Assembly: GCA_034435455.1 (NCBI GenBank)
Contig: DAOTXL010000002.1
Span: 39,023 to 103,022 of the forward strand
Source of the DNA: Anaerolineae bacterium
Lineage (GTDB): Bacteria > Chloroflexota > Anaerolineae > JAAYZQ01
Reading direction: 5' to 3'
DNA length: 64,000 bases
This document shows, piece after piece, positions 1 to 64,000 of this stretch; the stretch's first letter is position 1, and each line of letters begins with the position of its first letter. A model generated the notes under the pieces. The model was not told the origin of the DNA. It ran no database searches and saw only the letters and a program-made list of their open reading frames with translations. The translations under genes were made by a program, and so were the position numbers.

Positions 1-1170
1 CAACTGGCGCTGGAAACGGGCTACCGCTTCGGGCAGGGTAAAGGGGGTCATGGCTGCCACCCGCTCGACGCGGACCCCCCGCACCCGCCAGCCGTCCGCC
101 TCCCGGACGATGGTAAAAGCCTCCTCCGCCTCCTCTGCCGGGCGGAAGAGGGCCATCTCCTCGTCGGCCGGTTCGGGTGGGGGCAGGCTTTGCAGCAGAT
201 CGAAGGTACGGCGCATCAGGGCCGGCACCCCCTGCCCGCTGATCGCCGAAATGGCATGGGCTTCCACCCCCCGTTCGCGCATCGCCTCTTGCAACCGCGG
301 CCACCAGGCCTGAGCCGCCGGCAGGTCCATCTTGTTGAGCACCACGATCTGGGGTTTGAGGGCCAGGGGCCGGCTATACTGCGCCAGCTCGGCCCGGATC
401 GTCTCATAGTCGGCCAGCGGGTCAGCTGAGGCGCCATCCAGCAGGTGGAGGAGCAGGCGGGTGCGCTCCACATGGCGCAGGAACCGGAGGCCCAGCCCCG
501 CCCCCTGGCTGGCCCCGGCGATCAGGCCCGGCAGATCGGCCAGGACGAAGCTCTGGTAGCCGTCCAGCGTGACCACGCCCAGGTTGGGTTGGAGGGTGGT
601 GAACGGATAGTCGGCGATTTTGGGCCGGGCGGCGCTGACAACCGAAAGCAGGGTGCTTTTGCCGGCGTTGGGCATGCCGATCAGGCCCACGTCGGCGATG
701 AGCTTTAGCTCCAGGCGCAGCCGGCGTTCCTGGCCCGGTTCGCCATGCTCGGCCAGGTGGGGGGCCTGGTGGGGGGGGGAGGCAAAGGCGGCGTTGCCCC
801 GCCCGCCGCGCCCCCCCCGGGCCACCAGCACGCGCTGGCCTTCTTCCACCAGGTCGCCCAGAAACTCGCCCGAGTCGGCGTCATAGACTACGGTCCCTGC
901 CGGCACGGGGATCAACCGGTCCTCACCCCGCCTGCCCTGTTGGTTTTTGCCGCTGCCCCGTCCGCCCCGGCCGGCTTTAAAGTGCACCTGTTGCTTGAAA
1001 TGGACGAGGGTGTTCAGGTTGCAGTCGGCGACCAGGTACACATTGCCGCCGGCGCCACCGTTGCCCCCGCTGGGGCCACCAAACGGGACGAACTTTTCAC
1101 GGCGAAAGGCAATGCAGCCATCGCCGCCATCGCCCCCTTTGACATAGATCCGGGCTTCGTCGAAAAACAT
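1..1170 (-). CDS. obg: GTPase Obg (CgtA), C-terminal part cut by window edge
   Basis: Minus-strand translation from ATG at 1168-1170 gives MFFDEARIYVKGGDGGDGCIAFRREKFVPFGGPSGGNGGAGGNVYL..., the classic Obg glycine-rich N-domain followed by GxxxxGKST G-domain motifs; ORF continues past position 1 (not in ORF track because no stop in window). Confidence 0.9.
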   Translation of the reverse strand, partial: MFFDEARIYVKGGDGGDGCIAFRREKFVPFGGPSGGNGGAGGNVYLVADCNLNTLVHFKQQVHFKAGRGGRGSGKNQQGRRGEDRLIPVPAGTVVYDADSGEFLGDLVEEGQRVLVARGGRGGRGNAAFASPPHQAPHLAEHGEPGQERRLRLELKLIADVGLIGMPNAGKSTLLSVVSAARPKIADYPFTTLQPNLGVVTLDGYQSFVLADLPGLIAGASQGAGLGLRFLRHVERTRLLLHLLDGASADPLADYETIRAELAQYSRPLALKPQIVVLNKMDLPAAQAWWPRLQEAMRERGVEAHAISAISGQGVPALMRRTFDLLQSLPPPEPADEEMALFRPAEEAEEAFTIVREADGWRVRGVRVERVAAMTPFTLPEAVARFQRQL

Positions 1171-1177
1171 GGGCTGC

Positions 1178-2527
1178 TTATTCCCACCACAGCCTGATTT
1201 CAGCTTCGCCGGTGTTCTCGTAGTATTCCACCACCACCTCGTGGTAGCCGCTGTCCAGGTAGGTGGCCGGGCTGTAGTAGGTCGCCCGGCCATCCTCCCA
1301 CCGGTTCACCAGCAGTTCGCCATCTACCCACAGCCGCACGCCATCGTCGGCAAAGAGGCCAAAGCAATAGCAGCCGGCATGGAAATAACGCTGCCCGGTC
1401 CAGCGGGCGGAAAACCGATCCACAGGCACGGCCGCATAGGGCCGTCCAAACCCCCAGTCGTAAAAGAGCACCGGTTCCTGTTTGGTGGTGAGCGGGAGAC
1501 CGTTCAGGTCCTTGTTGCCATAGTATTCCGCCGTCCACCTGGGTTGGTCCAGGGACTGGATCCACAGACGGGCCTCGGCGAGGCTACCCCGGTCGTGAAA
1601 GTTAAAGGTAATCTGATGCGATTCTGTCGCATCTACCGTCAGATCGTACCGGGCATCTTCACCGCCGCCACCCTGTCCGTCGGCCCAACCGCCCTCCTGA
1701 ACCCGGCTGCCGTCTATGAAAAGCTGATACCCATCGTCGGCATAGATGGAGAAACGATGGCTGCCGGCCTCAAAGAGGGGGGTGGCGCTCCAGGAGATCG
1801 AAAAGCCGTCTGTGGGCAGACCGGTGGGGCTGTCCTCCCCCCAATCGAATTCGATGGTATCGTCGGTCTGGCGATATTTGTCAGGCGACTCGACCCACGG
1901 GTTTTGGTAGTACCGGCCGTACCAGCGCGGATACAGGTCGGTGCGCCGCCAGTGCAGGCGGATGGCCGCCGAGCCATATTCCTCGAAATATTCGAGTGTC
2001 AGGTGGTGCAGGCCCGCCGTACTGACGGTGGCCGTGCCATAATAGTCCTCTCCGCCCGTCTGCCAGCGATCGATCAGCAGCCGGTCATCCAGCCATAGCC
2101 GCACGCCGTCGTCGGCAAAGACAAAAAAGGTGTGCTCGCCTGCTTCAAAATTCCACCAACCTGTCCAGCGGATGGAAAAGAGGTTTTGCGGCAGGCCGGT
2201 GGGAGCGCCGGTACCCCAGGCATAGTCCACCCGCTTTTCTGTGGCCTGGTAGACCGGCATGCCGGCCAGGTTGGGGTTGGAATAGTACTCGGCCTGCCAC
2301 ACGTTAGCGACCGGCATGTGGTGGACCAGCGGCAGGAAAACGGTGGCCGTGACCGCCTGAAGAGCAGGCAATGAGAGATCGCCGGCCGGGTCGCCATGCT
2401 CCAGCAGGGCCGGATCGGTGAGGCCCTGGGCAGGTTCGGCCAGGATAGCCAGGCTCAGGCTCGCCGCAACCAGGGTCAGCAGCGCGCCGATCCCGGCCAG
2501 AGAACCTTTTTCCCTTTGCCCTCCCAT
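1178..2527 (-). CDS. Secreted protein with three tandem PA14 domains, signal peptide
   Basis: ORF 1178..2566; three repeats of the W-AEYY-N-L-G-P...FS-RWTG...F..G.Y.F...DDGVRLW pattern; N-terminal hydrophobic signal; start moved to ATG at 2527 which has GGAGTGAGGAG RBS. Confidence 0.75.
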   Translation of the reverse strand: MGGQREKGSLAGIGALLTLVAASLSLAILAEPAQGLTDPALLEHGDPAGDLSLPALQAVTATVFLPLVHHMPVANVWQAEYYSNPNLAGMPVYQATEKRVDYAWGTGAPTGLPQNLFSIRWTGWWNFEAGEHTFFVFADDGVRLWLDDRLLIDRWQTGGEDYYGTATVSTAGLHHLTLEYFEEYGSAAIRLHWRRTDLYPRWYGRYYQNPWVESPDKYRQTDDTIEFDWGEDSPTGLPTDGFSISWSATPLFEAGSHRFSIYADDGYQLFIDGSRVQEGGWADGQGGGGEDARYDLTVDATESHQITFNFHDRGSLAEARLWIQSLDQPRWTAEYYGNKDLNGLPLTTKQEPVLFYDWGFGRPYAAVPVDRFSARWTGQRYFHAGCYCFGLFADDGVRLWVDGELLVNRWEDGRATYYSPATYLDSGYHEVVVEYYENTGEAEIRLWWE

Positions 2528-2531
2528 CTCC

Positions 2532-2832
2532 TCACTCCCTGCGTAACCGGCGGCGGATCGCTTCACAATGGGGACAGGTGGGCCCCTCGTATTCGGTGCC
2601 GCAGGTGCGGCAAGTGCGGACGTAGCCGGCAGGCCGGTCCTGTTCGATGGGCGCCACGGCCAGGACTAGTTCCTGGCCGGCGTAGCGCGACAGCCACGAT
2701 TCGATCTCGATGTGGCCGACGGTCCAGCGGCCGGCCTCGTTCTGTTCCAGGAGGCCGCGCAGCGCCTCGGCGCCCAGGTCCCGGGCAGTGCCGGCCAACC
2801 TCAGGGCGTCTGCTTTGGGTATGGGTGACATG
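2532..2832 (-). CDS. Hypothetical small protein with C-terminal CxxC...CxxC zinc-ribbon
   Basis: ORF 2532..2930 trimmed to internal ATG (MSPIPKADALRL...); C-terminus RTCRTCGTEYEGPTCPHCEA. Confidence 0.45.
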
Positions 2833-2877
2833 GTCGCTCCTTTCCTGCCCCCGGCCTCTCGTCGCAGCCTCTGCCCC

Positions 2878-3477
2878 TCAGGCGCACAAGGGTTCTCCTC
2901 CCGCGTTGCGCAGGCGTTCCGCCTCGGCAAAGCCGGCGGCCAGGGCTTTCAGGTTCATCTCCTCGGTGCCGGCCGGCACCCGGTCGGCCACCGCCTTTTC
3001 CAGGGCCTCCTTGCTGACCACCCCGCTCAACCCGCTCAAAAAGCCCAGGGCGACCATACTGGCCGTGATCCGCCGCCCGGTCTCCCTTTCGGCTATCTGG
3101 GTGATGGGCACGGCAATGGCCCGGTGGCTGGGCACCCGGCTGACGTGGGTCGAATCCACGATGATGCAGCCGTCGTCCTTCACCTGGGGGTAGAACTTGT
3201 CGCAGGCTTCCTGGCTCATGCACAGCAGCAGGTCGGCGGCCATGACCTTGGGGTAATCGATCTCCCCCCGGGCGATGATCACCTCGGAGCGGCTGGCTCC
3301 CCCCCGTGCTTCAGGGCCGTAGCTCTGGGTCTGGACGGCATTCAGTCCGTCATGCACGGCCGCTGCTTCGGCCAGAATGACGCCGGCCAGGATCATCCCC
3401 TGTCCCCCTTCTCCGGCCAGGCGCACCTCATATCGATCTTCCAGCGCCCGCCGGGCTGCCTCTCGTACCTTGTCCAT
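2878..3477 (-). CDS. 2-oxoacid:ferredoxin oxidoreductase gamma subunit (PorG/KorC-like)
   Basis: Strong family similarity (…GEGGQGMILAG…LGF…); ATG at 3477 with GAGGA 9 nt upstream (ORF track extends to TTG at 3486). Confidence 0.8.
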   Translation of the reverse strand: MDKVREAARRALEDRYEVRLAGEGGQGMILAGVILAEAAAVHDGLNAVQTQSYGPEARGGASRSEVIIARGEIDYPKVMAADLLLCMSQEACDKFYPQVKDDGCIIVDSTHVSRVPSHRAIAVPITQIAERETGRRITASMVALGFLSGLSGVVSKEALEKAVADRVPAGTEEMNLKALAAGFAEAERLRNAGGEPLCA

Positions 3478-3530
3478 ATCCTTCAATCCTCAGATCTTGT
3501 GGGATGGTTCACGGATCGGCAAAAATAAGG

Positions 3531-3650
3531 TGGACCTCACCCCATCCCCCAACCCCCTTCCCCTCCCCTCCGAATTCCGAATTCCGAATTCCGAATTCGG
3601 AAAGGGAAGGGGGCCAGGGGGTAGGGGTGAGGTCAAATCAACAATGTCGA
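3531..3650. repeat. Imperfect palindromic intergenic repeat element (copy A) with (CCGAATT)x4 tandem heptamer in the loop (3570..3599)
   Basis: Arms gacctcaccccatcccccaaccccc / gggggccagggggtaggggtgaggtc flank ccgaattccgaattccgaattccgaattcgg; reverse-complement matches copy B at 43581..43652 including flank tcgacaaTGTTgatttgacctc. Confidence 0.8.
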
Positions 3651-3651
3651 G

Positions 3652-4527
3652 TTAGAACCATCCCCGGCGCACTGCCCGCTTGCGCGGCAACGGCGCGCCG
3701 TGAGCCTTTTCGATCATCTGGTCGTACAGTTCGGTGTATTCCAACCTGTCCTCGTCGCGGAATATGCCGCGCACAATCTGGGTGGCCGGCATCTCCTGTC
3801 CCTGCTCGGCCAGTTTTTTCGCCGCCTGGATGGTGATCGAGTTGTCTTTGAGCTGGCGCATCATCTCGATGGGGGATTTCAGGTTGTTGGCCCGGCCAAA
3901 GGTGGTATGGCAGTAGCTGACCACCTCCAGCAGGGCAAAGCCGCGCTTGCGGATGGCCTGCTCCATCAGCCTGTCCAGTTCGGTCACGTGATAGACCGTG
4001 CTCCGGGCGACAAAGGAGGCGCCGGCGGCCATGGCCAGCTCGCAGATGGGGAAGGGCGGCTCGATGTGGCCGTAGGGGGCCGTGGCCGAAAAGGCCTGCA
4101 GCGGCGTGGTCGGCGACGACTGCCCGCCGGTCATGCCGTAGATGCTGTTGTTCACCACGATGGCCGTCAGATTGATGTTGCGCCGGGCTGCGTGGATAAA
4201 GTGGTTGCCGCCGATGGCCAGGGCGTCGCCATCGCCCATGACGACGATCACCTCCATCTCCGGCCGGGCCAGCTTCAGGCCGGTGGCAAAGGCCAGTGCC
4301 CGGCCGTGGGTGGTGTGCAACGTGTTGAAATCCATGTAAACCGGCATCCGCCCTGTGCAGCCGATGCCCGAGACGACCGCTACGTCGTCCTGGTTCAGTT
4401 CCAGCTTTTGCACCGCACGCAGCAGGCTGCCCATGACGATGCCGATGCCACAGCCGGCACACCAGACGTGCGGGAACTTTTTGTGATGGCGCAGAAGTTC
4501 GTACGTCCCCTGATCGTGTCGTTGCAT
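3652..4527 (-). CDS. 2-oxoacid:ferredoxin oxidoreductase beta subunit (TPP-binding, PorB-like)
   Basis: ORF 3652..4911 trimmed to ATG at 4527 (MQRHDQGTYELLRHHKKFPHVWCAGCGIG…GDGD…); AGGAAGG RBS; the 128-codon upstream extension is GC-rich read-through. Confidence 0.85.
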   Translation of the reverse strand: MQRHDQGTYELLRHHKKFPHVWCAGCGIGIVMGSLLRAVQKLELNQDDVAVVSGIGCTGRMPVYMDFNTLHTTHGRALAFATGLKLARPEMEVIVVMGDGDALAIGGNHFIHAARRNINLTAIVVNNSIYGMTGGQSSPTTPLQAFSATAPYGHIEPPFPICELAMAAGASFVARSTVYHVTELDRLMEQAIRKRGFALLEVVSYCHTTFGRANNLKSPIEMMRQLKDNSITIQAAKKLAEQGQEMPATQIVRGIFRDEDRLEYTELYDQMIEKAHGAPLPRKRAVRRGWF

Positions 4528-4538
4528 TTTTTTCCTTC

Positions 4539-5723
4539 CTATCGGGCCAGTGTCGGTCGGCGCAGCGAGGATTCGGCCTGTGGGGCGCGGATGGCATCCA
4601 GGATTTCGTCGGGGGTTACGAGCTGGCCATCGGCGCGGCCCACCCGCATCACCTTCCTGCGGCCCACCACCCGCTCCACCTCCAGCGCGATCTGCCCCAG
4701 ATTCATCTCGGCGACAATGACCCGCTGCACCCCCTCCGCCAGCCGCTCGACCACCGCCTCGGGGAAGGGCCACAGCGTCTTGAGTCGCAACAGCCCCACC
4801 TTGCGGCCATAGCGGGCCCGGGCCATTTTGATCGCCTGCCGCGCCGAGCGCGCCGTTGCGCCATAGGCCACCACCAGCACCCGGGCATCCTCGATGCCAT
4901 CTTCCTCCCATTGACAGATCTCCTCCAGGTGGCGGTCTATCTTGCGGAACAGCCGCTCCAGCCAGGGCTGGATCTCGTCCAGCCGCTCGGTGGGAAAGCC
5001 GCGCGGATCGTGTAGCAGGCCGGTGATATGATAGCGATAGCCCTCACCAAAGGGGGCTAACGGCGGCACGTCCGAGGGGGGGGTGCCAAACGGTTCGTAC
5101 CATTCGGGCGGCACGCCGGGCATCTGGCGGTTGACCCTCGGCACCGACTCGGGAGCGGGCAGCTCGACCTTTTCGCGCATATGGCCTACCACCTCGTCAG
5201 CCAGAAGGATGACCGGCGTGCGGTACTTTTCGGCCAGGTTGAAGGCCTCCACGGTCAGGTCGAACATCTCCCGCACCGAAGCCGGGGCCAGGGCGATGAT
5301 GGGGTGGTCGCCGTGGGTGCCCCAGCGGGCCTGCATCACGTCGCCCTGCGAGGGGCTGGTGGGCAACCCGGTGCTTGGGCCGGTGCGCATCACGTTGACA
5401 ATGACGCAGGGGATCTCGGCAGCGACGGCATAGCCGATATTCTCCTGCATCAGGGAAAAGCCGGGGCCGCTGGTAGCGGTCATCGCCTTCAGGCCCCCCA
5501 CCGACGCGCCGATCACCGCCGCGATGCTGGCGATCTCATCCTCCATCTGGATGAATTTGCCGCCCAACTTGGGCAGCTCGCGGGCCATGAACTCGGCGAT
5601 CTCGGAAGAGGGGGTAATGGGATAGCCGGCAAAGAAGCGACACCCGGCAGCCAGGGCCCCCAACGCACAGGCGTTGTTGCCCTGGATCAACCGGGGATTG
5701 GGGATGTCCAATGCGGTCGTCAC
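4539..5723 (-). CDS. 2-oxoacid:ferredoxin oxidoreductase alpha subunit (PorA-like)
   Basis: 394 aa, typical PFOR alpha motifs (GYPITPSSEI…TSGPGFSLMQE). Confidence 0.85.
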   Translation of the reverse strand: MTTALDIPNPRLIQGNNACALGALAAGCRFFAGYPITPSSEIAEFMARELPKLGGKFIQMEDEIASIAAVIGASVGGLKAMTATSGPGFSLMQENIGYAVAAEIPCVIVNVMRTGPSTGLPTSPSQGDVMQARWGTHGDHPIIALAPASVREMFDLTVEAFNLAEKYRTPVILLADEVVGHMREKVELPAPESVPRVNRQMPGVPPEWYEPFGTPPSDVPPLAPFGEGYRYHITGLLHDPRGFPTERLDEIQPWLERLFRKIDRHLEEICQWEEDGIEDARVLVVAYGATARSARQAIKMARARYGRKVGLLRLKTLWPFPEAVVERLAEGVQRVIVAEMNLGQIALEVERVVGRRKVMRVGRADGQLVTPDEILDAIRAPQAESSLRRPTLAR

Positions 5724-6043
5724 CGATCACCTCCTGCCGGCAGCACGCCCTGTTTGATCAACTCCTCCACCTCCTCCGGTTCCAGCCGGCGGACGGTGAT
5801 GGCCATGTCAGGGCAATGGGTATCGCACCAGTGGCAGGCCGTGCACCGCTCCAGATGGGCGATCACCGGCCGGCCCTGGCCATTCGCCTCGAACACCTTT
5901 TGTGGACAAAACTCGATGCACAGGCCACAGCCCTTGCACCAGGTGCCAAAGAGCGTCACGTAGCCGTGCGGGCGCGATGGACGGGCCTGAGCCTCTTTAG
6001 AAACTTGAACGGCGGACGGATCCGCCGTTTTCTCGGTCGTCAT
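5720..6043 (-). CDS. 2-oxoacid:ferredoxin oxidoreductase delta subunit, 2x[4Fe-4S] ferredoxin (PorD-like)
   Basis: CKGCGLCIEFCP and CTACHWCDTHCP motifs; 4-nt ATGA overlap with alpha start; RBS GGGAGG. Confidence 0.85.
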   Translation of the reverse strand: MTTEKTADPSAVQVSKEAQARPSRPHGYVTLFGTWCKGCGLCIEFCPQKVFEANGQGRPVIAHLERCTACHWCDTHCPDMAITVRRLEPEEVEELIKQGVLPAGGDR

Positions 6044-6095
6044 CTCCTAACCTCCCAAGACCAACGGGCACCCTGTTGTGCCCGGTACAGGCTTT

Positions 6096-6123
6096 ATTGT
6101 ACCATTGGTTGGGAATGTGTCAA
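6096..6123 (-). promoter_or_regulatory. Sigma70-type promoter for por operon (TTGACA-16-TACAAT on minus strand)
   Basis: Minus-strand reading ttgacacattcccaaccaatggtacaat about 45 nt upstream of porD ATG. Confidence 0.55.
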
Positions 6124-6337
6124 AATTTCAGGGCAGCAGCGTAAGGGGACGGTTCAGTTTGCCGAGAAAATCGGCTGGCGCAGAAAGTGTCAACCAATTT
6201 TGAGCCATCCCGAAAAATGACGGGAAATGCTCATCGGTCGGGTTACAGACGCTGCCGTTGGCCCAAGGCAAGAAGTCAAATGGCACCGCCCGCGGCCTGG
6301 CAGCGCTCATGTGCCACTCGAAGGCCTGGGGAGCCAG

Positions 6338-6368
6338 CGGCTGAACGACAGGGACCCGGCGCCTGAGA
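6338..6368 (-). terminator. Perfect 11-bp GC hairpin (gggacccggcg-N9-cgccgggtccc) downstream of cytochrome-b gene, no U-tract
   Basis: Seen directly in sequence; lies 95 bp after the stop of the gamma subunit gene and upstream of por promoter. Confidence 0.3.
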
Positions 6369-6461
6369 GACGCCGGGTCCCATCGCGAAGAGACTTCCTA
6401 AAACCCTCCGGGGCGAAGGGTCATAGGCGTATTGGACGGCGGGCGCCTGCGCCGGAGCGCC

Positions 6462-7181
6462 CTAGTGCGCTCCTCCCGCTTTATGCTGTTCCCACATCTC
6501 CCTGGCGCGTTTCTCGCCATAGTACCACGCCGCGTGGTGCTCGCGGGCATAGGACTCGGACACGACGCCGTAGCGCATGCTCACCAGGCTCTGCCACATC
6601 ATGGGGTGCACGACGGCCAGGTAAAAGTGGATCAGGAACATGGCAAAGGTGACGATGAACATCAGGTCGTGGAAAAAGACCATCACCAGGTACAGATTCG
6701 TGGGCATGATGCCTTTCAGGAACCACATCGTCAGGCCGGTAATGCCAAAGACGATGGTGCCCAGGACCATGACCAGCGCCGTCAGCCGCTCGCCGGTATT
6801 GAAGCGCGGCTGGGGTGGCATCTCCCCGTGGCGGCCCAACACATAGTAGGGGAACGCCCCCTTCAGCCACAGCAGGTCGTACTTGCTGAAGCTCAGGAAC
6901 TCTCTCAAATTCAGCCACATCCGGCGGGGTTGCACGATGGCGTAGACGATGGGCACGCCGCCAAAGAACACCGCCGCGATGCGGTGGATCAGCCGGATCG
7001 TGGTGCCGGCTTCGCCCTGGGCCAACTGGTGCAGCCAGGGAGCAAAGAGCACGAACCCGGTCAACGCCAGGGGGATGAATGTGGCGGTGTGTACCCAGTG
7101 CAGGAAGCGCTCCAGGGTGGTGTACTTGGGGATCCAGCGGATCTGGATGATCGAGTTGCTGCCTCTTAATCGGACGCTCAT
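6462..7181 (-). CDS. Molybdoenzyme gamma subunit, membrane b-type cytochrome (FdnI/FdoI, Ni/Fe-hydrogenase cytochrome b family)
   Basis: 4 TM helices with conserved His; start at ATG 7181 forming ATGA overlap with beta stop; ORF track extension to 7292 is read-through. Confidence 0.75.
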   Translation of the reverse strand: MSVRLRGSNSIIQIRWIPKYTTLERFLHWVHTATFIPLALTGFVLFAPWLHQLAQGEAGTTIRLIHRIAAVFFGGVPIVYAIVQPRRMWLNLREFLSFSKYDLLWLKGAFPYYVLGRHGEMPPQPRFNTGERLTALVMVLGTIVFGITGLTMWFLKGIMPTNLYLVMVFFHDLMFIVTFAMFLIHFYLAVVHPMMWQSLVSMRYGVVSESYAREHHAAWYYGEKRAREMWEQHKAGGAH

Positions 7182-7927
7182 TCTACTTCCTCCATCTTGA
7201 CGTTGCGCCGGGCGACGAAAAAGGCCGCCAGCGCGCCGACGATGGTCGCGCCAAAGGCCACCTGCCCCACCGGCTGCAGGAGCTTTTGCCACAGCGTGAC
7301 CATGGCCGGGTATTTGGGATCGCTGGGCAGGTCATAAACCTCCGGCTCCTCCTCCAGTACATAGAGCACATGCAGGCCCCCCAGCTCGTGCTCGCCATAG
7401 AGACGGGCCTTGCTCACCCCCTGAGCCTTGAGAGCCTCCACCCGCTCCTTGCCCAGGGCGATCAACTCGTCCCGGTCGCCGTAGTGGATGGCGCCAAAGG
7501 GGCAGGCCAGCGAGCAGGCGGTCGCGCCGCCGTTGGCCGTGCGCTGCACGCAAAAGGTGCACTTGTTGGATTTGGCCTCACCGGTTAGTGGATTGACCAC
7601 ATCCAACTGCGGGATATGGAAGGGGCAGGCCTGGGTGCAGTAGCCGCAGCCGTTGCACTTGCTCTGGTCCAGCACCACAAAGCCATCGGGGTGGTGGTAC
7701 AGCGCGCCGGTGGGGCACACGTCCACGCAGGCCGCCTGGGTGCAGTGGTTGCAGGCCCGCTTGTGGTAATACTGGCGCACATGCGGGTACTGGCCCACTT
7801 CATGGGTGAGCATCTGGGTCCAAAAGATCCCTTTGCCCACCACGATATTGTTCTCCCGCTTGCACTCGACGGTGCAGGCGTTGCAGAACAGGCAGTTCGA
7901 GGTATCAATCAGCATTGCTTTGCTCAT
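7178..7927 (-). CDS. Molybdoenzyme beta subunit, 4x[4Fe-4S] ferredoxin with C-terminal TM anchor (FdnH-like)
   Basis: CLFCNACTVEC, CNHCTQAACVDVCP, CNGCGYCTQACP, CTFC…CSLACP motifs; C-terminal hydrophobic helix; ATG at 7927 with GGAGGAAAG RBS. Confidence 0.8.
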   Translation of the reverse strand: MSKAMLIDTSNCLFCNACTVECKRENNIVVGKGIFWTQMLTHEVGQYPHVRQYYHKRACNHCTQAACVDVCPTGALYHHPDGFVVLDQSKCNGCGYCTQACPFHIPQLDVVNPLTGEAKSNKCTFCVQRTANGGATACSLACPFGAIHYGDRDELIALGKERVEALKAQGVSKARLYGEHELGGLHVLYVLEEEPEVYDLPSDPKYPAMVTLWQKLLQPVGQVAFGATIVGALAAFFVARRNVKMEEVE

Positions 7928-7947
7928 AATCTGCTTTCCTCCGGGAA

Positions 7948-8610
7948 TCAATATGATGACGATGGCAGGGGGACGGCGGCCAGGAGCGGCTCTACCAGCC
8001 GGGCCAGTTCGTGGTAGAAAGGCAGCCGGGCCGCCTGCTCCACACGCTGGCAAAAGGTCGGCAGCCAGGGCCGCACCTGCTGGCTCAAGAACGCCTGCTG
8101 CTGGGCCAGGAGCAACCTGGCTTGTTCCTCGTCGCCGGATTCCTGGGCGGCCAGGGCCTGCTCACCCAGCCAGGCCAGGAACTCCAGCTCGGCGGCGATG
8201 TGGTCGGGCAGGTCGTGGTACTCCTCGGCCAGGGCCAGGCCCGCCAGCCGGTAGGCCGCCAGCGCCGCCTCGGCCGATTCGCCCATCAGCAGCCCCTGGC
8301 CGGTGTAGGCCGAGGCGTAGGGCGGCGCCGGCACATGGGGCACGGCATTGATGAACAGGTAGGTGTATTCCACCTGCAGGGCCTGCAACGCCATCCCTGG
8401 CTCTTCGGGCAATGTTTCTATGGCCCGTCGCACCCCTTCCGCCGAAAGCCCCAGCGGGTTCAGCACCCCGGTCAGGGCTTGCGGCCACTGCCCGTCGAGC
8501 AGCATCTCGACCCAGGCGGCGTCGGGGTAGGTGAAGCCCCGTGCCAGTCCGCGCAGCGCGGCCAGCCAGAGCCGTGTTGATTCCGTCGTCCCTCTTCCGT
8601 TGTCGTTCAC
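7948..8610 (-). CDS. TorD/DmsD-family molybdoenzyme maturation chaperone
   Basis: TorD-like helical protein; only plausible start is GTG overlapping alpha stop (GTGA) with AAGGTG RBS; no ATG before conserved N-terminal helix. Confidence 0.6.
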   Translation of the reverse strand: MNDNGRGTTESTRLWLAALRGLARGFTYPDAAWVEMLLDGQWPQALTGVLNPLGLSAEGVRRAIETLPEEPGMALQALQVEYTYLFINAVPHVPAPPYASAYTGQGLLMGESAEAALAAYRLAGLALAEEYHDLPDHIAAELEFLAWLGEQALAAQESGDEEQARLLLAQQQAFLSQQVRPWLPTFCQRVEQAARLPFYHELARLVEPLLAAVPLPSSSY

Positions 8611-10838
8611 GCCCTGTACACCTTGACGGCCATGTCTTCCCACGCCGTAGTCATGCCAGGGCAACCGATCTCCAACTGCTGAGCGACGGTCAGATTGGGA
8701 ACCAGGTCGCCGTCGTTGCCGCCCTGGCCGTACGCTACAGAAAGGCCGGGGCTCCAGTGGCCGAAGCCATGGTCCACGGCCACGCAGTCGGGGCGGATGC
8801 CGGCCGTCAGGTGGACCCGCACTTTGATCTTGCCGACAGATGACTCGACCCACACAGTTTCGCCCTCACCCACGCCCACCTTTTTCGCCAGTTCCGGATT
8901 CATGGTGGCGCAGTTTTCGGGGCAGAACTCGGCCAGGATGGGGTCGTTCTGGCTCTGGGACATCCGCTCCCACGGCTTGCGCCAGACGAGCAGATGCAGC
9001 GGGTATTGGTCGCTGAGCACGGCACGGGGCTCCTCCCAGCGGGGGAGCGGGTCGTATCCGTTTTTCTCCAGCACGGTCGAATACAGCTCGATCTTTTTGG
9101 ACGGCGTGCCGAACTCGGTCTTGGGCTCAAACGGTTTCTCCTTGCCCCACAACCCACCGTTGCCGCGAATCGCCTCGGCGGTGGTCTCCAACGCCGCCAG
9201 TTGGGCCTCCATGAACGCCTTGCCGCTCATCCCCTCCGGCACATAGTCAGTCAGGCCCATCTTCTTGAGGATGTTGATGGCGATATTGCTGAAACTGCGG
9301 GTATCGTACAGGGCCGGCAGCGCGTCGCGGAGCGCCACCTGGGGGTACATGGCGTGGTACTCGCGGGCCACCAGGCCGCTGGATTCGTAGAAGGTGTTGT
9401 CCGGCAGCACCACGTCGGCCAGTTGCACCATCTCGCTGGGCAGGATGTCGCTCACAGCGATAAAGTCCAGCGTCTTGAGCGCCTCGACCAGGCGGGGCGG
9501 GTTGGGGAAGGCCAGCAGGTTGTGTTTCCACACCAGGGCGACCTTCACCGGGTAGGGGTCCTGGGCCAGGATGCCCTCGGCCAGGGTGCTGAACGATCCC
9601 TTGTTGGTCGGCAGCAGAACGGGGAACTTGTCCAGCCCGTCAATCCGCGGGCCGTGGCCTGTTTCAGGATAATCGGGAAACTGCCAGACATCCCGCAACC
9701 CCGGGAACTTGGGCATGCGGTCCAGGATATGGCCGCCAGGCCGGTCTATGCTGCCCACCAGGGCGTCCAGGATGACGAAGCACTGGGCCGTGCGCCAGGA
9801 GTTGGTATAGTTGGGGCCGCCGGCGTCGCGCTTGTGGTGAGCGACCACCGCCGGCTTGGTCGTGGCGAACTCGCGGGCGATGCGGACGATGGTCTCGGCC
9901 GGCACCTCCGAGATGCCCGCTGCCCACTCGGGCGTGTACTCCTGCACCGCGGCCTTGAGCTGCTCCAGGCCGGTGGTGTAGTTGGCCACGAACTCTTTGT
10001 CGTACAACTCCTCGTTGATGATGGTGCGGATCATGGCCAGCAGCACGGCCAGGTCGGTGCCGGGCTTGATGGGGATCCACTCATTGGCCTTGGCGGCGGT
10101 GATGGACAGGCGTGGGTCAAAGACCACCAGTTTGGCCCCGTTGGCCCGGGCGGTGTTCAGCGAGCGTCCCCAGTGGTTCTTGGACTTGCCCATCCCATCC
10201 CAACCGAAAGCCAGGATGTATTTGGCTTCCTCGTAATCCGCCGTCCAGGTGCGGCCCTTGCCGGTGACCATGGCTCGCCAGACCACCTCGTGGGTGGAGT
10301 AGCAGGTGTTGTTGTGGGAGATCAGGTTGGGCGTGCCGATGGAGTAGGCAAAGTGCTTCTGCCAGGTCTGAGGGCGGGCCACGATCACGATGGCCTGAGG
10401 GCCGTATTGCTCGCGGACCCGGTTGAACTGGGCCGCGATCAGGTCAAACGCCTCGTCCCAGGTGATCTTGACCCAGCCGGGGTCCACGCTGACGCCCTTC
10501 TCCGGGTTGGTGCGTTTCATGGGGTACTTGAGCCGGTCCGGGTCGTAGAGGAGCCGGAGGCCCGAGTAACCCCGGACGCACATTTTGCCCTGGGCAATCT
10601 GGTCTTTGGGATTGCCGCTCAGTCGCACGATGCGCCCATTGCGCAGGTGGGCGATAAAGGCGCAGCCCATGGTACACACGTCGCAGGTGCCGTAGAGGAT
10701 GCCGTCCTCCTCGGGGGCGGCGTAGGCCGGCAGAGGGGCAAAGGCGGTCAACCCGCCGCCGAGCACCGCTGCTGCACCAGTCACCCCGCTCAGTTTGAGA
10801 AACTGCCGTCTGGATAACGTGAGATTCGATTGGCTCAT
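8607..10838 (-). CDS. Tat-dependent molybdopterin oxidoreductase catalytic (alpha) subunit, formate-dehydrogenase-N-like
   Basis: Twin-arginine signal MSQSNLTLSRRQFLKLSGV…; CDVCTMGCAF [4Fe-4S] motif; ATG 10838 with GGAGGAG RBS; no in-frame TGA (Cys-type, not Sec). Confidence 0.8.
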   Translation of the reverse strand: MSQSNLTLSRRQFLKLSGVTGAAAVLGGGLTAFAPLPAYAAPEEDGILYGTCDVCTMGCAFIAHLRNGRIVRLSGNPKDQIAQGKMCVRGYSGLRLLYDPDRLKYPMKRTNPEKGVSVDPGWVKITWDEAFDLIAAQFNRVREQYGPQAIVIVARPQTWQKHFAYSIGTPNLISHNNTCYSTHEVVWRAMVTGKGRTWTADYEEAKYILAFGWDGMGKSKNHWGRSLNTARANGAKLVVFDPRLSITAAKANEWIPIKPGTDLAVLLAMIRTIINEELYDKEFVANYTTGLEQLKAAVQEYTPEWAAGISEVPAETIVRIAREFATTKPAVVAHHKRDAGGPNYTNSWRTAQCFVILDALVGSIDRPGGHILDRMPKFPGLRDVWQFPDYPETGHGPRIDGLDKFPVLLPTNKGSFSTLAEGILAQDPYPVKVALVWKHNLLAFPNPPRLVEALKTLDFIAVSDILPSEMVQLADVVLPDNTFYESSGLVAREYHAMYPQVALRDALPALYDTRSFSNIAINILKKMGLTDYVPEGMSGKAFMEAQLAALETTAEAIRGNGGLWGKEKPFEPKTEFGTPSKKIELYSTVLEKNGYDPLPRWEEPRAVLSDQYPLHLLVWRKPWERMSQSQNDPILAEFCPENCATMNPELAKKVGVGEGETVWVESSVGKIKVRVHLTAGIRPDCVAVDHGFGHWSPGLSVAYGQGGNDGDLVPNLTVAQQLEIGCPGMTTAWEDMAVKVYRA

Positions 10839-11001
10839 AGAGACACACTCCTCCGCCGTCGTTGAACTCTTGGCGACAAGATCCGTCGCCGGGATACCAC
10901 AACGCCCACCAGCAAAGAGGTCGGTGGGCGTCACCCGGCAGGCCAGATTTCGACCACCTCCGGGCAAAGCTCCGCCTTCTCCCTTGCAGGGGCCGTCCTC
11001 C

Positions 11002-11010
11002 ATTGTACCA
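11002..11010 (-). promoter_or_regulatory. Extended -10 (TGgTACAAT) promoter candidate for the FDH-N-like operon, 155-nt structured leader
   Basis: Minus-strand ctggtacaat; leader 10839..10995 contains two GC hairpins (acgcccacc…ggtgggcgt; ggcgac…gtcgcc). Confidence 0.35.
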
Positions 11011-11183
11011 GGAACTGCCTGGCCGCACATCGTGCAAAGTGACATGTTTCACCTGGCACTTTGGGCAGACTATGCGCCGCAGCGACAGGCACACCTGGCG
11101 GAGACACGGACAGGCATTTTGGGCAAAGCCCTAAGCATTTAGCGCCGCCGCCCCACACCTTCCGGTGGAGCAGGGGATCATTT

Positions 11184-11212
11184 TTGCTCTGGCGTCGAGG
11201 ATCGGCTATAAT
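11184..11212 (+). promoter_or_regulatory. Sigma70-type promoter candidate (TTGCTC-17-TATAAT) upstream of plus-strand response regulator
   Basis: tttttgctctggcgtcgaggatcggctataatgg. Confidence 0.4.
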
Positions 11213-11363
11213 GGTTCCATTGAACAGTGGGTTCCTACCACAAGGACCCAAGAGCACAAAGGGCACGAGGCGAAGCAAGCAGATCAAGATTTCGTCTCCC
11301 TGGTGTCCTTTGTGCGCCCGGTTGGATGGTTCTTCAGCCGATCGTATCATCACGGAGAGAGAC

Positions 11364-12083
11364 GTGGGACGCATTCGTATCCTGCTGGCCGACGATCATG
11401 TGCTGGTGCGGGAGGGCACGCGGGAGCTGTTGGAGCGCGAACCGGACCTGGAGGTGGTGGCCGAGGCCGGTGACGGCCAGCAGGCCGTCGCCCTGGCCGC
11501 CGAATTGCGGCCCGACGTGGCCGTGTTGGACGCAGCCATGCCCGGTCTGAACGGCGTCGAGGCAGCCCGCCACATCAGGGCGGCCTGCCCGGACACAGCG
11601 GTGCTCATCCTCAGTGCCTACGACAGCGATGCCTACCTCTTTGCCGCGCTGGAAGCCGGGGCGACCGGCTATCTGCTCAAGAGCAGCCCGGCCCAGGAGC
11701 TGGTCCGCGCCGTGCGCACCCTGCACGCCGGCGGCTCGGCCCTGCATCCCGACATGGCCCGCAAGCTGGTGGACCGCTTCGCCCAACCTGGGGGCCGGGC
11801 GGCTGCTCCATCGCCGTCCCCCAACGGGGTCGAGGCCCTCAGCGATCGCGAGCTGGAGGTGCTGCGGCTCGCCGCCCAGGGCCTGACCAACCAGGACATT
11901 GCCCGCCGGCTGAACATCGGGCGGCGCACGGTCCAGTCGCACTTGGCCAGCATCTTTGCCAAGACCGGCAGCCAGTCGCGCACCGAGGCGGTGGTCGCCG
12001 CGTTGCGTAAGGGCTGGCTCAGCCTGGAGGAGACGGAGGGTGACGCACCCTGTGCTGGGAGACGGCGGCTGGCCGATGGCTGA
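11364..12083 (+). CDS. NarL/FixJ-family response regulator (REC + LuxR-type HTH)
   Basis: RIRILLADDHVLVREG…; C-terminal LuxR HTH; GTG start at 11364 with GGAGAGAG RBS (ORF track 11061..12083 upstream part not protein-like). Confidence 0.8.
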   Translation: MGRIRILLADDHVLVREGTRELLEREPDLEVVAEAGDGQQAVALAAELRPDVAVLDAAMPGLNGVEAARHIRAACPDTAVLILSAYDSDAYLFAALEAGATGYLLKSSPAQELVRAVRTLHAGGSALHPDMARKLVDRFAQPGGRAAAPSPSPNGVEALSDRELEVLRLAAQGLTNQDIARRLNIGRRTVQSHLASIFAKTGSQSRTEAVVAALRKGWLSLEETEGDAPCAGRRRLADG

Positions 12084-13551
12084 AAGCTTGCCTGAAAAAA
12101 CTCGGAGTGACGGCCCTGGTCGTCCGAAGGCGACTGAATTCGCCACTACGAAGGAGAAACTTGGGGGGGGCGCCAGGCTCAAGCTCGCCGTCCGCAGGCG
12201 GGGCTTTTGGGCCTGGCTGTTAATCCTGGCCCTGGCGACGGCCCTGCACTTTGGCGCCGGCAACCCCCTGCGTGCCCTGCTGGCCCAGGCTTCATTGCAA
12301 TTGACTCCCTGCCTGGTGGAACGGCTGCTCTTCCTGGTGCCGGTGGCCTTGGCGGCCTGGTATTTTGGTCCCGCCGCCGGCGCATTGACCATCGCCCTCT
12401 CCCTGGCCGTGATGCTGATCCGGACCATGATCTCCTCGTGCCGACCAGGAAGCGCCCTGGAAGAGATCACCGGCATCCTGGCCTTGGCCCTCCTTCTCAA
12501 CTGGATCCTTTCCCGGCTGCGGGCGGAGCAGCGGGAGCGGGAGCGAGAGCGACAGATCGGCCTGGAGCGGTTGCGTATCTCAGAGAGGCGCTTTCGGGGA
12601 CTATTCGAGAACGCCAGCGACGCCATCTGGCTGCAAGATGAGAGGGGGCGTGTGGTCCAGGCGAACGCCGCCTGCAGCCGGCTCACTGGCTACGGAGCGG
12701 GGGAACTGGTCGGTCAGCCGGTGGAAAAACTCCTGCCAGAACCGCCCACCGAGGGCAGCCAGGAACGGATGCTGCGGCGGAAGGATGGCAGTGAGGTGGT
12801 CGCCGAGGTAGTGGTCAGCGCTATGGCGGGCGACGGCGGCCCGGGTGGCTGGCTGTGCATCGCCCGCGATGTGACCGAGCGCCACCTGCGCGAAGAGTCC
12901 ACCCGCTTCTTTGCCCGCCAGGTGCTCCAGGCCCAGGAGGAGGAGCGGCGGCGCATCGCCCGCGAACTGCACGACAGCACCATCCAAAGCCTGGTGGTCG
13001 TCTCTAACCAACTGGAGGCGCTGGCTCTAAATGGACACGACCTGCCACCAGCCACGGGCGAGCGGGTACGCCAGATGCAGCGCCTGGTGCACCAGGCGCT
13101 GACCGAGGCGCGCCGCTTCAGTCAAAACCTGCGCCCGCCGGCCCTGGATGACCTGGGCCTGCTGCCCAGCCTGGAGGAGCTGGCCGCCGGCCTGCGGCGC
13201 GACGGGGGCCTGGCCGTCGAGGTGCTGGCCCTGGGCCAGGAACGGCGGCTGTCCCCCGAGACCGAGCTGGCTCTGTACCGCATCGTGCAGGAGGCGCTGA
13301 ACAACGTGCGCCGCCACGCCCACGCCACGGAGGCCATCGTCAACCTCCGTTTCTTCCCCGATGCGGTGCGGGTCGTGGTGCGCGACGACGGTCAGGGCTG
13401 CGAGCTGCCCGAATTCCTGGGCGACCTGGTGGCCACCGGGCGGCTGGGCCTGGCCGGCATCTACGAACGGGCGCACCTGCTGGGAGGCCGGGCTGAGATC
13501 CGCTCTGCGCCGGGGCAGGGGACGACGGTCTGCGTGGAGCTGCCGGGGTGA
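12076..13551 (+). CDS. Membrane sensor histidine kinase, PAS + HisKA_3 + HATPase (NarX/UhpB type)
   Basis: TM helices, PAS (RFRGLFENASDAIWLQD), H-box ELHDSTIQSL; ATG 12076 overlaps response regulator stop. Confidence 0.8.
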   Translation: MAESLPEKTRSDGPGRPKATEFATTKEKLGGGARLKLAVRRRGFWAWLLILALATALHFGAGNPLRALLAQASLQLTPCLVERLLFLVPVALAAWYFGPAAGALTIALSLAVMLIRTMISSCRPGSALEEITGILALALLLNWILSRLRAEQRERERERQIGLERLRISERRFRGLFENASDAIWLQDERGRVVQANAACSRLTGYGAGELVGQPVEKLLPEPPTEGSQERMLRRKDGSEVVAEVVVSAMAGDGGPGGWLCIARDVTERHLREESTRFFARQVLQAQEEERRRIARELHDSTIQSLVVVSNQLEALALNGHDLPPATGERVRQMQRLVHQALTEARRFSQNLRPPALDDLGLLPSLEELAAGLRRDGGLAVEVLALGQERRLSPETELALYRIVQEALNNVRRHAHATEAIVNLRFFPDAVRVVVRDDGQGCELPEFLGDLVATGRLGLAGIYERAHLLGGRAEIRSAPGQGTTVCVELPG

Positions 13552-13655
13552 GGCGCCAAACCAGCGCACCCATTGGCAAGCTGTGGTGCAATATCCGTGT
13601 ATGGCGGCGAAGACGTGCGCACCAGCGCATTGGATGCGACATTGCCCGTGGTGTG

Positions 13656-13688
13656 AAAAAAACCGCCGGGGTCTGCCAGACCTCGGCG
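13656..13688 (-). terminator. Rho-independent terminator for the NrfD-type operon (hairpin ccgccgaggtc-tggca-gaccccggcgg followed by U7 on minus strand)
   Basis: Plus strand shows aaaaaaa then ccgccggggtctgccagacctcggcgg; minus-strand transcript ends with hairpin + UUUUUUU 70 bp after NrfD stop. Confidence 0.6.
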
Positions 13689-13760
13689 GTCTCGGCGGCC
13701 GGAGGGGCCGCAGGCCAAAAGCGTGGCGAGCCTACCCCGGCCCCGCGCTTTTTGGCTGGT

Positions 13761-14924
13761 TCAGGCCGCAACCGGTAGCCCGGCGTGTTCCGACTCGCTG
13801 GCAACCTCCTCTTTGAACACCGGGAAGTAGTGGGTGATCAACGTATACGCAACAACACCACTTGCCAGCAGACCGATGGTGACGGCAAACTCCATCCAGT
13901 GGGGGAAGTAGCTCCCCGTAGGCACCATCTGGCCGATGACGCTGACATCAAGGCGGTTAAGAATTAAGCCCCCGACCACCAGTAGCGCCCCCCAGAACAG
14001 CCCGGCAGCGCTCTGTCGTACTTTGGGGATGGCGAACAACACGGCTGGCAACAGCACGCCCCCTACCATTTCGAGCAAGAACAGATTGCTCCGCACACTT
14101 CCTTCGAACATCAATCCGAACTCACCGGCAACCAGCAATTCAACCACCTTGAGCACAAAGTAGATTCCCAGCACGTAGGGTACGGCGCTGGCTAATCCAG
14201 AGAGAAGGTCTTTCTCCAGAGGCCGTTTCAAGGCTTTCGCGCTGACCACCGACTCCAGGATCACCATCGCCAGCCCTACCGCCACCGCGGAGGTGAAAAA
14301 GAACACGGGCAGTAAGGAAGAATACCACAGTGGGTAGAGCCGGTAGCGCAGGAGCAGAAACAGCGAGCCTAACGAGGACTGGTGCAGAGTGGAGAGGATC
14401 ACCCCGATGATCACCAGGGGGATCTGGATGGCACGAATGATACGCAGGGGCACCTGCCAGCCAAAGCGTTCAAAGACCACCGGGCTAAACTCCAGGGCCA
14501 TGACCGTAGTGTAAAGCATCACGCACCAGCCCACCTCAAAGAGCACCGAGTGAAAGTTCCAATAGATAATCAGGTGCCAGATATGATGCGGCTTGGCCAG
14601 GTCGGCCAGCAAGCCCAGGATGACCAGCAGATAGCCCAGGAAGCCGGTCAGCAACGCTGGCCGAACAATGGGGTGATACTTTTTCAGATTAAAGATGTAG
14701 ACGGTCGCAGCCACCACAAACGCTCCGGCGCCCAAGGCCACACCTGAGACTACGTCGAAGCCGATCCACAGACCCCAGGGATAGCTATCGCTCAGATTGG
14801 TGGCACGGCCCAAACCCAGGGCAAACCGGGCTACCCAGATCGCCATGCCGATCACCGCTACGGCTATCAGGATCCATAGTCCCACTGGAAGAGCACGCTT
14901 CTGTACTTTGGTTGCCTTTGTCAT
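13761..14924 (-). CDS. NrfD/PsrC/HybB-family polytopic membrane subunit (quinone-interacting anchor)
   Basis: 387 aa, 8-10 TM helices, typical NrfD-family pattern. Confidence 0.75.
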   Translation of the reverse strand: MTKATKVQKRALPVGLWILIAVAVIGMAIWVARFALGLGRATNLSDSYPWGLWIGFDVVSGVALGAGAFVVAATVYIFNLKKYHPIVRPALLTGFLGYLLVILGLLADLAKPHHIWHLIIYWNFHSVLFEVGWCVMLYTTVMALEFSPVVFERFGWQVPLRIIRAIQIPLVIIGVILSTLHQSSLGSLFLLLRYRLYPLWYSSLLPVFFFTSAVAVGLAMVILESVVSAKALKRPLEKDLLSGLASAVPYVLGIYFVLKVVELLVAGEFGLMFEGSVRSNLFLLEMVGGVLLPAVLFAIPKVRQSAAGLFWGALLVVGGLILNRLDVSVIGQMVPTGSYFPHWMEFAVTIGLLASGVVAYTLITHYFPVFKEEVASESEHAGLPVAA

Positions 14925-14925
14925 G

Positions 14926-15687
14926 TTACCCCTCCTTCGCTTCAGGGTGAGCAGCGCTTTCTTTCTGCAGTCGCTCCCGACGCTGGAAGAACCAATAGAA
15001 TCCGCTCAGGACCACTGCCAATCCCCCGATCCCGTAAGGCACGTAGGAGACCACCTGCTCACTCAACTTCGTGACCGGCTCCGTGCCCACCGTCGGGAAG
15101 CCTAGCTCCTCGAAGGGCACCGGGGAGATGTACAACCAGGAAGTCCCTCCCACTTCATGTTCCCCGTAGATGTGTTGCACGTACTTGCCGCTACTGGCCT
15201 GAATGCGCTGCTTGGCCTCAAGCAGCAGAGCGTCGCGCTCTCCGAACTTGAGGGCACCCGAGGGGCAGTCAGAGACACACGCTGGCTCTAATCCGGCTGC
15301 CTGGCGATCTGCACAGAAGGTACACTTTTGTATAGAGGGCAAGAGCGCGTCCCAGTTGAGCTTTGGCACACCGAACGGGCAGGCCGTCATGCAGTAGCGA
15401 CAGCCGATGCATTTATGGGCGTCGTATACGACCGGTCCATTGGCCGTCTTTTGCAAGGCACCCACCGGGCAGGCTGAGACGCAGGCCGGGTGCTCGCAGT
15501 GCATACATTGCCGCTTGGTAGTGAACAAGCGTACACCGGGGAATAGGCCCATCTCAAAGCTGTGAATGCGGGTCCACAAGACCCTCTTCTCCTCCACCGG
15601 CACCCCCCGGTTTAGCGTACAGGCTGCCGTACAGGTCTCACAGCCAATGCAGCGGCCGATATCTACCAACATCGCAGATGTGCTCAT
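14926..15687 (-). CDS. 4x[4Fe-4S] ferredoxin electron-transfer subunit (PsrB/HybA-like) with C-terminal TM helix
   Basis: CIGCETCTAAC, CMHCEHPACVSACP, CIGCRYCMTACP, CTFC…CVSDCP; ATG 15687 with AAGGAGGAG RBS. Confidence 0.8.
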   Translation of the reverse strand: MSTSAMLVDIGRCIGCETCTAACTLNRGVPVEEKRVLWTRIHSFEMGLFPGVRLFTTKRQCMHCEHPACVSACPVGALQKTANGPVVYDAHKCIGCRYCMTACPFGVPKLNWDALLPSIQKCTFCADRQAAGLEPACVSDCPSGALKFGERDALLLEAKQRIQASSGKYVQHIYGEHEVGGTSWLYISPVPFEELGFPTVGTEPVTKLSEQVVSYVPYGIGGLAVVLSGFYWFFQRRERLQKESAAHPEAKEG

Positions 15688-15724
15688 TCTGGCACTCCTC
15701 CTTTCACTGTCCTCAACGCCCGGC

Positions 15725-18220
15725 TCACACGCGCTCCACCCGGCACTTGGCCGTTTTCCAGCCAGGCATCTCGGTATGCTCACCAGGATCGTCCAAGGTG
15801 AGGGCATTGGGCCTGGTCGTCCGCAATCCCTGGGTCGGAGAACTGGGGCCAGCGTGCGTCGGGATGTTCACGACCTTGGGATGAATCCGCTCCGTCAGCA
15901 CTGCGTGCATGACCACCGCCCCCCGGGGCGTGCTGACCTGGACCTGATCTCCGCTGGATAGGCCCAGATGGGCCGCCGTCTGGGGGTGCAATTCCACGAA
16001 CACCTCCGGTTCGATGGCCCTCGAAAGAACATCCCAGCGCGTCGCCCAGTGCATGTGGACGGCCGTGGGCTTGTTGGTGGTCATGATCAGTGGGTATTCC
16101 TCGCTCCAGTTGATGTTCTCGCTCTTGTCTTCGGGTTCCTCCTGGACGTCACGGAACTCGGGCAGGCCGGCGTGATGCCAGTTTTCGCCTATATCCACGT
16201 GGACCTTACCGTCAGGGGTCATGAACTTGGGCACCTCCGGGTCATCCGGGTTCATGAACAGGAAGGGCATGCCACCTTTGTCGGCCATCATCGGTGGGCA
16301 GGGGAAAGTGACGCCGCCCTTGGGACTCCATGCTTTCACGTTGTCCAGGGTCATCCCGGCATAGGGGTTCATTTGCGGCCCCATCTCTTGGGCTTTCGCC
16401 ATGGCCGTGGCCTCGTCCAGGCCCTGCTGCATTAACTGCGCCTTGACCGTCATGATCTGCATGTTGGTCATCATCATGCTGGTGACGGTCATGTAATAGT
16501 TGTAAATGGCTTCCGGCCCTTGAGAGAACATCTCGTACGGCCACAACGGTTTCTGGTACTCCGGGTTGTCCATGCCGTTCCCCGTGGTGGTCTCGGTGCA
16601 GAGTTCATCGCCGTAGACCCGCCGCCCCAATTCGTTCCAGATCCACCAGTAGGGCCTGGATTCGCCCAGGGACTCGATGGCCTTTTCCTTCCAGCGCACG
16701 GCCCCATTGCTGCCAGCCATCAGGTTGGAGCCCCCCTCCTCAAACTCGCTGCAAATCGGCAGGATGTAATGGGCATAGTCCGCCGTTCCGTCGTGGAACA
16801 TGGTGAGGTGAACCACCAGGCCCTCGGCCTTGAGCCGTTCCAGGCCCTGACGGAGGGCGTCGGAATTGGGCGTTCGGGCCAGCAGGCTGCCGCTGGCGAA
16901 GAGGACTTTGACGCGCCCCGCCACCATCCCTTCACGGGTCACGCTGGGGGGTTGGTCGCCGGGGTCATAGATGTCATCCACCTTGCCCGGGCCGAAGCGC
17001 CACCACTCGACCTTCATGCCGGTGGTGGGCAAATTCATCACCCCCACGACGCCGGGCTTGCCGTGGATGCCGCCGCCGGGCAGACCAAAAGCGCCCAACA
17101 CGACCGGGATGAGCATCACCGCCCGGCCGGCCTGGTAGCCGTTCGATTGAGCGCTCAACGCCGAACCCAAGACGAAAGCGGTCTTGCGCCCGGCCGCAGC
17201 CATCTCTCGGGCCAACTGGCGGATGGTATCGGCCGGCACCCAGGTGATCTGGGACACCGTCTCGGGATCATACTGGCTGACCAACTGCTTCAGCTTGTCC
17301 ACGTCGCCTTCCACCACATAGTCATTCAGGCGCGGATAGGTCAGGTTCTCGGCAAAGAGGACGTGGAGGATGCCCAGGGCCAGCGCCCCATCGGTGGCCG
17401 GGCGGATGGGGATGTACTGGTCGGCGCGGGCCGCCGAGGGAGTATAGCGCGGGTCGATGCAGACCACCTTGGCGCCATTGTCCTGGGCTTCCAGGATGAA
17501 TTGGAAAGCGACAGGCATGGTGCTGGCCCAGTTGCTGGCCCAGATCACGACGTATTTGGACTGCGGCAAGTCGGTGTCCAGGTTGCTGCGGAACATGTAG
17601 CCGAACAGCGATTTCGCCGCCCGCAAAAAGTTCCCCCCGCAGGCCTGGCAGCCCCCGTAGTGCGGCCGGGCGCTGAACGCCCGCTTGAAGCGATAGAGCA
17701 TGGCTAATCCCTCCGCCCGCACCCGGGGGGTCGTGTAGAAGGCCACCAACTCTTTCTCTTCCTCCGTCTGCTGGCCGACGCCGCCGCGATCCATCCAAGG
17801 CTGGCGCAGCTCTCGCAGCCGGGCGGCGATCTCGTCCAACGCCTGCTCCCAGCTCACCTGCACCCAGCCTTGCCCTTCTCGCTTCAGGGGATACAGGATG
17901 CGATCGGGGTTGTACGTGTCCCCCACGGCCGTCAGGCCTTTGACGCACAGCTTGCCCCCGGTGAAGCGGTCAGTGGCCAGGCCTTCCGCGTGGACGATCC
18001 GCCCGTCCTTCACGTAGACTGTCCGACCGCAGTGGTGCGTACAAGGGTTGTCGCAGAACGAGAGGCGTGGCTCGCCCTCCGCCCAGGAAGGGGCAACACC
18101 AGACTCCGTTGTGCGTGCAAACACCTCATCCGGCGAGCCGAACGTCTCCAGCAACGTCAAGCCTGTGACACCGGCTCCGGCGGCTTTCAGAAACTGCCTT
18201 CTGGTCATCTCGTGGCTCAT
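15725..18220 (-). CDS. Tat-dependent molybdopterin oxidoreductase catalytic subunit (PsrA/PhsA/ArrA-like) with unusual CX3CX3C motif and Met-rich insertion
   Basis: Tat signal MSHEMTRRQFLKAAGAG; FCDNPCTHHCGRT…KLCVKG; ATG 18220 with GGGGGAGG RBS; residues ~594-688 of ORF contain 17 Met. Confidence 0.8.
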   Translation of the reverse strand: MSHEMTRRQFLKAAGAGVTGLTLLETFGSPDEVFARTTESGVAPSWAEGEPRLSFCDNPCTHHCGRTVYVKDGRIVHAEGLATDRFTGGKLCVKGLTAVGDTYNPDRILYPLKREGQGWVQVSWEQALDEIAARLRELRQPWMDRGGVGQQTEEEKELVAFYTTPRVRAEGLAMLYRFKRAFSARPHYGGCQACGGNFLRAAKSLFGYMFRSNLDTDLPQSKYVVIWASNWASTMPVAFQFILEAQDNGAKVVCIDPRYTPSAARADQYIPIRPATDGALALGILHVLFAENLTYPRLNDYVVEGDVDKLKQLVSQYDPETVSQITWVPADTIRQLAREMAAAGRKTAFVLGSALSAQSNGYQAGRAVMLIPVVLGAFGLPGGGIHGKPGVVGVMNLPTTGMKVEWWRFGPGKVDDIYDPGDQPPSVTREGMVAGRVKVLFASGSLLARTPNSDALRQGLERLKAEGLVVHLTMFHDGTADYAHYILPICSEFEEGGSNLMAGSNGAVRWKEKAIESLGESRPYWWIWNELGRRVYGDELCTETTTGNGMDNPEYQKPLWPYEMFSQGPEAIYNYYMTVTSMMMTNMQIMTVKAQLMQQGLDEATAMAKAQEMGPQMNPYAGMTLDNVKAWSPKGGVTFPCPPMMADKGGMPFLFMNPDDPEVPKFMTPDGKVHVDIGENWHHAGLPEFRDVQEEPEDKSENINWSEEYPLIMTTNKPTAVHMHWATRWDVLSRAIEPEVFVELHPQTAAHLGLSSGDQVQVSTPRGAVVMHAVLTERIHPKVVNIPTHAGPSSPTQGLRTTRPNALTLDDPGEHTEMPGWKTAKCRVERV

Positions 18221-18263
18221 TGCATTGCCTCCCCCTTCTGTACTATGGTACGAAAAGATATGC

Positions 18264-18917
18264 TCAGTGGTTTCCTCCTGCATCCAATTGCTGCGCCAGG
18301 GTCGTCAGCAGCCCATCGGCGAGCCGGGCGACCGGCTTGTAGAACCGGGCGGCGTCCAGGGCGTACAGCTCGGTGCAAAACCGGGGCCCCCAGGCCAGCA
18401 AGTGCTCCTGAAGAAAGCGCCGGGCTATGTCCAGATATTGCTCTTCCCCGGTCTCCAGGAATACTCGCCCCAGGTAAGCCATGAAGCCCAGCTCCAGGCC
18501 AAAGTGATCGGGCGGGTAGTTACAGGCATGGATGCTCTGCACGCCGGATTCGGCCCAGAAGGCGCGAACCTGGTCCACCGACTCGCCCATCAGTAGTCCC
18601 TGGAACGTCTGCCCTCCCACGGTCAGGCGATCCCGATAAACCGACTCGTAGGGATGAACGGTCCGAGGTTGCGGCCCGACGAACAACGCGGCGAATTCCC
18701 GGCGCAGTTCGCCGTGCAGATCGGCCGCATCCCGCCCCCGTTGGGCTCGGGCGAACGCCCGCAGAGCCTCCAGCCCGTGGACCAGTTTGCCGTTGCTGCC
18801 CGGTGGCGCTGGCAGGTCCAGCTCTCCCTGCACCATCTCTGTGGCCAGGGCGAGAGGGGGCTCCTCCAAAAAGAGGGCCGCAACCATCCATTCCAACGAA
18901 ACCAGCGTTGGATCCAC
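18264..18917 (-). CDS. TorD/DmsD-family molybdoenzyme chaperone
   Basis: 217 aa, TorD-family helical pattern; immediately upstream of alpha subunit. Confidence 0.65.
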   Translation of the reverse strand: MDPTLVSLEWMVAALFLEEPPLALATEMVQGELDLPAPPGSNGKLVHGLEALRAFARAQRGRDAADLHGELRREFAALFVGPQPRTVHPYESVYRDRLTVGGQTFQGLLMGESVDQVRAFWAESGVQSIHACNYPPDHFGLELGFMAYLGRVFLETGEEQYLDIARRFLQEHLLAWGPRFCTELYALDAARFYKPVARLADGLLTTLAQQLDAGGNH

Positions 18918-19099
18918 TATCCTCCCCCATGCCTATTATACCGCAGGCGAGTACGGTCCGTCTATCGAGAAACTTCGACAGTTTCTGTAGGGAAGATACG
19001 GACAAGAAGGACAGGGGCCTGGTTCGACCGGACAACGGGCCGGCGGCCAGGCGCACGGTCGTCAGAACCAAGCGGTTTGCGTGGGGGAGGGGGAGTTGA

Positions 19100-19753
19100 T
19101 CAGCCCGGTGGGGTCAATCGGTGCTGGATAGCGAACTTGATGAGGCTGGGGAAATCGCTGATGCTCAGCTTTTTCATCAGGCGCTCGCGGTAGGTATCAA
19201 TGGTCCTCGGCGAAAGAAAGAGGATGTCGGCAATCTCGGCCCTCGATTGGCCCTCGACGAGGAGTTGCAGGACCTGGCGCTCGCGCGAGCTCAATCGCTC
19301 CAGCGGACTCTTGCTTGCGGCGGTTTCGTACCGGCCCACGTGGCTGTCGAGCAACGCGTCCACGGCATTCTCACTCAGGTATCGTCGTCCAGCATAGACG
19401 GCACGGACAGCGTTGACTACCTCGGTGCCGGCGGACTCTTTCAACAGGTAGCCGTAGGCTCCGGCGTGCAGCGCCTGGGTGATATCCTCGCTGGTGGAAT
19501 ACATGGAGAGGATGACGGTCCGCGCCGACGGGCAGAGCTGGCGGATCTGGCGCGTCGCTTCAAAGCCGTTCAGTTCGGGCATGGCCAGGTCCATGATGAC
19601 GACGTCGGGGCAGAGCCGTGCCACCTCGTCTACCGCCTCCTGCCCGTTGGCCGCATCCCCGACTACCTTGATGGTGCCCTGCGCCTCCAACAGCAGCCGC
19701 AACCCGTCGCGAACCACGGCATGATCATCGGCCAGGAACACGGTAATGGTCAT
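19100..19753 (-). CDS. NarL/FixJ-family response regulator
   Basis: MTITVFLADDHAVVRDG…LuxR HTH; ATG 19753 in ATGA overlap with kinase stop. Confidence 0.8.
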   Translation of the reverse strand: MTITVFLADDHAVVRDGLRLLLEAQGTIKVVGDAANGQEAVDEVARLCPDVVIMDLAMPELNGFEATRQIRQLCPSARTVILSMYSTSEDITQALHAGAYGYLLKESAGTEVVNAVRAVYAGRRYLSENAVDALLDSHVGRYETAASKSPLERLSSRERQVLQLLVEGQSRAEIADILFLSPRTIDTYRERLMKKLSISDFPSLIKFAIQHRLTPPG

Positions 19754-21363
19754 CGCGGCACCTCCACAACGACTCGCGTGCCATGCCCGGGGCGAGATTC
19801 GACGTGGCAATGACCGCCCACGGCCCGGGCCCGCTCGGCCATGCTCAACAGCCCCCAGCCGTGGTGGTCTTCCGGCACGGCCAGATGGGCGGGGTCAAAG
19901 CCGATGCCGCTATCCGCGACGGTCAGGCGCACGGTGCTGCTGTCTGTCTCCAGGGTCACCGTCACCTGTGTAGCCTGCGCGTACTTGGCGACGTTGGTCA
20001 ATGCCTCCTGGGCGATGCGAAACAGGGCGGTCTCAACCAAAGTGCTCAGGCGGGGGGCTGGTTCCTCACCCTGTACACCGACGGCAACGCCCACCCTCGA
20101 GGCAACCTGCGCCCCGTACCAACGCAAGGCTGCGACGATTCCGTGGTTGTCCAAAACCGGCGGCCGCAGATCGGCCATCACGTTGCGGATACACAAACCT
20201 GTCTGCCCGACGAGGGCCAGCGAGTCCTCCAGGCGGGAGCGGAGCGGAGCGACTGCCTCCCCGGTCATCTGCATCCGCACGTAACTCAGGTTGATGCTGA
20301 GCGCAGTCAGATTCCGGCCCACCTGATCGTGTAATTCGCGCGCCAGCCGCTGCCGTTCGGTCTCTTCGGCCTCCGCCAGCCGCATGGCCAGTGCTCGCAG
20401 TCGCTCACCCTGCCGCCCGACTATCTCAAATAACCGGGCGTTCTCGATAGCCAGCGCAGCCTGGTCGGCCAGGATGGAAAAAAGCTGCCGGTCATCCTGG
20501 CCAAAGGCGTCTAGCCTGGCGCTCTCGGCGTTGAGCACCCCGATGACCTGTTCGCCTGCTTTGAGCGGCACGCACAATTCGGAACGCGTCCCGGAGTGAG
20601 CGCTCACGTAGCGCGCCTCCCGGCTCACGTCGGGCAGGTAGATGGCCTCGCCGCTGTGGGCCACGGCCGTGGTGATGCCCCGTGCGCCATCGATGGGCAG
20701 CCGGGAGATCTTGGGTGGTTCGTCTGCTGGCGCATAAGCCTGGCATACCAATTCCTTCCCTTCCTCATCTATCAGCCACAGGTGGCACAACTGGAACTCT
20801 AGCACATGTTCGGCGGCGTTCACCACGGCCTGGGCGATCCATGACTTTTCCCGAGAAAGCACCAGTTCCCGACTCAGGAAACCGATGGCCGCCAGTTTCG
20901 CCTCCAACCGCCGTTCTGCGGTCACATCGTGGCAGATTGCGATGATCTGGGCGACCTGACCCTGTTCATCGTGCAGCGGGAAAGCAGAGACGTCAAAGAA
21001 GAAAGGTCTCTCTTCCAGGCCACGGAGGACGTGGGATGCCCGGATCGGTTCGCCCTTCTCCCAAACCTGATGCAGAGGACAAACGACCTCCAGTTCAGCG
21101 CGAGGTTCACAGAGCTGGTAAACCACTTCGTAACATCGGCGGCCGATCACTTCCCCTCGCGTGTATCCCATCTGGCGCAGAAAGGCTGAATTCACATCTC
21201 TTACACGATAGTCGCGATCAATGACCATCACCTGGTCTTGCATGCCATTGACCATGCACCGAAAGTACTCGCACACCCTGTTCAAGCGATCGTCTGACAT
21301 GGCATCCTCGACAGACTCCATCAAGTGCTCTGCCAAGGCAGTATTTACTGTCTTCACAGCCAT
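19750..21363 (-). CDS. Cytoplasmic sensor histidine kinase PAS-GAF-HisKA_3-HATPase
   Basis: No TM; PAS then GAF then H-box ELHDQVGRNLTAL and HATPase; ATG 21363 with GGAGGT RBS. Confidence 0.75.
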   Translation of the reverse strand: MAVKTVNTALAEHLMESVEDAMSDDRLNRVCEYFRCMVNGMQDQVMVIDRDYRVRDVNSAFLRQMGYTRGEVIGRRCYEVVYQLCEPRAELEVVCPLHQVWEKGEPIRASHVLRGLEERPFFFDVSAFPLHDEQGQVAQIIAICHDVTAERRLEAKLAAIGFLSRELVLSREKSWIAQAVVNAAEHVLEFQLCHLWLIDEEGKELVCQAYAPADEPPKISRLPIDGARGITTAVAHSGEAIYLPDVSREARYVSAHSGTRSELCVPLKAGEQVIGVLNAESARLDAFGQDDRQLFSILADQAALAIENARLFEIVGRQGERLRALAMRLAEAEETERQRLARELHDQVGRNLTALSINLSYVRMQMTGEAVAPLRSRLEDSLALVGQTGLCIRNVMADLRPPVLDNHGIVAALRWYGAQVASRVGVAVGVQGEEPAPRLSTLVETALFRIAQEALTNVAKYAQATQVTVTLETDSSTVRLTVADSGIGFDPAHLAVPEDHHGWGLLSMAERARAVGGHCHVESRPGHGTRVVVEVPR

Positions 21364-21526
21364 TGTGTACCTCCGTCCTCTCCTCACCATCAGAACACCT
21401 CCACCAGGAGTGTCCAGTGGCCGATGCTATAGCCCAAGTCCAGCGCCGTCCAGGCCAGGGCAGGCCTGAAGGCGTAAGGCATCCCGCAGTGTATCATTCA
21501 TCACCACCTTGCCTTGTCGCATCGCC

Positions 21527-22771
21527 TCAGGGGCACAGGATGATCCCCTGCGCCCACAAGCAATCCCCGCACGCGGGGAACTCGTTGCCGAAGCAGTCTT
21601 CCTCGTTCGATTCAGAGTACTGGCAGCCACCACAGTCGACGCAGGGCGAAAAGTCGAATTCCACGACCCGCCGGCGGAACTGCTGGTATTTGGTGTGCTG
21701 CCAGACACGCGTGATGGCCTCGTCGTTGACATCGCCCACGACATAGCGCCGGATCGCTTTCTCCCGGCCGAGGATGTAGCAGGTGTAAGAGTGCATGAGG
21801 GCGATGCATGGACTCACCCCACCGTCCCAGGCTACAGCTACGGCGCCTTCGCGCACAAAGCGGCAGTAGCCCTTGAGACTGCCAGAGTGCTCAAGAAGAG
21901 GGTCGATCGTTCCACCATGCCGCAGGAGCCCTAACAGAGGTTCCAGGACTTCAGGGCGAGCATCAATCCGCGGCAGCACAATCTCCGGATACCACCGCGA
22001 GCGTGTCCGGGGATGCGGGCTGCCCGCTGCCAAAGAGTACAGGATCTCCTCGCTGAACTCTTGAGCGTAGGGCAGTACGTTGGTCACGACGATGAAACTG
22101 GCCTCCAGCGAGTGGGCCAGGCGCCGGAGGTTCGGCAGCTCCGACAGGTTACGCCGCGTGACCACGAACTCCAGGCCAATCTCCGGATTGCCACGAGGGT
22201 TCATGCGCCGCAGCGCCAGCAGGTGGCCGACATTTCGCTGTACCAGGTGCAGGTCCGTGCCTGCCCTGATGCCTGCGTTACTTTCCGGCGAGGCCCCGTC
22301 GACCGAGATGACCAGCGTGCCCAACCCAGCCTGAACCAACCCTTCGGCCATCCCCTGGTCCAGGAGTAGCCCGTTGGTGATCAACTCCGTCCTGGCCCCC
22401 AGCTCCCCGGCCAGAGCCACCATCTCCACGATGTCGGGGTGCAGCAACGGCTCGCCCAGCCCCCAGAAGGCCACGGTCTGTAGCGCAGGCGTCTCTCGCA
22501 GGCCCTCGACAAGCCGCCGATAGGTGTCCGTCGCCATGGTCCCGCCCGGCTCATCCCAGGAGCGACGGATGCAGATGGGGCAGTTCAGATTGCAGGCCGT
22601 GGTCGGTTCGACGTAGACCTGGCGCAGCGGCGGATCGGCCGGGCGGAGCAGTAACCCGTCTGCTGTCTCTTCGATCTGGAACCCGGTGCCGGGTGTCAGT
22701 CCCCAGCGGCGCCGCTCTTCCTCCGGTAACCACAGCGCCCCGTCCCGGCCTACGACCTGCTCTTCGCTCAT
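21527..22771 (-). CDS. Radical SAM / SPASM-domain enzyme with N-terminal AbrB/MazE-like swapped-hairpin domain (paralog 1)
   Basis: N-term GALWLPEEERRRWGLTPGTGFQIEETADGLLLRP fits AbrB-N pattern; CNLNCPIC radical SAM triad; C-terminal Cys-rich SPASM (CVDCGGCQYSE…CGDC). Confidence 0.8.
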   Translation of the reverse strand: MSEEQVVGRDGALWLPEEERRRWGLTPGTGFQIEETADGLLLRPADPPLRQVYVEPTTACNLNCPICIRRSWDEPGGTMATDTYRRLVEGLRETPALQTVAFWGLGEPLLHPDIVEMVALAGELGARTELITNGLLLDQGMAEGLVQAGLGTLVISVDGASPESNAGIRAGTDLHLVQRNVGHLLALRRMNPRGNPEIGLEFVVTRRNLSELPNLRRLAHSLEASFIVVTNVLPYAQEFSEEILYSLAAGSPHPRTRSRWYPEIVLPRIDARPEVLEPLLGLLRHGGTIDPLLEHSGSLKGYCRFVREGAVAVAWDGGVSPCIALMHSYTCYILGREKAIRRYVVGDVNDEAITRVWQHTKYQQFRRRVVEFDFSPCVDCGGCQYSESNEEDCFGNEFPACGDCLWAQGIILCP

Positions 22772-22780
22772 GCGCTTCCC

Positions 22781-24679
22781 CTATACCAACGCCACCACCA
22801 GCCAGCCGGCCAGCAGGACGAACAGCCCGGCGGTGAGCAGCTTGACCGCCGCCGCCCGGCGGTTGATGAACTGCGCCAACTGCTCCGAGGTGGTGCCCAG
22901 GTAGGCCAGCACAAAGACCACCACCAGCGGCAGGATGAACATCAGATTGTAGAGCAGCAGGTAGGCAGCAGCCCGTGCTTTCAGGTTGGGCACGCCCAAC
23001 ACGAAAATGATGGTCGGCAGGTAGACCTGGCCGGTGCAGGCCAGCTCGATGAACGAGATGACCATGCCCGTGACCAAGGCTACCGGCACAAAGGCGCGCA
23101 ACCCGGCTCCCTCGCGGATGACACGGTTGATCCACCGGCGCAGGCGCAGCGGCAGCTTGAGCCGCATCTCCTCCGGCCGGCCACGGCGGGCCTGCCACCA
23201 GTCGTACAGGCTGCCGGCAGCCAGGAAGAGGCACAGGACCGCCGTCAGGCCGTACACCCAGCGGCTGATGGCGCTCAGGAAGGGCAGCGAGGCCAGGAAC
23301 TTGAGCAGGCCAAAGCCGACCCCCAGGTAGGTGAGGAACACGCCCAGGGCAAAGGCCGCGCCCACGGCCAGTACCTCGCGCCGGCCACGGCCGACGAAAG
23401 CCAGGTAGGAGATGAAAAAGACGATGGTGGCAAAGGCACAGGGGTTCAACCCGTCCACCAGCCCGGCGGCCAGCACGGTGAGCACCCCGAAGGAGCGGAA
23501 GCGCTCCACGATGCTGCCCGCGGCCTGGTCCTGGGCGGCCTCCCAGCCCTCCCAGGCAGGCTCGGCCCCGGTCGCGGCGTAGCGAGCGACGAGCGCCTCC
23601 AGGGCCTGGGCGGTCAGTTCCTGGTCCACCAGCGCCTCGTCGCCGACGAACACCGCTGGGGCGATCAGGCGTTTCGCCTCCGGCACGCCGGCCTGTGCCC
23701 CCAGCCACTCGCACAGCGCCGCCTCGGCCTTGACATCGAACTCGTGGACGACGAGCTGCGGATACTGCCCCTGCAAGTAGTTCAGGTCCAGGCTCACCCG
23801 GTCGCATTCACGGCAGCCGGGTTGGTAAAAGTAGGCCAGGTGGATGGGAGGCGCGTCCTCGACGACGGTGGCTGCCGGCGTTGGGGTGGGTAGTTCTACC
23901 TGGGGCAGGTCCACGCCCCCCTGGGCCAGATAGAAGTCGATCAACTCCTCCAACCGGGCCTCGATCTCCGCATTGCCCAGGAGGGCATAGTCGCCGATGA
24001 AAATCTCGGGCATATCGCCGTACTCGAGGCCGTACTGAGCCTCGAGGGCCAGCATCTCTTCGTAGTAGCCCTTTTCCAGATCGAACTCATAGATCTCGAC
24101 CTGGCCTTTCTCGTACTTGTCCAGGATCGGTGGCAGGATCTCCTCTTTCAGCACCAGGCAGGAGTCGCAGTTGCTGTCGTAGAACAGCCAGAAGCGTACC
24201 ACCGCCTCGGCGCCCGCTTCCGGCGTGGGTGTAGGCGGCGGAACCGTGGGTGTGGCAGTGGTGTCCAGCCAGGCCTCCAGGCCGGGGATGGCTGGATAAT
24301 CCAGGCCGCCGGCCGCCAGGTGCTGTTCGATCAGCCCCGGCAACTGCTGGGGGATGTCGTAAGAGCCGACCAGCACCCGGTCGCCGATGAACAGCATCGG
24401 CACGCCACGCTGATCGTCGGGCACGCGCTGGGCTTCCATGGCCGCCCGCCACAACTCATAGCCTGCCGGGTCCGACACCTCGATGGCCACCACCTGGAGT
24501 TGGTCGCCATACTTTTCCTGCAGCGGCGGCAGGGTCTCGGTCAGCACCACGTGGCAATGGGGGCAGGTTTCGGCCCAGAACAACACGGCGCGCACCACAG
24601 GCTCCTCGGCGTGGGCAGCCGGCAACGCCGGGAGCAGCAGGAGCAGCGGCAACAACAGCCATCTCATATTTCGTTCCAT
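22781..24679 (-). CDS. Signal-peptide protein with three thioredoxin-fold domains (CPHC, CDSC, CREC) fused to C-terminal CcdA/DsbD-type transmembrane domain
   Basis: Cleavable signal MRWLLLPLLLLLPALPAAHA; three Trx-like units separated by Pro/Thr linkers; C-terminal 6 TM with CcdA Cys motifs GLNPCAF and ELACTGQ. Confidence 0.75.
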   Translation of the reverse strand: MERNMRWLLLPLLLLLPALPAAHAEEPVVRAVLFWAETCPHCHVVLTETLPPLQEKYGDQLQVVAIEVSDPAGYELWRAAMEAQRVPDDQRGVPMLFIGDRVLVGSYDIPQQLPGLIEQHLAAGGLDYPAIPGLEAWLDTTATPTVPPPTPTPEAGAEAVVRFWLFYDSNCDSCLVLKEEILPPILDKYEKGQVEIYEFDLEKGYYEEMLALEAQYGLEYGDMPEIFIGDYALLGNAEIEARLEELIDFYLAQGGVDLPQVELPTPTPAATVVEDAPPIHLAYFYQPGCRECDRVSLDLNYLQGQYPQLVVHEFDVKAEAALCEWLGAQAGVPEAKRLIAPAVFVGDEALVDQELTAQALEALVARYAATGAEPAWEGWEAAQDQAAGSIVERFRSFGVLTVLAAGLVDGLNPCAFATIVFFISYLAFVGRGRREVLAVGAAFALGVFLTYLGVGFGLLKFLASLPFLSAISRWVYGLTAVLCLFLAAGSLYDWWQARRGRPEEMRLKLPLRLRRWINRVIREGAGLRAFVPVALVTGMVISFIELACTGQVYLPTIIFVLGVPNLKARAAAYLLLYNLMFILPLVVVFVLAYLGTTSEQLAQFINRRAAAVKLLTAGLFVLLAGWLVVALV

Positions 24680-25062
24680 ATCATTTCCTCCATTGTCTCG
24701 CTATCGATCCAATCGTCACAAACGTTCTGGATAGATAGCGAAAGCTTTGGAGGAGGAGGCGCGGGCGCCAGCCACGTGGATAGGTCGTGGATGACTGGCA
24801 GGGCAACAGCCAGGATCAGAATCGGAGGGATGGGCATTCCCAGAGCGCCGGGCAGCCCGGTACAGCAGAACAGGCTGCAGCCGGGCATCTGAGCTTGCGG
24901 TTCCGGCGTGGTGTCCGGCTGGCAGCAGCGCTGGCAGCCGGAGACGGACCGCGCCGTCTGAGCGCGAAGGCAGAGGGGGCCGGCCACGAGGTGCAGGGTT
25001 AGCCCACCCAAAATGGCGACGACGCACAAGACGACGAACAGGCGCAGGATGCCGTATCTCAT
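24664..25062 (-). CDS. Small Cys-rich membrane protein (N-terminal TM; CLRAQTARSVSGCQRCCQPD…GCSLFCCTG)
   Basis: ATGA overlap with upstream gene stop (25059-25062) and 16-nt overlap with downstream gene start support expression; 2 hydrophobic segments; 9 Cys. Confidence 0.5.
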   Translation of the reverse strand: MRYGILRLFVVLCVVAILGGLTLHLVAGPLCLRAQTARSVSGCQRCCQPDTTPEPQAQMPGCSLFCCTGLPGALGMPIPPILILAVALPVIHDLSTWLAPAPPPPKLSLSIQNVCDDWIDSETMEEMIWNEI

Positions 25063-25589
25063 GGCATGAGCTCCGCCAACCGCCGCCCGCCCTCGGCATA
25101 CTCCGGCTCCGCCAGGTGGGGACAGGCCGCCAGGCCCAGTTCGCCGAACAGCAATCGGAAGGCAAAGGCCAGGCAGGTCCGTTCGCCGCAGTCACCGCAG
25201 TTGAGCCGGGGCAGCAGCCGGTAGGCGTCCAACGGCCCCAACTGTTGCCGCCGCTCGTAACAGGGCTCGATCTCGGCCCGGCGACGCCAGGTGTCGTTGC
25301 ACAGCTCCTGGAACCAGCGCAGTTGGGCCTCGGCGTCCTCCTCGCCGTCCACTTTGGCCATCACTGCCACGTGCGGGTAAAAGGTCAGGATGCGCCCGCC
25401 CCGCTTGACGGTCACGGTGCCGGCGCCGGGGTTGTACATCAGGTTGGGCACGACGGCGTTCAGGTAGGGGAACACCTCCCCTACCTGATCCCACAGCTCG
25501 GCAATGATCCGGTTCTTGGTCGGGTCGGCAATGCAGTCCATCACCTGGATGATGGTAAAGCCGCGCAGCAGTACGCCGTCGTCGCTCAT
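25059..25589 (-). CDS. DUF3786-like protein with C-terminal CODH/ACS-type Fe-S cluster domain (paralog 1)
   Basis: C-terminal LLPRLNCGDCGERTCLAFAFRLLFGELGLAACPHL matches the CX2CX4C…CP Fe-S domain of corrinoid FeS protein N-termini; paralog of 31585..32136. Confidence 0.65.
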   Translation of the reverse strand: MSDDGVLLRGFTIIQVMDCIADPTKNRIIAELWDQVGEVFPYLNAVVPNLMYNPGAGTVTVKRGGRILTFYPHVAVMAKVDGEEDAEAQLRWFQELCNDTWRRRAEIEPCYERRQQLGPLDAYRLLPRLNCGDCGERTCLAFAFRLLFGELGLAACPHLAEPEYAEGGRRLAELMP

Positions 25590-25598
25590 GGTCCTTTT

Positions 25599-26777
25599 CT
25601 ACGGGCAGCGGATGATGCCCTGCGCCCACAGGCAATCGGCGCAGGAAGGCACGTTGCCCAGGCAATCCTCGTTGTTCTCGGCATAGTCGCAGGCCAGGCC
25701 ACAGTCCACGCAGTACATGAAGCGAAAATCGCGCACCCTGGCCCGAAAACGCACATATTCTTCCGACTGCCAGATGTCGGCCAGCGCCTGCTCGTTCACG
25801 TTGCCCAACAGGTAGCGGCTCACATTTTTGCGCCGGCCATAGATGTAGTAGGGGTAGCTGTGCATCAGGGGGTAGCAGGGGCTGACCCCGCCATCCCAGC
25901 CGATGACCACGGCCCGGTCCTCGACGAAGCGGCACTGCCGCCAGGCCCCCCACTTCATGCGCGGCAGGTCCATCCGCCCCCAGCCGATACCGCCTGCCTC
26001 TTTCACCGGCCAGCTCAGGGGCAGGCCCAGCGGCTCATCGCTGTCGTACAGGATCTCATCGCCCATGGCTTCGGTGTGGGGCAACAGATTGCTGACCAAC
26101 ACTTTGGAGGCTCCCAACCCGGCGGCGATCTCCCGCAGGTGCGGCAGATGGTCCCGGTTGGAGCGGGTGGCGACGAACTCCAGCCCCAGGTTGAGGGGCA
26201 ACCCGCCGCGCTGTTCGGCCAGGCGCATCAGGCGGCGGGCATTGTCCAGCACCCGCTCCAACCCGCCGACGATGCGCGCCCCGTCGTAGGCCTGGGTATG
26301 CACCGTGTCCAGGGAGATAACCACCCAATCCACCGCTGCCGCCAGCAGGCAGTTGGCCATCGCTTCGTCCAGCAGCAGGCCGTTGGTCGTCACCGTCAGC
26401 GGCACCCCCAGCGTCGAGGCCAGGGCCAGCATCTCCGGCAGGCGGGGGTGGACCAGCGGTTCGCCGTAGCCGCCCAAAACCAGGCGCCGTAGGTCCGGCA
26501 GAGCACGCAACCCGGTGATGGTCGCCTCGAACGTCTCCCAGGCCATGTCGCCAGGTGGGTCACTCCATACCTGGCGGACACACACAGCACAGTTCAGGTT
26601 GCAGCGGGTTGTCACCTCCAGGTAGGCCTTGCGGGTGTCGGGGCGGACGCGGTGCAGTCGCAACCCGTCCTCAAACGATTCGACGACGACCCGGGCCCCT
26701 GGCTCCAGCCCCAGACGGGCCACCTGCTCAGCCGGCAGAATCAGCCGTCCATCCACCTCTATTGTCAATTCAGGCAT
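25599..26777 (-). CDS. Radical SAM / SPASM-domain enzyme with N-terminal AbrB/MazE-like domain (paralog 2)
   Basis: LTIEVDGRLILPAEQVARLGLEPGARVVVESFEDGLRLHRV; CNLNCAVC; SPASM Cys cluster; colinear with 21527..22771 protein. Confidence 0.8.
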   Translation of the reverse strand: MPELTIEVDGRLILPAEQVARLGLEPGARVVVESFEDGLRLHRVRPDTRKAYLEVTTRCNLNCAVCVRQVWSDPPGDMAWETFEATITGLRALPDLRRLVLGGYGEPLVHPRLPEMLALASTLGVPLTVTTNGLLLDEAMANCLLAAAVDWVVISLDTVHTQAYDGARIVGGLERVLDNARRLMRLAEQRGGLPLNLGLEFVATRSNRDHLPHLREIAAGLGASKVLVSNLLPHTEAMGDEILYDSDEPLGLPLSWPVKEAGGIGWGRMDLPRMKWGAWRQCRFVEDRAVVIGWDGGVSPCYPLMHSYPYYIYGRRKNVSRYLLGNVNEQALADIWQSEEYVRFRARVRDFRFMYCVDCGLACDYAENNEDCLGNVPSCADCLWAQGIIRCP

Positions 26778-26783
26778 TTCTCT

Positions 26784-27584
26784 TTAGAACCCCAACCGCG
26801 CCTGCAAGGCGTCGGCGCCGGCCCTGGCCTTGTTCACCGCTTCGATGAACAGGGCTCTTGCTTCGGCCTCCCGCAGCGGCTGGAGCGGGGTCAGGGCCAT
26901 CAGCGCCGCCGGCGACTGGCCGGTTTCCAGCACCAGCGCCCCACTGCCCCGCACCACCCCGGCGGCCAGCCGCAGCGCCACTTCGCGTTCCAGGCCCCCC
27001 TCCACGCCGGCCTGGGCCAGGGCGGCAATCAGCGGAAAGAAATAGGTCGGCGCCGCCGCCGTCAGCCCCACACACAGGTTCATCTGCGCTTCCGGGACCT
27101 CCACCCCTTCGCCCCAGCAGGCCAGCAGCCGCTCGACCAGGGCGCGCGCCTCCGGTGTGACTGCCCGGCCATAGCATACCGGCGTCACCCCCTGGCCGAC
27201 CAGGGCGGGCGAGTTGGGCAGTGTCCGGACCACCGGCACGCCGTCGCCCGCTGCCCGCTCCATGGCTGCCAGGGGCACGGCTGCCGCCGTCGAAACGACC
27301 AGGTGTTCCGGCGTCAACCGGGGAGCCAGCGCCTCCAGCACGGGGATGACCTGGCCCGGTGGCACGGCCAGGATGATCACGTCCGCTTCGGCGGCGCGCA
27401 GGTTGTCGTCGGTGGCCATCACCCCGGCCCACTCGGCGATCTCGGCCCGGCGTTCTGCGTTCGGCTCGCAGGCGATGATCTGCCCCCGGCTGCACTCGCC
27501 GCAGGTCAGCAGCCGGTCTACAAGCAGGCCCCCCAACAGGCCTACCCCCACAACGGCCAGTCGGCACTCTCCAAGCCTTTTCAT
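26784..27584 (-). CDS. Pyrroline-5-carboxylate reductase family NAD(P)H oxidoreductase (ProC-like)
   Basis: Rossmann LAVVGVGLLGG, P5CR dimerisation region; ATG 27584 with AAGGAGGTG RBS. Confidence 0.6.
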   Translation of the reverse strand: MKRLGECRLAVVGVGLLGGLLVDRLLTCGECSRGQIIACEPNAERRAEIAEWAGVMATDDNLRAAEADVIILAVPPGQVIPVLEALAPRLTPEHLVVSTAAAVPLAAMERAAGDGVPVVRTLPNSPALVGQGVTPVCYGRAVTPEARALVERLLACWGEGVEVPEAQMNLCVGLTAAAPTYFFPLIAALAQAGVEGGLEREVALRLAAGVVRGSGALVLETGQSPAALMALTPLQPLREAEARALFIEAVNKARAGADALQARLGF

Positions 27585-27588
27585 CGGT

Positions 27589-27897
27589 TCACCTCCTTTT
27601 CTCCTCTGGCCGGCCTGCGCCGGCCCTTGCCTGCCAATAGGCTGTGTACTCGCGCAACAGCGCCTCTTTATAGTCCTGCTCCGAGCCACGGGCGACCCAG
27701 TTGCGCGTTTGAATCATGGCCAGTAGCTCTTCCGCCGTCTCCGGGCCCGGCTGGCGGTCCAGCAGGTAGAGTTGCTTCAGGACATCATCCAGCCCGACAA
27801 TGCCTACCGGTACGCCGCCGATCTGGATCTGCCGCACCCGGGCATCCAGGTTACAACTACAGGACTGCCTCCACATATCCGGTCCTCGTCCGGGCAT
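27589..27897 (-). CDS. Small uncharacterised 'IxIGG/E' domain protein (paralog of N-terminus of 31003..31578)
   Basis: …QIQIGGVPVGIVGLDDVLKQL…YKEALLREYTAYWQ aligns with FRQILIGEQMVGLWGLQELFDEL…YEEALLREYRRYWK. Confidence 0.45.
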   Translation of the reverse strand: MPGRGPDMWRQSCSCNLDARVRQIQIGGVPVGIVGLDDVLKQLYLLDRQPGPETAEELLAMIQTRNWVARGSEQDYKEALLREYTAYWQARAGAGRPEEKRR

Positions 27898-27978
27898 TTT
27901 CTCACCTCCTCAATCCCGGTTCAGTGTCGGAGATTCCTTTGCCCCAAGGTGCCTGGCACCTGAGCAGTTGCCTGTCCG

Positions 27979-28917
27979 TCATCCTGCAAGCATCCCTCGC
28001 ACGATCACGTCCACGGCCGTCTCTTCGTCCAGCCCGCGGGCCATCAGCGTCTCCAGCTCCTTCTTGTCCACCGTGCCGATGGCCGCCTCGTGGGTGACGT
28101 AGGCCCGTGGGTCAGTCACCCTGACCACCGGCACGGCGTTGGCCACGGCCTGATCGCGCACAATCTCCACGCAGTCTACATGCCCCCGGGCAAAGGGGGC
28201 GTGTCCCTCCGTCGTGCCGATGACCTCGGCCGTCGCCCGGTCGCGCACGGCGATGCGCGATTTCGCCAGGCCGCGCGCCCCCTCGCCGTTGAGCCGGATC
28301 GTCTCCCTGACCGAGATGGCGTCGTCTCCGTAGCCGTAGGCCTTGGTGACCAACTCGGCCACGCCTCGGGCGGCTACATCCACCACGTAGTCGAATTCCA
28401 GTTTGCCCACCCGGCCTGTGGTCAGGGCGAACTCGGTGACGAATTGCCCGCCTTCCTCCACCGTGACCTGGGCCCTGGGGATCACCGCGACGCCCCCACC
28501 TTCGCCGTGGTAGTGGGTTTCGCGATACTTCATGGCCGCCCCCCGGCCGATGTGGACCGTGGCCTCCATGAAGTGTACTACCTGCTCGGCGTTGGGGAAG
28601 GTGCAGTGGGCAATGAACTCGGCCCGCGCCCCGTCGCCGATCTCGAACTCGGACAGGATGCGCTGCACCCCCTCCCTGGGGATGACGCCAAAGCAGAGGT
28701 GGGCCGGCGTGTCCAAACGGACCCCAGGCTCAACGACCACCCTGGCCCGCACCCCGTCGGGCAGCTCCTCGGAGGTCAGGTGCACGCCGGCCACCTCATT
28801 GCTGCCCAGCACCCGGTTGCCGCTGACCACCAGGCTGGCCACCCGGGGCGAGCGCAAAAAATGGGGATCGCCTCCTGAACGCTCGTAGGCCTGCAAAATC
28901 GCCTCAAGGTCGCTCAT
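27979..28917 (-). CDS. SufB/SufD-family Fe-S assembly scaffold-like protein (short form)
   Basis: 312 aa beta-helix SufBD-family pattern; overlaps SufC-like gene by 14 nt. Confidence 0.6.
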   Translation of the reverse strand: MSDLEAILQAYERSGGDPHFLRSPRVASLVVSGNRVLGSNEVAGVHLTSEELPDGVRARVVVEPGVRLDTPAHLCFGVIPREGVQRILSEFEIGDGARAEFIAHCTFPNAEQVVHFMEATVHIGRGAAMKYRETHYHGEGGGVAVIPRAQVTVEEGGQFVTEFALTTGRVGKLEFDYVVDVAARGVAELVTKAYGYGDDAISVRETIRLNGEGARGLAKSRIAVRDRATAEVIGTTEGHAPFARGHVDCVEIVRDQAVANAVPVVRVTDPRAYVTHEAAIGTVDKKELETLMARGLDEETAVDVIVRGMLAG

Positions 28918-29659
28918 AAGCTCCTCCGGCCGGCTCCACCGACCCCGCCACCTCGCACGGCCGGCAGCGCCGGGCGTAGTGATGGCGGACCTCTGCCGGT
29001 TCGCCCACGCGCACGACCTCCCCCTCGCACATCAGGGCCGCCACGTCGGCCACCGGTACCATCTCGTCGCGGTGGGTGATGAGCAACACCGCCGTGCCCC
29101 GCTCCGCCAGGCGGCGGATGAGGCCGGCGATGTCATCCAGCGACAGCACATCAATGCCCGAATCCGGTTCGTCCAGGATGGCCAGTTTGGGCTGCATGGC
29201 GTACACCGCCGCCAGCTCGATCCGCTTCCGCTCGCCGCCGGACAGGGCATCGTTGACCGTGCGGCCCAGGTAAGCGGAGGGGGAGAGGGCCACGGCGGCC
29301 AACGCTTCTTCCATCTGCCCCCGCGAGGGGTCCTTCATACCCAGGCGCAAATAGTCCGCGACCTTGAGCCCCTCGAAACGGGCCGGGTCTTGCCAGGCCA
29401 GGGTCAGCCCCAGCCGGGCCCGATCGGTGATCGGCAGGCTGGTGATCTCCTGCCCATTGAACAGAATGCGCCCTCTGGAAGGGGTATAGCCGGCGCAGCC
29501 CATCAGGGTGTAGGCCAGGGACGACTTGCCGGAGCCGTTGCGGCCCAGCAGGCCGTACACCTGGCCGGGCGCGACCGCCAGGTCCACCCCGCGCAGGATC
29601 TCCTGCCCGCCGCGTTCCAGGTGCAGGCCGTTCACCTGCAGAATGTGACCGTCGTTCAT
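28904..29659 (-). CDS. sufC: SufC-like ABC ATPase
   Basis: Walker A GRNGSGKSS, signature LSGGERKR, Walker B ILDEPDSG; ATG 29659; unusual C-terminal RRCRPCE extension. Confidence 0.65.
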   Translation of the reverse strand: MNDGHILQVNGLHLERGGQEILRGVDLAVAPGQVYGLLGRNGSGKSSLAYTLMGCAGYTPSRGRILFNGQEITSLPITDRARLGLTLAWQDPARFEGLKVADYLRLGMKDPSRGQMEEALAAVALSPSAYLGRTVNDALSGGERKRIELAAVYAMQPKLAILDEPDSGIDVLSLDDIAGLIRRLAERGTAVLLITHRDEMVPVADVAALMCEGEVVRVGEPAEVRHHYARRCRPCEVAGSVEPAGGAYERP

Positions 29660-29832
29660 TCTCCTCAGCTCCTCGTTGTCCCATACCTCCGCAAGAACTC
29701 GTCGGCCGACATCCAGACCTCTGTCTGGCGTAGCGCGGTAGGTCGCCGGCGGCGCAGGCTTGTAAACCCACATGATCCACCAGGTGTAGAAATTCTCCCA
29801 GAATTTGCCAAACAGCTACGCAACCATTCAAA

Positions 29833-30609
29833 TTAGCTATCCCCGCCCCTGCCCTCCAGGCCCAGGGCCCGCGGCCGACCCGTCCCACCGTAGCGCACCT
29901 GGACGACCTCGGCCAGGATGGCCAGGGCGATCTCTTCCGGGCTACGCCCGCCCAGGTCCAGCCCGATGGGGGCGCGGACCTGCGCCAGCCGCTCCTCGGG
30001 CACGCCATCAGCCCGAAGGTGACCAAAGATGGTCTGCACTTTGCGCCGGCTGCCGATCATGCCCACGTAGGCCGCCGGCGTGTCCAGCACCTGACGCAGC
30101 GTCTGCTCGTCGGTGAGGTGGGTCTGGGTGATGATGACCACGTACGTCCAGGGTGTGATCGCCGTCGGGTCGAACTGCGGCACGGTCGCCCGCTCCGGCT
30201 GCACGTCCACCACCTGGACGTGAAAGCCAACGATGCGCCCCATCTCGGCCAGGGGGCAACCCAGGTGTCCGCCGCCGACGATGAGCAGGGTGGGGATGGG
30301 ATTATAGACTTCGATGAAAAAGGTCACATCCCCACCGCACAGCGTCCCCAGCGCATCCGGCCCCTCCTCGCGCAGCGTGGAGTGAAACAGCCGCGACCGG
30401 CCCTCCTCCAGGGCAGCCACGGCCTCCTCACGCACCCGCTGCTCCAGTTCGCCCCCGCCGACGTTGCCCACGGCGTCGCCATTGAGCCGCACCAACAGTT
30501 TAAAGCCCACCTGCGCCGGCGACGCCCCCGTCACGTCTACCACTGTCGCCAGGGCCACCGGCTCGTTGCGCTCCAGCGCCTCGTTCAGCGCAGCAATCAC
30601 GTCTCTCAC
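29833..30609 (-). CDS. XdhC/CoxI-family molybdenum-cofactor insertion/sulfuration accessory protein
   Basis: Two-domain XdhC pattern (…ATVVDVTGASP… and …LLIVGGGHLG…YVGMIGSRRK). Confidence 0.7.
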   Translation of the reverse strand: MRDVIAALNEALERNEPVALATVVDVTGASPAQVGFKLLVRLNGDAVGNVGGGELEQRVREEAVAALEEGRSRLFHSTLREEGPDALGTLCGGDVTFFIEVYNPIPTLLIVGGGHLGCPLAEMGRIVGFHVQVVDVQPERATVPQFDPTAITPWTYVVIITQTHLTDEQTLRQVLDTPAAYVGMIGSRRKVQTIFGHLRADGVPEERLAQVRAPIGLDLGGRSPEEIALAILAEVVQVRYGGTGRPRALGLEGRGGDS

Positions 30610-30657
30610 AGTCCCTCCCTCATCTCCAATGGACGATGTCCCCCACCTTTACGCCCC

Positions 30658-30888
30658 TCAAGACAGCTCCTTGAGATAGCGGATCGGCACGTCGAACTCG
30701 ATCCGGAACCGTCCATAGTCCTGGATATAGAACGTGAACTCCTGGCTGGCGGGTCGCAGGGCGTTCCAGAGGTCCCACGGCACATAAATGGTGCCGTAGC
30801 GCCGGGCGAACTCGCCGATCTGGATGGCCAGATAGTCCTCTGGATTGTCAGGTTGGCCCAACCGACCGGTTGGGACCTCGGCAGCCAC
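30658..30888 (-). CDS. Small protein with weak 'IQIGE' domain similarity, GTG start
   Basis: AIQIGEFARRYGTIYVPWDLWNAL resembles the domain in 27589..27897 and 31003..31578; GTG start directly after TGA-TGA of upstream mini-ORF. Confidence 0.35.
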   Translation of the reverse strand: MAAEVPTGRLGQPDNPEDYLAIQIGEFARRYGTIYVPWDLWNALRPASQEFTFYIQDYGRFRIEFDVPIRYLKELS

Positions 30889-30891
30889 TCA

Positions 30892-30990
30892 TCAATCTAC
30901 GACCAGCAATTGGCGGGTGATGGTCAGCGCCCCCCCCTGTTCTTTCAGGTACTGCTTGAGCCAGTTGGATTTGGTCTTGGCCAGAATCAT
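30892..30990 (-). CDS. Possible 32-aa leader mini-ORF (MILAKTKSNWLKQYLKEQGGALTITRQLLVVD) containing a G8 homopolymer
   Basis: GAGGAGG 4 nt upstream of ATG; ends with tandem TGA TGA then in-frame GTG of next gene; contains C8/G8 run 30930..30937. Confidence 0.25.
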   Translation of the reverse strand: MILAKTKSNWLKQYLKEQGGALTITRQLLVVD

Positions 30991-31002
30991 CCATCCTCCT
31001 CG

Positions 31003-31578
31003 TCACCGGCCCAGCCGGGCCAGCGTCTCCCGGGGTGGGAAGCGGATGGCCCCCCGCCTGCACACCTTCACACAGGCATCGCAGCCAACCAGGCAGTTGA
31101 AGGGAGCGACGACGATGGCCTGGTGGCCGGCCTCGTCCAGTTCGTATACCCCGTAAGTGCAGAAGGTCAGGCAGTCACCGCAGCCATCGCAGCGGTCGGG
31201 ATAGATAGTCGGGTACCACGGTATCTGCTCGCGGGGTTTGCCCTGCCAGGTGCGGGGCGGCAGCGTCTGGGGGCGCTTCTCCGCCCCCTGGCCCTCCTTC
31301 TCTCGCTCCTTCCAGTAGCGGCGATACTCCCGGAGCAGCGCCTCCTCGTACAGCGGCCGGGCTTTGGGAAAGACATAATTCTCCCGCTCGACCCTCTCCA
31401 GCAGCAGCGGGGCCAGGCCCGGCTCCGGGGCGCGACCCTGGCTGCGCAGCTCGTCGAACAGCTCCTGCAGCCCCCACAGCCCCACCATCTGCTCGCCGAT
31501 CAGGATCTGCCGGAAACTCAATTGCGCCACCGAACCGCCTCCTCTCCCGCCCGACAGCTCCCTCTCTGCCGGCGGCAC
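31003..31578 (-). CDS. Fusion of 'IxIGE' domain with C-terminal 2x[4Fe-4S] ferredoxin
   Basis: N-term FRQILIGEQMVGLWGLQEL…ALLREYRRYW; C-term CDGCGDCLTFC and CLVGCDACVKVC. Confidence 0.6.
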   Translation of the reverse strand: MPPAERELSGGRGGGSVAQLSFRQILIGEQMVGLWGLQELFDELRSQGRAPEPGLAPLLLERVERENYVFPKARPLYEEALLREYRRYWKEREKEGQGAEKRPQTLPPRTWQGKPREQIPWYPTIYPDRCDGCGDCLTFCTYGVYELDEAGHQAIVVAPFNCLVGCDACVKVCRRGAIRFPPRETLARLGR

Positions 31579-31584
31579 ATTTCC

Positions 31585-32136
31585 TTACCCCTCCCGCCGG
31601 CCAATGGCCGGCAGATCGACCGCCAGCAGGTCTGCCAGTTGCGCCTGTTGTTCGGCATATTGGGGTTCGCTCAGCAACGGGCAGTCCTGCAACTGCACCT
31701 GGCCGGCTACCAGCTTGTTGGCAAAGACAAAGCAGGTAGCCTGGCCGCAGGCCTTGCAGTTGGTGCGGGGCAGCAGCTTATAGACCTCCATCAACCCCGG
31801 CCGGCGGCGCACCTCGTAGCTCGGTTCGATCTCGGCCCGCTGCTCCCAGGTGCGGTTGACCAGTCGGATCAGCCCTTCGACCTCCTGGATGGCTGCGTCC
31901 CGGTCAGGAACATTGCTGACGGCGATTTCGTAAGGGTGAAACGCAATGTTGTGCCCGCCCTTCTTCCAGGTCAGAGCAGGGGCAGCGACATTATAGACCG
32001 CGCCGCGCAGGGTCGCGTTCAGGTAAGGCAACACCTCGCGGATGTCGGTCACCAACCGGGCGACGGCGCTGAACCGCTCTGCCCCCGGATCACAGGGTGG
32101 GGTGGACACTTCCAGGTCGTACTTTTCGATCAACAT
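31585..32136 (-). CDS. DUF3786-like protein with CODH/ACS-type Fe-S cluster domain (paralog 2)
   Basis: LLPRTNCKACGQATCFVFANKLVAGQVQLQDCPLL; ATG 32136 with GGGAGGAAAG RBS; ORF-track N-extension is read-through. Confidence 0.65.
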   Translation of the reverse strand: MLIEKYDLEVSTPPCDPGAERFSAVARLVTDIREVLPYLNATLRGAVYNVAAPALTWKKGGHNIAFHPYEIAVSNVPDRDAAIQEVEGLIRLVNRTWEQRAEIEPSYEVRRRPGLMEVYKLLPRTNCKACGQATCFVFANKLVAGQVQLQDCPLLSEPQYAEQQAQLADLLAVDLPAIGRREG

Positions 32137-32140
32137 CAGA

Positions 32141-33379
32141 CTATCTTTCCTCCCACGAGTTCTCCTCAAACACCGGCACCCGGCCCTCGGCCACGCAGCG
32201 GTGGGCGAAGAGGTACATCCCCGCCGACCAGGCCTGGTGCGGATATCCCATCGGCCGACCTGTGCGGCCGTGGCACCACTCGTTGAACTCCCACTCTTCC
32301 TCGATCCCCAGCCGATTGACCTCGGCCAGCCTCTCCAGTTGTCGCCGCGCCTCCTCCAGGCGCCCGGCCTTGACCAGCGCAGCGACGTAAAAGCCGCCGA
32401 CAAAGGGCCAGATGCCGCCGTTGTGATACTGCTCGGGCAGGTTCAGGTTGTTGTTGCGATAGTACTCGCGCCAGTCTTTGTTGCCCGGATGGATGACCGG
32501 GTGCAGCACCCGCACCGGGTACGGTTCGGCGATGCCCACCTGGTGTAGATAGTCCAGGATGCGCCGCTCCTGGGCCGGGTTAGCCACGCCGAACAGCACC
32601 GCCAGCAGGTTGCCGAATACGTCGCAATAGTCGCCATAGTCGCGAAAGGCGACGTAGGGCAGGAAGAAGGGTCGCTTGACCAGCACCGGGTCCACCTGGC
32701 TAAGAGTGTGCCGCCACTCGCCATGGCCCGGGCAGGTCGGCCCCCATTCTTCGGCGTTCTCCGGCCCCACCCACAGCACGATACGCAGCTTGTGCCGCAC
32801 GTCGGCGGCCATCTCGGCATAACGCGATCCATCCTTCTCCAGGGTGTCAGCCATGACGGTCATGGCCCGCAGCGCCGCATACCACAGGACATTATCGTAC
32901 AGGATATTGAAGCGGTTGGCAAGCAGGTCGGCCCAGTCGGCGGCCTCGTGCACCTCCAGCAGGCCGCAGCCGTTCGAGTCCTGGTAGCGCAGCCACAGCA
33001 GCGCCCGCTCCAGAGAGGGCCAGTGCGCCCGCAGGGAATCGGCGTCGCCGGTCATCTGGTGGTTGATATAGTGGCCGACGATGTACCACAGGTTCGAGTC
33101 CACCGAGCCGGCATTGGTGTGGTCCAGCCGGCCCGTGGCGACGCTGACGTTGTTGGGGATGGCCCCCAGTTCCGACTGCTGACCGGCCAGGGTGTGCAGC
33201 GAGGTGCGCAGGCAACCCTCGTGACCGGCGGTCAGGCTGGCTCCCAGGCCGGTAATGACGCTGTCCCGCGCCCAGACGTGGGGGTAACCCTCCGGCGAGG
33301 CCATCAATCCCAGCGGGCTGCATTCGCGGCCCAGCACGTCCTCGGCTTTTTCTAACGCCATTTCAGTCAAGTTGCTCAT
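32141..33379 (-). CDS. Six-hairpin glycoside hydrolase, GH100 (neutral/alkaline invertase) / amylo-1,6-glucosidase-like
   Basis: 412 aa, family pattern (…NLWYIVGHY…HEAADWAD…GGIWPF…). Confidence 0.55.
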   Translation of the reverse strand: MSNLTEMALEKAEDVLGRECSPLGLMASPEGYPHVWARDSVITGLGASLTAGHEGCLRTSLHTLAGQQSELGAIPNNVSVATGRLDHTNAGSVDSNLWYIVGHYINHQMTGDADSLRAHWPSLERALLWLRYQDSNGCGLLEVHEAADWADLLANRFNILYDNVLWYAALRAMTVMADTLEKDGSRYAEMAADVRHKLRIVLWVGPENAEEWGPTCPGHGEWRHTLSQVDPVLVKRPFFLPYVAFRDYGDYCDVFGNLLAVLFGVANPAQERRILDYLHQVGIAEPYPVRVLHPVIHPGNKDWREYYRNNNLNLPEQYHNGGIWPFVGGFYVAALVKAGRLEEARRQLERLAEVNRLGIEEEWEFNEWCHGRTGRPMGYPHQAWSAGMYLFAHRCVAEGRVPVFEENSWEER

Positions 33380-33599
33380 GTTCTTGCCACCCTTGCGGCT
33401 CCTCGCCGGGGTCAGGCGCTGGCTGTTCTCCCCGGTAACGGCGCTTCATGGCCCGCAGGGCCAGGACCATCGCCGCCAGCGGCCAGAAATGCAGGATCAT
33501 CGGCGCGCCGCAGTCAGGGCAGGGCAGCATCCCCACCCCCAGCAAGGCCCCGGCGGCCAACCACCACTTGGCCGTGGATGCTGCGAGCCGTTTGCGCAT
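33363..33599 (-). CDS. Hypothetical small membrane protein
   Basis: Two hydrophobic helices, CPDCG motif; start chosen at internal ATG (MRKRLAAS…). Confidence 0.3.
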   Translation of the reverse strand: MRKRLAASTAKWWLAAGALLGVGMLPCPDCGAPMILHFWPLAAMVLALRAMKRRYRGEQPAPDPGEEPQGWQEHEQLD

Positions 33600-33691
33600 T
33601 CGCTCGATCACAGATTCTCCTCCTCGCGACGACCCGGTCGCGCAGGCTACGCCGTCGGTCCCCACCACGATGTGGGCCGGATCGGATTCCT

Positions 33692-34009
33692 TTACCCCTG
33701 CATCCAGGCCGGGTTCCAGGGCTCATCGAGCAGGGTTACTTTGGCCTCCTTCACCCCCGGCACGGCGGCCACCGCCCGCCGAGCCTGCTCGGTGATGAAT
33801 CCGGCCAGCGGGCAAAAGGGCGCCGTCAATACCATCTTGACCTCGACGTTGCCTTCGTCGTCCAGCTCGATGTGACGAACCATCCCCATGTCCACCACGC
33901 TCATGCCGATTTCTGGGTCTATCACCGGCCGCAGGGCCTCACGAATTTGTGCTTCTGTTACCATATCACTCTCCTTTATAACTACCTCGACAATGGTGGC
34001 AAATTCCAT
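33692..34009 (-). CDS. DUF59 (MIP18-family) Fe-S cluster carrier/assembly protein
   Basis: …VRHIELDDEGNVEVKMVLTAPFCPLAGFI… DUF59 motif; start TGATG-coupled to OsmC stop (alternative ATG at 33964 with AAGGAGAG RBS). Confidence 0.65.
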   Translation of the reverse strand: MEFATIVEVVIKESDMVTEAQIREALRPVIDPEIGMSVVDMGMVRHIELDDEGNVEVKMVLTAPFCPLAGFITEQARRAVAAVPGVKEAKVTLLDEPWNPAWMQG

Positions 34010-34443
34010 CAATCCTGGTCTCCCTTCGCCAGCTCGCCCTGCACCGCCACGCCGTCGAGCAAGGTGTTGGTCACCGTGCCCCACTTGAAAGCCACCTCGT
34101 GCAGTTTCTCCAGCCTGTCCGGCGGTTCGGGGCTATCCAGCAGCAGGCGATAGCGAATCTGGACGAGGCCCGGCGGTTCGTCGCGGCGGTCGCCCTCGAC
34201 CTCGACGCGCACGCCGTCCACCTGCAGGCGCATCTTGGCCGCCAGGGCGTTGACGTTGGTGACCAGGCACACCCCCAGCGCAGCCAGCAACGTCTCGGCG
34301 GCGTTGAAACCGGCCCTCGGGTCGCCGCGGCGCACGCCCAGCGTCAGCGTGTGGCCATGGGACGAGGCCTGGGCATGGGCCTCGTCCTGGCGTTCTATGC
34401 TCACTCGATAGGTACGGAAGGGATCGGCCTTTTTCCTGTCCAT
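34009..34443 (-). CDS. OsmC/Ohr-family peroxiredoxin-like protein
   Basis: 144 aa, OsmC fold pattern with conserved Cys (…LGVCLVTNV…). Confidence 0.65.
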   Translation of the reverse strand: MDRKKADPFRTYRVSIERQDEAHAQASSHGHTLTLGVRRGDPRAGFNAAETLLAALGVCLVTNVNALAAKMRLQVDGVRVEVEGDRRDEPPGLVQIRYRLLLDSPEPPDRLEKLHEVAFKWGTVTNTLLDGVAVQGELAKGDQD

Positions 34444-34527
34444 TTGCTTGTTTCTTTGCCCCAGCGCGGTGCGAACCGCTGCGTTGGCTGGCCCGGCAGC
34501 CAGGAAAACGGAGTAAGAACGATAGGC

Positions 34528-34986
34528 TTAGCGAATGACCATCACCGGGCAGGGCGCGTGCTTGGTCACGTTCTCCACCGTGTTGCCCAGCAGCAAGGCC
34601 CTCACCCCCCGTTTGCCGTGGGCGCCCAGGACGATCATGTTTACGTCCAGCTCCTCGGCCGCGGCCACGATCTGGCGCCAGGGCACACCGATCCGCACCA
34701 CCGGTTCGACCTCCACACCGGCGGCACGGATCGCGGCGATTTCCCCGGCCAACCGCTCCCGTACCACCTCAGTTAACCGGGCTTCCGTCCAGGCTTCGGC
34801 CTCGGCCAGATCGGCCCCGCTGACCTCCGGCGTCACTACATCGGCCAGCACGGGCACGTCGGCCACGTCTACCACGGCCAGAGCGAACAGCTTGCCGCTG
34901 CTGCACTGCGCGCAGTGGATCGCCCAGTCCCGAGCATGGGTCGCATGTTCGGAAAAGTCGGTTGCCCACAGGATACGCTTGAACAT
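34528..34986 (-). CDS. Universal stress protein UspA family
   Basis: ILWATDFSE…VLGAHGKRG…PCPVMVIR. Confidence 0.8.
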   Translation of the reverse strand: MFKRILWATDFSEHATHARDWAIHCAQCSSGKLFALAVVDVADVPVLADVVTPEVSGADLAEAEAWTEARLTEVVRERLAGEIAAIRAAGVEVEPVVRIGVPWRQIVAAAEELDVNMIVLGAHGKRGVRALLLGNTVENVTKHAPCPVMVIR

Positions 34987-35051
34987 CGTCCACCTCGGGT
35001 TTCACCACGATGTGCCAGCCCACCCTGGCTTCGCCGCACGGGCTGGCACGT

Positions 35052-36035
35052 TCACGCTACCTCTTTGCGCGGCCTGACCACGGCGGCCGGCGCCGCCTGG
35101 CGGATGAGATAGCGGTAGAAGGCGCTGGCGGTGAGCATCTGCAGGATGAAGGCCAGCGCCACCGGCAGGCCGACGAGCGGCTGCCCCCGGAAACTGGCCA
35201 TGGCCAGCCCCACCGCGATGGGCAGGTTCTTCATACCCGACGAATAGGTCACGGCGACCCGCTGCGGCCAGCCAAAGGCGAACCGGCCCAGCCAGTGCGG
35301 CACCAGGAACCCCAGCGGGAAGATGAGCACCACCGCCCCCAGCAGCGCCGGCACCAGCGACCAGCGCTCCCGAATCAGCGGAACGTTGACGTTGCAGATG
35401 GCGAACATCAGCAGCACCGCCGTCAGCGCCGACAGCGCCGGCAGGAGCGACAGATAGGGCTGGGGATTCCAGAAGCGGTTGGCCAGCCAGCGCCCGCCGA
35501 TGCCCAGCGCCAGCGGGATGAGCAGGATGACGGCCAACTGCTGGAACATGGCCCAGGGGTTGATCTGCACGCTCGACCCGGCCAACAGCACCATCAGCGG
35601 CGGGATGAGGAACGGCCCTAGGACCATCGTCAGGGCGTTGATGGCCATCCCCAGCGGCACGTCCCCCTTGAGCAGTGCCGTCCACACCGCCGCCATGCCG
35701 GCGCAGGGCACCATGCCGACCAGGATGATGCCTGTCGCCAGTTGGGGGTCGCTCACCAGCAGGCGGGCCAGCGCCCAACACAGCAGCGGCATGTAGGCAA
35801 AGTTCAGGATCAGACCGGCCACCACCGCAACGGGCTGGCGCGCCACCAGCGCGAACTGGCGCGGGGTGATGGTCAGGCTGATGAACAGGATCATCAGAAA
35901 CGTCAGGGCCTGCGAATAGCGCTGCACCGCCTTGCCTGGGGCCGTCGTCCACAGCCCCAACAGCAGCCCGACGATCACCGTAGCGATGATGATCGTCTGA
36001 TAGTTCTTGCGGATAAGCTCGGCGAATCGGATCAT
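35052..36035 (-). CDS. BASS/ACR3-superfamily (sodium/bile-acid symporter fold) transporter
   Basis: 327 aa, ~10 TM, SBF-like pattern. Confidence 0.65.
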   Translation of the reverse strand: MIRFAELIRKNYQTIIIATVIVGLLLGLWTTAPGKAVQRYSQALTFLMILFISLTITPRQFALVARQPVAVVAGLILNFAYMPLLCWALARLLVSDPQLATGIILVGMVPCAGMAAVWTALLKGDVPLGMAINALTMVLGPFLIPPLMVLLAGSSVQINPWAMFQQLAVILLIPLALGIGGRWLANRFWNPQPYLSLLPALSALTAVLLMFAICNVNVPLIRERWSLVPALLGAVVLIFPLGFLVPHWLGRFAFGWPQRVAVTYSSGMKNLPIAVGLAMASFRGQPLVGLPVALAFILQMLTASAFYRYLIRQAAPAAVVRPRKEVA

Positions 36036-36050
36036 GAGATGCCCCCCTCC

Positions 36051-36224
36051 CTATTTCTGACCCGCCTCCAGGTGGCAGCGCAACCCCTTGCGACCCACCG
36101 CCTGCACCTGGGTCCAGACCCCTTCTTTCAAAAAGCGCAGCGCAGCCGCCCCATCCCTATCGGTCAGGATCATCTGCACATCTTGCTGTTCTTGTTCGCC
36201 CAACACCACGGAGATTCTGGCCAT
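36051..36224 (-). CDS. Hypothetical small protein
   Basis: ORF 36051..36281 trimmed to MARISVVLGEQE…; no recognisable motif. Confidence 0.25.
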   Translation of the reverse strand: MARISVVLGEQEQQDVQMILTDRDGAAALRFLKEGVWTQVQAVGRKGLRCHLEAGQK

Positions 36225-36247
36225 AGCTCTTTCCTCAACAGCACTCC

Positions 36248-36583
36248 CTAGATCGCTCCCTCTACAAACTCGATGCTGCAATCACCCGGCAAAAAGATGC
36301 CGGCGGTCACCTCCATCGCCTTCAGGATGGCGGCGGGCACGATGCAACTGTTGCGACAGACATGCTCGACGGCCAGCCGGTAGACCCGGGTCTCGTCCAG
36401 CCGGCAGGCCATATCATGCGCCACGTCCACCTTGCCCAGCGCCTCGGCCAGCGCCTGGACGTGCTCGCAGGTGGTCGTGATCTCGAACGTGACGTGCGTC
36501 GGATTGGTCTTGCGGGCTTCGATGCTCGATTCATGCCCACACACGCCCGCCTTTACCCAACATAGGGCCATATCAATCTCCAT
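36248..36583 (-). CDS. Hypothetical Cys-rich protein (7 Cys; CWVKAGVCGH…C…C…CRNSC)
   Basis: ORF 36248..36595; possible metal-binding; no family recognised. Confidence 0.35.
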   Translation of the reverse strand: MEIDMALCWVKAGVCGHESSIEARKTNPTHVTFEITTTCEHVQALAEALGKVDVAHDMACRLDETRVYRLAVEHVCRNSCIVPAAILKAMEVTAGIFLPGDCSIEFVEGAI

Positions 36584-36607
36584 GGTTCCAGGCAACTTGA
36601 TCGTCGT

Positions 36608-37036
36608 TCAGCTCCCGCCATGTCGTTTTTCTCCCCAGTGCCAGCCCACACCCAGGACCTCTTCGGCATTCCTTACACGTTGTCTCCAACGGCGGCACCA
36701 CGCCCGGAACCATTCCACCATCGTTCGCCCCGGCTCTTGGTCGCTCAACCGGTAAAAATCCGCCTGCGCCTCCCGGACCTCCTGGCGCACGATGATTCGT
36801 TGCTCCAGCAAACAGCCCAACGCTGCCTGCAGCTCATCTTCCGCGCATTCGGACCAGGCCAACAGGTCAGAGAAGGTGATGGCCTGAGCAGGCATCGAAT
36901 CCAGGAAATGGATCAGATGCAGACAGAGAGGCTGCGCCAGCCATTGCTGCACCAGGGGCCAGATTTCCGGCCTCTCCTCACAAAGCTCATCCAGCATCTC
37001 CTGGAGGAGCGGGTTTCCAGCCTTACTCTCACTCAT
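36608..37036 (-). CDS. Hypothetical protein
   Basis: 142 aa ORF, co-directional, no recognisable motif. Confidence 0.35.
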   Translation of the reverse strand: MSESKAGNPLLQEMLDELCEERPEIWPLVQQWLAQPLCLHLIHFLDSMPAQAITFSDLLAWSECAEDELQAALGCLLEQRIIVRQEVREAQADFYRLSDQEPGRTMVEWFRAWCRRWRQRVRNAEEVLGVGWHWGEKRHGGS

Positions 37037-37048
37037 GGCTTCCAGTTC

Positions 37049-37942
37049 TCAACCTCCGCCCACGCACACCACGGACCCCTGCCCGCAACTTTCGCACTCG
37101 AACTGGATGGTGGTGTGCTCGATGTCAAACGCCTCGGCCAACGTCTGCTTCAGGCCTGCCATCACCTCCTGCGTCTGGCTCAGCACCTGGTCGGCCAGCA
37201 GCACATGGGCGCTGAGGGCCACGTAGCCGGGACTGACGGTCCAGATGTGCAGGTCGTGCACATCCATCACCCCAGGCACCTGGCCCATGGCCTCCGCCAC
37301 CTGGCTTGACGTCAGATGCAGGGGCACGCCCTCGGCCAGGATGTGCACCGATTCGCGCAGCGCGCGCCCCGACCCCAGCAGGATGATCACCCCGATCAGC
37401 ACGCTGATCAACGGGTCAGCCAGGGCCCAGCCGGTGAACAGGATGACCACACCGGCGACGATGACGCCTATCGAGGCCAGCGCGTCGCCCAGGACGTGCA
37501 GGAAGGCGCTGCGTACGTTCAGGTCGTGGTGGTCGTGCTCGCGCAACACCAGCGCCACCAAGAGGTTAACCGTCAGACCGGCCACAGCCACGGCCAGCAT
37601 CGGACCAGCCAGGACAGGGGCCGGGTGCTGGAAGCGCTGCCAGGCTTCGCGCCAGATCTCAAAGGCCACCAGCAGGAGGGTCGCCCCGTTGGCCAGCGCA
37701 GCCAGCACCTGCATGCGGTGAAAGCCGTAGGTATGGCGGTCATCGGGCGGCAGCGCGGCAAGGCGCAGGGCGACATAGCTCATCCCCAGGGCGAACAGAT
37801 CCAGGAAGACGTGAGCCGCATCGGAGAGCAGGGCCAGGCTGCCGGTCCACAACCCGCCAGCGACCTCGGCGACCAGGATCAGGCCGGTCAGGGTCAGCGA
37901 CAGGAGGAAGCGGTGCTCGACACGATGCGTGTCTCGTTGCAT
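37049..37942 (-). CDS. Cation diffusion facilitator (CzcD/ZitB-like) metal efflux transporter
   Basis: 6 TM with HxxxD motifs and C-terminal cytoplasmic domain; histidine-rich loop EHDHHD. Confidence 0.8.
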   Translation of the reverse strand: MQRDTHRVEHRFLLSLTLTGLILVAEVAGGLWTGSLALLSDAAHVFLDLFALGMSYVALRLAALPPDDRHTYGFHRMQVLAALANGATLLLVAFEIWREAWQRFQHPAPVLAGPMLAVAVAGLTVNLLVALVLREHDHHDLNVRSAFLHVLGDALASIGVIVAGVVILFTGWALADPLISVLIGVIILLGSGRALRESVHILAEGVPLHLTSSQVAEAMGQVPGVMDVHDLHIWTVSPGYVALSAHVLLADQVLSQTQEVMAGLKQTLAEAFDIEHTTIQFECESCGQGSVVCVGGG

Positions 37943-38349
37943 CAGTGCAACCACTCTGTGTGATCCACCAGTCGCCCCTCCAGGTAGCTCCGGACCGCCT
38001 CGTCAATGACCGGGATGTCGGTGACCACCGGACGGATGCCGGCCTGGGCCATGCTCTGATAAGCGCCGGCGCCCATCCCCCGCGCCAGGAGCACCTGGCA
38101 ATCGGCGATGGCGGCAGCCATGCGCGCGTGGCGGGACTGGGCGCCGGCGTCAAAACCGTGGCCGCGTGGGTCGGCCCCGTGGGCCTCCTCGGTGTGCGGC
38201 TCAGCGGCGAACTGGGCATGACCCATCTTGTCCCGCATCTCACGAGAAACGATCCTTCCTTCTTCCACGGTGATAACGACATAAAACGGGGCGCGGCCAA
38301 AGTGCTGGCTGATGGTCACGCCATCTTCAGATACGGCTGCGATTTTCAT
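37942..38349 (-). CDS. NifX/NafY-type dinitrogenase FeMo-cofactor-binding domain protein
   Basis: MKIAAVSEDGVTISQHFGRAPFYVVITVEEG…; ATG 38349 with GAAGGAGAAAC RBS. Confidence 0.7.
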   Translation of the reverse strand: MKIAAVSEDGVTISQHFGRAPFYVVITVEEGRIVSREMRDKMGHAQFAAEPHTEEAHGADPRGHGFDAGAQSRHARMAAAIADCQVLLARGMGAGAYQSMAQAGIRPVVTDIPVIDEAVRSYLEGRLVDHTEWLH

Positions 38350-38771
38350 CCTGTTTCTCCTTCGGTTTCTTGAATCTTGGCGATGATGGCCTCCACCGCT
38401 CGCTCCAGGTCTTCCGGGGAATAGGCCAGCGGCTTGAAGGGGCCGATCTTTTTGATTTTCAGGTCCTTGCCCAGGTTGACGTAGCCGTCCATCCGTGCCC
38501 CGGTCTGCTCTACGATCTTGCGTACGCAGGAGTTGGGGCAGCCATCTATGACGACCACTTTTTCCAGGCTTTGCATGGTCCGAAAGTGCTTGGGGATACC
38601 AGCCGCCAGAGCCGACACGCAACCCATCCCAACCTCCTGTGGCCCCAGCCGTTTCATCACCTCGAACGCGGCCACGCCGGTCAGTTCGCCGGCGCTCGAC
38701 ATGGCCCCGCCGCAGTAAAGGATGCCGACGCGCGGCTTTTCTTCGTCCTCGTGCTCTGAACTCATCTTCAC
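38346..38771 (-). CDS. DGC-domain putative metal-binding protein (copy 1)
   Basis: ILYCGGAMSSAGELTG…VVIDGCPNSC. Confidence 0.6.
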   Translation of the reverse strand: MKMSSEHEDEEKPRVGILYCGGAMSSAGELTGVAAFEVMKRLGPQEVGMGCVSALAAGIPKHFRTMQSLEKVVVIDGCPNSCVRKIVEQTGARMDGYVNLGKDLKIKKIGPFKPLAYSPEDLERAVEAIIAKIQETEGETG

Positions 38772-38819
38772 ATACCTCTTTCAGACTCCATTCTCTCTAA
38801 TTGGCGAAATGGGTGTGCC

Positions 38820-39215
38820 TCAGACGTCTGCTTCGATGGCCGCGATCAGAGCATCGACTGCTGCCTGGACTTCCTGGTCCGTGAACTCCAGGCTCGTGAA
38901 GGGGCCGCTCTTGGCGATCCCCAGGTCCTGTTCCAGGTTCAGGTACACAGCGGGCGTGATCCCGACGCCCGTCAGCAACTCCCTCGCGCAGGCGTTGTGA
39001 CAGCCATCTATGACGACGATCTTGCCGATTTTCTTCACCAGGGCAGACTGCCGGGGCACCTGGTTCAGGACGGCCGGCAACGAGCAGATGCCCACCCGCT
39101 CACCGCCCAGGCGTCGCACGACCTCCAGCGCGGCCAGCCCGGCCAGCGAACCGGTGTTGGAGCCGCCGCTGAAGCAGGCAAAGAGTCCCACCTGGGGAAG
39201 CGTCGCCTTTTCCAT
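38820..39215 (-). CDS. DGC-domain putative metal-binding protein (copy 2)
   Basis: LFACFSGGSNTGSLAG…VVIDGCHNAC; ATG 39215 with GGAGAGGAGG RBS. Confidence 0.6.
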   Translation of the reverse strand: MEKATLPQVGLFACFSGGSNTGSLAGLAALEVVRRLGGERVGICSLPAVLNQVPRQSALVKKIGKIVVIDGCHNACARELLTGVGITPAVYLNLEQDLGIAKSGPFTSLEFTDQEVQAAVDALIAAIEADV

Positions 39216-39229
39216 CCGTTCCTCCTCTC

Positions 39230-40303
39230 CTACCTGGGCTGCAACGGCGAGCGGCGCGGTTCGGGAGCCGTCTGGACCAGGGCGCGCGCCACGGGTACAA
39301 AGGCCTCCGCCGGATACTCTTCGACGCTGCCCGCATCGCACAACTCCGAGATGCGCGGGTCCAGGGGCAGCCGGCCCAGGAACGGCACGCCCAGCCGTCG
39401 GGCCATCTCCTCGCCGTGGCTGGGGCCAAAGATCTCGTATCGTCGGCCACTCTCCGGGCAAACAAAGTAACTCATGTTTTCCACCAGGCCCAGCAGAGGG
39501 ACCTGCATCACGAGGGCCATGCGGGCCGCCTTGCGCACGACCATCTCCGCCAGGTCCTGGGGTGAACTGACCAACACCACCCCGGAGAGCGGCAGCGCCT
39601 GCATCACCGTCAGCGCGGCGTCGGAGGTACCGGGCGGCAGGTCCACCACCAGCCAGTCCAGGTCACCCCAGAAGACGTCGCCCCAGAACTGTTTGATGGC
39701 GGCGCTGATGAGTGGTCCGCGCCAGATGACGGCCTCGTCCTCGCCGGGCAGGAGCAGATTGATGGACATCACCTTGATGCCAGTGCGGGTCTGGGCGGGC
39801 ACGATGCCGAGGGGACTCATCGGCGGTGCGCCGTGCAGCCCGAACATCTTGGGGATGCTGGGGCCAGTGATGTCGGCGTCGAGCACGCCGACGCGCTGGC
39901 CATCTTGCCGGAGGGCGACGGCCAGCAGGGCCGTCACCAGCGACTTGCCCACGCCGCCCTTGCCGCTCATCACCGCCACTACGCGGCGAATGTCGTTGAG
40001 ATGCTCGGCCACGCCCGGCTCGCCCATCCCGCCGAGACCGATCTGGCGCCTCTCCTCGTCCGTCATCTGGGTCAGATCAACCTGCACCTCCTGGACGCCG
40101 TCCAGGGCCAGCACGGCGGCCCTGGCCTCGGCCACGATCTGGTCTTTCAGCGGGCATTCGGGAACGGTCAGCGCCAGGGTGAAGGTCACCTCGCCGTCCT
40201 GGACGCGCACGTCGCGCACCATCCCCAGTTCCACCAGGCTGCGATGCAACTCAGGATCTATCACCCCGGCCAGCGCCTCCATGATTTGTTCTTCCGTAAC
40301 CAT
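39230..40303 (-). CDS. Mrp/NBP35 (ApbC) P-loop ATPase Fe-S cluster carrier with N-terminal DUF59
   Basis: DUF59 N-term, SGKGGVGKS P-loop, CPxC-like …CPESG; ATG 40303 with GAGGAGAAAAC RBS. Confidence 0.8.
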   Translation of the reverse strand: MVTEEQIMEALAGVIDPELHRSLVELGMVRDVRVQDGEVTFTLALTVPECPLKDQIVAEARAAVLALDGVQEVQVDLTQMTDEERRQIGLGGMGEPGVAEHLNDIRRVVAVMSGKGGVGKSLVTALLAVALRQDGQRVGVLDADITGPSIPKMFGLHGAPPMSPLGIVPAQTRTGIKVMSINLLLPGEDEAVIWRGPLISAAIKQFWGDVFWGDLDWLVVDLPPGTSDAALTVMQALPLSGVVLVSSPQDLAEMVVRKAARMALVMQVPLLGLVENMSYFVCPESGRRYEIFGPSHGEEMARRLGVPFLGRLPLDPRISELCDAGSVEEYPAEAFVPVARALVQTAPEPRRSPLQPR

Positions 40304-40317
40304 GCCTTGTTTTCTCC

Positions 40318-40746
40318 TCAACTTTGCCGTACCTGTCGCCAGGCGCCCAGAAAGACGGCAAAAGCCGGCATCCCGGCCACCGGGATGATGGTGAAGGCCG
40401 TCTCCAGCAACTCCTGCTCACTGGCGCCGGCGTGCAGCGCGCCGGTGATGTGCATGGCCGTCGCCTCGCGGTCATGCTGGGCGGCGGTGATCGCAGCGTG
40501 GATGAGGAATTTGTGCTTCTTGGACACCGCGCCTTCGTTCAGCGTCAGTTCGTGCAGCCGCAGAAAGGCGGCGCACAGCTCGGGGTTCTTCTCGTTCAAG
40601 AAGGCCACCGGGTCCAGCACCTTGCCGAATTCTTGCCCAAAGGCGGCCAGGCTTTCGTTGACCTGGCCTCGGCTGTGGTCCACTTTGTACCTCCTATCTT
40701 GGACGGTTTTTTCACTCCTTGTTTGTGCGTTGGGTCCTGCTCCCAT
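40318..40746 (-). CDS. Carboxymuconolactone decarboxylase / AhpD-like family protein
   Basis: AhpD-core-like helical pattern with Cys (…ELCAAFL…); start uncertain (no RBS). Confidence 0.5.
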   Translation of the reverse strand: MGAGPNAQTRSEKTVQDRRYKVDHSRGQVNESLAAFGQEFGKVLDPVAFLNEKNPELCAAFLRLHELTLNEGAVSKKHKFLIHAAITAAQHDREATAMHITGALHAGASEQELLETAFTIIPVAGMPAFAVFLGAWRQVRQS

Positions 40747-40758
40747 CTGTGGTTGGGG

Positions 40759-41379
40759 TTAGCGTTCCACGAGCACGGACTTTTCGTAGCCGGAGCAGGG
40801 GATGCACATCGGCTGCCCATCCTTCATGCGCACGTAGCGGTCAAAGACATACTCGCCACAGACACTGCATTTCGTCTTGTTGAACGAGCCTTTGACCGGG
40901 GCATACTTGAAATCCGGCCTGGCTTCCACCTTGAAGATGGCCTCATCGGGCTGCTCATAGGTCCACTGGATCACCTCCCGCCGCACCTCCAGCGGAATGT
41001 GCGATGGCTCAACGCCTCTCTTGCGGTAGGCAAAGAACTCGAATTTCCCCATCGCGTCCACAAAGTCGGGCAGCAGCGAATAGCGCACCGCACCCTTTTG
41101 CGGATGATAGAACGTGGCCGCCAGTTTGCCGTAGAAGGTCTTGGCCATCAGCACCTTGCCGTAGGTGGCGCCGGTGGCGATCTGGATGCCGTCCATCATG
41201 CAGGTTTGCGGGTGGCCCTCGCCCAGTTCGGGAAAGACAAAGAACCCGTGGTCGGCTTCCTTCTCGACGCCCAGATAGGCGAGTGCCAGCCTGCCCATGC
41301 GGTAGCCCAGGGGCATGAACGGGCACTCGTGTCCATGAAACTCAAAGGCCCACTCCGGGGGAATATACCTGGTCATCAT
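40759..41379 (-). CDS. FmdE/FwdE-family protein with C-terminal zinc ribbon
   Basis: FHGHECPFMPLGYRMG motif; C-term CSVCGEY…CIPC. Confidence 0.7.
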   Translation of the reverse strand: MMTRYIPPEWAFEFHGHECPFMPLGYRMGRLALAYLGVEKEADHGFFVFPELGEGHPQTCMMDGIQIATGATYGKVLMAKTFYGKLAATFYHPQKGAVRYSLLPDFVDAMGKFEFFAYRKRGVEPSHIPLEVRREVIQWTYEQPDEAIFKVEARPDFKYAPVKGSFNKTKCSVCGEYVFDRYVRMKDGQPMCIPCSGYEKSVLVER

Positions 41380-41394
41380 TGTTTTCTCCTGTTG

Positions 41395-42150
41395 TTATTT
41401 GATCAGGTCAAAGATCATCTTGGCGGCGATCAGCCACAGCAGCACGCCGATGATCTTTTTCAGTTGGGCACTGGACAATTTGGTCTTCATCACCTGCGAG
41501 CCGACGATGGAGCCCGCCCCCGCCATCACGGCCATCAGCCCGACGAACAGGGGGTCCAGCCGGCTCATCGTCGCGTGTCCCAGAAAGCCGGAGAGCGACG
41601 AAAAGACCACGACCAGGGACGTCGTCCCGGCGGCGACTTTGGGGTCCAGCCCGATCCAGTTGAGCACCGGCAGGACAAAGTTCCCCCCGCCGACGCCCAG
41701 CAGGCCGCCCAGGAATCCGGCCACGGCGCCCACCCCCACGCCCGCGCCGACTTCCGTTCCCCGGCCCAGAGACTGCTCCCGTGCCTTTGCCCGGTAGAAG
41801 AGCATCATAAAGCCCGCGAAGACCAGGAAAGCCGCAAAGAGGCCGAGCAGCAGACGCTTGTTCACGTGGGGCGTCAGTCGGGCACCGACCGGCGAGAGGA
41901 TGACCGCTGCCACCAGCACCGGCAGTCCCACGCGCCAGTTGACCAACCTCCCCCGCCAGTAGTTGATGGCGGCCAGCAGCAGGCTCACGACGTTCAACAG
42001 CAGGGCCGTCGGCGTGGCCTCCGCCAGCGGAACGCCCAGGTAGTAGAAGAAGGGCACAAACAGAAACGCCGCACCGATGCCCGCCATGGCCAGCAGGCCG
42101 GAGAAGAGAAAGACCACCAGCGCGCTGAGGACGTAAAAAACGGGACTCAT
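41395..42150 (-). CDS. TauE/SafE-family (DUF81) sulfite/anion exporter (paralog 1)
   Basis: 251 aa, 7-8 TM, glycine-rich GGLLGVGGG repeats. Confidence 0.75.
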   Translation of the reverse strand: MSPVFYVLSALVVFLFSGLLAMAGIGAAFLFVPFFYYLGVPLAEATPTALLLNVVSLLLAAINYWRGRLVNWRVGLPVLVAAVILSPVGARLTPHVNKRLLLGLFAAFLVFAGFMMLFYRAKAREQSLGRGTEVGAGVGVGAVAGFLGGLLGVGGGNFVLPVLNWIGLDPKVAAGTTSLVVVFSSLSGFLGHATMSRLDPLFVGLMAVMAGAGSIVGSQVMKTKLSSAQLKKIIGVLLWLIAAKMIFDLIK

Positions 42151-42560
42151 TGGGGGTCTCCCCCCTGCGCCCGGCGTTGCCGCGCGGCACGAACTTTGCC
42201 CGGCATCAGTTCCGGGAACAGGCTGGCATACCCACCCGGCATAATGCGGATATTCTCAAAGCCCTGGGCGTGCAGATAGGCAAAGGCCACATTGGCGCGG
42301 TCGCCGCCGGAGCAGAAAGTGACCACCAGTTTATCGCGCGGAATCTCGTTCAGCCGTGCCGGCAACTCGTTGATGGGAATCTCCAGAGCAAAGGGGAAAG
42401 CGACGAACTCCTTCTCCTCCGGAGTTCGCACATCCAGCAGGACCGCTTCGCCCTTTGCCCATTTCTCAAAAAAGACGGATGGTTCAACCTTGTGCTGACC
42501 GGTGCTCCAGTAGTCAAAGTCCAGCCCGCTCAGCCACTGAGAGAAGAGATCGTTGGACAT
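42147..42560 (-). CDS. Single-domain rhodanese-like sulfurtransferase
   Basis: Active-site loop FCSGGDRA; 4-nt overlap with tauE start; GGAGGTG RBS. Confidence 0.75.
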   Translation of the reverse strand: MSNDLFSQWLSGLDFDYWSTGQHKVEPSVFFEKWAKGEAVLLDVRTPEEKEFVAFPFALEIPINELPARLNEIPRDKLVVTFCSGGDRANVAFAYLHAQGFENIRIMPGGYASLFPELMPGKVRAARQRRAQGGDPQ

Positions 42561-42588
42561 TGTTCACCTCCAAAGAATGAGATTGGGG

Positions 42589-42643
42589 GGTAGCCGAAGG
42601 CATTGCCTTCGGCTACCCTGAAACTTCGGCTACCCTGAAACTT
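42589..42643. repeat. 12-bp perfect GC hairpin (ggtagccgaagg-cattg-ccttcggctacc) followed by 17-bp direct repeat x2 (cggctaccctgaaactt) overlapping tauE stop
   Basis: Seen directly; lies between tauE (42642..43562) stop and rhodanese RBS. Confidence 0.7.
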
Positions 42644-43562
42644 ACCAGATGTGAACCCCGAAGTAGTTCAGGACGAACTTGAGGGCGACGTACAGGAAGT
42701 AGAGGCCGAAGATGAATTTGAGGGTGTGGGGCTTGAAGCGCTTGATGATGGCCGCGCCGACCTGGGCGCCGATGATCGTCCCGCCGCCCAGCAGGCCACC
42801 CGCCACCAGTGCCACAAAGCCCTGGGCCACTTTGATCAGCCCGCCCACCAGCGCCAGCGGGACCATCACCGCCAGCGAGGTGCCCATGGTGATGTAGACG
42901 GGAGCGGAGAAGAGGTAGATGAGACCGGGCACCAGCGCGTAGCCGCCGCCCAGCCCGGCGACGCCGGTGGCGATGCCCACGATGAAGCCAAAGAGGGCCA
43001 TCCCCCAGCCACTGCCGGGGATCTCATGGCCCTCCTTCTTCGCCGGCCCCCTGCCGGTGAAGCCCTGGACCCCCTCCCAGATCATGCGGATGGCCGGCCA
43101 GAGGAAGAGCAGGCCCAGAACTAGCCCCAGCAGGGCTTGTTGGTTGGCGATGAGGGTGAAAATCCAGGAACCCAGGAGGACGCCCAGGACGCCTCCCCCA
43201 CCCAGCCATAGGGTCGCCCGCCGGTCCAGGTTGCGCCGCACCAGATGCCCCCACGCCCCGGAGGTGGCGGTAAAGATGACGGCAAAGAGGGTCGTGCCCA
43301 CTGCCAGCGAGGCCGGGAAGCCCATCCAGAAGTGGATGATGGGCAGCATCACACTACACCCGCCGGTGCCGATGAGACCACCTAGAAGACCGGCGAAGAA
43401 GCCCACTATCAGCAGGAGGATCACCTGCCCGACGCCAATGGACGGTTGACCCTCGGCCGTCTGACCGGCCAGCGCAGCCCAGACGACAATGACGGCCACG
43501 ATGGCCAGCAGCACCAGGGTGACGATTTGGGTCCGATACCACGGAGTCTTTTCAGCAGCCAT
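42642..43562 (-). CDS. TauE/SafE-family (DUF81) sulfite/anion exporter (paralog 2)
   Basis: 306 aa, 8 TM, GGLIGTGGC / GLGGGY motifs; GAGGAGGTG RBS. Confidence 0.75.
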   Translation of the reverse strand: MAAEKTPWYRTQIVTLVLLAIVAVIVVWAALAGQTAEGQPSIGVGQVILLLIVGFFAGLLGGLIGTGGCSVMLPIIHFWMGFPASLAVGTTLFAVIFTATSGAWGHLVRRNLDRRATLWLGGGGVLGVLLGSWIFTLIANQQALLGLVLGLLFLWPAIRMIWEGVQGFTGRGPAKKEGHEIPGSGWGMALFGFIVGIATGVAGLGGGYALVPGLIYLFSAPVYITMGTSLAVMVPLALVGGLIKVAQGFVALVAGGLLGGGTIIGAQVGAAIIKRFKPHTLKFIFGLYFLYVALKFVLNYFGVHIW

Positions 43563-43580
43563 ATTTCACCTCCTCATATA

Positions 43581-43652
43581 ACTCGACAATGTTCGATTTG
43601 ACCTCTCCCCTACCCCCTGGCCCCCTTCCGGGTTGGGGGATGGGGTAAGGTC
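43581..43652. repeat. Palindromic intergenic repeat element (copy B), same family as 3531..3650 but without heptamer expansion
   Basis: tcgacaatgttcgatttgacctctcccctaccccctggcccccttccgggttgggggatggggtaaggtcc; near-identical to reverse complement of copy A arms. Confidence 0.8.
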
Positions 43653-43771
43653 CATCTTGTTGTCATTAAGGCGTAGCCGCCGGTGGCGGACGCGAGGTCC
43701 AGGGTTCGCATCCGCCCATGCACAGGCAGCGGGTTAGCTGGCGATAACATCTTTGCTTCACCTTCCTGCCT

Positions 43772-43936
43772 CTATCCACAGCGCATCCGCAGCGCCGCCT
43801 CGACCCGTTTGGCAATCACCTCTTTCACAAACTCGTAGATCGCTTCCGGGTCATTCTGCTGCGCCAGCCGCATCACCTGACGCACCTCGTCTTCCTCCAG
43901 GATGATCAGCGTCTTTTCGATCGGTTCTTTGCCCAT
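43772..43936 (-). CDS. Hypothetical 54-aa protein (MGKEPIEKTLIILEEDEVRQVMRLAQQNDPEAIYEFVKEVIAKRVEAALRMRCG)
   Basis: Not in ORF track (<60 aa); ATG immediately follows TAG of cysteine desulfurase; paralogous to 45054..45272. Confidence 0.4.
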   Translation of the reverse strand: MGKEPIEKTLIILEEDEVRQVMRLAQQNDPEAIYEFVKEVIAKRVEAALRMRCG

Positions 43937-45073
43937 CTACAACGCCTGCTGCAGGGCATCCACAGCATACTCGATCTCCTCTGCTGTGGTGAAATAACCG
44001 GGGCTGAAGCGCAGCGCGCCACACTCCAGCGTGCCGGCGGTACGGTGGGCCTGGGGCGCGCAGTGCAGCCCGGCCCGCGTGGCCACGTCGAACACTTTGT
44101 CCAGCACGGCGGCCAACTGGTCGGGGAAATAGCCCTCGACGGTGAGCGACACCACCGCCGTGCGCTGCTCCAGGTCGTGCGGCCCCAGGATCGTCAGGTC
44201 GGGGATGGCCTGCAACCCCTCGATGAGCAGGCGGGTCATGGCCATCTCGTGGGCACGGATGCGCTCCACACCCTGCTCCAGCACAAAGCGCACCCCGGCC
44301 AGCAGCCCGGCGATGCCGGCTGCGTTCTGCGTGCCGGCCTCCAGCCGGGCAGGTAACTCCTCCGGCATCGTCTCTGGCCGTGACAGAATGCCCGATCCAC
44401 CCTCGATCCAGGTCTCCAACGCAATGCCAGGCCGGACCACCAGGCCGCCCGTGCCATGAGGGCCGAACAGCCCCTTGTGGCCGGCAAAGGCCAGCAGGTC
44501 AATGCCCATCGCCTCCATGTCAATGGGCACCGCGCCCGCCGTCTGGGCGGCATCCACCAGGAACGACACCCCGCGATCCCGGCAGATCGCGCCCACCTCA
44601 GCGATGGGCAGCACCGTGCCCAGGACGTTGGAGGCATGCAGCATGGCCACCAGCCGCGTGTTCGGGCGCAACGCCGCCGCCACGTCCGCCGGGTCCAGCG
44701 TCCCGTCAGGGGCACAGGCCACGGCGGTCAGTTCCACGCCGCGCCGTTCCAGCGCCTTGAGCGGTCGCCACAGCGCGTTGTGCTCGATGGAGGAGGTCAC
44801 GACATGGTCGCCCGGCCGCAGCAGCCCCTTGAGCGCCAGGTTGAGCGCCTGGGTGGCGTTCAGGGTAAAGGCCACGCCCTGGGGATCGGGGGCGCGGAAC
44901 AGTTCAGCCAGGGCGGCACGGGCCTCATCGGCCAGGCGCTGCGCCTCCTCCTCGCGGCGGTGACCGCCCCGTCCTGGGGTGGCGCCCACCTGGCGCATGA
45001 AATGGTCCACGGCCCGGTAGACCGCCTCCGGCTTGGGCCAGCTCGTGGCCGCGTTATCCAGGTACACGCCCAT
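43937..45073 (-). CDS. Class V aminotransferase-fold cysteine desulfurase (NifS/CsdA/SufS-like)
   Basis: PLP lysine in GHKGLFGPHGTG; C-terminal …AGLHCAPQAH active-site Cys; ATG 45073 with GAGGAAAAGG RBS. Confidence 0.8.
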   Translation of the reverse strand: MGVYLDNAATSWPKPEAVYRAVDHFMRQVGATPGRGGHRREEEAQRLADEARAALAELFRAPDPQGVAFTLNATQALNLALKGLLRPGDHVVTSSIEHNALWRPLKALERRGVELTAVACAPDGTLDPADVAAALRPNTRLVAMLHASNVLGTVLPIAEVGAICRDRGVSFLVDAAQTAGAVPIDMEAMGIDLLAFAGHKGLFGPHGTGGLVVRPGIALETWIEGGSGILSRPETMPEELPARLEAGTQNAAGIAGLLAGVRFVLEQGVERIRAHEMAMTRLLIEGLQAIPDLTILGPHDLEQRTAVVSLTVEGYFPDQLAAVLDKVFDVATRAGLHCAPQAHRTAGTLECGALRFSPGYFTTAEEIEYAVDALQQAL

Positions 45074-45272
45074 CCTTTTCCTCGATGCTTCCGTCTTGGC
45101 CAGGCAGGAGGCCGCGACGGCGTGCGGCCTCTCGCACACGGGGGACCACGGTCCGCCGAAAGAAGGCCACCGCGCCCGCGGGATCGCGGTCCAGGACCAC
45201 CTGTTTCATCTCAACGACATCCGGCCCCTCCAGGGTCAACCAGATGCGGCGCGGCTGACTCATCGGTTCCAT
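45054..45272 (-). CDS. Hypothetical 72-aa protein paralogous to 43772..43936
   Basis: IWLTLEGPDVVEMKQVVLDRDPAGAVAFFRRTVVPRVREAARR aligns with KTLIILEEDEVRQVMRLAQQNDPEAIYEFVKEVIAKRVEAALR; 20-nt overlap with desulfurase start. Confidence 0.4.
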   Translation of the reverse strand: MEPMSQPRRIWLTLEGPDVVEMKQVVLDRDPAGAVAFFRRTVVPRVREAARRRGLLPGQDGSIEEKDGRVPG

Positions 45273-45276
45273 CCGT

Positions 45277-45954
45277 TCACGCGATCCACAAAAAGTACAA
45301 ACCCACGCCGATGATGATCACACCGCTGACCCGTTCAATGACCGACGACCAGCGGCCCAGCGCCTGAAACTGCTTGAGAGCGCCGGTAAAGGTCCCGGCG
45401 AGCACAATCGGCACGCCGCGCCCCAGGGCATAGATGAACAGCAGCGCTGCGCCATAGACCAGCGCCCCCTCCTGGCTCATCACGTAGGTCAGGATGGCGG
45501 CCAGCACCGGCGTGGCGCACTGCGAGGCCACCAGTCCCGAGACCAGCCCCAGGGCCAGCGCCCCGGGCAGTCCCCGCAGCCGGATCCGCTCCCGCAGGCG
45601 GCCCACGCCCGGCACTTCCGGCAGGTGGAACGCGCCCAGCATGGACAGGCCGATCAGCAGGCAGACGACGGCCACGACATAGTACCACACCCGCGACGTG
45701 CCGCCGATCAGCCCGCCGACCAGGCTGGCCACCACGCCCAGCAGCATGAAGGTGATCGCCAGGCCGACGGCGAAGGTCAGCGACAGGGCCAGCGACCGGC
45801 CGCGAGACAGGTTGTGGGATCCCCCCACATAGCCGATGACCAGCGGGATCATGGCCACATTGCAGGGGCCGATGCTGGTCACGATTCCTCCCAGGAAGAC
45901 GAGCAAGCAGGCCAGCAGCGAACTGGCCCGCAGGACCGAGGGATCAAAGTCCAT
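45277..45954 (-). CDS. ccdA: Cytochrome c biogenesis / thiol-disulfide transporter CcdA (DsbD beta-domain)
   Basis: GPCNVAM and ASQCATP Cys motifs, 6 TM; ATG 45954. Confidence 0.8.
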   Translation of the reverse strand: MDFDPSVLRASSLLACLLVFLGGIVTSIGPCNVAMIPLVIGYVGGSHNLSRGRSLALSLTFAVGLAITFMLLGVVASLVGGLIGGTSRVWYYVVAVVCLLIGLSMLGAFHLPEVPGVGRLRERIRLRGLPGALALGLVSGLVASQCATPVLAAILTYVMSQEGALVYGAALLFIYALGRGVPIVLAGTFTGALKQFQALGRWSSVIERVSGVIIIGVGLYFLWIA

Positions 45955-45956
45955 GC

Positions 45957-46565
45957 TTACTGTCCCCCCGCCAGTTTCTGCATCTGCTCGCGGAACTGGT
46001 CCGGCGTCATGGCCCCCATGACCACCCAACCCTGCCCGGTCCGGTCGAAAAAGATCTGGGTCGGGATGGCACGAATGCGGGCACGCTGTAACAGGCTGGC
46101 GTTGGCTTTGTCATAGACGTTGACATCAACCAGCGCCACCGACTCGGCGAACTCGGGATAGACCTGTTGGACGACCTCCATCATCTTGATGCACTGCACG
46201 CAGTTGTTCGAGTGGAAAAAGGCCAGCGTCGGCTGGCCGGCTGCCAACAGCCGCTCCAGTTGTGCTTCCGGCAGGTCGTCGGCCAGGGCGGACCTCTGGG
46301 CTGCCGGGGCGGTGGCCGTCGCCTGACTGCCGGCCGGCTCCAATTCGGCGGTTGCCCGGGTCTGGCCCACGGCCTCGGGCAGGGTGGCGGTCGCCTGCGG
46401 CTCGCTTTCGGCCACAGCCGGCGGCTCAGTGGGCCGGTTCTTGAGGATCAGAACGGCGGCCACCAACAGCGCCACCCCGCCCAGGATGGCCAGTTGGGGC
46501 CAGCGCGCCCTTGGCGTCGGCTGTGGTTTTGGCGAGGGCCGTGCCCTGCGGTGTCTCTTGGTCAT
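45957..46565 (-). CDS. Membrane-anchored TlpA/ResA-like thioredoxin (NNCVQC active site)
   Basis: N-terminal TM, Ala/Thr-rich linker, thioredoxin fold with CxxC. Confidence 0.75.
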   Translation of the reverse strand: MTKRHRRARPSPKPQPTPRARWPQLAILGGVALLVAAVLILKNRPTEPPAVAESEPQATATLPEAVGQTRATAELEPAGSQATATAPAAQRSALADDLPEAQLERLLAAGQPTLAFFHSNNCVQCIKMMEVVQQVYPEFAESVALVDVNVYDKANASLLQRARIRAIPTQIFFDRTGQGWVVMGAMTPDQFREQMQKLAGGQ

Positions 46566-46711
46566 GGCGGTTTCCTCTTCTATCTCGCTTCTCTTCTGCT
46601 CCCCACCTGCCCTGCCGGATAGGCCAGGGTGCCCGCCGTGGGCCGGTGAGGCCGAGACCCCCGGCTCTCACCGGCCACGAGGGCGGGCGCCGTTGCTTGC
46701 CCGGCACACGG

Positions 46712-47098
46712 CTACGCGGTGCTCGCCACGGCCTCGTGGATGGCCTTGATCGCCACCTGGAGCTCCTCGTCGCCATACTGCATCGGCGGGCCTTTTCGCA
46801 GACTACAATCCTGCACCAGGTTGATGGCCCGGTCGGGCGTGAAGCCGGCCCGCTCGACGATCTTGCGGGCGCAGTTCAGCGGACAGCCGTCCACGGTGAT
46901 GATCCGCTGGGCGGCGCGCGTCTTGTCCAGCACCATCCGGGCCTCGGTGGCCAGCCCACCCAGGCAAAAGATGCCGGCCTTCTGCGGCCCGACCTGTCGA
47001 ATCACCTCCAGGCCGGCCAGGCCGGTCAGCGTGCCCACGTTGGACAAACAGCCGAAACAGACAAACAAGGCGTTCTCGGGTACATTGTCGGTAGTCAT
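46712..47098 (-). CDS. DGC-domain putative metal-binding protein (copy 3)
   Basis: LFVCFGCLSNVGTLTG…ITVDGCPLNC. Confidence 0.6.
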   Translation of the reverse strand: MTTDNVPENALFVCFGCLSNVGTLTGLAGLEVIRQVGPQKAGIFCLGGLATEARMVLDKTRAAQRIITVDGCPLNCARKIVERAGFTPDRAINLVQDCSLRKGPPMQYGDEELQVAIKAIHEAVASTA

Positions 47099-47110
47099 GG
47101 CCTGCTCCCG

Positions 47111-48271
<1,161 letters not shown>

Positions 48272-48310
48272 CTTTGAAACCCTCCTTAATTTAGAATTTT
48301 TGTAGATTTT

Positions 48311-49210
48311 CTAAGCATCTGCCCGAGGCTGTCGTACCACCAACACCGGTTGGCGGCTGAGACGCAAGACATTCTCGAGAGTGCTCCCCGCCAACAATTC
48401 CCGCAGCGCGCTGCGCCCTTGCGAACCGAGGATGATCAGGCACACCTCTTGCTCATCGGCCACCTTCAACGTCTCGCGAAAGGGGATGCCATGGCGGATC
48501 ATCACCGTGCTGGGCAGTCCATAGAGCAGCAGGTCGCGCTGCATCCGCTCCAGCCGTCGCCTGTCCTCCCGGTCAAAGATGGTGATCTGCTCTTCCGACC
48601 GGTGCTTCATCAACCGCTCATCCTGCACATGCAACAGGATCACCTCTTCGGTGCCGACGGCTTTCAGCCGTTTGACGATCTGAAAAGCGGCGTTGGCACA
48701 CTCGGAAAAGTCGGTCGGGTGCAACACCCGCCTGAACATCGTCCCACACACTCGCCGGCACTCGACATGGCCCAGCTTGCGCACCACATCAAATTTCTGG
48801 ATCAGCACCGGCACGGGGGCGCGGCGCACCACCTCGTGAGCCACACTGCCCAAGAGAAGCTCCTGAGCGACCGTCTTGCCCTGCGCCCCCATGACGATCA
48901 GGTCCACCCGTTCCTCCCCCGCGACCCGCACGATCTGCGCCGCCGGAGATCCGTATTCAACCCGGCTGACCACCCGCAATCCCTGGCCTTCCAGGGCCAT
49001 CCGCGCGATGTGCAACTGTTCTTCAGCACTCCAGCGCACCCGTTCCAGGCTCTCCCGGTTCACCGTCTCAGGAAGAGGCACATCGCTCTCACGGATAGTG
49101 AACAACAACACGACAACGCCCATGCCGGCTACCTTGAGCTCCGGCAGGCAGGCAAACACGGCGTTGGCATAGGCCGAAAAGTCGGTCGGGAAAAGCACCC
49201 GCGCAAACAT
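48311..49210 (-). CDS. Tandem universal stress protein (two UspA domains)
   Basis: Two repeats of …LFPTDFS…VMGAQGK…PVPVL / …LHPTDFSE…ILGSQGRS…PVLVV; ATG chosen at M11 of ORF track. Confidence 0.75.
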   Translation of the reverse strand: MFARVLFPTDFSAYANAVFACLPELKVAGMGVVVLLFTIRESDVPLPETVNRESLERVRWSAEEQLHIARMALEGQGLRVVSRVEYGSPAAQIVRVAGEERVDLIVMGAQGKTVAQELLLGSVAHEVVRRAPVPVLIQKFDVVRKLGHVECRRVCGTMFRRVLHPTDFSECANAAFQIVKRLKAVGTEEVILLHVQDERLMKHRSEEQITIFDREDRRRLERMQRDLLLYGLPSTVMIRHGIPFRETLKVADEQEVCLIILGSQGRSALRELLAGSTLENVLRLSRQPVLVVRQPRADA

Positions 49211-49224
49211 ATCCCACCGGTCGG

Positions 49225-49599
49225 TTATCCCTGCCGGCACTCCGGGCAGATGCAGTCGGGATGGTGACGGGGTCTGCCCGCCGGTCCCAGGACGGCATCC
49301 AGCACCCGCATCACCTGTGGGTCGCTCAGCCGGTAGTAGATGTACAGGCCCTCGCGGCGGCTATCCACCAGGCCGGCATCCCGCAGGGCGCGCAACTGCT
49401 GGGAAACATAGGGCTGGCGCTGCTTCAGCACCGTCTGCAGATGGCAGACGCAGGCTTCCTCCCGCCGCCGCAGCGCATCCAGGATGCACAGCCGCGCCGG
49501 ATGGGACAGGAGACGCAACAACTGCGCCATCTGCTGATAGGAGCTCGTATTGCTTTCCACCTCACACCTCCCGGCAGGTAAAGCGTCAGCCTGCCCCAT
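49225..49599 (-). CDS. arsR: ArsR/SmtB-family metalloregulator with CVCH metal site
   Basis: HTH …EEACVCHLQTVL…VSQQLRALRDAGLV; extra C-terminal Cys pair CICPEC; start uncertain (49599 or 49530). Confidence 0.8.
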   Translation of the reverse strand: MGQADALPAGRCEVESNTSSYQQMAQLLRLLSHPARLCILDALRRREEACVCHLQTVLKQRQPYVSQQLRALRDAGLVDSRREGLYIYYRLSDPQVMRVLDAVLGPAGRPRHHPDCICPECRQG

Positions 49600-49609
49600 T
49601 CCCGCACCC

Positions 49610-49864
49610 TTACACTTCCTCCGCCATCAGGGCATTGACCAGCCAGGTTGTCACCTCGGCCCTGGTCGGAATGCGCCCGGCGCTGACAACCTTTCCATTG
49701 ACAACCAATCCCGGTGTGAACATGACGTTATAGGCCATGATTTCGTCCAGGTCGGTCACTTTGCTGAGCGTGGCCTCTATGTCCATCTCCAGGATCACGT
49801 CGCGCACCAGCCTGTATAAGCGGTGACAATTGGCACATTCTGCCCCCAAAACCTTGACGTCCAT
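49610..49864 (-). CDS. Small thioredoxin-fold redox-active disulfide protein (CANC active site)
   Basis: 84 aa, MDVKVLGAECANCHRL…; family commonly adjacent to arsenical permeases. Confidence 0.7.
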   Translation of the reverse strand: MDVKVLGAECANCHRLYRLVRDVILEMDIEATLSKVTDLDEIMAYNVMFTPGLVVNGKVVSAGRIPTRAEVTTWLVNALMAEEV

Positions 49865-49960
49865 TTGAACAACCCTTTCTTGTATTTGTTTACTGCAGAG
49901 ACGCAGAAGCCTCCATTACGGTTCTCCCCAGCGTTCTCTGCGTCTCTGCGGTGTATCTGA

Positions 49961-51439
49961 TCACTCGCCGGCAGAAGCCTCGGCCGGGGCCACGACCCGC
50001 CGGGTGTGCCGCTCCACCAGCGTGAGGCCCAACACCAGTACGGCCACAAAGCCGGCCAGGTAGAGCGCGATCCAGCCGATGCCCATCCCATCCTTCCACA
50101 GGCCGTACAGCAGCCCGGCGATGGTGCTGAACAGGGCCACCCAGACGACGTAGGTCCAGGCCTTGCGCCGGCCGATGATGACCGAGATCATCAGGATGCT
50201 CTGCAGGCTCAGCTCCGGGTCGGCCATCAGATAGGCCAGCAGCGGCCCGGGGTGCATCCCCAGGCTGAGGAACATGTTGGCGATCGGCACCTCGACCAGC
50301 GTCGGAAAGTACATGAACACGCCAAAAGCCACACCGGCCAGGGCGCCCAGGACGGTGTTCCGCCCGGCCAGCGCCTCGATCCACTCCGGCTTGATGAGCT
50401 GCCGGATGACGCCCACGCCAAAGACGCCGACGACCAGCAGCGGAAAGATCTGCCTGACAAAGCGCCACGACTCCCACAGCCACTCCTGAATCTTGTCCGC
50501 CTCCAAATGGCGCCGCGCCACGTAGCCCAGCGCCAGCAGCGCCCCGGCCACGGCAAAGAACTTGCCCGGGAAGCGCACCTCCAGCCCGGCAGCGGTGGCC
50601 TGCATCCCGGTCGCGGCCACCAGCAGCGTCAGGACGATCAGCCCCAGCGTCACCCATGTCCAGCGGTTGAACTTTTCGTCCACATGGTTCAGCCCGAACC
50701 AGGCGCTCACCCCGATCAGGATCAGCAGGCCGATCAGGATGAGTCCCTGGACGCTGACCCCCTCTTCCCCCTTGCTGGCGTCAAAGGGCACCACCTGGTT
50801 GAGAAAGCCCTGCAGGCTGTCGGCGCCGCCAAACGGCAGCGTCACCCGGGCATAGGAGTTGAGCAGCACCGGCAGCTTGAGGGTGCCGAACAGCAACAAC
50901 GCCACCAGCAGCAGCACAAAGACCCAGTTCTGGGTGGGCACCCGCCCCTTGACGGCAAAGGGGTCGTTGGTCGCCTCGTCGTGGCGGGCGTCTTCCCGCC
51001 TGAAAATGAGGGCCATGATCAGGCCGATGCCGATGCCGAAGGTCAGCGACAAGAGCAGCCGGGCGATGGCCAGGTCCAGGCCGATGGCCACACCGGTATA
51101 GGCCAGGGCCAGGATGTTGGCTGCCGGGGCAAAAAACAGGAAGGTGATGGCCGGCCCCAGCCCGGCGCCCTTTTTGTAGATGCCGGCGAACAGGGGCACG
51201 ATGGTGCAGGAACAGACGGCCAGCACCGAGCCGGCCAGGGCTGCCGCCGGGTAGGAAACCCACTTGGGCGCATTCCGCCCCAGGAAGCGGGTGATGGCTT
51301 CCTTGGGGATCAGCGCTGCCAGCGCCCCGGCGATGAAAAAGGCCGGCAGCAGGCACAAAAGCACGTGGGCCGCCAGGTAAGCGGCCAGGTTGCCCAGGCC
51401 ACCCTGCAGCAGCCTGGTTAAGAACGATACGATCTCCAT
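49961..51439 (-). CDS. DUF318-family permease, ArsP-like (conserved CSC motif in TM region)
   Basis: 492 aa polytopic; …SVLAVCSCTIVPLFAGI…; GGAGGAAG RBS. Confidence 0.65.
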   Translation of the reverse strand: MEIVSFLTRLLQGGLGNLAAYLAAHVLLCLLPAFFIAGALAALIPKEAITRFLGRNAPKWVSYPAAALAGSVLAVCSCTIVPLFAGIYKKGAGLGPAITFLFFAPAANILALAYTGVAIGLDLAIARLLLSLTFGIGIGLIMALIFRREDARHDEATNDPFAVKGRVPTQNWVFVLLLVALLLFGTLKLPVLLNSYARVTLPFGGADSLQGFLNQVVPFDASKGEEGVSVQGLILIGLLILIGVSAWFGLNHVDEKFNRWTWVTLGLIVLTLLVAATGMQATAAGLEVRFPGKFFAVAGALLALGYVARRHLEADKIQEWLWESWRFVRQIFPLLVVGVFGVGVIRQLIKPEWIEALAGRNTVLGALAGVAFGVFMYFPTLVEVPIANMFLSLGMHPGPLLAYLMADPELSLQSILMISVIIGRRKAWTYVVWVALFSTIAGLLYGLWKDGMGIGWIALYLAGFVAVLVLGLTLVERHTRRVVAPAEASAGE

Positions 51440-51506
51440 GTAAGTCTTCCTCCATTATCTGTTATCTGTTCATGACCTTTATCGAATATTCAAAATTATG
51501 GATATA

Positions 51507-51534
51507 TTGTACACCGGGACACCACCTTTGTCAA
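51507..51534 (-). promoter_or_regulatory. Sigma70 promoter (TTGACA-17-TACAAT) for arsP-trx-arsR operon with downstream direct repeat CAGATAA x2 (51457..51472) as candidate operator
   Basis: Minus-strand reading ttgacaaaggtggtgtcccggtgtacaat; repeat ttatctgttatctgtt between -10 and RBS. Confidence 0.6.
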
Positions 51535-51950
51535 ATCGAGGGGGTGCCAATGCACGCTGCGGGGAGGGGCTATCCCGGCGGTGTGGCAATGCCCCAACCG
51601 CCGGCCACCGTCTCGGCGCCGGGTCACCTGTCCTGAGCGGAGCGAAGGATACCGGCGCGCGCCCATGTGGTACAGGCCCAGGGCCTCCTCCCGGCGTTGC
51701 CCGGTGTAGCGAGAAAAGGAGTATTAGGTTTCCACGACGATCGACAAGGGTCATGGGTGCCTGGAAACCCGCATCCTGGAGAGCAGCCCCACGCTGTCAG
51801 GCTCCCTGGACCGGCCTGGCGTGGGCCAGGTGATGCGCCGCCGCTGCAAGCACGTGATCGTCAAGTCAGCACCGAAAGGATGGTCCAACTGGCTGACTTT
51901 GACAGGGCCCTACCAGCCGGGGGGTGCCACTACCCTTTTTGCCCAAAACC

Positions 51951-51959
51951 TGGTATAAT
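51951..51959 (+). promoter_or_regulatory. Extended -10 promoter candidate (TGgTATAAT) upstream of moxR
   Basis: cctggtataatcgtgaatcgc 40 nt upstream of ATG 51999. Confidence 0.4.
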
Positions 51960-51998
51960 CGTGAATCGCAAATCGTAAAGCGTAAAGCGAGGCGGGGT

Positions 51999-52955
51999 AT
52001 GGAAGAGGTCAAAGCTGTCGCCGGCAAAATTATCGAAAATGTGGAGAAGGTGATCGTCGGCAAGCATGAAGCGGTGCAACTCACCGTCATTGCCCTGTTG
52101 TGCGAAGGGCACCTGCTCATCGAAGATGTGCCCGGCACCGGCAAGACGGTGCTGGCCAAGTCGGTAGCCCGGTCGTTGGGCTGCACCTTCCGCCGCATCC
52201 AGTTCACCCCTGACATGCTGCCCAGCGACGTGACCGGCGTCTCGGTGTTCAACCAAAAGACACGGGAGTTCGAATTCCGGCCCGGCCCGGTCATGGCGCA
52301 GATCGTCCTCACCGACGAGATCAACCGGGCGACCCCTAAGACCCAGTCGGCCCTGCTGGAGGCGATGGAGGAACGGCAGATTACGGTGGATGGCGTAACC
52401 TATCCCATGGAAAGGCCGTTTTTGGTGCTGGCCACCCAAAACCCCATCGAGTATGAGGGCACCTTTCCTCTGCCCGAGGCTCAACTCGACCGGTTCATGA
52501 TGCGCATCGGCCTGGACTATCCCACCGCGGAGGAGGAGATGGTCATGCTGGACCGGCAGCGGTATTTCCACCCCGTCACCCGGCTCGAACAGGTGGTGAC
52601 CGCCGAAGAGCTGATCCGGGCCCAGGAGCGCATCAAAGAGGTGTATCTGGACGATCTGGTCAAGGAGTATATCGTCAAGCTGGTCAAAGCCACCCGCAAG
52701 CATCCGGACATCTACCTGGGAGCCAGCCCGCGCGGCAGCATCGCCCTTTACAAGACCGTCCAGGCCCGCGCGGCCATCCTGGGGCGCGACTATGTCATCC
52801 CCGACGATGTCAAAGCCCTGGCCATGGCCACCCTGGCCCACCGCCTGATCGTCAGCCCCTCGGCCCGGATCAAAAATATAGACCCCCGCGCCGTAATCCA
52901 GGAGATTCTGGACAGCACCCCCGTGCCGGGGGCGCGGGTGCGACCTACTGTCTGA
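51999..52955 (+). CDS. MoxR-family AAA+ ATPase
   Basis: Walker A PGTGKT, Walker B LTDEINRA, sensor motifs; ATG 51999 inside ORF 51924..52955. Confidence 0.85.
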
Positions 52956-52978
52956 CCCTTTCTACAAGAGAGAGAACG

Positions 52979-54751
52979 ATGCCTCAAAGTGACCTGGTCT
53001 TGCTGCACGCCCCCAGCGTGTACGACTTTCGACGGGAATCGATCCTCTACGGGCCGGTGAGTGATCTGGTGCCCAGCACCCCGGTCTTTGAGATGTATCC
53101 CATCGGCCTGACGACCATAGCCGAGTACCTGGAGCGCCACGGCCTGCGGGTGCGCATCATCAACCTGGCGGTGCGGATGCTCAACGACAGCCGCTTCGAC
53201 CCGGAGGCGCTCATCCGCAAGCTCCGCCCGGCAGCCTTTGGCATTGACCTGCACTGGATGCCCCACGCCCACGGCGCGATCGAGGTGGCGCGGTTGTGTA
53301 AAAAGCATCACCCAGACGTGCCGGTGATGATGGGCGGGTTTTCGGCCACCTTCTTTCACGAGGAGCTGATCCGACGCCCCGAAGTGGACCTGGTGGTGCG
53401 CGGCGACTCGACCGAGGAACCGGTATTACAACTGATGCGCCACCTGACCGGCCGGCCAGGCGCGCCGGCACTGGCCGACATCCCCAACCTGACCTGGCGG
53501 GAGCCCGACGGGACCGTCCACGTCAACGACCTGACCTGCTGCCCGGCCAACCTGGACCACCTGCTCCTGGATTATAGCTACGTGGTGCGGGCGGTGGCCC
53601 GCTACCGCGATCTGGCCGGTCTTGTCCCGTTCAAAGGCTGGTTGGGGTATCCCATCACGGCGGCGCTGAGCGTGCGGGGTTGTACCTACAACTGCCGCAC
53701 CTGCGGCGGTTCGGCGGCAGCCTTTGCCGCCCTGCACCGCCGATCCCGCCCGGCCTACCGCGCCCCGGAGGACCTGGCCCAGGATATCCGCAACATCGCC
53801 CGTTTCAGCCGTGGCCCGGTGTTCATCCTGGGCGACATCCGCCAGCCGGGTGCGGACTATGCCGACCGCTTCCTGCGGGCCATCCACGGTTTCCAGGGGC
53901 CGGTCATCGTCGAACTGTTCGACGCGGCCGACCGGACCTTCATCCGGCGCCTGGCCGAGGCCATGCCCAACTGGACGCTGGAGATTTCGCTGGAATCCCA
54001 CAGCGAGGAGGTGCGGGCGGCCTTTGGCCGGCCCTACAAAAACGCCGCCATCGAAGATACCATGCGCTACGCCCTGGCAGCCGGCGTCAGGCGGCTGGAC
54101 ATCTTTTTCATGATCGGCCTGCCCAAACAGGACTACCGCTCGGTGATGGATACCGTGGAGTACTGCGAATTCCTGATGCGCGACCTGGACGGGGGGGCGA
54201 AGCGCCGGCTGATCCCCTTCATCTCGCCCCTGGCCCCTTTCCTCGATCCCGGCAGCCCGGTCTTTACCGAACCGGAGCGCTATGGCTACCGCCTTCTGGC
54301 CCGCACGTTGGAGGAGCATCGCCAGGCCCTGGTGCAGCCCAGTTGGAAATATGTGCTCAACTATGAAACCGAATGGCTGAATCGGGACCAGATCGTGGAC
54401 AGCACCTACGAGGCCGGGCTGCGGTTGAACCGCCTCAAGGCGCGCTACGGCCTGGTAGACCCGGCCCAGGCGGAACGCACCGAGGCGCGCATCCTCAAGG
54501 CGCGGCGGCTCATCGCCCAGGTGGATGACATTCTGAGCGTGCAGGATGCCGGACGGCGCGCCCGGCTATTGCAGGCTCTCAAACCCCAGGTGGATGAAGC
54601 CAACCTGTCCACCGTGTGCGACAAGGCTGAACTGAACGTGCCCTTGCGCGGCCTCAAGCTGAACCTGCCGCAGGCCGCCCTCCTGTCCCTTCGGCAAACG
54701 GCCCGGCGCACGCTGCCTCAAACCCAGCGCAAAGGGGGAGCCCTTGAATAA
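52979..54751 (+). CDS. B12-binding-domain radical SAM protein (class B)
   Basis: N-terminal cobalamin-binding Rossmann-like region; CTYNCRTC radical SAM triad; 590 aa. Confidence 0.7.
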   Translation: MPQSDLVLLHAPSVYDFRRESILYGPVSDLVPSTPVFEMYPIGLTTIAEYLERHGLRVRIINLAVRMLNDSRFDPEALIRKLRPAAFGIDLHWMPHAHGAIEVARLCKKHHPDVPVMMGGFSATFFHEELIRRPEVDLVVRGDSTEEPVLQLMRHLTGRPGAPALADIPNLTWREPDGTVHVNDLTCCPANLDHLLLDYSYVVRAVARYRDLAGLVPFKGWLGYPITAALSVRGCTYNCRTCGGSAAAFAALHRRSRPAYRAPEDLAQDIRNIARFSRGPVFILGDIRQPGADYADRFLRAIHGFQGPVIVELFDAADRTFIRRLAEAMPNWTLEISLESHSEEVRAAFGRPYKNAAIEDTMRYALAAGVRRLDIFFMIGLPKQDYRSVMDTVEYCEFLMRDLDGGAKRRLIPFISPLAPFLDPGSPVFTEPERYGYRLLARTLEEHRQALVQPSWKYVLNYETEWLNRDQIVDSTYEAGLRLNRLKARYGLVDPAQAERTEARILKARRLIAQVDDILSVQDAGRRARLLQALKPQVDEANLSTVCDKAELNVPLRGLKLNLPQAALLSLRQTARRTLPQTQRKGGALE

Positions 54752-55595
54752 CCGCCGATGTCCCGACATCGTCATCGTCGGCCACGTCTGCCAGGACCTG
54801 CAGCCTGACGGCAGCCTGAGCTTGGGGGGGTCGGTTTCCTACGCCGCCACCACCGCCCTGCGGATGGGATACCGGGTGGGCGTGGTCACCAGCGCCGGGC
54901 CGGACCTGGATGTGGCCCATGCCTTTCCCGGTGCCCAGGTCGTCTGTCACCCCTCGGCGGCCACCACCCTGTTCGAGAACATCTATCTGGACGGGGGGCG
55001 CCGGCAGATCCTCCACCGCCGCGCCACCGCCATCACCTGCGCGCAGATCCCGGCTGCCTGGCGTGCCCCCTCGATGGTCTATCTGGGCAGCATTGACCAG
55101 GAGATCGCCCCCGATCTGTTCTACTGCTTTGAGGAGGCGGCCCTGCTCGCCGTCATGCCCCAGGGTTTTTTTCGGTGCTGGAATGAACAGGGCCTGGTCT
55201 CCTTTGTCGAGTGGCGGCCGCCGGAGGCGGTGCTGCGGCGCATCCAGGTGCTGATCATCAGCGAATTGGATGTGCCCAACCCCGATGAACTGGCCCGCGA
55301 CTGGGGGCGGTTCACCCGCATCATCGTCGTAACCCGCGCCGAACGGGGCGCAACCGTGTACCAGGCCGGCCAGGTATGCCACTATCCGGCCCGGCCGGCT
55401 CACCAGGTGGACCCCACGGGCGCAGGGGATGTGTTCGCCGCCGCCTTCCTGATCCGCCTGGCCGAGACAGGCGATCCATGCCAGGCTGCCCGCTTTGCCA
55501 ATGCCGTGGCCTCCTTTTCCGTCGAGGGGCCGGGAGTGACCGGCATCCCGCTGCGCCGGCAGGTGGACGCCTATCTGAATACCGCTCAGAGCTGA
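54744..55595 (+). CDS. PfkB-family carbohydrate/nucleoside kinase
   Basis: DPTGAGDVFAAAF motif; 8-nt overlap with preceding gene. Confidence 0.75.
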   Translation: MNNRRCPDIVIVGHVCQDLQPDGSLSLGGSVSYAATTALRMGYRVGVVTSAGPDLDVAHAFPGAQVVCHPSAATTLFENIYLDGGRRQILHRRATAITCAQIPAAWRAPSMVYLGSIDQEIAPDLFYCFEEAALLAVMPQGFFRCWNEQGLVSFVEWRPPEAVLRRIQVLIISELDVPNPDELARDWGRFTRIIVVTRAERGATVYQAGQVCHYPARPAHQVDPTGAGDVFAAAFLIRLAETGDPCQAARFANAVASFSVEGPGVTGIPLRRQVDAYLNTAQS

Positions 55596-55945
55596 GGACC
55601 CCTGCCCGGTTCCGCCCGACTTGCCAATGCCCGCCCAGGCCGCGCCGGTCCCCGCCCACGAACCCACCCTGGCTCGATTCGGGTCAAACGGTGTCCGGTT
55701 CTACCCCCGGTAATTAGTGGTCCGAATCGAATTGGCCACTATATCTGGCACCCGACCTCCGTGCCTCTACCGCCTCAGGCGGGCGCCGAGGCCAGCGGCA
55801 GCCCGGTTGTGGTTCACCGCCAGCCTATTCCGTTTGTTTGGTCTTTATGAAAAGCTATGGTAAAATCGGTGATTGCCAATCTTGTAGGACAACTGCTAGC
55901 AGTTGTCTAACGAACCTGTGTGGTTGGAGGATGAGAGGGGGGACC

Positions 55946-56818
55946 ATGAGAGAAGAGATTCAGCAATTTCTGGATTATATCACTCGAGAGAAAAGGTATA
56001 CGCAAAACACGTTGGCCGCCTACCGCAACGATCTGACCCAGTTTGTTGCCTTTCTGGAAGGTCGCGTCACCGGCTGGGATGAGGTGAAGAGCAGTACCAT
56101 TGTGGACTATATCATGATCATGAAGGCGGAGCGGGAGTATGTCTCTTCCACCGTCGCCCGGAAAGTGGCGGCCATCAAGTCGTTCTTCCACTACCTGACG
56201 AACCAGGGGATCCTGGAGGACGACCCGACCGCCACGCTGGACTCGCCCAAAGTGCGCAAACGGCTGCCGAAGGCCATTTCGGTGGAAGAGATGGAACGGC
56301 TGCTGAGCGAACCGGCCCGGGAAGAGACGGCCAAGGCGCTGCGCGACCGGGCCCTGTTGGAACTGCTCTATGCCGCGGGCCTGCGGGTGACAGAACTGGT
56401 GTCGCTCAATGTGGACGACCTCAACCTGGCTTCGGCCACGGTCCGGATCGTGCGCGCCAAGGACAAACGGGAGCGGATCGTGCCGATTCACCACCGGGCC
56501 ATCGAGCCGTTACAGGAGTATCTGGAGCGAGGGCGGATGCAACTGCTGCGCAATCCGCAAGAAACGGCCCTGTTCCTGAACCACCGGGGGGAGCGGTTGA
56601 CCCGTCAGGGCCTGTGGCTGATCGTCAAGTATTATGTGCGGGAGATCGGGATAGCCGAGGAGGTGACGCCCCACACTCTGCGGCACACCTTCGCCGCCCA
56701 CCTGCTCGACAAAAAGGCAGACCTGGAGTATGTGCAGGAACTGTTGGGGCATGCCAGCATTTCGACCACCCAGGTCTATACCCAGATCGGCAGGAATCAG
56801 GCACCTGACGTAGAGTAG
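55946..56818 (+). CDS. Tyrosine site-specific recombinase XerC/XerD family
   Basis: SAM-like N-domain + catalytic RHxxR…HTLRHTFA…LLGHASISTTQVYT (Tyr nucleophile); ATG 55946 with GGAGG RBS. Confidence 0.85.
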   Translation: MREEIQQFLDYITREKRYTQNTLAAYRNDLTQFVAFLEGRVTGWDEVKSSTIVDYIMIMKAEREYVSSTVARKVAAIKSFFHYLTNQGILEDDPTATLDSPKVRKRLPKAISVEEMERLLSEPAREETAKALRDRALLELLYAAGLRVTELVSLNVDDLNLASATVRIVRAKDKRERIVPIHHRAIEPLQEYLERGRMQLLRNPQETALFLNHRGERLTRQGLWLIVKYYVREIGIAEEVTPHTLRHTFAAHLLDKKADLEYVQELLGHASISTTQVYTQIGRNQAPDVE

Positions 56819-56858
56819 GCTGCTCCCGGTTCCACCGAGAGGCAAGGGGGAGAAACAA

Positions 56859-57743
56859 ATGGGGTATGTAGAAAAGGTGATGGGAGACCACGAGCACGCG
56901 ATCTACCGCACCCACCTGCATTTCATCGTCCTGCTACAACGGATCGCCGGCTCACTTTTTGCCTTCGCCGTGTTCCTCGGCACCGGCCTGATCGTCCTCT
57001 TGACGCCGGAGGACGAGGCCGGGGACAAGGCCCGGTTCGTCGTCGGCCTGATCGTGCTGTTCAGTGCCGTGTTGCCCCTGTATGTGATCGGGGCCCCCTG
57101 GCTGCGGGGCCGGCGCGGCCGCGAATTCCTGGAGCAGGCTTGGAAGCCGGCGCTGGCCCTCCTTCTGATCCTGGTTGTGGCTTTGGCGTTGATGATCGCC
57201 CCCGATTTCCAGGCCACAGGCTGGGCCGCGATCGCCCTGGCCCTCGCCCCTCTGTTTGAGATGATCCACGAGCTTCTCGACTGGCTGAACGAGCGGTATA
57301 TCATCACCAACCGGCGGGTCATGGAGGTGCGGGGCATCATCAACAAGCATATCCGCGACTCGGCGCTGGAAAAGGTCAACGACGTGGACATGACCCAATC
57401 GATCCTCGGCCGCCTCCTGGGCTACGGCACGGTCCAGATCATCACCGGCTCCGACATCGGGGTCAACATGTTCCGCCGCATCGCAAACCCGGTCCGCTTC
57501 AAACGGGAGATGCTGAACGCCAAGGAACAGTTGCATGGCACGGTATTGGCCGAAGATAGGGGGCCGGTCGTTGCGCCGGCCGCGCCGACCGGCGGGGCCG
57601 AATCGGAAGCAGCCGGGGCGGCTCCCTCGGCCAGGGCCAGCATCGCCGATCTCCTTGTCGAGCTGGCGGAGCTTCGGCAGAAGGGGATCATTTCCGAAGA
57701 AGAGTTCCAGACCAAGAAGAAAGAGTTGCTGGATCGGCTATGA
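56859..57743 (+). CDS. Membrane protein with bacterial PH (YdbT-like) domain and C-terminal SHOCT domain
   Basis: TM helices, PH-like …YIITNRRVMEVRGII…, SHOCT …LRQKGIISEEEFQTKKKELL. Confidence 0.6.
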   Translation: MGYVEKVMGDHEHAIYRTHLHFIVLLQRIAGSLFAFAVFLGTGLIVLLTPEDEAGDKARFVVGLIVLFSAVLPLYVIGAPWLRGRRGREFLEQAWKPALALLLILVVALALMIAPDFQATGWAAIALALAPLFEMIHELLDWLNERYIITNRRVMEVRGIINKHIRDSALEKVNDVDMTQSILGRLLGYGTVQIITGSDIGVNMFRRIANPVRFKREMLNAKEQLHGTVLAEDRGPVVAPAAPTGGAESEAAGAAPSARASIADLLVELAELRQKGIISEEEFQTKKKELLDRL

Positions 57744-57768
57744 TGTCCGGACCGCAGACCGCTGTGCC

Positions 57769-58614
57769 ATGACAACACCATTTTACACCCGTGAGCAATA
57801 CGAAGAGGCGGCCGACTATATCCGGCAGCGAACCCTTCACCGGCCCCGCGTGGGGCTGGTCCTCGGTTCGGGGCTGAATGCGCTGGCCGAGGCGGTGGAA
57901 GGGGCCGCCACGATCCCATACCAGGAAGTGCCTTACTTTCCGACCACGACGGTGATGGGGCACGTGGGGCGGCTGATCCTGGGCCGGCTGGAGGGGGTGC
58001 CGGTGATCACCATGCAAGGCCGGGCCCACTTTTACGAGGGCTACCCGATGCAGCAGATCGTGTTCCCCATCCGGGTCATGCAGGTGCTGGGGGTGGAAAC
58101 GCTGATCGTCACCAACGCGGCCGGGGGCCTCAACCCCGCCTTCCGGCCCGGCGACCTGATGCTGATCGCCGATCATCTCAACCTGCCGGGCATGGCCGGG
58201 CTGAACCCGCTGGTAGGGCCGAACGACCCAACGTTGGGGCCGCGCTTCCCCGATATGTCCCAGGCCTATGACCTCAGCCTGCGCCATCTCGCCCGCCAGG
58301 TGGCCCGCGAACAGGGGATCCCCCTGCACGAGGGGGTCTATGTCGGGTTGGGCGGGCCCTCGTTCGAGACCCCGGCTGAAATCCGGTTCCTGCGGCTGAT
58401 GGGCGCCGACGCGGTGGGCATGTCGACCGTCTCTGAAGTGACGGTGGCGCGCCACGGAGGGCTGCGGGTGCTGGGCATCTCAGGGATCAGCAACGTGGCC
58501 ACGGGCGAACCGACGGCCGGCCAGGAGACCAGCCACGAAGAGGTGCTGGCTGCCGGTCAGCAGATCGTCCCCCGCCTGACGGCCCTGGTCCGGGGGGTTC
58601 TGGCCCGGATGTAG
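57769..58614 (+). CDS. Purine nucleoside phosphorylase (PNP/MTAP family)
   Basis: …VMGHVGRLILGRLEGVPV…GGPSFETPAE…MSTVSEV; ATG 57769 inside ORF 57535..58614. Confidence 0.85.
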   Translation: MTTPFYTREQYEEAADYIRQRTLHRPRVGLVLGSGLNALAEAVEGAATIPYQEVPYFPTTTVMGHVGRLILGRLEGVPVITMQGRAHFYEGYPMQQIVFPIRVMQVLGVETLIVTNAAGGLNPAFRPGDLMLIADHLNLPGMAGLNPLVGPNDPTLGPRFPDMSQAYDLSLRHLARQVAREQGIPLHEGVYVGLGGPSFETPAEIRFLRLMGADAVGMSTVSEVTVARHGGLRVLGISGISNVATGEPTAGQETSHEEVLAAGQQIVPRLTALVRGVLARM

Positions 58615-58637
58615 CCGTGGTCGCTGCGGAGTGAGGC

Positions 58638-59387
58638 ATGGAAGCGGTCTTGGAATTTGTCGCCGACTACCAGGGGTGGATCTATGGGCTGCTGGGCCTT
58701 ATCCTGCTTTTCTATCTGCGCCGCGCGCTGCTGGCCCGCCGCGAGGGAGCCCGCTCGATCTTTAAGCTGGAGAAGGAACAGGCCCGGGCCCGCTATAGCC
58801 GCAGCGTCACCGTGCTGGCCATTACCCTGATCCTGATGGCCGCCGTGTTCCTGGTGAGCAACCCCCTGCAGGTCCGTTCAGAGCCGACCCCCGAACCAAG
58901 CCCGACGGTCACCACCGGGCCGCTGGTCGAGCCGACGCTGACCTACACCCCGTTGCCGCCGACCATCACGCCGACGGCCAGCGCCACGCCGACTCGACCG
59001 GTATTGCCCCCCCGGCCCTCGCCCACGTCCGCCGTAGCCGTGACCGATACACCGGTAGTCAGGCCGGCGGCCTGCCCCGATCCCAATGTGCGGATCACCT
59101 CGCCGGGTGTCAACCAGGTGGTGCGGGGCAATTTCCCGGTGCGCGGTACGGCCAACATCCCCTCGTTCCAGTACTACAAGATCGAAGTGGGGCCGGGGAC
59201 CAACCCGAAGGACCAGGAATGGGTGGTTGTCGGGCAGTTGCGCTACAGCGCGGTGGTCAACGGGGTGCTGGAAAGTTTCAACAGCACGGCCTATGCCCCC
59301 GGCACCTATACCCTGCGGCTGGTAGTGGTGGACCAGACCGGCAACTATCCCGAACCTTGCCGGGTGACGATCGTCGTCGAGCACTAG
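58638..59387 (+). CDS. Hypothetical membrane-anchored protein with Pro/Thr-rich linker and C-terminal beta-rich domain
   Basis: N-terminal TM, PT-rich linker, C-terminal domain. Confidence 0.45.
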   Translation: MEAVLEFVADYQGWIYGLLGLILLFYLRRALLARREGARSIFKLEKEQARARYSRSVTVLAITLILMAAVFLVSNPLQVRSEPTPEPSPTVTTGPLVEPTLTYTPLPPTITPTASATPTRPVLPPRPSPTSAVAVTDTPVVRPAACPDPNVRITSPGVNQVVRGNFPVRGTANIPSFQYYKIEVGPGTNPKDQEWVVVGQLRYSAVVNGVLESFNSTAYAPGTYTLRLVVVDQTGNYPEPCRVTIVVEH

Positions 59388-59402
59388 CGGGCCTGGGGCC
59401 TC

Positions 59403-61001
59403 GTGAGCCAGCCGGTTTCTCCCTCCCCCACTCAAGGGTCAGGCGGCCTTGCCCGGGCAGCGGGCATCCTCGCCCTGGGCAGTATCGTCGGGCGGGTGCT
59501 GGGCCTGGTCCGGGAGCAGATCATCGCCTACTTTTTCGGCGCCAGCGGGCTGGTCAGCGTCTTTGGCATCGCCGACACGATCCGCAAGATGGTCTTTGAG
59601 TTGCTCATCGGCGGGATGCTCAGCGCTGCGCTGGTGCCGGTGTTCAGTGAGGTGGCGGAACGCGAGGGGCGTCCGGCCCTGTGGGCGCTGTTCAGCCGGG
59701 TGCTGAGCCTGGCCGCCGCGGTTCTGGCCCTCCTGGTGTTGCTGTTGGAACTGCTGGCCCCCCAGGTGGCCTGGCTGCTGGGCGGCGGCTTTGGCCCGGA
59801 GTTGCAGGCAGCCCTGGCCCGGATGATCCGCATCATCGCCCCGGCCATTTTGCTCGTCGGCCTGTCGGGGGTGGTGACGGGCCTGCTCTACACCCTCAAA
59901 CGGTTTACCTTGCCGGCCTTTGGGGCAGCGGCCTTTAATTTGGGGATCATCCTGGCCGCCCCCATCCTGGCCGGCCGCCTCGATGCCTACAGCCTGGCGG
60001 TGGGCGTGCTCCTGGGGTCGCTGCTGCAACTGCTCATCCAGGCTCCGGACCTGCGCTCTGGGCGCTTTCGTTTCCACCTGGACCTTGCCCATCCGGCCCT
60101 GCGGCGCCTTCTCCTCCTCTACCTGCCCATCGCCGCCGGGTTGATCGTCAGCAACCTCCAGATCGCCATAGACCGGCGGCTGGCATCGTCCACCGGCGAG
60201 AGCAGCATCGCCTGGATGGATCGGGCCACGACCCTGATCCAACTGCCCCACGGGCTGGTGGCGGTGGCCATTTCCCTGGCCGTGCTGCCGACCCTGTCGC
60301 GCTTTAGCGCCGCGGGCGATCCGGAGGGTTTCCGCCGGACCCTGGGCCAGGGGCTGCGGTTGGTGCTGGTGCTGATCCTGCCCGCCACGCTGGGCCTGCT
60401 GGTGCTGGCCGGGCCGGCCATCTCCCTCCTGTTTGAACATGGCCGGTTCACGGCGCACGACACCTTTTGGACCACCTGGGCGCTGCGCTACTACCTGGTG
60501 GGCCTGGTCTTTGCAGCCATAGACTGGCCGCTGAATTATGCCTTCTATGCCCGGCAGGACACCCTGACCCCGGCGCTGGTCGGCGTGGTCAGTGTGGGGG
60601 TGTACCTGGCGGTGGCCCTGCTCCTCGTCCGGCCTCTGGGGATGCGGGGGCTGGTCCTGGCCGATTCGGCCAAACATTTCAGCCACGCTGTGACCATGCT
60701 CCTTCTGACGGAACGGCGCATCGGTCGGCTGGCCGACCTGCGCCTGGGTCGCACCGCTGGCAAAGCCCTGCTGGCTGCTGGCGCGATGGCCGGTCTGATG
60801 GCCCTGGTGCTGGCCGGCCTGAACCGCCTGGCTGCTTCCTGGCCGGTGGACGGCGTGATGGCCAGGCTGCTCCTCGTGGGCCTGCCGGCCGGGGTGGGCC
60901 TGGCGGCCTACTGGGTCCTGGTCACCTTGCTGCGGGTGGAGGAGGTGTCTCACCTGAGGGCCACCCTCCGGCTGCGGTTGGGGCATAGGCGCCTTGACTA
61001 A
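59403..61001 (+). CDS. murJ: Lipid II flippase MurJ (MviN)
   Basis: 532 aa, 14 TM, MurJ signature N-terminus …GSIVGRVLGLVREQIIAYFFGAS…. Confidence 0.85.
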   Translation: MSQPVSPSPTQGSGGLARAAGILALGSIVGRVLGLVREQIIAYFFGASGLVSVFGIADTIRKMVFELLIGGMLSAALVPVFSEVAEREGRPALWALFSRVLSLAAAVLALLVLLLELLAPQVAWLLGGGFGPELQAALARMIRIIAPAILLVGLSGVVTGLLYTLKRFTLPAFGAAAFNLGIILAAPILAGRLDAYSLAVGVLLGSLLQLLIQAPDLRSGRFRFHLDLAHPALRRLLLLYLPIAAGLIVSNLQIAIDRRLASSTGESSIAWMDRATTLIQLPHGLVAVAISLAVLPTLSRFSAAGDPEGFRRTLGQGLRLVLVLILPATLGLLVLAGPAISLLFEHGRFTAHDTFWTTWALRYYLVGLVFAAIDWPLNYAFYARQDTLTPALVGVVSVGVYLAVALLLVRPLGMRGLVLADSAKHFSHAVTMLLLTERRIGRLADLRLGRTAGKALLAAGAMAGLMALVLAGLNRLAASWPVDGVMARLLLVGLPAGVGLAAYWVLVTLLRVEEVSHLRATLRLRLGHRRLD

Positions 61002-61010
61002 GGGGCCGGT

Positions 61011-62012
61011 ATGGGGTATAATAGTTTTGTAAAAAGCGGTGAAGCAGAGCCGGGAACTATGCCTGATCGGCGGACCGTAGATGAACTGACAATCGAAGAG
61101 CTGGAGCAGATCCTCCTCATCAAGCGGCGAGAAGCGCGCGCCGAGCGGATGCGCCGCCTGCAGGAGATCGGCCGCCTGCCGGCCGAAGCGGGCCTGCCCC
61201 ATGAAGACCTGGCGGCCGTCGGCTTTCAGAGCGAGGAGCAGGGGGAGGCCCCGGCAGTGGGGACCGGCCGGCAGCGCCCCTTTGACCTGGAACCGCTGCA
61301 CGGCCGTAAACGGCAACGAAAGCAGCGGGCCCGGCCGACCCCTTCCCGCTGGGGGCGGCTCCGCGACCGCCTGTTGCTCGTCCTGGAGGTCGGTGCGCTG
61401 TTGGGCCTGGTGGTCATCCTGGGCCTTTCGCTCTGGAACCTGCGGTCCCTCAATAACGAGTATGTGGAGGCCGGGTTACTGCCCACCCCGACGCCGACCC
61501 CTTTGGCGGGCGGCGTTCTGCCGGGCGGGCACGCTCCCCCTGAGGAGGCAGGCAGCGTGCCCAGCCACCTGCGCGATCTGGTGGAGGGAGAAGCCCCGCC
61601 GGCGGTGGCCATCCCCACGCCGGGGCCGGAAGCGCCGACGCGGATCGTCATCCCGGCCATTGGCGTGGATGCCCTCGTCGTGCCGGGGGATTCGTGGGAA
61701 CAGTTGAAGCGGGGAGTAGGGCATCACCTGAATTCGGCCAATCCGGGCGAACGGGGCAACATGGTCCTCTCGGCCCACAACGACATCTATGGCGAGATCT
61801 TTCGGCACCTGGACGACCTGGAATTGGGGGACGAGATCATCGTCTATGCCGGTGAACTGCCCTATCGTTACGTGGTCAAGGCCAAGCAGATTGTCGAACC
61901 CACGGAGGTCAGCGTGCTGGCTTCGACGACCCGGCCGGTGGTGACCCTGATCTCCTGCTATCCATACATGGTGGATTCCCATCGGATTGTAGTCATTGGC
62001 GAATTGCAGTAA
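61011..62012 (+). CDS. Sortase-family transpeptidase (class E-like, TLISC active site) with N-terminal cytoplasmic/TM extension
   Basis: …HHLNSANPGERGNMVLSAHND… His, TLISCYPY Cys, TM helix LLVLEVGALLGLVVILGL. Confidence 0.75.
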   Translation: MGYNSFVKSGEAEPGTMPDRRTVDELTIEELEQILLIKRREARAERMRRLQEIGRLPAEAGLPHEDLAAVGFQSEEQGEAPAVGTGRQRPFDLEPLHGRKRQRKQRARPTPSRWGRLRDRLLLVLEVGALLGLVVILGLSLWNLRSLNNEYVEAGLLPTPTPTPLAGGVLPGGHAPPEEAGSVPSHLRDLVEGEAPPAVAIPTPGPEAPTRIVIPAIGVDALVVPGDSWEQLKRGVGHHLNSANPGERGNMVLSAHNDIYGEIFRHLDDLELGDEIIVYAGELPYRYVVKAKQIVEPTEVSVLASTTRPVVTLISCYPYMVDSHRIVVIGELQ

Positions 62013-62063
62013 ACAGGAACCGGGCGTGGGACCGGTTATCTTGAACGAGAAAGGAAGGCAAGA

Positions 62064-62282
62064 ATGTCCAAAAAATCACAGCGGACCCGCCGCCAGGCCC
62101 CGGTGGTCGCCCAGCCGGTACGGGTGCCCCGGCCCGTCCGGCCCCCGGTCACCCAGAACAAAGTCAAGGAGGTGAACTTTGCCGAGGAGTACCACTATGT
62201 CGTTGAGGATCTAAAGCGCATTGCGGTCATTGCCCTGCTCCTCCTGGCGCTGCTGATCATCCTGGCCCTCCTCCTCGGCTGA
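62064..62282 (+). CDS. Hypothetical small tail-anchored membrane protein
   Basis: GAAAGGAAGG RBS; Arg/Pro-rich N-term, C-terminal TM IAVIALLLLALLIILALLLG. Confidence 0.4.
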   Translation: MSKKSQRTRRQAPVVAQPVRVPRPVRPPVTQNKVKEVNFAEEYHYVVEDLKRIAVIALLLLALLIILALLLG

Positions 62283-62312
62283 AAAAAAGTTGTGTTTTCG
62301 GCCCTTCAGGTC

Positions 62313-62341
62313 TTGACAAGGGGCGAGTCTTTTGGTATAAT
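62313..62341 (+). promoter_or_regulatory. rRNA promoter P1 (TTGACA-17-TATAAT)
   Basis: tcttgacaaggggcgagtcttttggtataat, perfect consensus hexamers. Confidence 0.7.
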
Positions 62342-62464
62342 AGAAGTAGATGGAAGAACTTTAACCGATAGGCAGCCGGCGAACCAGATTCGCAGGGCAG
62401 CGGCCAGCAGATTGAACGGCGATCTGCTGGTCGCTTTGTCGCCTGATCACAGGCGAGGTCAAAT

Positions 62465-62493
62465 TTGACAGGCGTTTCGAGTTGTGGTAAAGT
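62465..62493 (+). promoter_or_regulatory. rRNA promoter P2 (TTGACA-17-TAAAGT)
   Basis: atttgacaggcgtttcgagttgtggtaaagt. Confidence 0.55.
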
Positions 62494-62529
62494 GTGGCCT
62501 CGCTGGAGTGGTCACAAAGGGGTTGCGAT

Positions 62530-62558
62530 TTGACAAGGGAATAGAGGTATGCTATACT
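62530..62558 (+). promoter_or_regulatory. rRNA promoter P3 (TTGACA-17-TATACT)
   Basis: atttgacaagggaatagaggtatgctatact. Confidence 0.6.
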
Positions 62559-62649
62559 GCGGCCCCTGTAGTGGACAGGACCTTAACAACTGAAGAGTGA
62601 TAGGAAGACAAGCGGACGCTTTGGGCCCAAACTCAAAACGTGAATTTAC

Positions 62650-64000
<1,351 letters not shown>

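Follow-up and report, generated by a model that had tools for sequence, protein, structure and literature searches.

What would a bacterium gain from an exported protein in which three thioredoxin-like domains precede a CcdA-like membrane domain? The answer is not obvious, because the genome that encodes the protein already has a conventional thioredoxin and CcdA pair. To our knowledge, DsbD-type conduits are the only route by which bacteria move thiol-reducing power out of the cytoplasm. We found the gene in question at positions 22781..24679 of the window, the 64,000-nt stretch of an Anaerolineae contig (DAOTXL010000002.1) that was analysed. The gene lies on the minus strand, as do all features with coordinates below, and encodes 632 amino acids plus a stop codon: a signal peptide, three thioredoxin-like domains and a CcdA-like six-helix membrane domain. 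Its ATG follows a Shine-Dalgarno sequence, GGAGGA, whose end lies 7 nt upstream. An independent Logan contig carries the identical protein, called as a gene and flanked by the same neighbours, and the protein has more than 1,691 homologues. We regard it as a real but uncharacterised membrane protein, which probably exports reducing power to its three thioredoxin-like modules.

The N-terminus, MERNMRWLLLPLLLLLPALPAAHA (residues 1-24; 24608..24679), is followed by EEP and has the n-h-c layout of a Sec-type signal peptide, with cleavage predicted from the sequence after AHA; this segment is helical and of low confidence in the AlphaFold model. The protein has 10 cysteines in 632 residues, and only Cys323, Cys414, Cys483 and Cys548 lie outside the CxxC motifs. 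These motifs are CPHC (residues 39-42), CDSC (171-174) and CREC (289-292), against a chance expectation of about 0.16 CxxC for a protein of this length and cysteine content. The three motifs take up equivalent positions in domains that are homologous to one another, and they do not vary among 48 homologues. Thus the signal peptide, the three CxxC domains, the Pro/Thr-rich linkers and the six-helix C-terminal domain described by the initial annotation are all present in the reading frame, the sequence and the AlphaFold model.

We found thioredoxin-fold support for each of the three domains, by different means. Domain 1 (residues 25-135; 24275..24607, with CPHC at nt 24554-24565) scores above the Pfam cut-offs for both Thioredoxin_4 (26.0 bits, cut-off 23.2) and Thioredoxin (24.9 bits, cut-off 23.5). 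Domain 2 (residues 158-262; 23894..24208, with CDSC at nt 24158-24169) was recognised through hhalign, which pairs it with domain 1 at a probability of 99.9 (E 2e-36), and through the thioredoxin-fold secondary structure in its model. Domain 3 (residues 278-375; 23555..23848, with CREC at nt 23804-23815), which adjoins the membrane domain, matches domain 1 with a probability of 97.5 and domain 2 with 98.7, and shows the highest conservation among the three (mean column identity 73%). Pfam searches with domains 2 and 3 gave marginal glutaredoxin or thioredoxin matches in 1-4 of 17-19 members. All three are modelled as beta-alpha-beta-alpha-beta-beta-alpha, with the CxxC motif beginning helix 1 and a conserved proline preceding strand 3; the pLDDT of domain 1 is 80-94. 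C39, C42 and P94 in domain 1, C171, C174 and P224 in domain 2, and P341 in domain 3 are invariant in the homologue alignment. P94, P224 and P341 occupy the cis-Pro position of the thioredoxin fold, and the fold suggests that they would adopt the cis conformation. Foldseek matched the model of the protein to PDI, ERp57, calsequestrin and the N-terminal domain of AhpF, and the matches to multi-thioredoxin proteins covered 370-500 columns with E values of 9e-6 to 1e-3. Linker 1 (residues 136-157; 24209..24274) and linker 2 (residues 263-277; 23849..23893) are Pro/Thr-rich low-confidence segments of the model, with pLDDT below 50 at residues 142-156 and 265-273, respectively. In many homologues, linker 1 contains an extra CxxC motif in the sequence PTPTxKACHICDE; the protein studied here lacks KACHICDE.

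The remainder of the protein consists of a juxtamembrane helix (residues 376-397) and a six-helix domain (residues 398-632), together at 22784..23554. Residues 398-632 contain six hydrophobic segments, modelled as six long helices. Cys414 lies in TM1 within DGLNPCAF (nt 23438-23440) and Cys548 in TM4 within ELACTGQVYLP (nt 23036-23038), and both helices are broken at these cysteines in the model. Both cysteines and their motifs (DGxNPCAF and ExxCTGQxYLP) are invariant in 146 diverse representatives sharing at most 50% identity. The loops predicted to be inside contain 17 positively charged residues and those predicted to be outside contain 4; this indicates an N-out/C-out topology, which places the domains led by the signal peptide outside.

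The initial annotation called this domain CcdA-type, and this holds at the superfamily level. In an hhalign comparison with the profile of genuine CcdA (PF02683), the membrane domain aligned over 212 columns with a probability of 94.2 (E 2e-8), pairing NPC with GPC and CTGQ with QCATP, so that both catalytic cysteines of CcdA are aligned. The match with the CcdA encoded in the window itself had a probability of 89.5, and decoys (a reversed profile, Acr3, ArsP and NrfD) gave at most 0.4%. A closer assignment found no support. Neither the protein nor any of 20 membrane domains of the family matched Pfam DsbD_TM (PF02683) or DsbD_2 (PF13386), even at E<=10. Searching the PDB with a sequence profile of the membrane domain returned no CcdA or DsbD structure and only chance matches, such as ExbB and NuoK. 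The Foldseek match to the CcdA NMR structure 5VKV was not significant (E 0.83, TM 0.33-0.36), the query being a low-confidence model of the membrane domain alone (pLDDT 60), which is worse than the full-length model. The internal repeat of TM1-3 in TM4-6 that members of this superfamily should show was not detected by hhalign in the membrane domain (probability 0.7), but genuine CcdA gave no signal either (0.1), so this comparison carries no weight. These profile comparisons support the membrane domain as a divergent member of the DsbD/CcdA superfamily, with kinship at the superfamily level only.

The sole curated model that detects the membrane domain is that of ArsG (NCBIfam NF040495), an aromatic aminobenzylarsenical efflux permease, and the match spans TM1-TM2 including NPC. 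This raises the alternative that the protein handles metals or metalloids. The membrane domain would then be a permease for a thiophilic species, for example As(III), organoarsenicals, Hg(II) or Cu(I), its two intramembrane cysteines might serve as ligand-exchange sites, and the exported CxxC modules might bind the metal(loid) or pass it on, on the model of MerP/MerT or ArsG. All 20 membrane domains tested match ArsG with E values of about 2e-7, and the PTPTxKACHICDE sequence in the unstructured linker of many homologues resembles a metal site more than it does a redox fold. The association of closer homologues with ArsR/ArsP/ACR3/ArsC islands, described below, also fits, and electron flow is not required of every DsbD homologue (PMC2963123). 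However, the ArsG match is partial (positions 6-80 of the 225 in the profile) and reaches 28-31 bits against a cut-off of 200, and the genuine CcdA of the window matches the same model better and over its full length (47 bits, positions 4-223). Therefore, the likeness to ArsG is at the superfamily level only, and we rejected the identification of the protein as ArsG. Moreover, Cys414 and Cys548 align with the redox cysteines of CcdA, the protein has no linker CxxC, and the AhpC/TSA-Redoxin and Thioredoxin_7 domains fused to other family members are redox enzymes rather than metal carriers. We consider a role in metal(loid) handling unlikely.

The reading that we favour, and hold to be fairly probable, is that the protein is a divergent thiol-disulfide transporter of the DsbD/CcdA superfamily, fused at its N-terminus to three exported modules with a thioredoxin or glutaredoxin fold. 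The hallmark of this superfamily is two conserved cysteines, in TM1 and TM4 (PMC3322552), here Cys414 and Cys548. The classes described are DsbD, CcdA and ScsB, the third of which is linked to copper stress (PMC3322552). Like CcdA, the protein has six transmembrane helices, with a cysteine beside a proline in TM1 and a second cysteine in TM4, and an N-out/C-out topology that fits delivery to exported thioredoxin-like acceptors. It differs from CcdA in the family's own invariant motifs, which the Pfam models for DsbD_TM and DsbD_2 do not recognise, in a long cytoplasmic loop, rich in Arg and Lys, that joins TM3 to TM4, and in having its acceptors fused, whereas those of CcdA (such as ResA or CcmG) are separate proteins. 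Escherichia coli DsbD likewise combines the conduit and exported domains with cysteine pairs in one polypeptide that forms a relay, and domain 3 resembles its gamma domain in being a thioredoxin-like domain next to the membrane part, in parallel with the beta-gamma pairing (PMC3322552). However, in E. coli DsbD (alpha-beta-gamma) the alpha domain is Ig-like, there are eight helices and the gamma domain is C-terminal (PMC3322552), whereas the protein studied here has six helices and no Ig-like domain, carries all three thioredoxin-like domains N-terminally and ends with TM6. ScsB is also a conduit of the DsbD superfamily in a metal-stress locus, feeding exported thioredoxin-like proteins and peroxiredoxins; it combines eight helices with an alpha domain of its own (COG4233) and has a lysine eight residues past the first cysteine (PMC3322552). 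At this diagnostic position our protein has Phe422, and its N-terminal domains are thioredoxin-like. The protein thus fits neither E. coli-type DsbD nor ScsB.

The initial annotation implied that a fusion of three thioredoxin-like domains with a CcdA-type domain is rare. Instead, it is one copy-number variant within a very large Chloroflexota family, which already bears the automatic JGI label 'cytochrome c biogenesis protein CcdA/glutaredoxin'. Clustering at 50% identity divides the membrane domain family into about 3,800 clusters. Members are present in at least 563 species genomes, often in several copies per genome, and the best 80 are all from Chloroflexota. Its members carry 0-4 N-terminal thioredoxin-like modules; two is the commonest number and three is found in a minority. 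A CxEC domain of the domain 3 type adjoins the membrane domain in nearly all members. The core unit is this membrane-proximal CxEC module together with the membrane domain, and domains 1 and 2 are add-on modules of variable number. Some members have an AhpC/TSA-Redoxin domain C-terminal to the membrane domain, which recalls the link of ScsB with peroxiredoxins, and others have a Thioredoxin_7 domain at the N-terminus. These fusions provide Rosetta-stone support for a redox role. In the literature on ArsG/ArsEFG and on CcdA in Chloroflexi, we found no description of the family.

The direction of electron flow is less readily seen. Domain 1 carries CPHC, which the oxidase DsbA has at its active site, and therefore the redox direction cannot be read from the sequence. 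CPHC is also the commonest motif among the d1-type domains of the family (17 of about 40). An oxidative pathway of the DsbA/DsbB kind might be envisaged, in which the CPHC domain would add disulfides to exported proteins and electrons would pass inward through the membrane cysteines. The notion of 'reversing transmembrane electron flow' is the subject of a Saier-group review, as cited in PMC2963123. Against such a pathway, Pfam searches found no quinone-binding element resembling DsbB or VKOR, the CcdA class to which the membrane domain is related is reductive, and the AhpC/TSA-type fusion partners in the family consume reductant. The hosts are Anaerolineae-type Chloroflexota known from MAGs, and most of these are anaerobes, which also argues against oxidation. 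We find the oxidative pathway highly improbable.

The genes around the target suggest a further possibility. The initial annotation had placed the gene directly after a Cys-rich membrane protein and between two radical SAM genes, and this is correct for the window. Upstream lies an ORF of 132 amino acids (24664..25062), which shares 16 nt with the start of the target; it has two hydrophobic segments and the motifs CQRCC and CSLFCC, and matched no Pfam or NCBIfam family. It is preceded by a gene whose 176-aa product carries PF04060 ('putative Fe-S cluster') as its C-terminal domain (25059..25589; Pfam E 6.5e-10) and by a radical SAM/SPASM gene (25599..26777; 392 aa), recognised by Pfam Radical_SAM and SPASM, whose product has an AbrB/MazE-like N-terminus and scores 366.8 bits against TIGR04317, slightly under the cut-off of 380. 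A second radical SAM/SPASM gene (21527..22771; 414 aa), identified by Pfam and NCBIfam searches, begins 9 nt past the target, and the two radical SAM proteins are paralogues with 41.6% identity. The target may be a dedicated accessory of a local operon for radical SAM, Fe-S or molybdoenzyme maturation, supplying disulfides to the Cys-rich membrane protein or to the exported Psr/Phs-like molybdoenzyme that is encoded nearby, or removing them. The operon is indeed tight, with spacings of 9, -4, -16 and 9 nt from the upstream radical SAM gene through the Fe-S, Cys-rich and target genes to the downstream radical SAM gene. The gene order P5CR, radical SAM, Fe-S, small Cys-rich ORF and target is kept in relatives with 87-88% identity, and one of these (L091, 87% identical) resembles the window in having a two-component system and a Mo-oxidoreductase/TorD set nearby.

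However, L091 has a rhodanese gene in place of the downstream radical SAM gene, and these neighbours are kept only in the nearest relatives. Radical SAM genes are near family members at 2 of 35 loci of closer homologues and at none of 45 more distant species-level loci. The Cys-rich ORF, which shares 63-65% identity with its counterparts in the two closest relatives, is present at only one of 80 species-level loci and belongs to the local operon, not to a family-wide system. On this distribution, we rejected the radical SAM pair and the Cys-rich protein as obligatory partners. In addition, the thioredoxin-like modules are exported, whereas radical SAM enzymes are cytoplasmic, and the family extends far beyond the operon in both size and spread. 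We therefore regard an accessory role in this operon as very unlikely. The immediate neighbours of family members are heterogeneous in general; an AlaX-like gene lies downstream at 14 of 71 loci. Among the most frequent neighbours is the PF04060 homologue (16 of 80 loci, 11 of the 35 closer homologues), which lies directly downstream of the family member at two loci (L088 and L089).

A different context recurs among the closer homologues. They are found in islands with ArsR, ArsP, ACR3, ArsC, small thioredoxins and the PF04060 Fe-S protein; by raw counts, ars-type neighbours are present at 19 of the 35 closer loci and at only about a third of all 80. The window itself contains a bona fide ACR3 (439.6 bits, cut-off 282.8), ArsR, an ArsP-type permease and the pair of thioredoxin and genuine CcdA, as well as exported Psr/Phs-like molybdoenzymes. 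Thioredoxin_3 proteins lacking a signal peptide are encoded within 6 kb of the family member at 17 of 80 loci, and in L088 and L089 the gene for such a protein overlaps the start of the target homologue. These proteins are possible cytoplasmic donors. [quoted passage not shown] The two settings share ArsR, ArsP, ArsC, ACR3, the small Thioredoxin_3 and the thioredoxin and CcdA pair (PMC2963123). They differ in that the genes of those ars operons are separate and small and encode a canonical CcdA, whereas here several exported thioredoxin modules form one protein with a divergent CcdA-like domain.

Regarding the protein as a thiol-disulfide transporter, it is reasonable to see in it an electron conduit fused to three acceptors, as the initial annotation did, and we infer the following relay. 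A cytoplasmic donor of the thioredoxin type would reduce the membrane-embedded Cys414-Cys548 pair, which in turn would reduce the disulfide of CREC in domain 3, the domain nearest the membrane. Reducing equivalents might then pass outward from domain 3 to domain 2 (CDSC) and domain 1 (CPHC), which may act on extracytoplasmic thiols as flexibly tethered reductases or isomerases. The likely physiological role, and the most speculative step of this proposal, would be to keep envelope cysteines reduced, or to free them from adducts, under stress from arsenite, another thiophilic metalloid or reactive sulfur. We propose this role because many closer homologues reside in ArsR/ArsP/ACR3/ArsC islands and because the window has such an island too, along with exported Psr/Phs-like molybdoenzymes.

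The triple-domain protein is one ordinary member of its family and overturns no concept. The family is a very abundant, uncurated branch in which the relay is built differently, from a six-helix core with a fused, membrane-proximal CxEC module, to which differing numbers of other modules are added. A bolder and rather doubtful view is that it represents a fourth class of the DsbD superfamily, in which the exported CxxC array of variable copy number would be the functional output of the CcdA and thioredoxin genes of ars operons. As an extracytoplasmic thiol system, it might act at the surface of anaerobic Chloroflexota cells on adducts of arsenite, other thiophilic metalloids or sulfane, by reducing, repairing or sequestering them. 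The recurrence of the family in ArsR/ArsP/ACR3 islands gives a way to test what these ars-operon genes do, and the family bears on envelope thiol protection in anaerobic Chloroflexota.

We found that the ORF at 22781–24679 (minus strand) encodes a protein of 632 aa, here called the Trx-CcdA-like protein, and that a ribosome-binding site (GGAGGA) ends 7 nt upstream of its ATG. The protein begins with a predicted Sec-type signal peptide (MERNMRWLLLPLLLLLPALPAAHA/EEP) and ends with six hydrophobic segments (residues 398–632); between them, two Pro/Thr-rich stretches set apart the regions that bear its three, and only three, CxxC motifs (CPHC, residues 39–42; CDSC, 171–174; CREC, 289–292). The cysteines outside the CxxC motifs are at positions 323, 414, 483 and 548, with Cys414 lying within DGLNPCAF and Cys548 within ELACTGQVYLP. 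An independent public contig carries an identical protein with the same neighbours. Thus, the initial annotation was accurate in describing the ORF, signal peptide, CxxC trio, linkers, six transmembrane (TM) segments and two membrane cysteines, while its interpretation is supported in part.

The proposal of three thioredoxin-fold domains is upheld. Domain 1 exceeds the gathering thresholds of Pfam Thioredoxin_4 and Thioredoxin, and domains 2 and 3, each alone, give only marginal glutaredoxin/thioredoxin matches. When domain profiles made from 48 homologues were compared with hhalign, domain 1 matched domain 2 (prob 99.9, E 2e-36) and domain 3 (prob 97.5, E 6e-12), and domain 2 matched domain 3 (prob 98.7, E 4e-16), and across all three the CxxC motifs are in register, as are the prolines at the thioredoxin-fold cis-Pro position. 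By these profiles, each domain is a homologue of the other two. The six CxxC cysteines, Pro94, Pro224 and Pro341 are invariant in the 48 homologues. The AlphaFold2 model (mean pLDDT 75.8; 80–94 in the three domains) predicts the order β-α-β-α-β-β-α for each domain and disordered linkers. Foldseek searches with this model matched multi-thioredoxin-fold proteins over 370–500 columns (E 9e-6 to 1e-3), including PDI, ERp57, ERdj5, calsequestrin, the AhpF N-terminal domain and Aquifex PDO. In many homologues (among proteins P0017–P0119), the linker between domains 1 and 2 bears a conserved short motif, PTPT(I/V)KAC(H)xCDE(E), at a site corresponding to residues ~140–156 (nt 24209–24274) in the window, the Pro/Thr linker being otherwise disordered. 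This fourth exported CxxC lies outside any thioredoxin fold and looks like a putative metal-binding site; it is absent from the Trx-CcdA-like protein and its closest relatives.

The membrane domain had been called CcdA-type, which holds only at the superfamily level. Neither it nor 20 membrane domains of its family (the proteins sharing this six-helix domain) match Pfam DsbD_TM or DsbD_2, even at E ≤ 10, and a sequence-profile search with it found no relative among solved structures. On the other hand, a profile of 146 family representatives at ≤50% identity aligned over 212 columns with a profile built from genuine PF02683 CcdA proteins (prob 94.2, E 2e-8), placing the family NPC opposite the CcdA GPC in TM1 and CTGQ opposite QCATP in TM4. 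The window's own canonical CcdA matched the membrane profile with prob 89.5, and the decoys (reversed CcdA and the window's Acr3, ArsP and NrfD) all gave ≤0.4. The motifs DGxNPCAF and ExxCTGQxYLP are invariant in the 146 representatives, Cys483 is variable, and TM1 and TM4 are broken exactly at Cys414 and Cys548 in the AlphaFold2 model. Foldseek, run with a membrane-only model of low confidence (pLDDT 60), ranked the CcdA NMR structure 5VKV third, with the best TM-score of the list (0.33–0.36) and 20% identity, a match that falls short of significance (E 0.83). Of the basic residues of the domain, 17 are in loops that follow TM1, TM3 or TM5 and four are elsewhere, a count that suggests an N-out/C-out topology and would fit exported N-terminal domains. 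We conclude that this domain belongs to the DsbD/CcdA superfamily as a divergent branch and lies outside the curated Pfam family. The sole curated model that detects it is NCBIfam ArsG, with a partial match of 28–31 bits against a cut-off of 200. A metal(loid) permease with a binding system, like ArsG or MerP/MerT, might be supposed from this match. However, genuine CcdA matches ArsG better and full-length, so the similarity is at the superfamily level, and more evidence speaks against such a permease than for it.

The best-supported reading is a thiol-disulfide relay, whose direction of flow, donor and substrates we infer. The relay would run from a cytoplasmic thioredoxin-type donor to Cys414/Cys548, from there to domain 3 (CREC), through domain 2 (CDSC) to domain 1 (CPHC), and finally to envelope substrates. 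This is in line with the CcdA homology and its conserved catalytic cysteines, the compatible topology, the exported thioredoxin-fold CxxC modules, the conserved pairing of domain 3 with the membrane domain and the fusion of other family members to redox enzymes. An oxidative DsbA-like pathway is suggested by the CPHC motif, and on balance the evidence is against it. The putative mode of working of the relay is most CcdA-like, but the acceptors are fused. E. coli-type DsbD has eight helices rather than six (Cho et al., PMC3322552), and this identity was rejected, as the Ig-like alpha domain and the C-terminal gamma domain are missing. ScsB was likewise rejected: there is no COG4233 domain, and Phe, not Lys, stands eight residues after the first Cys.

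The initial annotation implied an unusual architecture, but it is widespread. There are more than 1,691 homologues of the full protein, many of 600–680 aa and from Anaerolineae or Chloroflexota MAGs; they are labelled hypothetical by NCBI and automatically 'cytochrome c biogenesis protein CcdA/glutaredoxin' by JGI. A search with the membrane-domain profile gave 3,791 clusters at 50% identity (E ≤ 1e-3), 1,343 of them at E ≤ 1e-30, and motif scanning found relatives in at least 563 species-representative genomes, several genomes having two family copies. The best 80 of these genomes are Chloroflexota by label with one exception, a 'Propionibacteriaceae bacterium' (locus L022), a suspected binning error. 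Of the top 150 representatives, 8 have no N-terminal thioredoxin-like module, 47 have one, 80 have two, 14 have three and 1 has four. The module adjoining the membrane is almost always of the domain 3 type with CxEC, and modules of the domain 1/2 type (CPHC, CxHC) stand in front of it. Some members have a C-terminal AhpC/TSA-Redoxin domain after TM6, and others have N-terminal Thioredoxin_7, HEAT or DUF1573 Ig-like domains; these fusion partners are redox enzymes. Thus, the triple version is a minority form within a modular family. The alternative architectures are found in representatives P0152, P0171, P0165, P0257, P0208 and P0233, and HEAT repeats with Thioredoxin_7 occur in family proteins of 1,274 and 1,517 aa. 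Our literature search found no paper describing the family.

On the gene-called contigs of other homologues, ArsR, LMW-PTP-type ArsC, an ArsP_1 permease and ACR3 are recurrent, as are runs of small Thioredoxin_3 genes, a Trx and canonical CcdA pair and a PF04060 protein. In raw counts over the 35 closer loci (≥55% identity, many on short contigs), ArsR, ArsP, ACR3, ArsC or Thioredoxin_3 is within 6 kb in 19, the PF04060 protein is nearby in 11 and the Trx/CcdA pair in 10. The family shares this genomic company with the ars-operon CcdA/thioredoxin genes (PMC2963123), from which it differs in being fused and divergent. No signal peptide is present in the small Thioredoxin_3 proteins, which are candidate cytoplasmic donors; at two homologue loci (L088 and L089), one such gene overlaps the homologue's start codon. 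In L089, an ArsR-led set (3745–7212) upstream of the two-domain homologue continues with a pyridine-nucleotide disulfide oxidoreductase, a GCV_H-like protein, two DGC-domain proteins and an OsmC protein, and looks like another thiol-redox module in these islands. The window holds its own ArsR-type island (45280–51439, minus strand; 45–51.5 kb), comprising a canonical CcdA (45280–45954; 84% identical to the CcdA of homologue locus L001), an exported Trx (45960–46493), a bona fide ACR3 (47225–48172), a Usp protein (48320–49210), ArsR (49294–49551) and an ArsP_1-type permease (49982–51439), which in NCBIfam best matches families of Cu/Zn efflux (SO_0444, SaoE) rather than an arsenic transporter. 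A link of the Trx-CcdA-like protein to arsenite or metalloid stress may be inferred. The immediate same-strand neighbours are heterogeneous in an unbiased survey of 71 species-level loci, and in 14 of them (L032 and 13 others) an AlaX-like gene is immediately downstream; therefore, that subgroup is in a housekeeping context, not a metalloid island. The downstream gene of the L032-type loci encodes ~410 aa, and its start resembles an AlaX-type alanyl-tRNA editing protein.

In the window, the gene is part of a tight operon with the order radical SAM (rSAM)/SPASM, PF04060 Fe-S protein, Cys-rich 132-aa ORF, Trx-CcdA-like gene and rSAM/SPASM, with successive gaps or overlaps of 9, −4, −16 and 9 nt. 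On the 5' side of the operon are genes for SufC, SufBD, a protein of 102 aa and a ProC-like reductase; on its 3' side are a two-component system and a TAT-exported Psr/Phs-like molybdoenzyme, together with its TorD-like chaperone and its 4Fe-4S and NrfD-type subunits. This arrangement lends some support to the idea of an accessory dedicated to the local rSAM and molybdoenzyme operon. The rSAM and Cys-rich context emphasized in the initial annotation is kept in relatives of 87–88% identity (rSAM, FeS, small Cys-rich ORF, Trx-CcdA-like gene), of which L091 has a rhodanese where the downstream rSAM would be, but not beyond them: an rSAM is near two of 35 closer and none of 45 more distant species-level loci, and the Cys-rich ORF near one of 80. 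The evidence against such an accessory role therefore outweighs that for it. The Cys-rich ORF (24664–25062, minus strand) has two hydrophobic segments and the motifs CQRCC and CSLFCC, and its last 16 nt overlap the Trx-CcdA-like start; its conservation is confined to the two nearest relatives and, in these, to roughly residues 1–113, and the L091 copy has lost one CC motif. The rSAM/SPASM paralogues (25599–26777 and 21527–22771, both minus strand) are 41.6% identical, each has an AbrB/MazE-like N-terminal domain, and they score 367 and 313 bits, just below 380, with TIGR04317 ('tungsten cofactor oxidoreductase radical SAM maturase'). They adjoin Psr/Phs-like molybdoenzymes, not tungsten AOR enzymes. 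The window has two sets (8607–11045 and 13761–18917, both minus strand) built around a TAT-exported Psr/Phs-like molybdopterin oxidoreductase. Each includes a TorD-like chaperone and has a paralogous histidine kinase/response regulator pair nearby, and the second also has a 4Fe-4S subunit and a membrane subunit of HmcC/NrfD type; in NCBIfam, every match of the two sets is far below its cut-off. The PF04060 paralogues of ~176 aa (25059–25589, and 31624–32148 within ORF 31585–32403, both minus strand) are 38% identical, with a C-terminal 'putative Fe-S cluster' domain and an N-terminal domain without family assignment. In Anaerolineae, their homologues recur beside ArsR, ACR3 and members of the Trx-CcdA-like family, at 16 of 80 loci. 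The 102-aa protein (27589–27897, minus strand) has no family assignment; its homologues are near the family in 10 of 80 loci, and its paralogue (31003–31578, minus strand) is fused to a weakly HgcB-like 2x[4Fe-4S] ferredoxin domain. The Trx-CcdA-like protein belongs to an abundant family that is uncurated, uncharacterised and mechanistically unsurprising.

Follow-up and report, generated by a model that had tools for sequence, protein, structure and literature searches.

Introduction

Documented examples of a nascent chain that stalls to sense conditions outside the cell come, so far, from the DUF2946 copper sensors, which occur mostly in Pseudomonadota and Bacteroidota. The upstream sensor ORFs of this family include CutF, from cutFOG of Rhodobacter capsulatus, and CruR of Bordetella pertussis (PMC9973294; PMC9426467; bioRxiv 10.1101/2025.02.05.636593). 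In these systems, Cu-dependent stalling arises from several elements acting together: a signal peptide, a motif of Cys residues, PPP at the C-terminus, and a stem-loop that shields the downstream Shine-Dalgarno (SD) sequence (bioRxiv 10.1101/2025.02.05.636593; PMC9973294). The text of the CutF paper gives copper-homeostasis genes as neighbors and mentions neither thioredoxin nor DsbD.

Here we describe a small ORF of 132 amino acids (24664..25062, minus strand) in the window, that is, the whole stretch of DNA analyzed, 64,000 nucleotides from an Anaerolineae bacterium. Its product consists of a hydrophobic helix, a Cys-rich region, a Pro-rich region with a PPPP run, and a lineage-specific tail. 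Comparison with CutF and CruR suggested that the layout of the small ORF and its metal(loid) island match the DUF2946 architecture without sequence homology. The family is close to CutF in size (107–132 residues, with 118 in CutF), below the 150 residues that delimit DUF2946/CutF-like ORFs, which carry an N-terminal signal peptide. Like the two sensors, it begins with a hydrophobic sequence, here with a putative targeting role, and has a conserved Cys motif including CxxxC and prolines in a row toward the C-terminus; its mRNA is predicted to fold over the SD of the same-strand gene directly downstream, the neighborhood is one of heavy-metal/metalloid genes, and the product is predicted to be largely unstructured. 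Unlike CutF, it occurs in Chloroflexota, where CutF-like proteins are reported to be scarce, its putatively regulated gene encodes a thioredoxin/CcdA-like fusion, and it is start-coupled (ATGA) to an upstream FeS-domain gene. It carries seven Cys residues with two vicinal pairs, and its Pro codons themselves form the anti-SD strand, whereas CutF has a separate intergenic stem-loop. The ligand-dependent, EF-P-sensitive stalling expected of a CutF-like ORF is putative here. Searches with hmmscan against Pfam-A assigned no family, DUF2946 included, to the window protein (E ≤ 1) or to the 13 small-ORF proteins of our alignment A1 (E ≤ 10).

Other arrest peptides are comparable in part. SecM, MifM, and VemP (PMC7897499; PMC10987492) also have an N-terminal signal or transmembrane segment, a C-terminal arrest or pause element (putative in the small ORF), and a downstream SD in a stem-loop that is opened by the paused ribosome (proposed for the small ORF). 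However, they regulate Sec/YidC components and sense translocation force, while the target of the small ORF is a thiol-redox membrane protein, and the small ORF has polyproline only, without an RAPP or GIRAGP-type motif. In mgtP, the leader of Salmonella mgtCBR (PMC3641672), translation of consecutive Pro codons likewise sets which stem-loop forms, but mgtP is a short cytoplasmic leader acting on transcription elongation, without membrane targeting or a Cys motif.

Results

The small ORF is a gene under coding selection

About 20 distinct homologs of the small ORF were found, all from Anaerolineae/Chloroflexota MAGs and metagenomes, and a profile search of 1.84 billion representative proteins added only two, both closely related, besides a spurious match to a repeat protein. 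The small protein had no match in Pfam or NCBIfam, and a sequence search of the PDB gave chance matches only (E ≥ 0.15). The small ORF is a real gene under coding selection: the median dN/dS is 0.46 in frame and rises to 1.03 and 1.70 when the frame is shifted. Another comparison gave dN/dS of 0.3–0.65, and dS among the sequences reaches 0.8. Codon positions 1, 2, and 3 differ pairwise by 0.283, 0.209, and 0.386, and GC3 of the first 300 nt is 0.75–0.85. It evolves fastest in its cluster, with 65% amino acid identity versus 86–100% for the neighboring genes. The first-pass annotation had argued for real expression of this ORF, and a conserved, expressed-looking gene with dN/dS below 1 only in its own frame is consistent with that.

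The overlaps that had been noted at both ends of the ORF were recovered, with different distributions. At the 5' end, the start codon and the upstream gene's stop share the sequence ATGA (25062..25059), and this 4-nt overlap is kept in most alleles, the upstream gene being absent in L013 and L017. The upstream gene (176 aa, 25059..25589, minus strand) had been labeled DUF3786-FeS; the FeS domain holds (PF04060, 6.5e-10), but DUF3786 was not reproduced, Pfam finding PF04060 only. At the 3' end, 16 nt are shared with the downstream gene as counted from its first ATG (24679), and the TGA of the small ORF forms ATGA with the second ATG. This 3' overlap, together with the last ~20 residues, is confined to a few lineages and derives from read-through of conserved intergenic DNA; most homologs end 6–13 codons after PPPP, leaving a spacer of 36–51 nt.

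The small protein combines a predicted membrane helix with invariant Cys residues

The predicted structure of the small protein contains a single helix at residues 3–33 (24964..25056, minus strand), with AlphaFold2 (AF2) pLDDT of 88–95. The best 19-residue hydropathy window is 2.67, and all homologs fall between 2.2 and 2.95. Where an N-terminal transmembrane helix had been claimed earlier, a hydrophobic helix is thus predicted, a putative signal anchor or signal peptide. The charges flanking the helix are about equal, which leaves a charge-based topology estimate ambiguous, so that the Cys region could face the cytoplasm.

The helix runs into a Cys-rich segment of the pattern C-x11-CxxCC-x14-CxxxCC (codons 31–67, 24862..24972, minus strand). 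The seven Cys residues with CC pairs reported before, in the segment from CLRAQ to FCCTG (residues 31–69), correspond to C31, C43, C46, C47, C62, C66, and C67. All seven, including the two CC pairs, are invariant across the 13 proteins of A1, which answers the earlier suggestion to compare Cys spacing among homologs; the motifs FCC-GLP are also invariant. C43xxC46C47 and C62xxxC66C67 provide a conserved Cys motif with CxxxC of the kind sought in DUF2946/CutF-like ORFs, with putative metal binding. The L012 allele lacks QRCC, the first CC pair, indicating that not every Cys is indispensable, and the L020 allele carries C62Y and has also lost the PPPP and SLSI arms described below. AF2 gave no fold for the Cys-rich segment or any other part beyond the N-terminal helix. 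A second hydrophobic segment (PIPPILILAVALPVI) had also been proposed; it is hydrophobic and Pro-rich, but AF2 predicts no helix there (pLDDT < 50). An attenuator in which tandem Cys codons sense Cys-tRNA was considered and rejected, as the Cys codons lie 35–70 codons upstream of the RNA structure and the membrane helix is conserved.

Near the C-terminus, PPP(P) is invariant. The stop codon follows the last Pro by 6–13 codons in seven of nine alleles and by 27 and 24 codons in the window and L011, which have read-through tails. Apart from these tails, the proline repeat thus lies within about 15 residues of the C-terminus, as in DUF2946/CutF-like ORFs.

A predicted RNA structure covers the SD of the downstream gene

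The PPPP codons (codons 102–105, CCT CCT CCT CCA; 24748..24759, minus strand) are a likely polyproline pause site and also the anti-SD strand. The Pro codons (CCUCCUCC) are predicted to pair with the SD of the downstream gene (GGAGGAA, 24685..24691, minus strand, 7 nt upstream of ATG 24679), outside a 14-bp hairpin; in the minimum free energy (MFE) fold their partners are 24686..24692. The inner hairpin (24697..24743, minus strand) consists of a 5' arm formed by the SLSI codons (24729..24743), a loop, and a 3' arm (24697..24711). The PPPP and SLSI protein motifs are therefore RNA elements as well, although the peptide by itself could account for the conservation of PPPP. In the window allele, the fold has an energy of −36.2 kcal/mol (z = −5.26), and none of 200 shuffles was equally stable. 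The same two nested helices appear in the MFE folds of seven short-spacer alleles and of two alleles with a loop insertion of ~130 nt. The SD/PPPP pairing is kept in all nine alleles that have PPPP.

The RNAalifold consensus, from an alignment of only nine related sequences of which two were loop-trimmed by hand, contains 20 pairs, 7 of them with compensatory changes. Fourteen of the pairs, 6 compensatory, form the inner hairpin (86.5% of cells paired), and the seventh covarying pair is in the outer helix. Over the whole consensus, 88.9% of cells are paired, versus 37–48% when the partners are slid; among 500 shuffles, only 3 produce seven covarying pairs and 1 attains the covariation score. 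Since the outer helix is invariant, covariation is unable to support it. In this GC-rich genome an SD is often predicted to be paired: mean pairing in control genes spans 0.04–1.0, with one at 1.0.

In seven of nine alleles, 56–61 nt separate the last Pro codon from the SD, while the stop position varies from 6 to 27 codons after PPPP. Most alleles have a spacer of −16 to +51 nt between the two genes, and two have one of 154–173 nt. The PPPP codons are CCT in 20 of 35 cases (57%), compared with 10.4% genome-wide, an argument from codon bias that is weakened by low local GC content; the third Pro codon, which faces the A of GGAGG, is CCT in nine of nine. A stem-loop over the downstream SD at short intergenic distance, as in DUF2946/CutF-like ORFs, is thus found computationally. 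Rfam gave sub-threshold chance matches only (24300..25400), and a promoter/terminator scan found neither (24400..25700), which argues that the hairpin is not an intrinsic terminator.

The small ORF adjoins a Trx3-CcdA-like gene in metal(loid) islands

The downstream Trx3-CcdA-like gene (22781..24679, minus strand) encodes a signal peptide, three thioredoxin-like domains with CxxC at residues 39, 171, and 289, and a polytopic membrane domain. Two residues, Cys414 and Cys548, are located in hydrophobic stretches and do not vary among 45 homologs; the DsbD/CcdA superfamily is characterized by one conserved Cys in each of two transmembrane helices, together with thioredoxin-fold CxxC domains. The CcdA part of the earlier label is backed by these two Cys residues, by a weak NCBIfam match to the ArsG family (1e-6), and by JGI names of homologs as CcdA/glutaredoxin or CcdA/thioredoxin fusions, but not by the Pfam DsbD models, which had no match. 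A sequence search of the protein against the PDB found no match, nor did Foldseek find a significant one in the PDB for the CcdA-like domain, starting from a poor AF2 model (pLDDT 64.5). The product is a putative exported thiol-disulfide reductase.

Wherever the flanks of an allele could be read, the small ORF lies directly upstream of this gene (window, L001, L003, L009–L013, L017, L019, L020, L027–L029, and the P0007 place). The tight linkage to a Trx/CcdA-like gene stressed before is therefore upheld, this gene rather than the radical SAM (rSAM) genes being the constant neighbor. Conversely, the small ORF is missing from most of the Trx3-CcdA family, which numbers at least 1691 members, and homologs at 57–73% identity lack it too. 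In the window, the surroundings include ACR3, an ArsP_1 permease, a DGC-domain protein, and CcdA, a metal(loid) resistance island; ArsC, ACR3, and ArsR-type genes adjoin the pair in L013 and L011, and more distant Trx3-CcdA homologs stand beside ArsC, ArsP, and ArsR. Coding selection, synteny with Trx3-CcdA, a covarying RNA structure of constant geometry, and skewed codon choice are all present, and the link between the two genes looks regulatory in cis; the coincidence of C62Y with loss of both RNA arms in L020 fits this view. We see about an even chance that this lineage-restricted, presumably translated gene works in cis on its downstream neighbor.

Discussion

Proposed mechanism

In our model of an SD-masking leader gene, which taken as a whole could equally prove right or wrong, the N-terminal helix would take the nascent chain to the membrane, followed by a ~40-residue Cys-rich stretch (CxxCC...CxxxCC), a Pro-rich stretch, and the invariant PPPP. 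In the resting mRNA, the outer helix of PPPP codons and SD would close over the covarying 14-bp hairpin of SLSI codons and spacer, hiding the site at which ribosomes bind to start the Trx3-CcdA-like gene. A ribosome on the small ORF would have to unwind this structure, and a polyproline pause would keep the anti-SD inside the ribosome and the SD open for new initiation, so that synthesis of the exported reductase would be tied to small-ORF translation. Most likely, this synthesis would also be tuned by ribosome dwell at PPPP, which could depend on thiophilic metal/metalloid binding or the redox state of the exported Cys-rich part, as in CutF. Four parts of the model are inferred: how the protein sits in the membrane, the pause at PPPP, the sensing of a ligand or of redox state, and the function of the downstream protein as a reductase. 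In four alleles (window, L011, P0005, and L020), the ORF extends across the entire structure and ends in the ATGA overlap with the Trx3-CcdA start, where plain termination-reinitiation coupling would work without a pause; these alleles argue for coupling, rather than sensing, as the conserved core.

Alternative explanations

The first-pass annotation had read the small protein as a possible substrate of the rSAM/thioredoxin system. In this alternative, it would be a RiPP-type precursor or protein substrate whose Cys residues are crosslinked by rSAM-SPASM enzymes (thioether or similar) with help from the Trx system. The Cys-rich peptide does lie between two rSAM-SPASM genes in the window, L001, L003, L012, and L029, and short Cys-rich peptides beside such genes are familiar from SCIFF/ranthipeptides, sactipeptides, and QhpC. 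Those precursors, however, are cytoplasmic and strictly co-occur with their maturase, whereas the small protein has a membrane helix and a Trx neighbor; a membrane-targeting helix at the peptide start is unlike known rSAM-SPASM precursors and, if the Cys region is exported, would take the peptide away from cytoplasmic enzymes. Strict co-occurrence is not seen here, the small ORF/Trx pair having no rSAM within 7–10 kb in L013 and L017 and no rSAM1 in L020. The rSAM1 family, with at least 794 members against ~20 small ORFs, is 40-fold larger, and the name tungsten cofactor oxidoreductase radical SAM maturase is given to many of its members (NCBI, JGI). Its best-scoring models are TIGR04317 and TIGR04311, which both describe maturases of enzymes, a clade unlike the SCIFF, sactipeptide, and QhpC maturases; against TIGR04317, rSAM1 and rSAM2 score 366.8 and 312.9 bits, both short of the curated cut-off of 380 bits. 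The small ORF is missing at the rSAM1 relatives L024–L026, and among relatives one at 72% identity shows the FeS-domain gene without it. Another relative, at 66% identity, is adjacent to an AOR gene; by locus, AOR stands beside the rSAM in L025 and near the small ORF in L017, and none was recognized among the window ORFs. Profile searches of the rSAMs gave Radical_SAM, SPASM, and a weak AbrB/MazE-like N-terminal match, and Pfam found no RRE/PqqD domain. With the Trx gene as constant neighbor and the rSAM family larger, maturase-named, and in one relative beside AOR, the substrate reading is not supported and appears highly improbable. A Cys-rich small ORF near an rSAM gene is not automatically a RiPP precursor.

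The remaining alternatives differ in whether the peptide or only its translation matters. The small protein might be stable, anchored in the membrane and rich in thiols, and act as a partner or client of Trx3-CcdA. Its vicinal Cys pairs would then, outside the cell, bind soft metal(loid)s, e.g., As(III), Sb(III), Hg, or Cu, or pass on electrons, the exported Trx domains would keep it reduced, and the RNA structure would serve only to match synthesis. The invariant Cys residues with two CC pairs, purifying selection over the whole peptide, constant adjacency to Trx3-CcdA, Trx domains following a signal peptide, and arsenic/metal gene surroundings would all fit. CC pairs in small proteins of metal(loid) resistance islands recall ArsD, MerT, and MerF, whose paired vicinal Cys residues are ligands of As(III) or Hg(II), but no sequence or fold relation to these was detected and no transporter-like second transmembrane helix is predicted. 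A stable partner is rather unlikely, given the lack of an AF2 fold past the anchor, the fastest evolution in the cluster, the persistence of alleles without a CC pair or the whole C-terminal half, and a Trx3-CcdA family that mostly does without it; it also leaves the constant PPPP-to-SD geometry and the CCU codon choice unexplained. Alternatively, the ORF might be a young orphan from spacer DNA in which translation, unmasking the SD, is all that matters, and peptide and Cys residues are functionless. Such a pure leader is suggested by the narrow distribution, the disorder predicted by AF2, relaxed dN/dS, a variable stop position and tail, tolerated partial deletions, and the Trx3-CcdA homologs at 57–73% identity lacking the ORF. 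We consider it improbable, because dN/dS is clearly below 1 in the small-ORF frame only, the seven Cys residues and FCC-GLP stay invariant among sequences with dS up to 0.8, and the hydrophobic helix is kept in all members, which an ORF that merely opens a spacer would not need.

A possible nascent-chain sensor in Chloroflexota

The SD-masking leader gene model can be extended to an independent, non-DUF2946 family of transmembrane nascent-chain sensors in Chloroflexota, a possible but somewhat doubtful reading. The exported Cys segment would report thiophilic metal(loid) (e.g., arsenite) or thiol-redox stress and prolong the polyproline pause, and with the Pro codons as anti-SD, the exported DsbD-like reductase would be switched on. 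If true, an unrelated family with the same layout would mean that this design evolved more than once, the regulated genes would extend to the thiol-redox machinery of arsenic/metal islands, and the polyproline pause site would be a case of compact dual coding, its nucleotides being the anti-SD. A literature search on arsenic/Trx/CcdA small proteins and rSAM/tungsten maturases found nothing on the small-ORF family. A candidate Rosetta-stone fusion of the small ORF with Trx3-CcdA, the 769-residue P0021, was discarded, as it merely has a fourth Trx domain. At the L009 locus, the small ORF is of the window type and everything else of the L001 type, indicating that the small ORF need not co-evolve with the variable second Trx domain.

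Coding evidence and conservation of the small Cys-rich ORF

Analysis of the window placed the small ORF of 132 aa at 24664..25062 (-), as the first-pass annotation had described. At 25062..25059 its start codon overlaps, as ATGA, the TGA that ends the upstream FeS-domain gene (25059..25589, -), and its 3' end runs 16 nt into the downstream Trx3-CcdA-like gene (632 aa; 22781..24679, -), counted from that gene's first ATG (24679), so that both proposed overlaps were found. GC3 in the small-ORF frame is 0.75–0.85 over the first 300 nt, like that of the neighbouring genes, and decreases to ~0.5 over the last 100 nt. Among seven DNA alleles, the pairwise differences at codon positions 1, 2, and 3 are 0.283, 0.209, and 0.386, and the median dN/dS is 0.46 in frame versus 1.03 and 1.70 in the shifted frames. 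The low in-frame dN/dS, the indels of whole codons in these alleles, and the homologues with invariant Cys residues confirmed the small ORF as a real gene.

Among 5.8 billion proteins searched, 12 were homologues (58–68% identity), and a profile search against 1.84 billion representatives brought in two further true members. The family has a very narrow distribution, and its three genome matches are Chloroflexota/Anaerolineae MAGs. Searches of Pfam, NCBIfam, and PDB revealed no relative of the protein. The Cys-rich segment noted in the first-pass annotation corresponds to residues 31–69 and does contain seven Cys, including CC pairs; all seven (C31, C43, C46, C47, C62, C66, and C67) are invariant in the homologues, together with F65-CC-x-GLP and P103–105. 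Among the alleles at homologous loci, L012 is missing QRCC, and L020 carries C62Y and lacks the Pro-rich half as well as the two 5' arms of the RNA structure described below. In the AF2 model, only the N-terminal helix (residues 3–33) is confidently predicted, in agreement with the proposed N-terminal transmembrane helix; beyond residue 33 the pLDDT is below 50–60, and the proposed second hydrophobic segment has no confident structure.

Linkage to the Trx3-CcdA gene and dispensability of the rSAM genes

The Trx3-CcdA-like gene lies directly 3' of the small ORF in every allele with readable flanks (window, L001, L003, L009–L013, L017, L019, L020, L027–L029, and the place of protein P0007), which bears out the proposed linkage of the two genes. 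The FeS-domain gene is located 5' of the small ORF, with a 4-nt overlap in most alleles; it is missing from L013 and L017. The rSAM genes are dispensable neighbours of the small ORF: no rSAM is present within 7–10 kb of it in L013 and L017, and L020 lacks rSAM1, its P5CR-like gene being followed directly by the FeS-domain gene. Both the Trx3-CcdA family (at least 1691 members) and the family of rSAM1, one of the two rSAM-SPASM neighbours (at least 794 members, many called "tungsten cofactor oxidoreductase radical SAM maturase"), are far more widespread than the small ORF. Trx3-CcdA homologues with 57–73% identity occur without it amid ArsC, ArsP, ArsR, Thioredoxin_3, and cation-efflux genes. 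A 66%-identical relative of rSAM1, which itself scores 366.8 bits against TIGR04317 (model cut-off 380), adjoins an AOR gene, and a 72%-identical relative is accompanied by the FeS-domain gene, with the small ORF and the Trx gene both missing. The earlier suggestion that the product is a substrate of the rSAM/thioredoxin system was therefore borne out only in part: the link to the Trx gene holds, and a role as rSAM substrate is not supported. Since the rSAM genes are dispensable and the larger families are independent of the small ORF, a RiPP-precursor role is argued against, and assignment to this class fails on co-occurrence with rSAM and because no RRE could be recognised with Pfam profiles.

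In L013 and L011, ArsC, ACR3, and ArsR-type genes flank the small ORF/Trx pair. The window also holds an arsenic/metal block (45277..51439, -) with a separate CcdA (45277..46029), a DGC-domain protein (46712..47098), ACR3 (47111..48271, 463 bits), an ArsP_1 permease (49961..51439), and, called by eye, an ArsR-like ORF (49225..49599) and a small thioredoxin-like ORF (49610..49864). Two molybdopterin oxidoreductases are encoded elsewhere in the window. Together, the synteny and gene context link the small ORF with the Trx3-CcdA gene, in surroundings that point to metal(loid) stress.

RNA structure over the Trx Shine-Dalgarno sequence

Folding of the region from PPPP (codons 102–105 of the small ORF) to the Trx start revealed the same two nested helices in 9/9 PPPP alleles. 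In the outer helix, the Pro codons at 24748..24754 (UCCUCCA) pair with the Trx gene's Shine-Dalgarno (SD) sequence (24686..24692), while in the inner helix the L-SLSI codons (24729..24743) pair with 24697..24711. Both helices are retained in full-length folds of L012 and L017, which carry a loop insertion of ~130 nt. RNAalifold analysis of nine sequences, a small sample of related alleles with two rows loop-trimmed by hand, predicted 20 pairs with compensatory changes in 7; under this structure 88.9% of the cells are paired, versus 37–48% with partners slid by 1–3 columns. The 7 covarying pairs were matched by 3/500 shuffles and the covariation score by 1/500; covariation is silent on the outer helix because that helix is invariant. 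The window sequence folds with −36.2 kcal/mol (z = −5.26); the weight of such folds is limited by the frequency of predicted SD pairing in this genome (0.04–1.0 in control genes). Seven alleles keep 56–61 nt between the last Pro codon and the SD, despite the shifting stop codon. Over the nine alleles, the PPPP codons are CCT in 20/35 and CCG in 2/35 cases, the third being CCT in 9/9, versus 10.4% CCT and 45% CCG among Pro codons of 18 window genes, an argument weakened by the low local GC content.

As a peptide, the final ~20 residues of the window protein (VCDDWIDSETMEEMIWNEI) lack conservation: in L013 the small ORF ends with EAND*, followed by the same DNA as the window tail, and in L001 the tail DNA lies in another frame. 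It is the DNA block GATAGCGAGACAATGGAGGAAATGA, preceding the Trx start, that is conserved, and the tails of L020 and protein P0005 also end within it. Most alleles stop 6–13 codons past PPPP, leaving 36–51 nt before the Trx start, and the window and L011 read through to overlap it. Since some alleles read through, plain translational coupling may be the conserved minimum and sensing an addition.

A proposed CutF-like switch

In the resting mRNA, the Trx gene's ribosome-binding site should be masked. A ribosome on the small ORF must open both helices, and Trx3-CcdA synthesis would thus be coupled to small-ORF translation. PPPP is a classic slow-to-translate, EF-P-dependent motif. It sits exactly on the anti-SD, and a pause there would therefore leave the SD free; at such a pause, approximately residues 1–65, comprising the hydrophobic helix and nearly the whole Cys-rich segment, would be beyond the exit tunnel. 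The slowness of polyproline and its need for EF-P are also treated in the CutF work (10.1101/2025.02.05.636593). CutF has a Sec signal peptide, a CxxxC motif, a C-terminal PPP (P109EPEGPPPRL118), and a stem-loop over the cutO SD; when the nascent chain, once exported, binds Cu, the stall lasts longer and cutO is switched on (10.1101/2025.02.05.636593; PMC9973294). Because its layout matches that of CutF, we propose the small ORF as a CutF-like cis-acting switch, and on computation alone it is best read as an upstream ORF of the CutF type that would gate the Trx3-CcdA gene; the gene itself, its synteny, and the RNA structure with its geometry are shown by the results above, and its topology, pausing, sensing, and ligand are the parts that we infer. 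The downstream protein combines a signal peptide and three CxxC thioredoxin-like domains with a membrane domain in which two Cys are invariant, and a sensible output would be a greater exported capacity for thiol reduction during thiophilic metal(loid) stress or oxidative thiol stress.

The small-ORF family is proposed to work in the manner of CutF/CruR, although the small ORF is by sequence no DUF2946 member, and its Pro codons themselves form the anti-SD strand, a distinctive twist compared with CutF. Most published CutF-like proteins come from Pseudomonadota and Bacteroidota, those from Chloroflexota being called scarce; the genes downstream of them have Cu-homeostasis functions, and the text of the CutF paper mentions neither thioredoxin nor DsbD.

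Allele diversity and recombination

The small ORF is the least conserved gene of the cluster (40–65% aa identity versus 79–100% for its neighbours). Comparison of the window locus (22781..25062) with L001 revealed DNA identity of 97–99% upstream, as far as the FeS-domain gene, and then 73–77% over the small ORF; within the Trx3-CcdA gene, the identity is 93% in Trx domain 1, 74–75% in Trx domain 2, and 90–97% in the membrane domain. In both L009 and L010, recombination has joined the window allele of the small ORF to an L001-type remainder, indicating that the small ORF exists as diverged alleles shuffled by recombination. A deletion variant from several metagenomes (L002, L004–L006, and L018) lacks rSAM2, the greater part of the Trx3-CcdA gene, and the beginning of the ABC permease; its small ORF, 100% identical to that of L001, is followed by a 206-aa ORF and a 229-aa permease fragment. 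In the MAG locus L011 (9455..12100), the FeS-domain, P5CR-like, Trx3-CcdA, and rSAM2 genes look frameshifted or truncated and rSAM1 has no full-length match, with the small ORF and RNA structure intact; the broken genes could reflect gene decay or assembly errors.

Other genes in the window and related loci

The two window rSAM-SPASM proteins (25599..26777 and 21527..22771, -) both score just under the TIGR04317 cut-off and carry an extra ~45-aa N-terminal domain, outside that model, with a weak AbrB/MazE-like Pfam match (E = 0.0055, rSAM1). No AOR gene was recognised among the ORFs of the window. A tungsten-type aldehyde:ferredoxin oxidoreductase gene directly follows the rSAM1 homologue in L025 (6001..9242), and in L017 (3518..8914) such a gene (AFOR_N/AFOR_C), accompanied by one that is ThiS-like, is found ~1.2 kb upstream of the small ORF/Trx pair. 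The molybdopterin oxidoreductases of the window (8607..11045 and 13761..18917, -) are PhsA-like (443.7 bits, under the cut-off) and Fdh-alpha-like, the latter accompanied by a TorD-like chaperone, a 4Fe-4S subunit, and an NrfD/HmcC-like membrane subunit; neither reaches the ArrA cut-off, and a PAS-GAF histidine kinase and a response regulator adjoin the cluster.

Another small membrane protein, encoded at window 33363..33668 (-) and L001 4497..4721, carries a CPDCG motif within a hydrophobic stretch. In L001 its gene lies directly 5' of a paralogous gene for a 183-aa FeS-domain protein and of a ferredoxin; the N-terminal half of this ferredoxin is similar to the 102-aa protein encoded at window 27589..27897. 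The CPDCG and FeS-domain proteins may form a paralogous small Cys membrane protein/FeS module. A small conserved protein with the motif DRD-AAALRFLKE recurs at window 36051..36281 (-), where its gene adjoins DUF6951, in L013 immediately 5' of the small Cys ORF (just upstream of 9941), and in L024 (7233..7379) between rSAM1 and the FeS-domain gene. Among the Trx3-CcdA homologues, P0021, P0058, P0060, and P0077 possess a fourth thioredoxin-like domain or, in the linker that joins domains 1 and 2, an additional CxxC (CHICDE-type).
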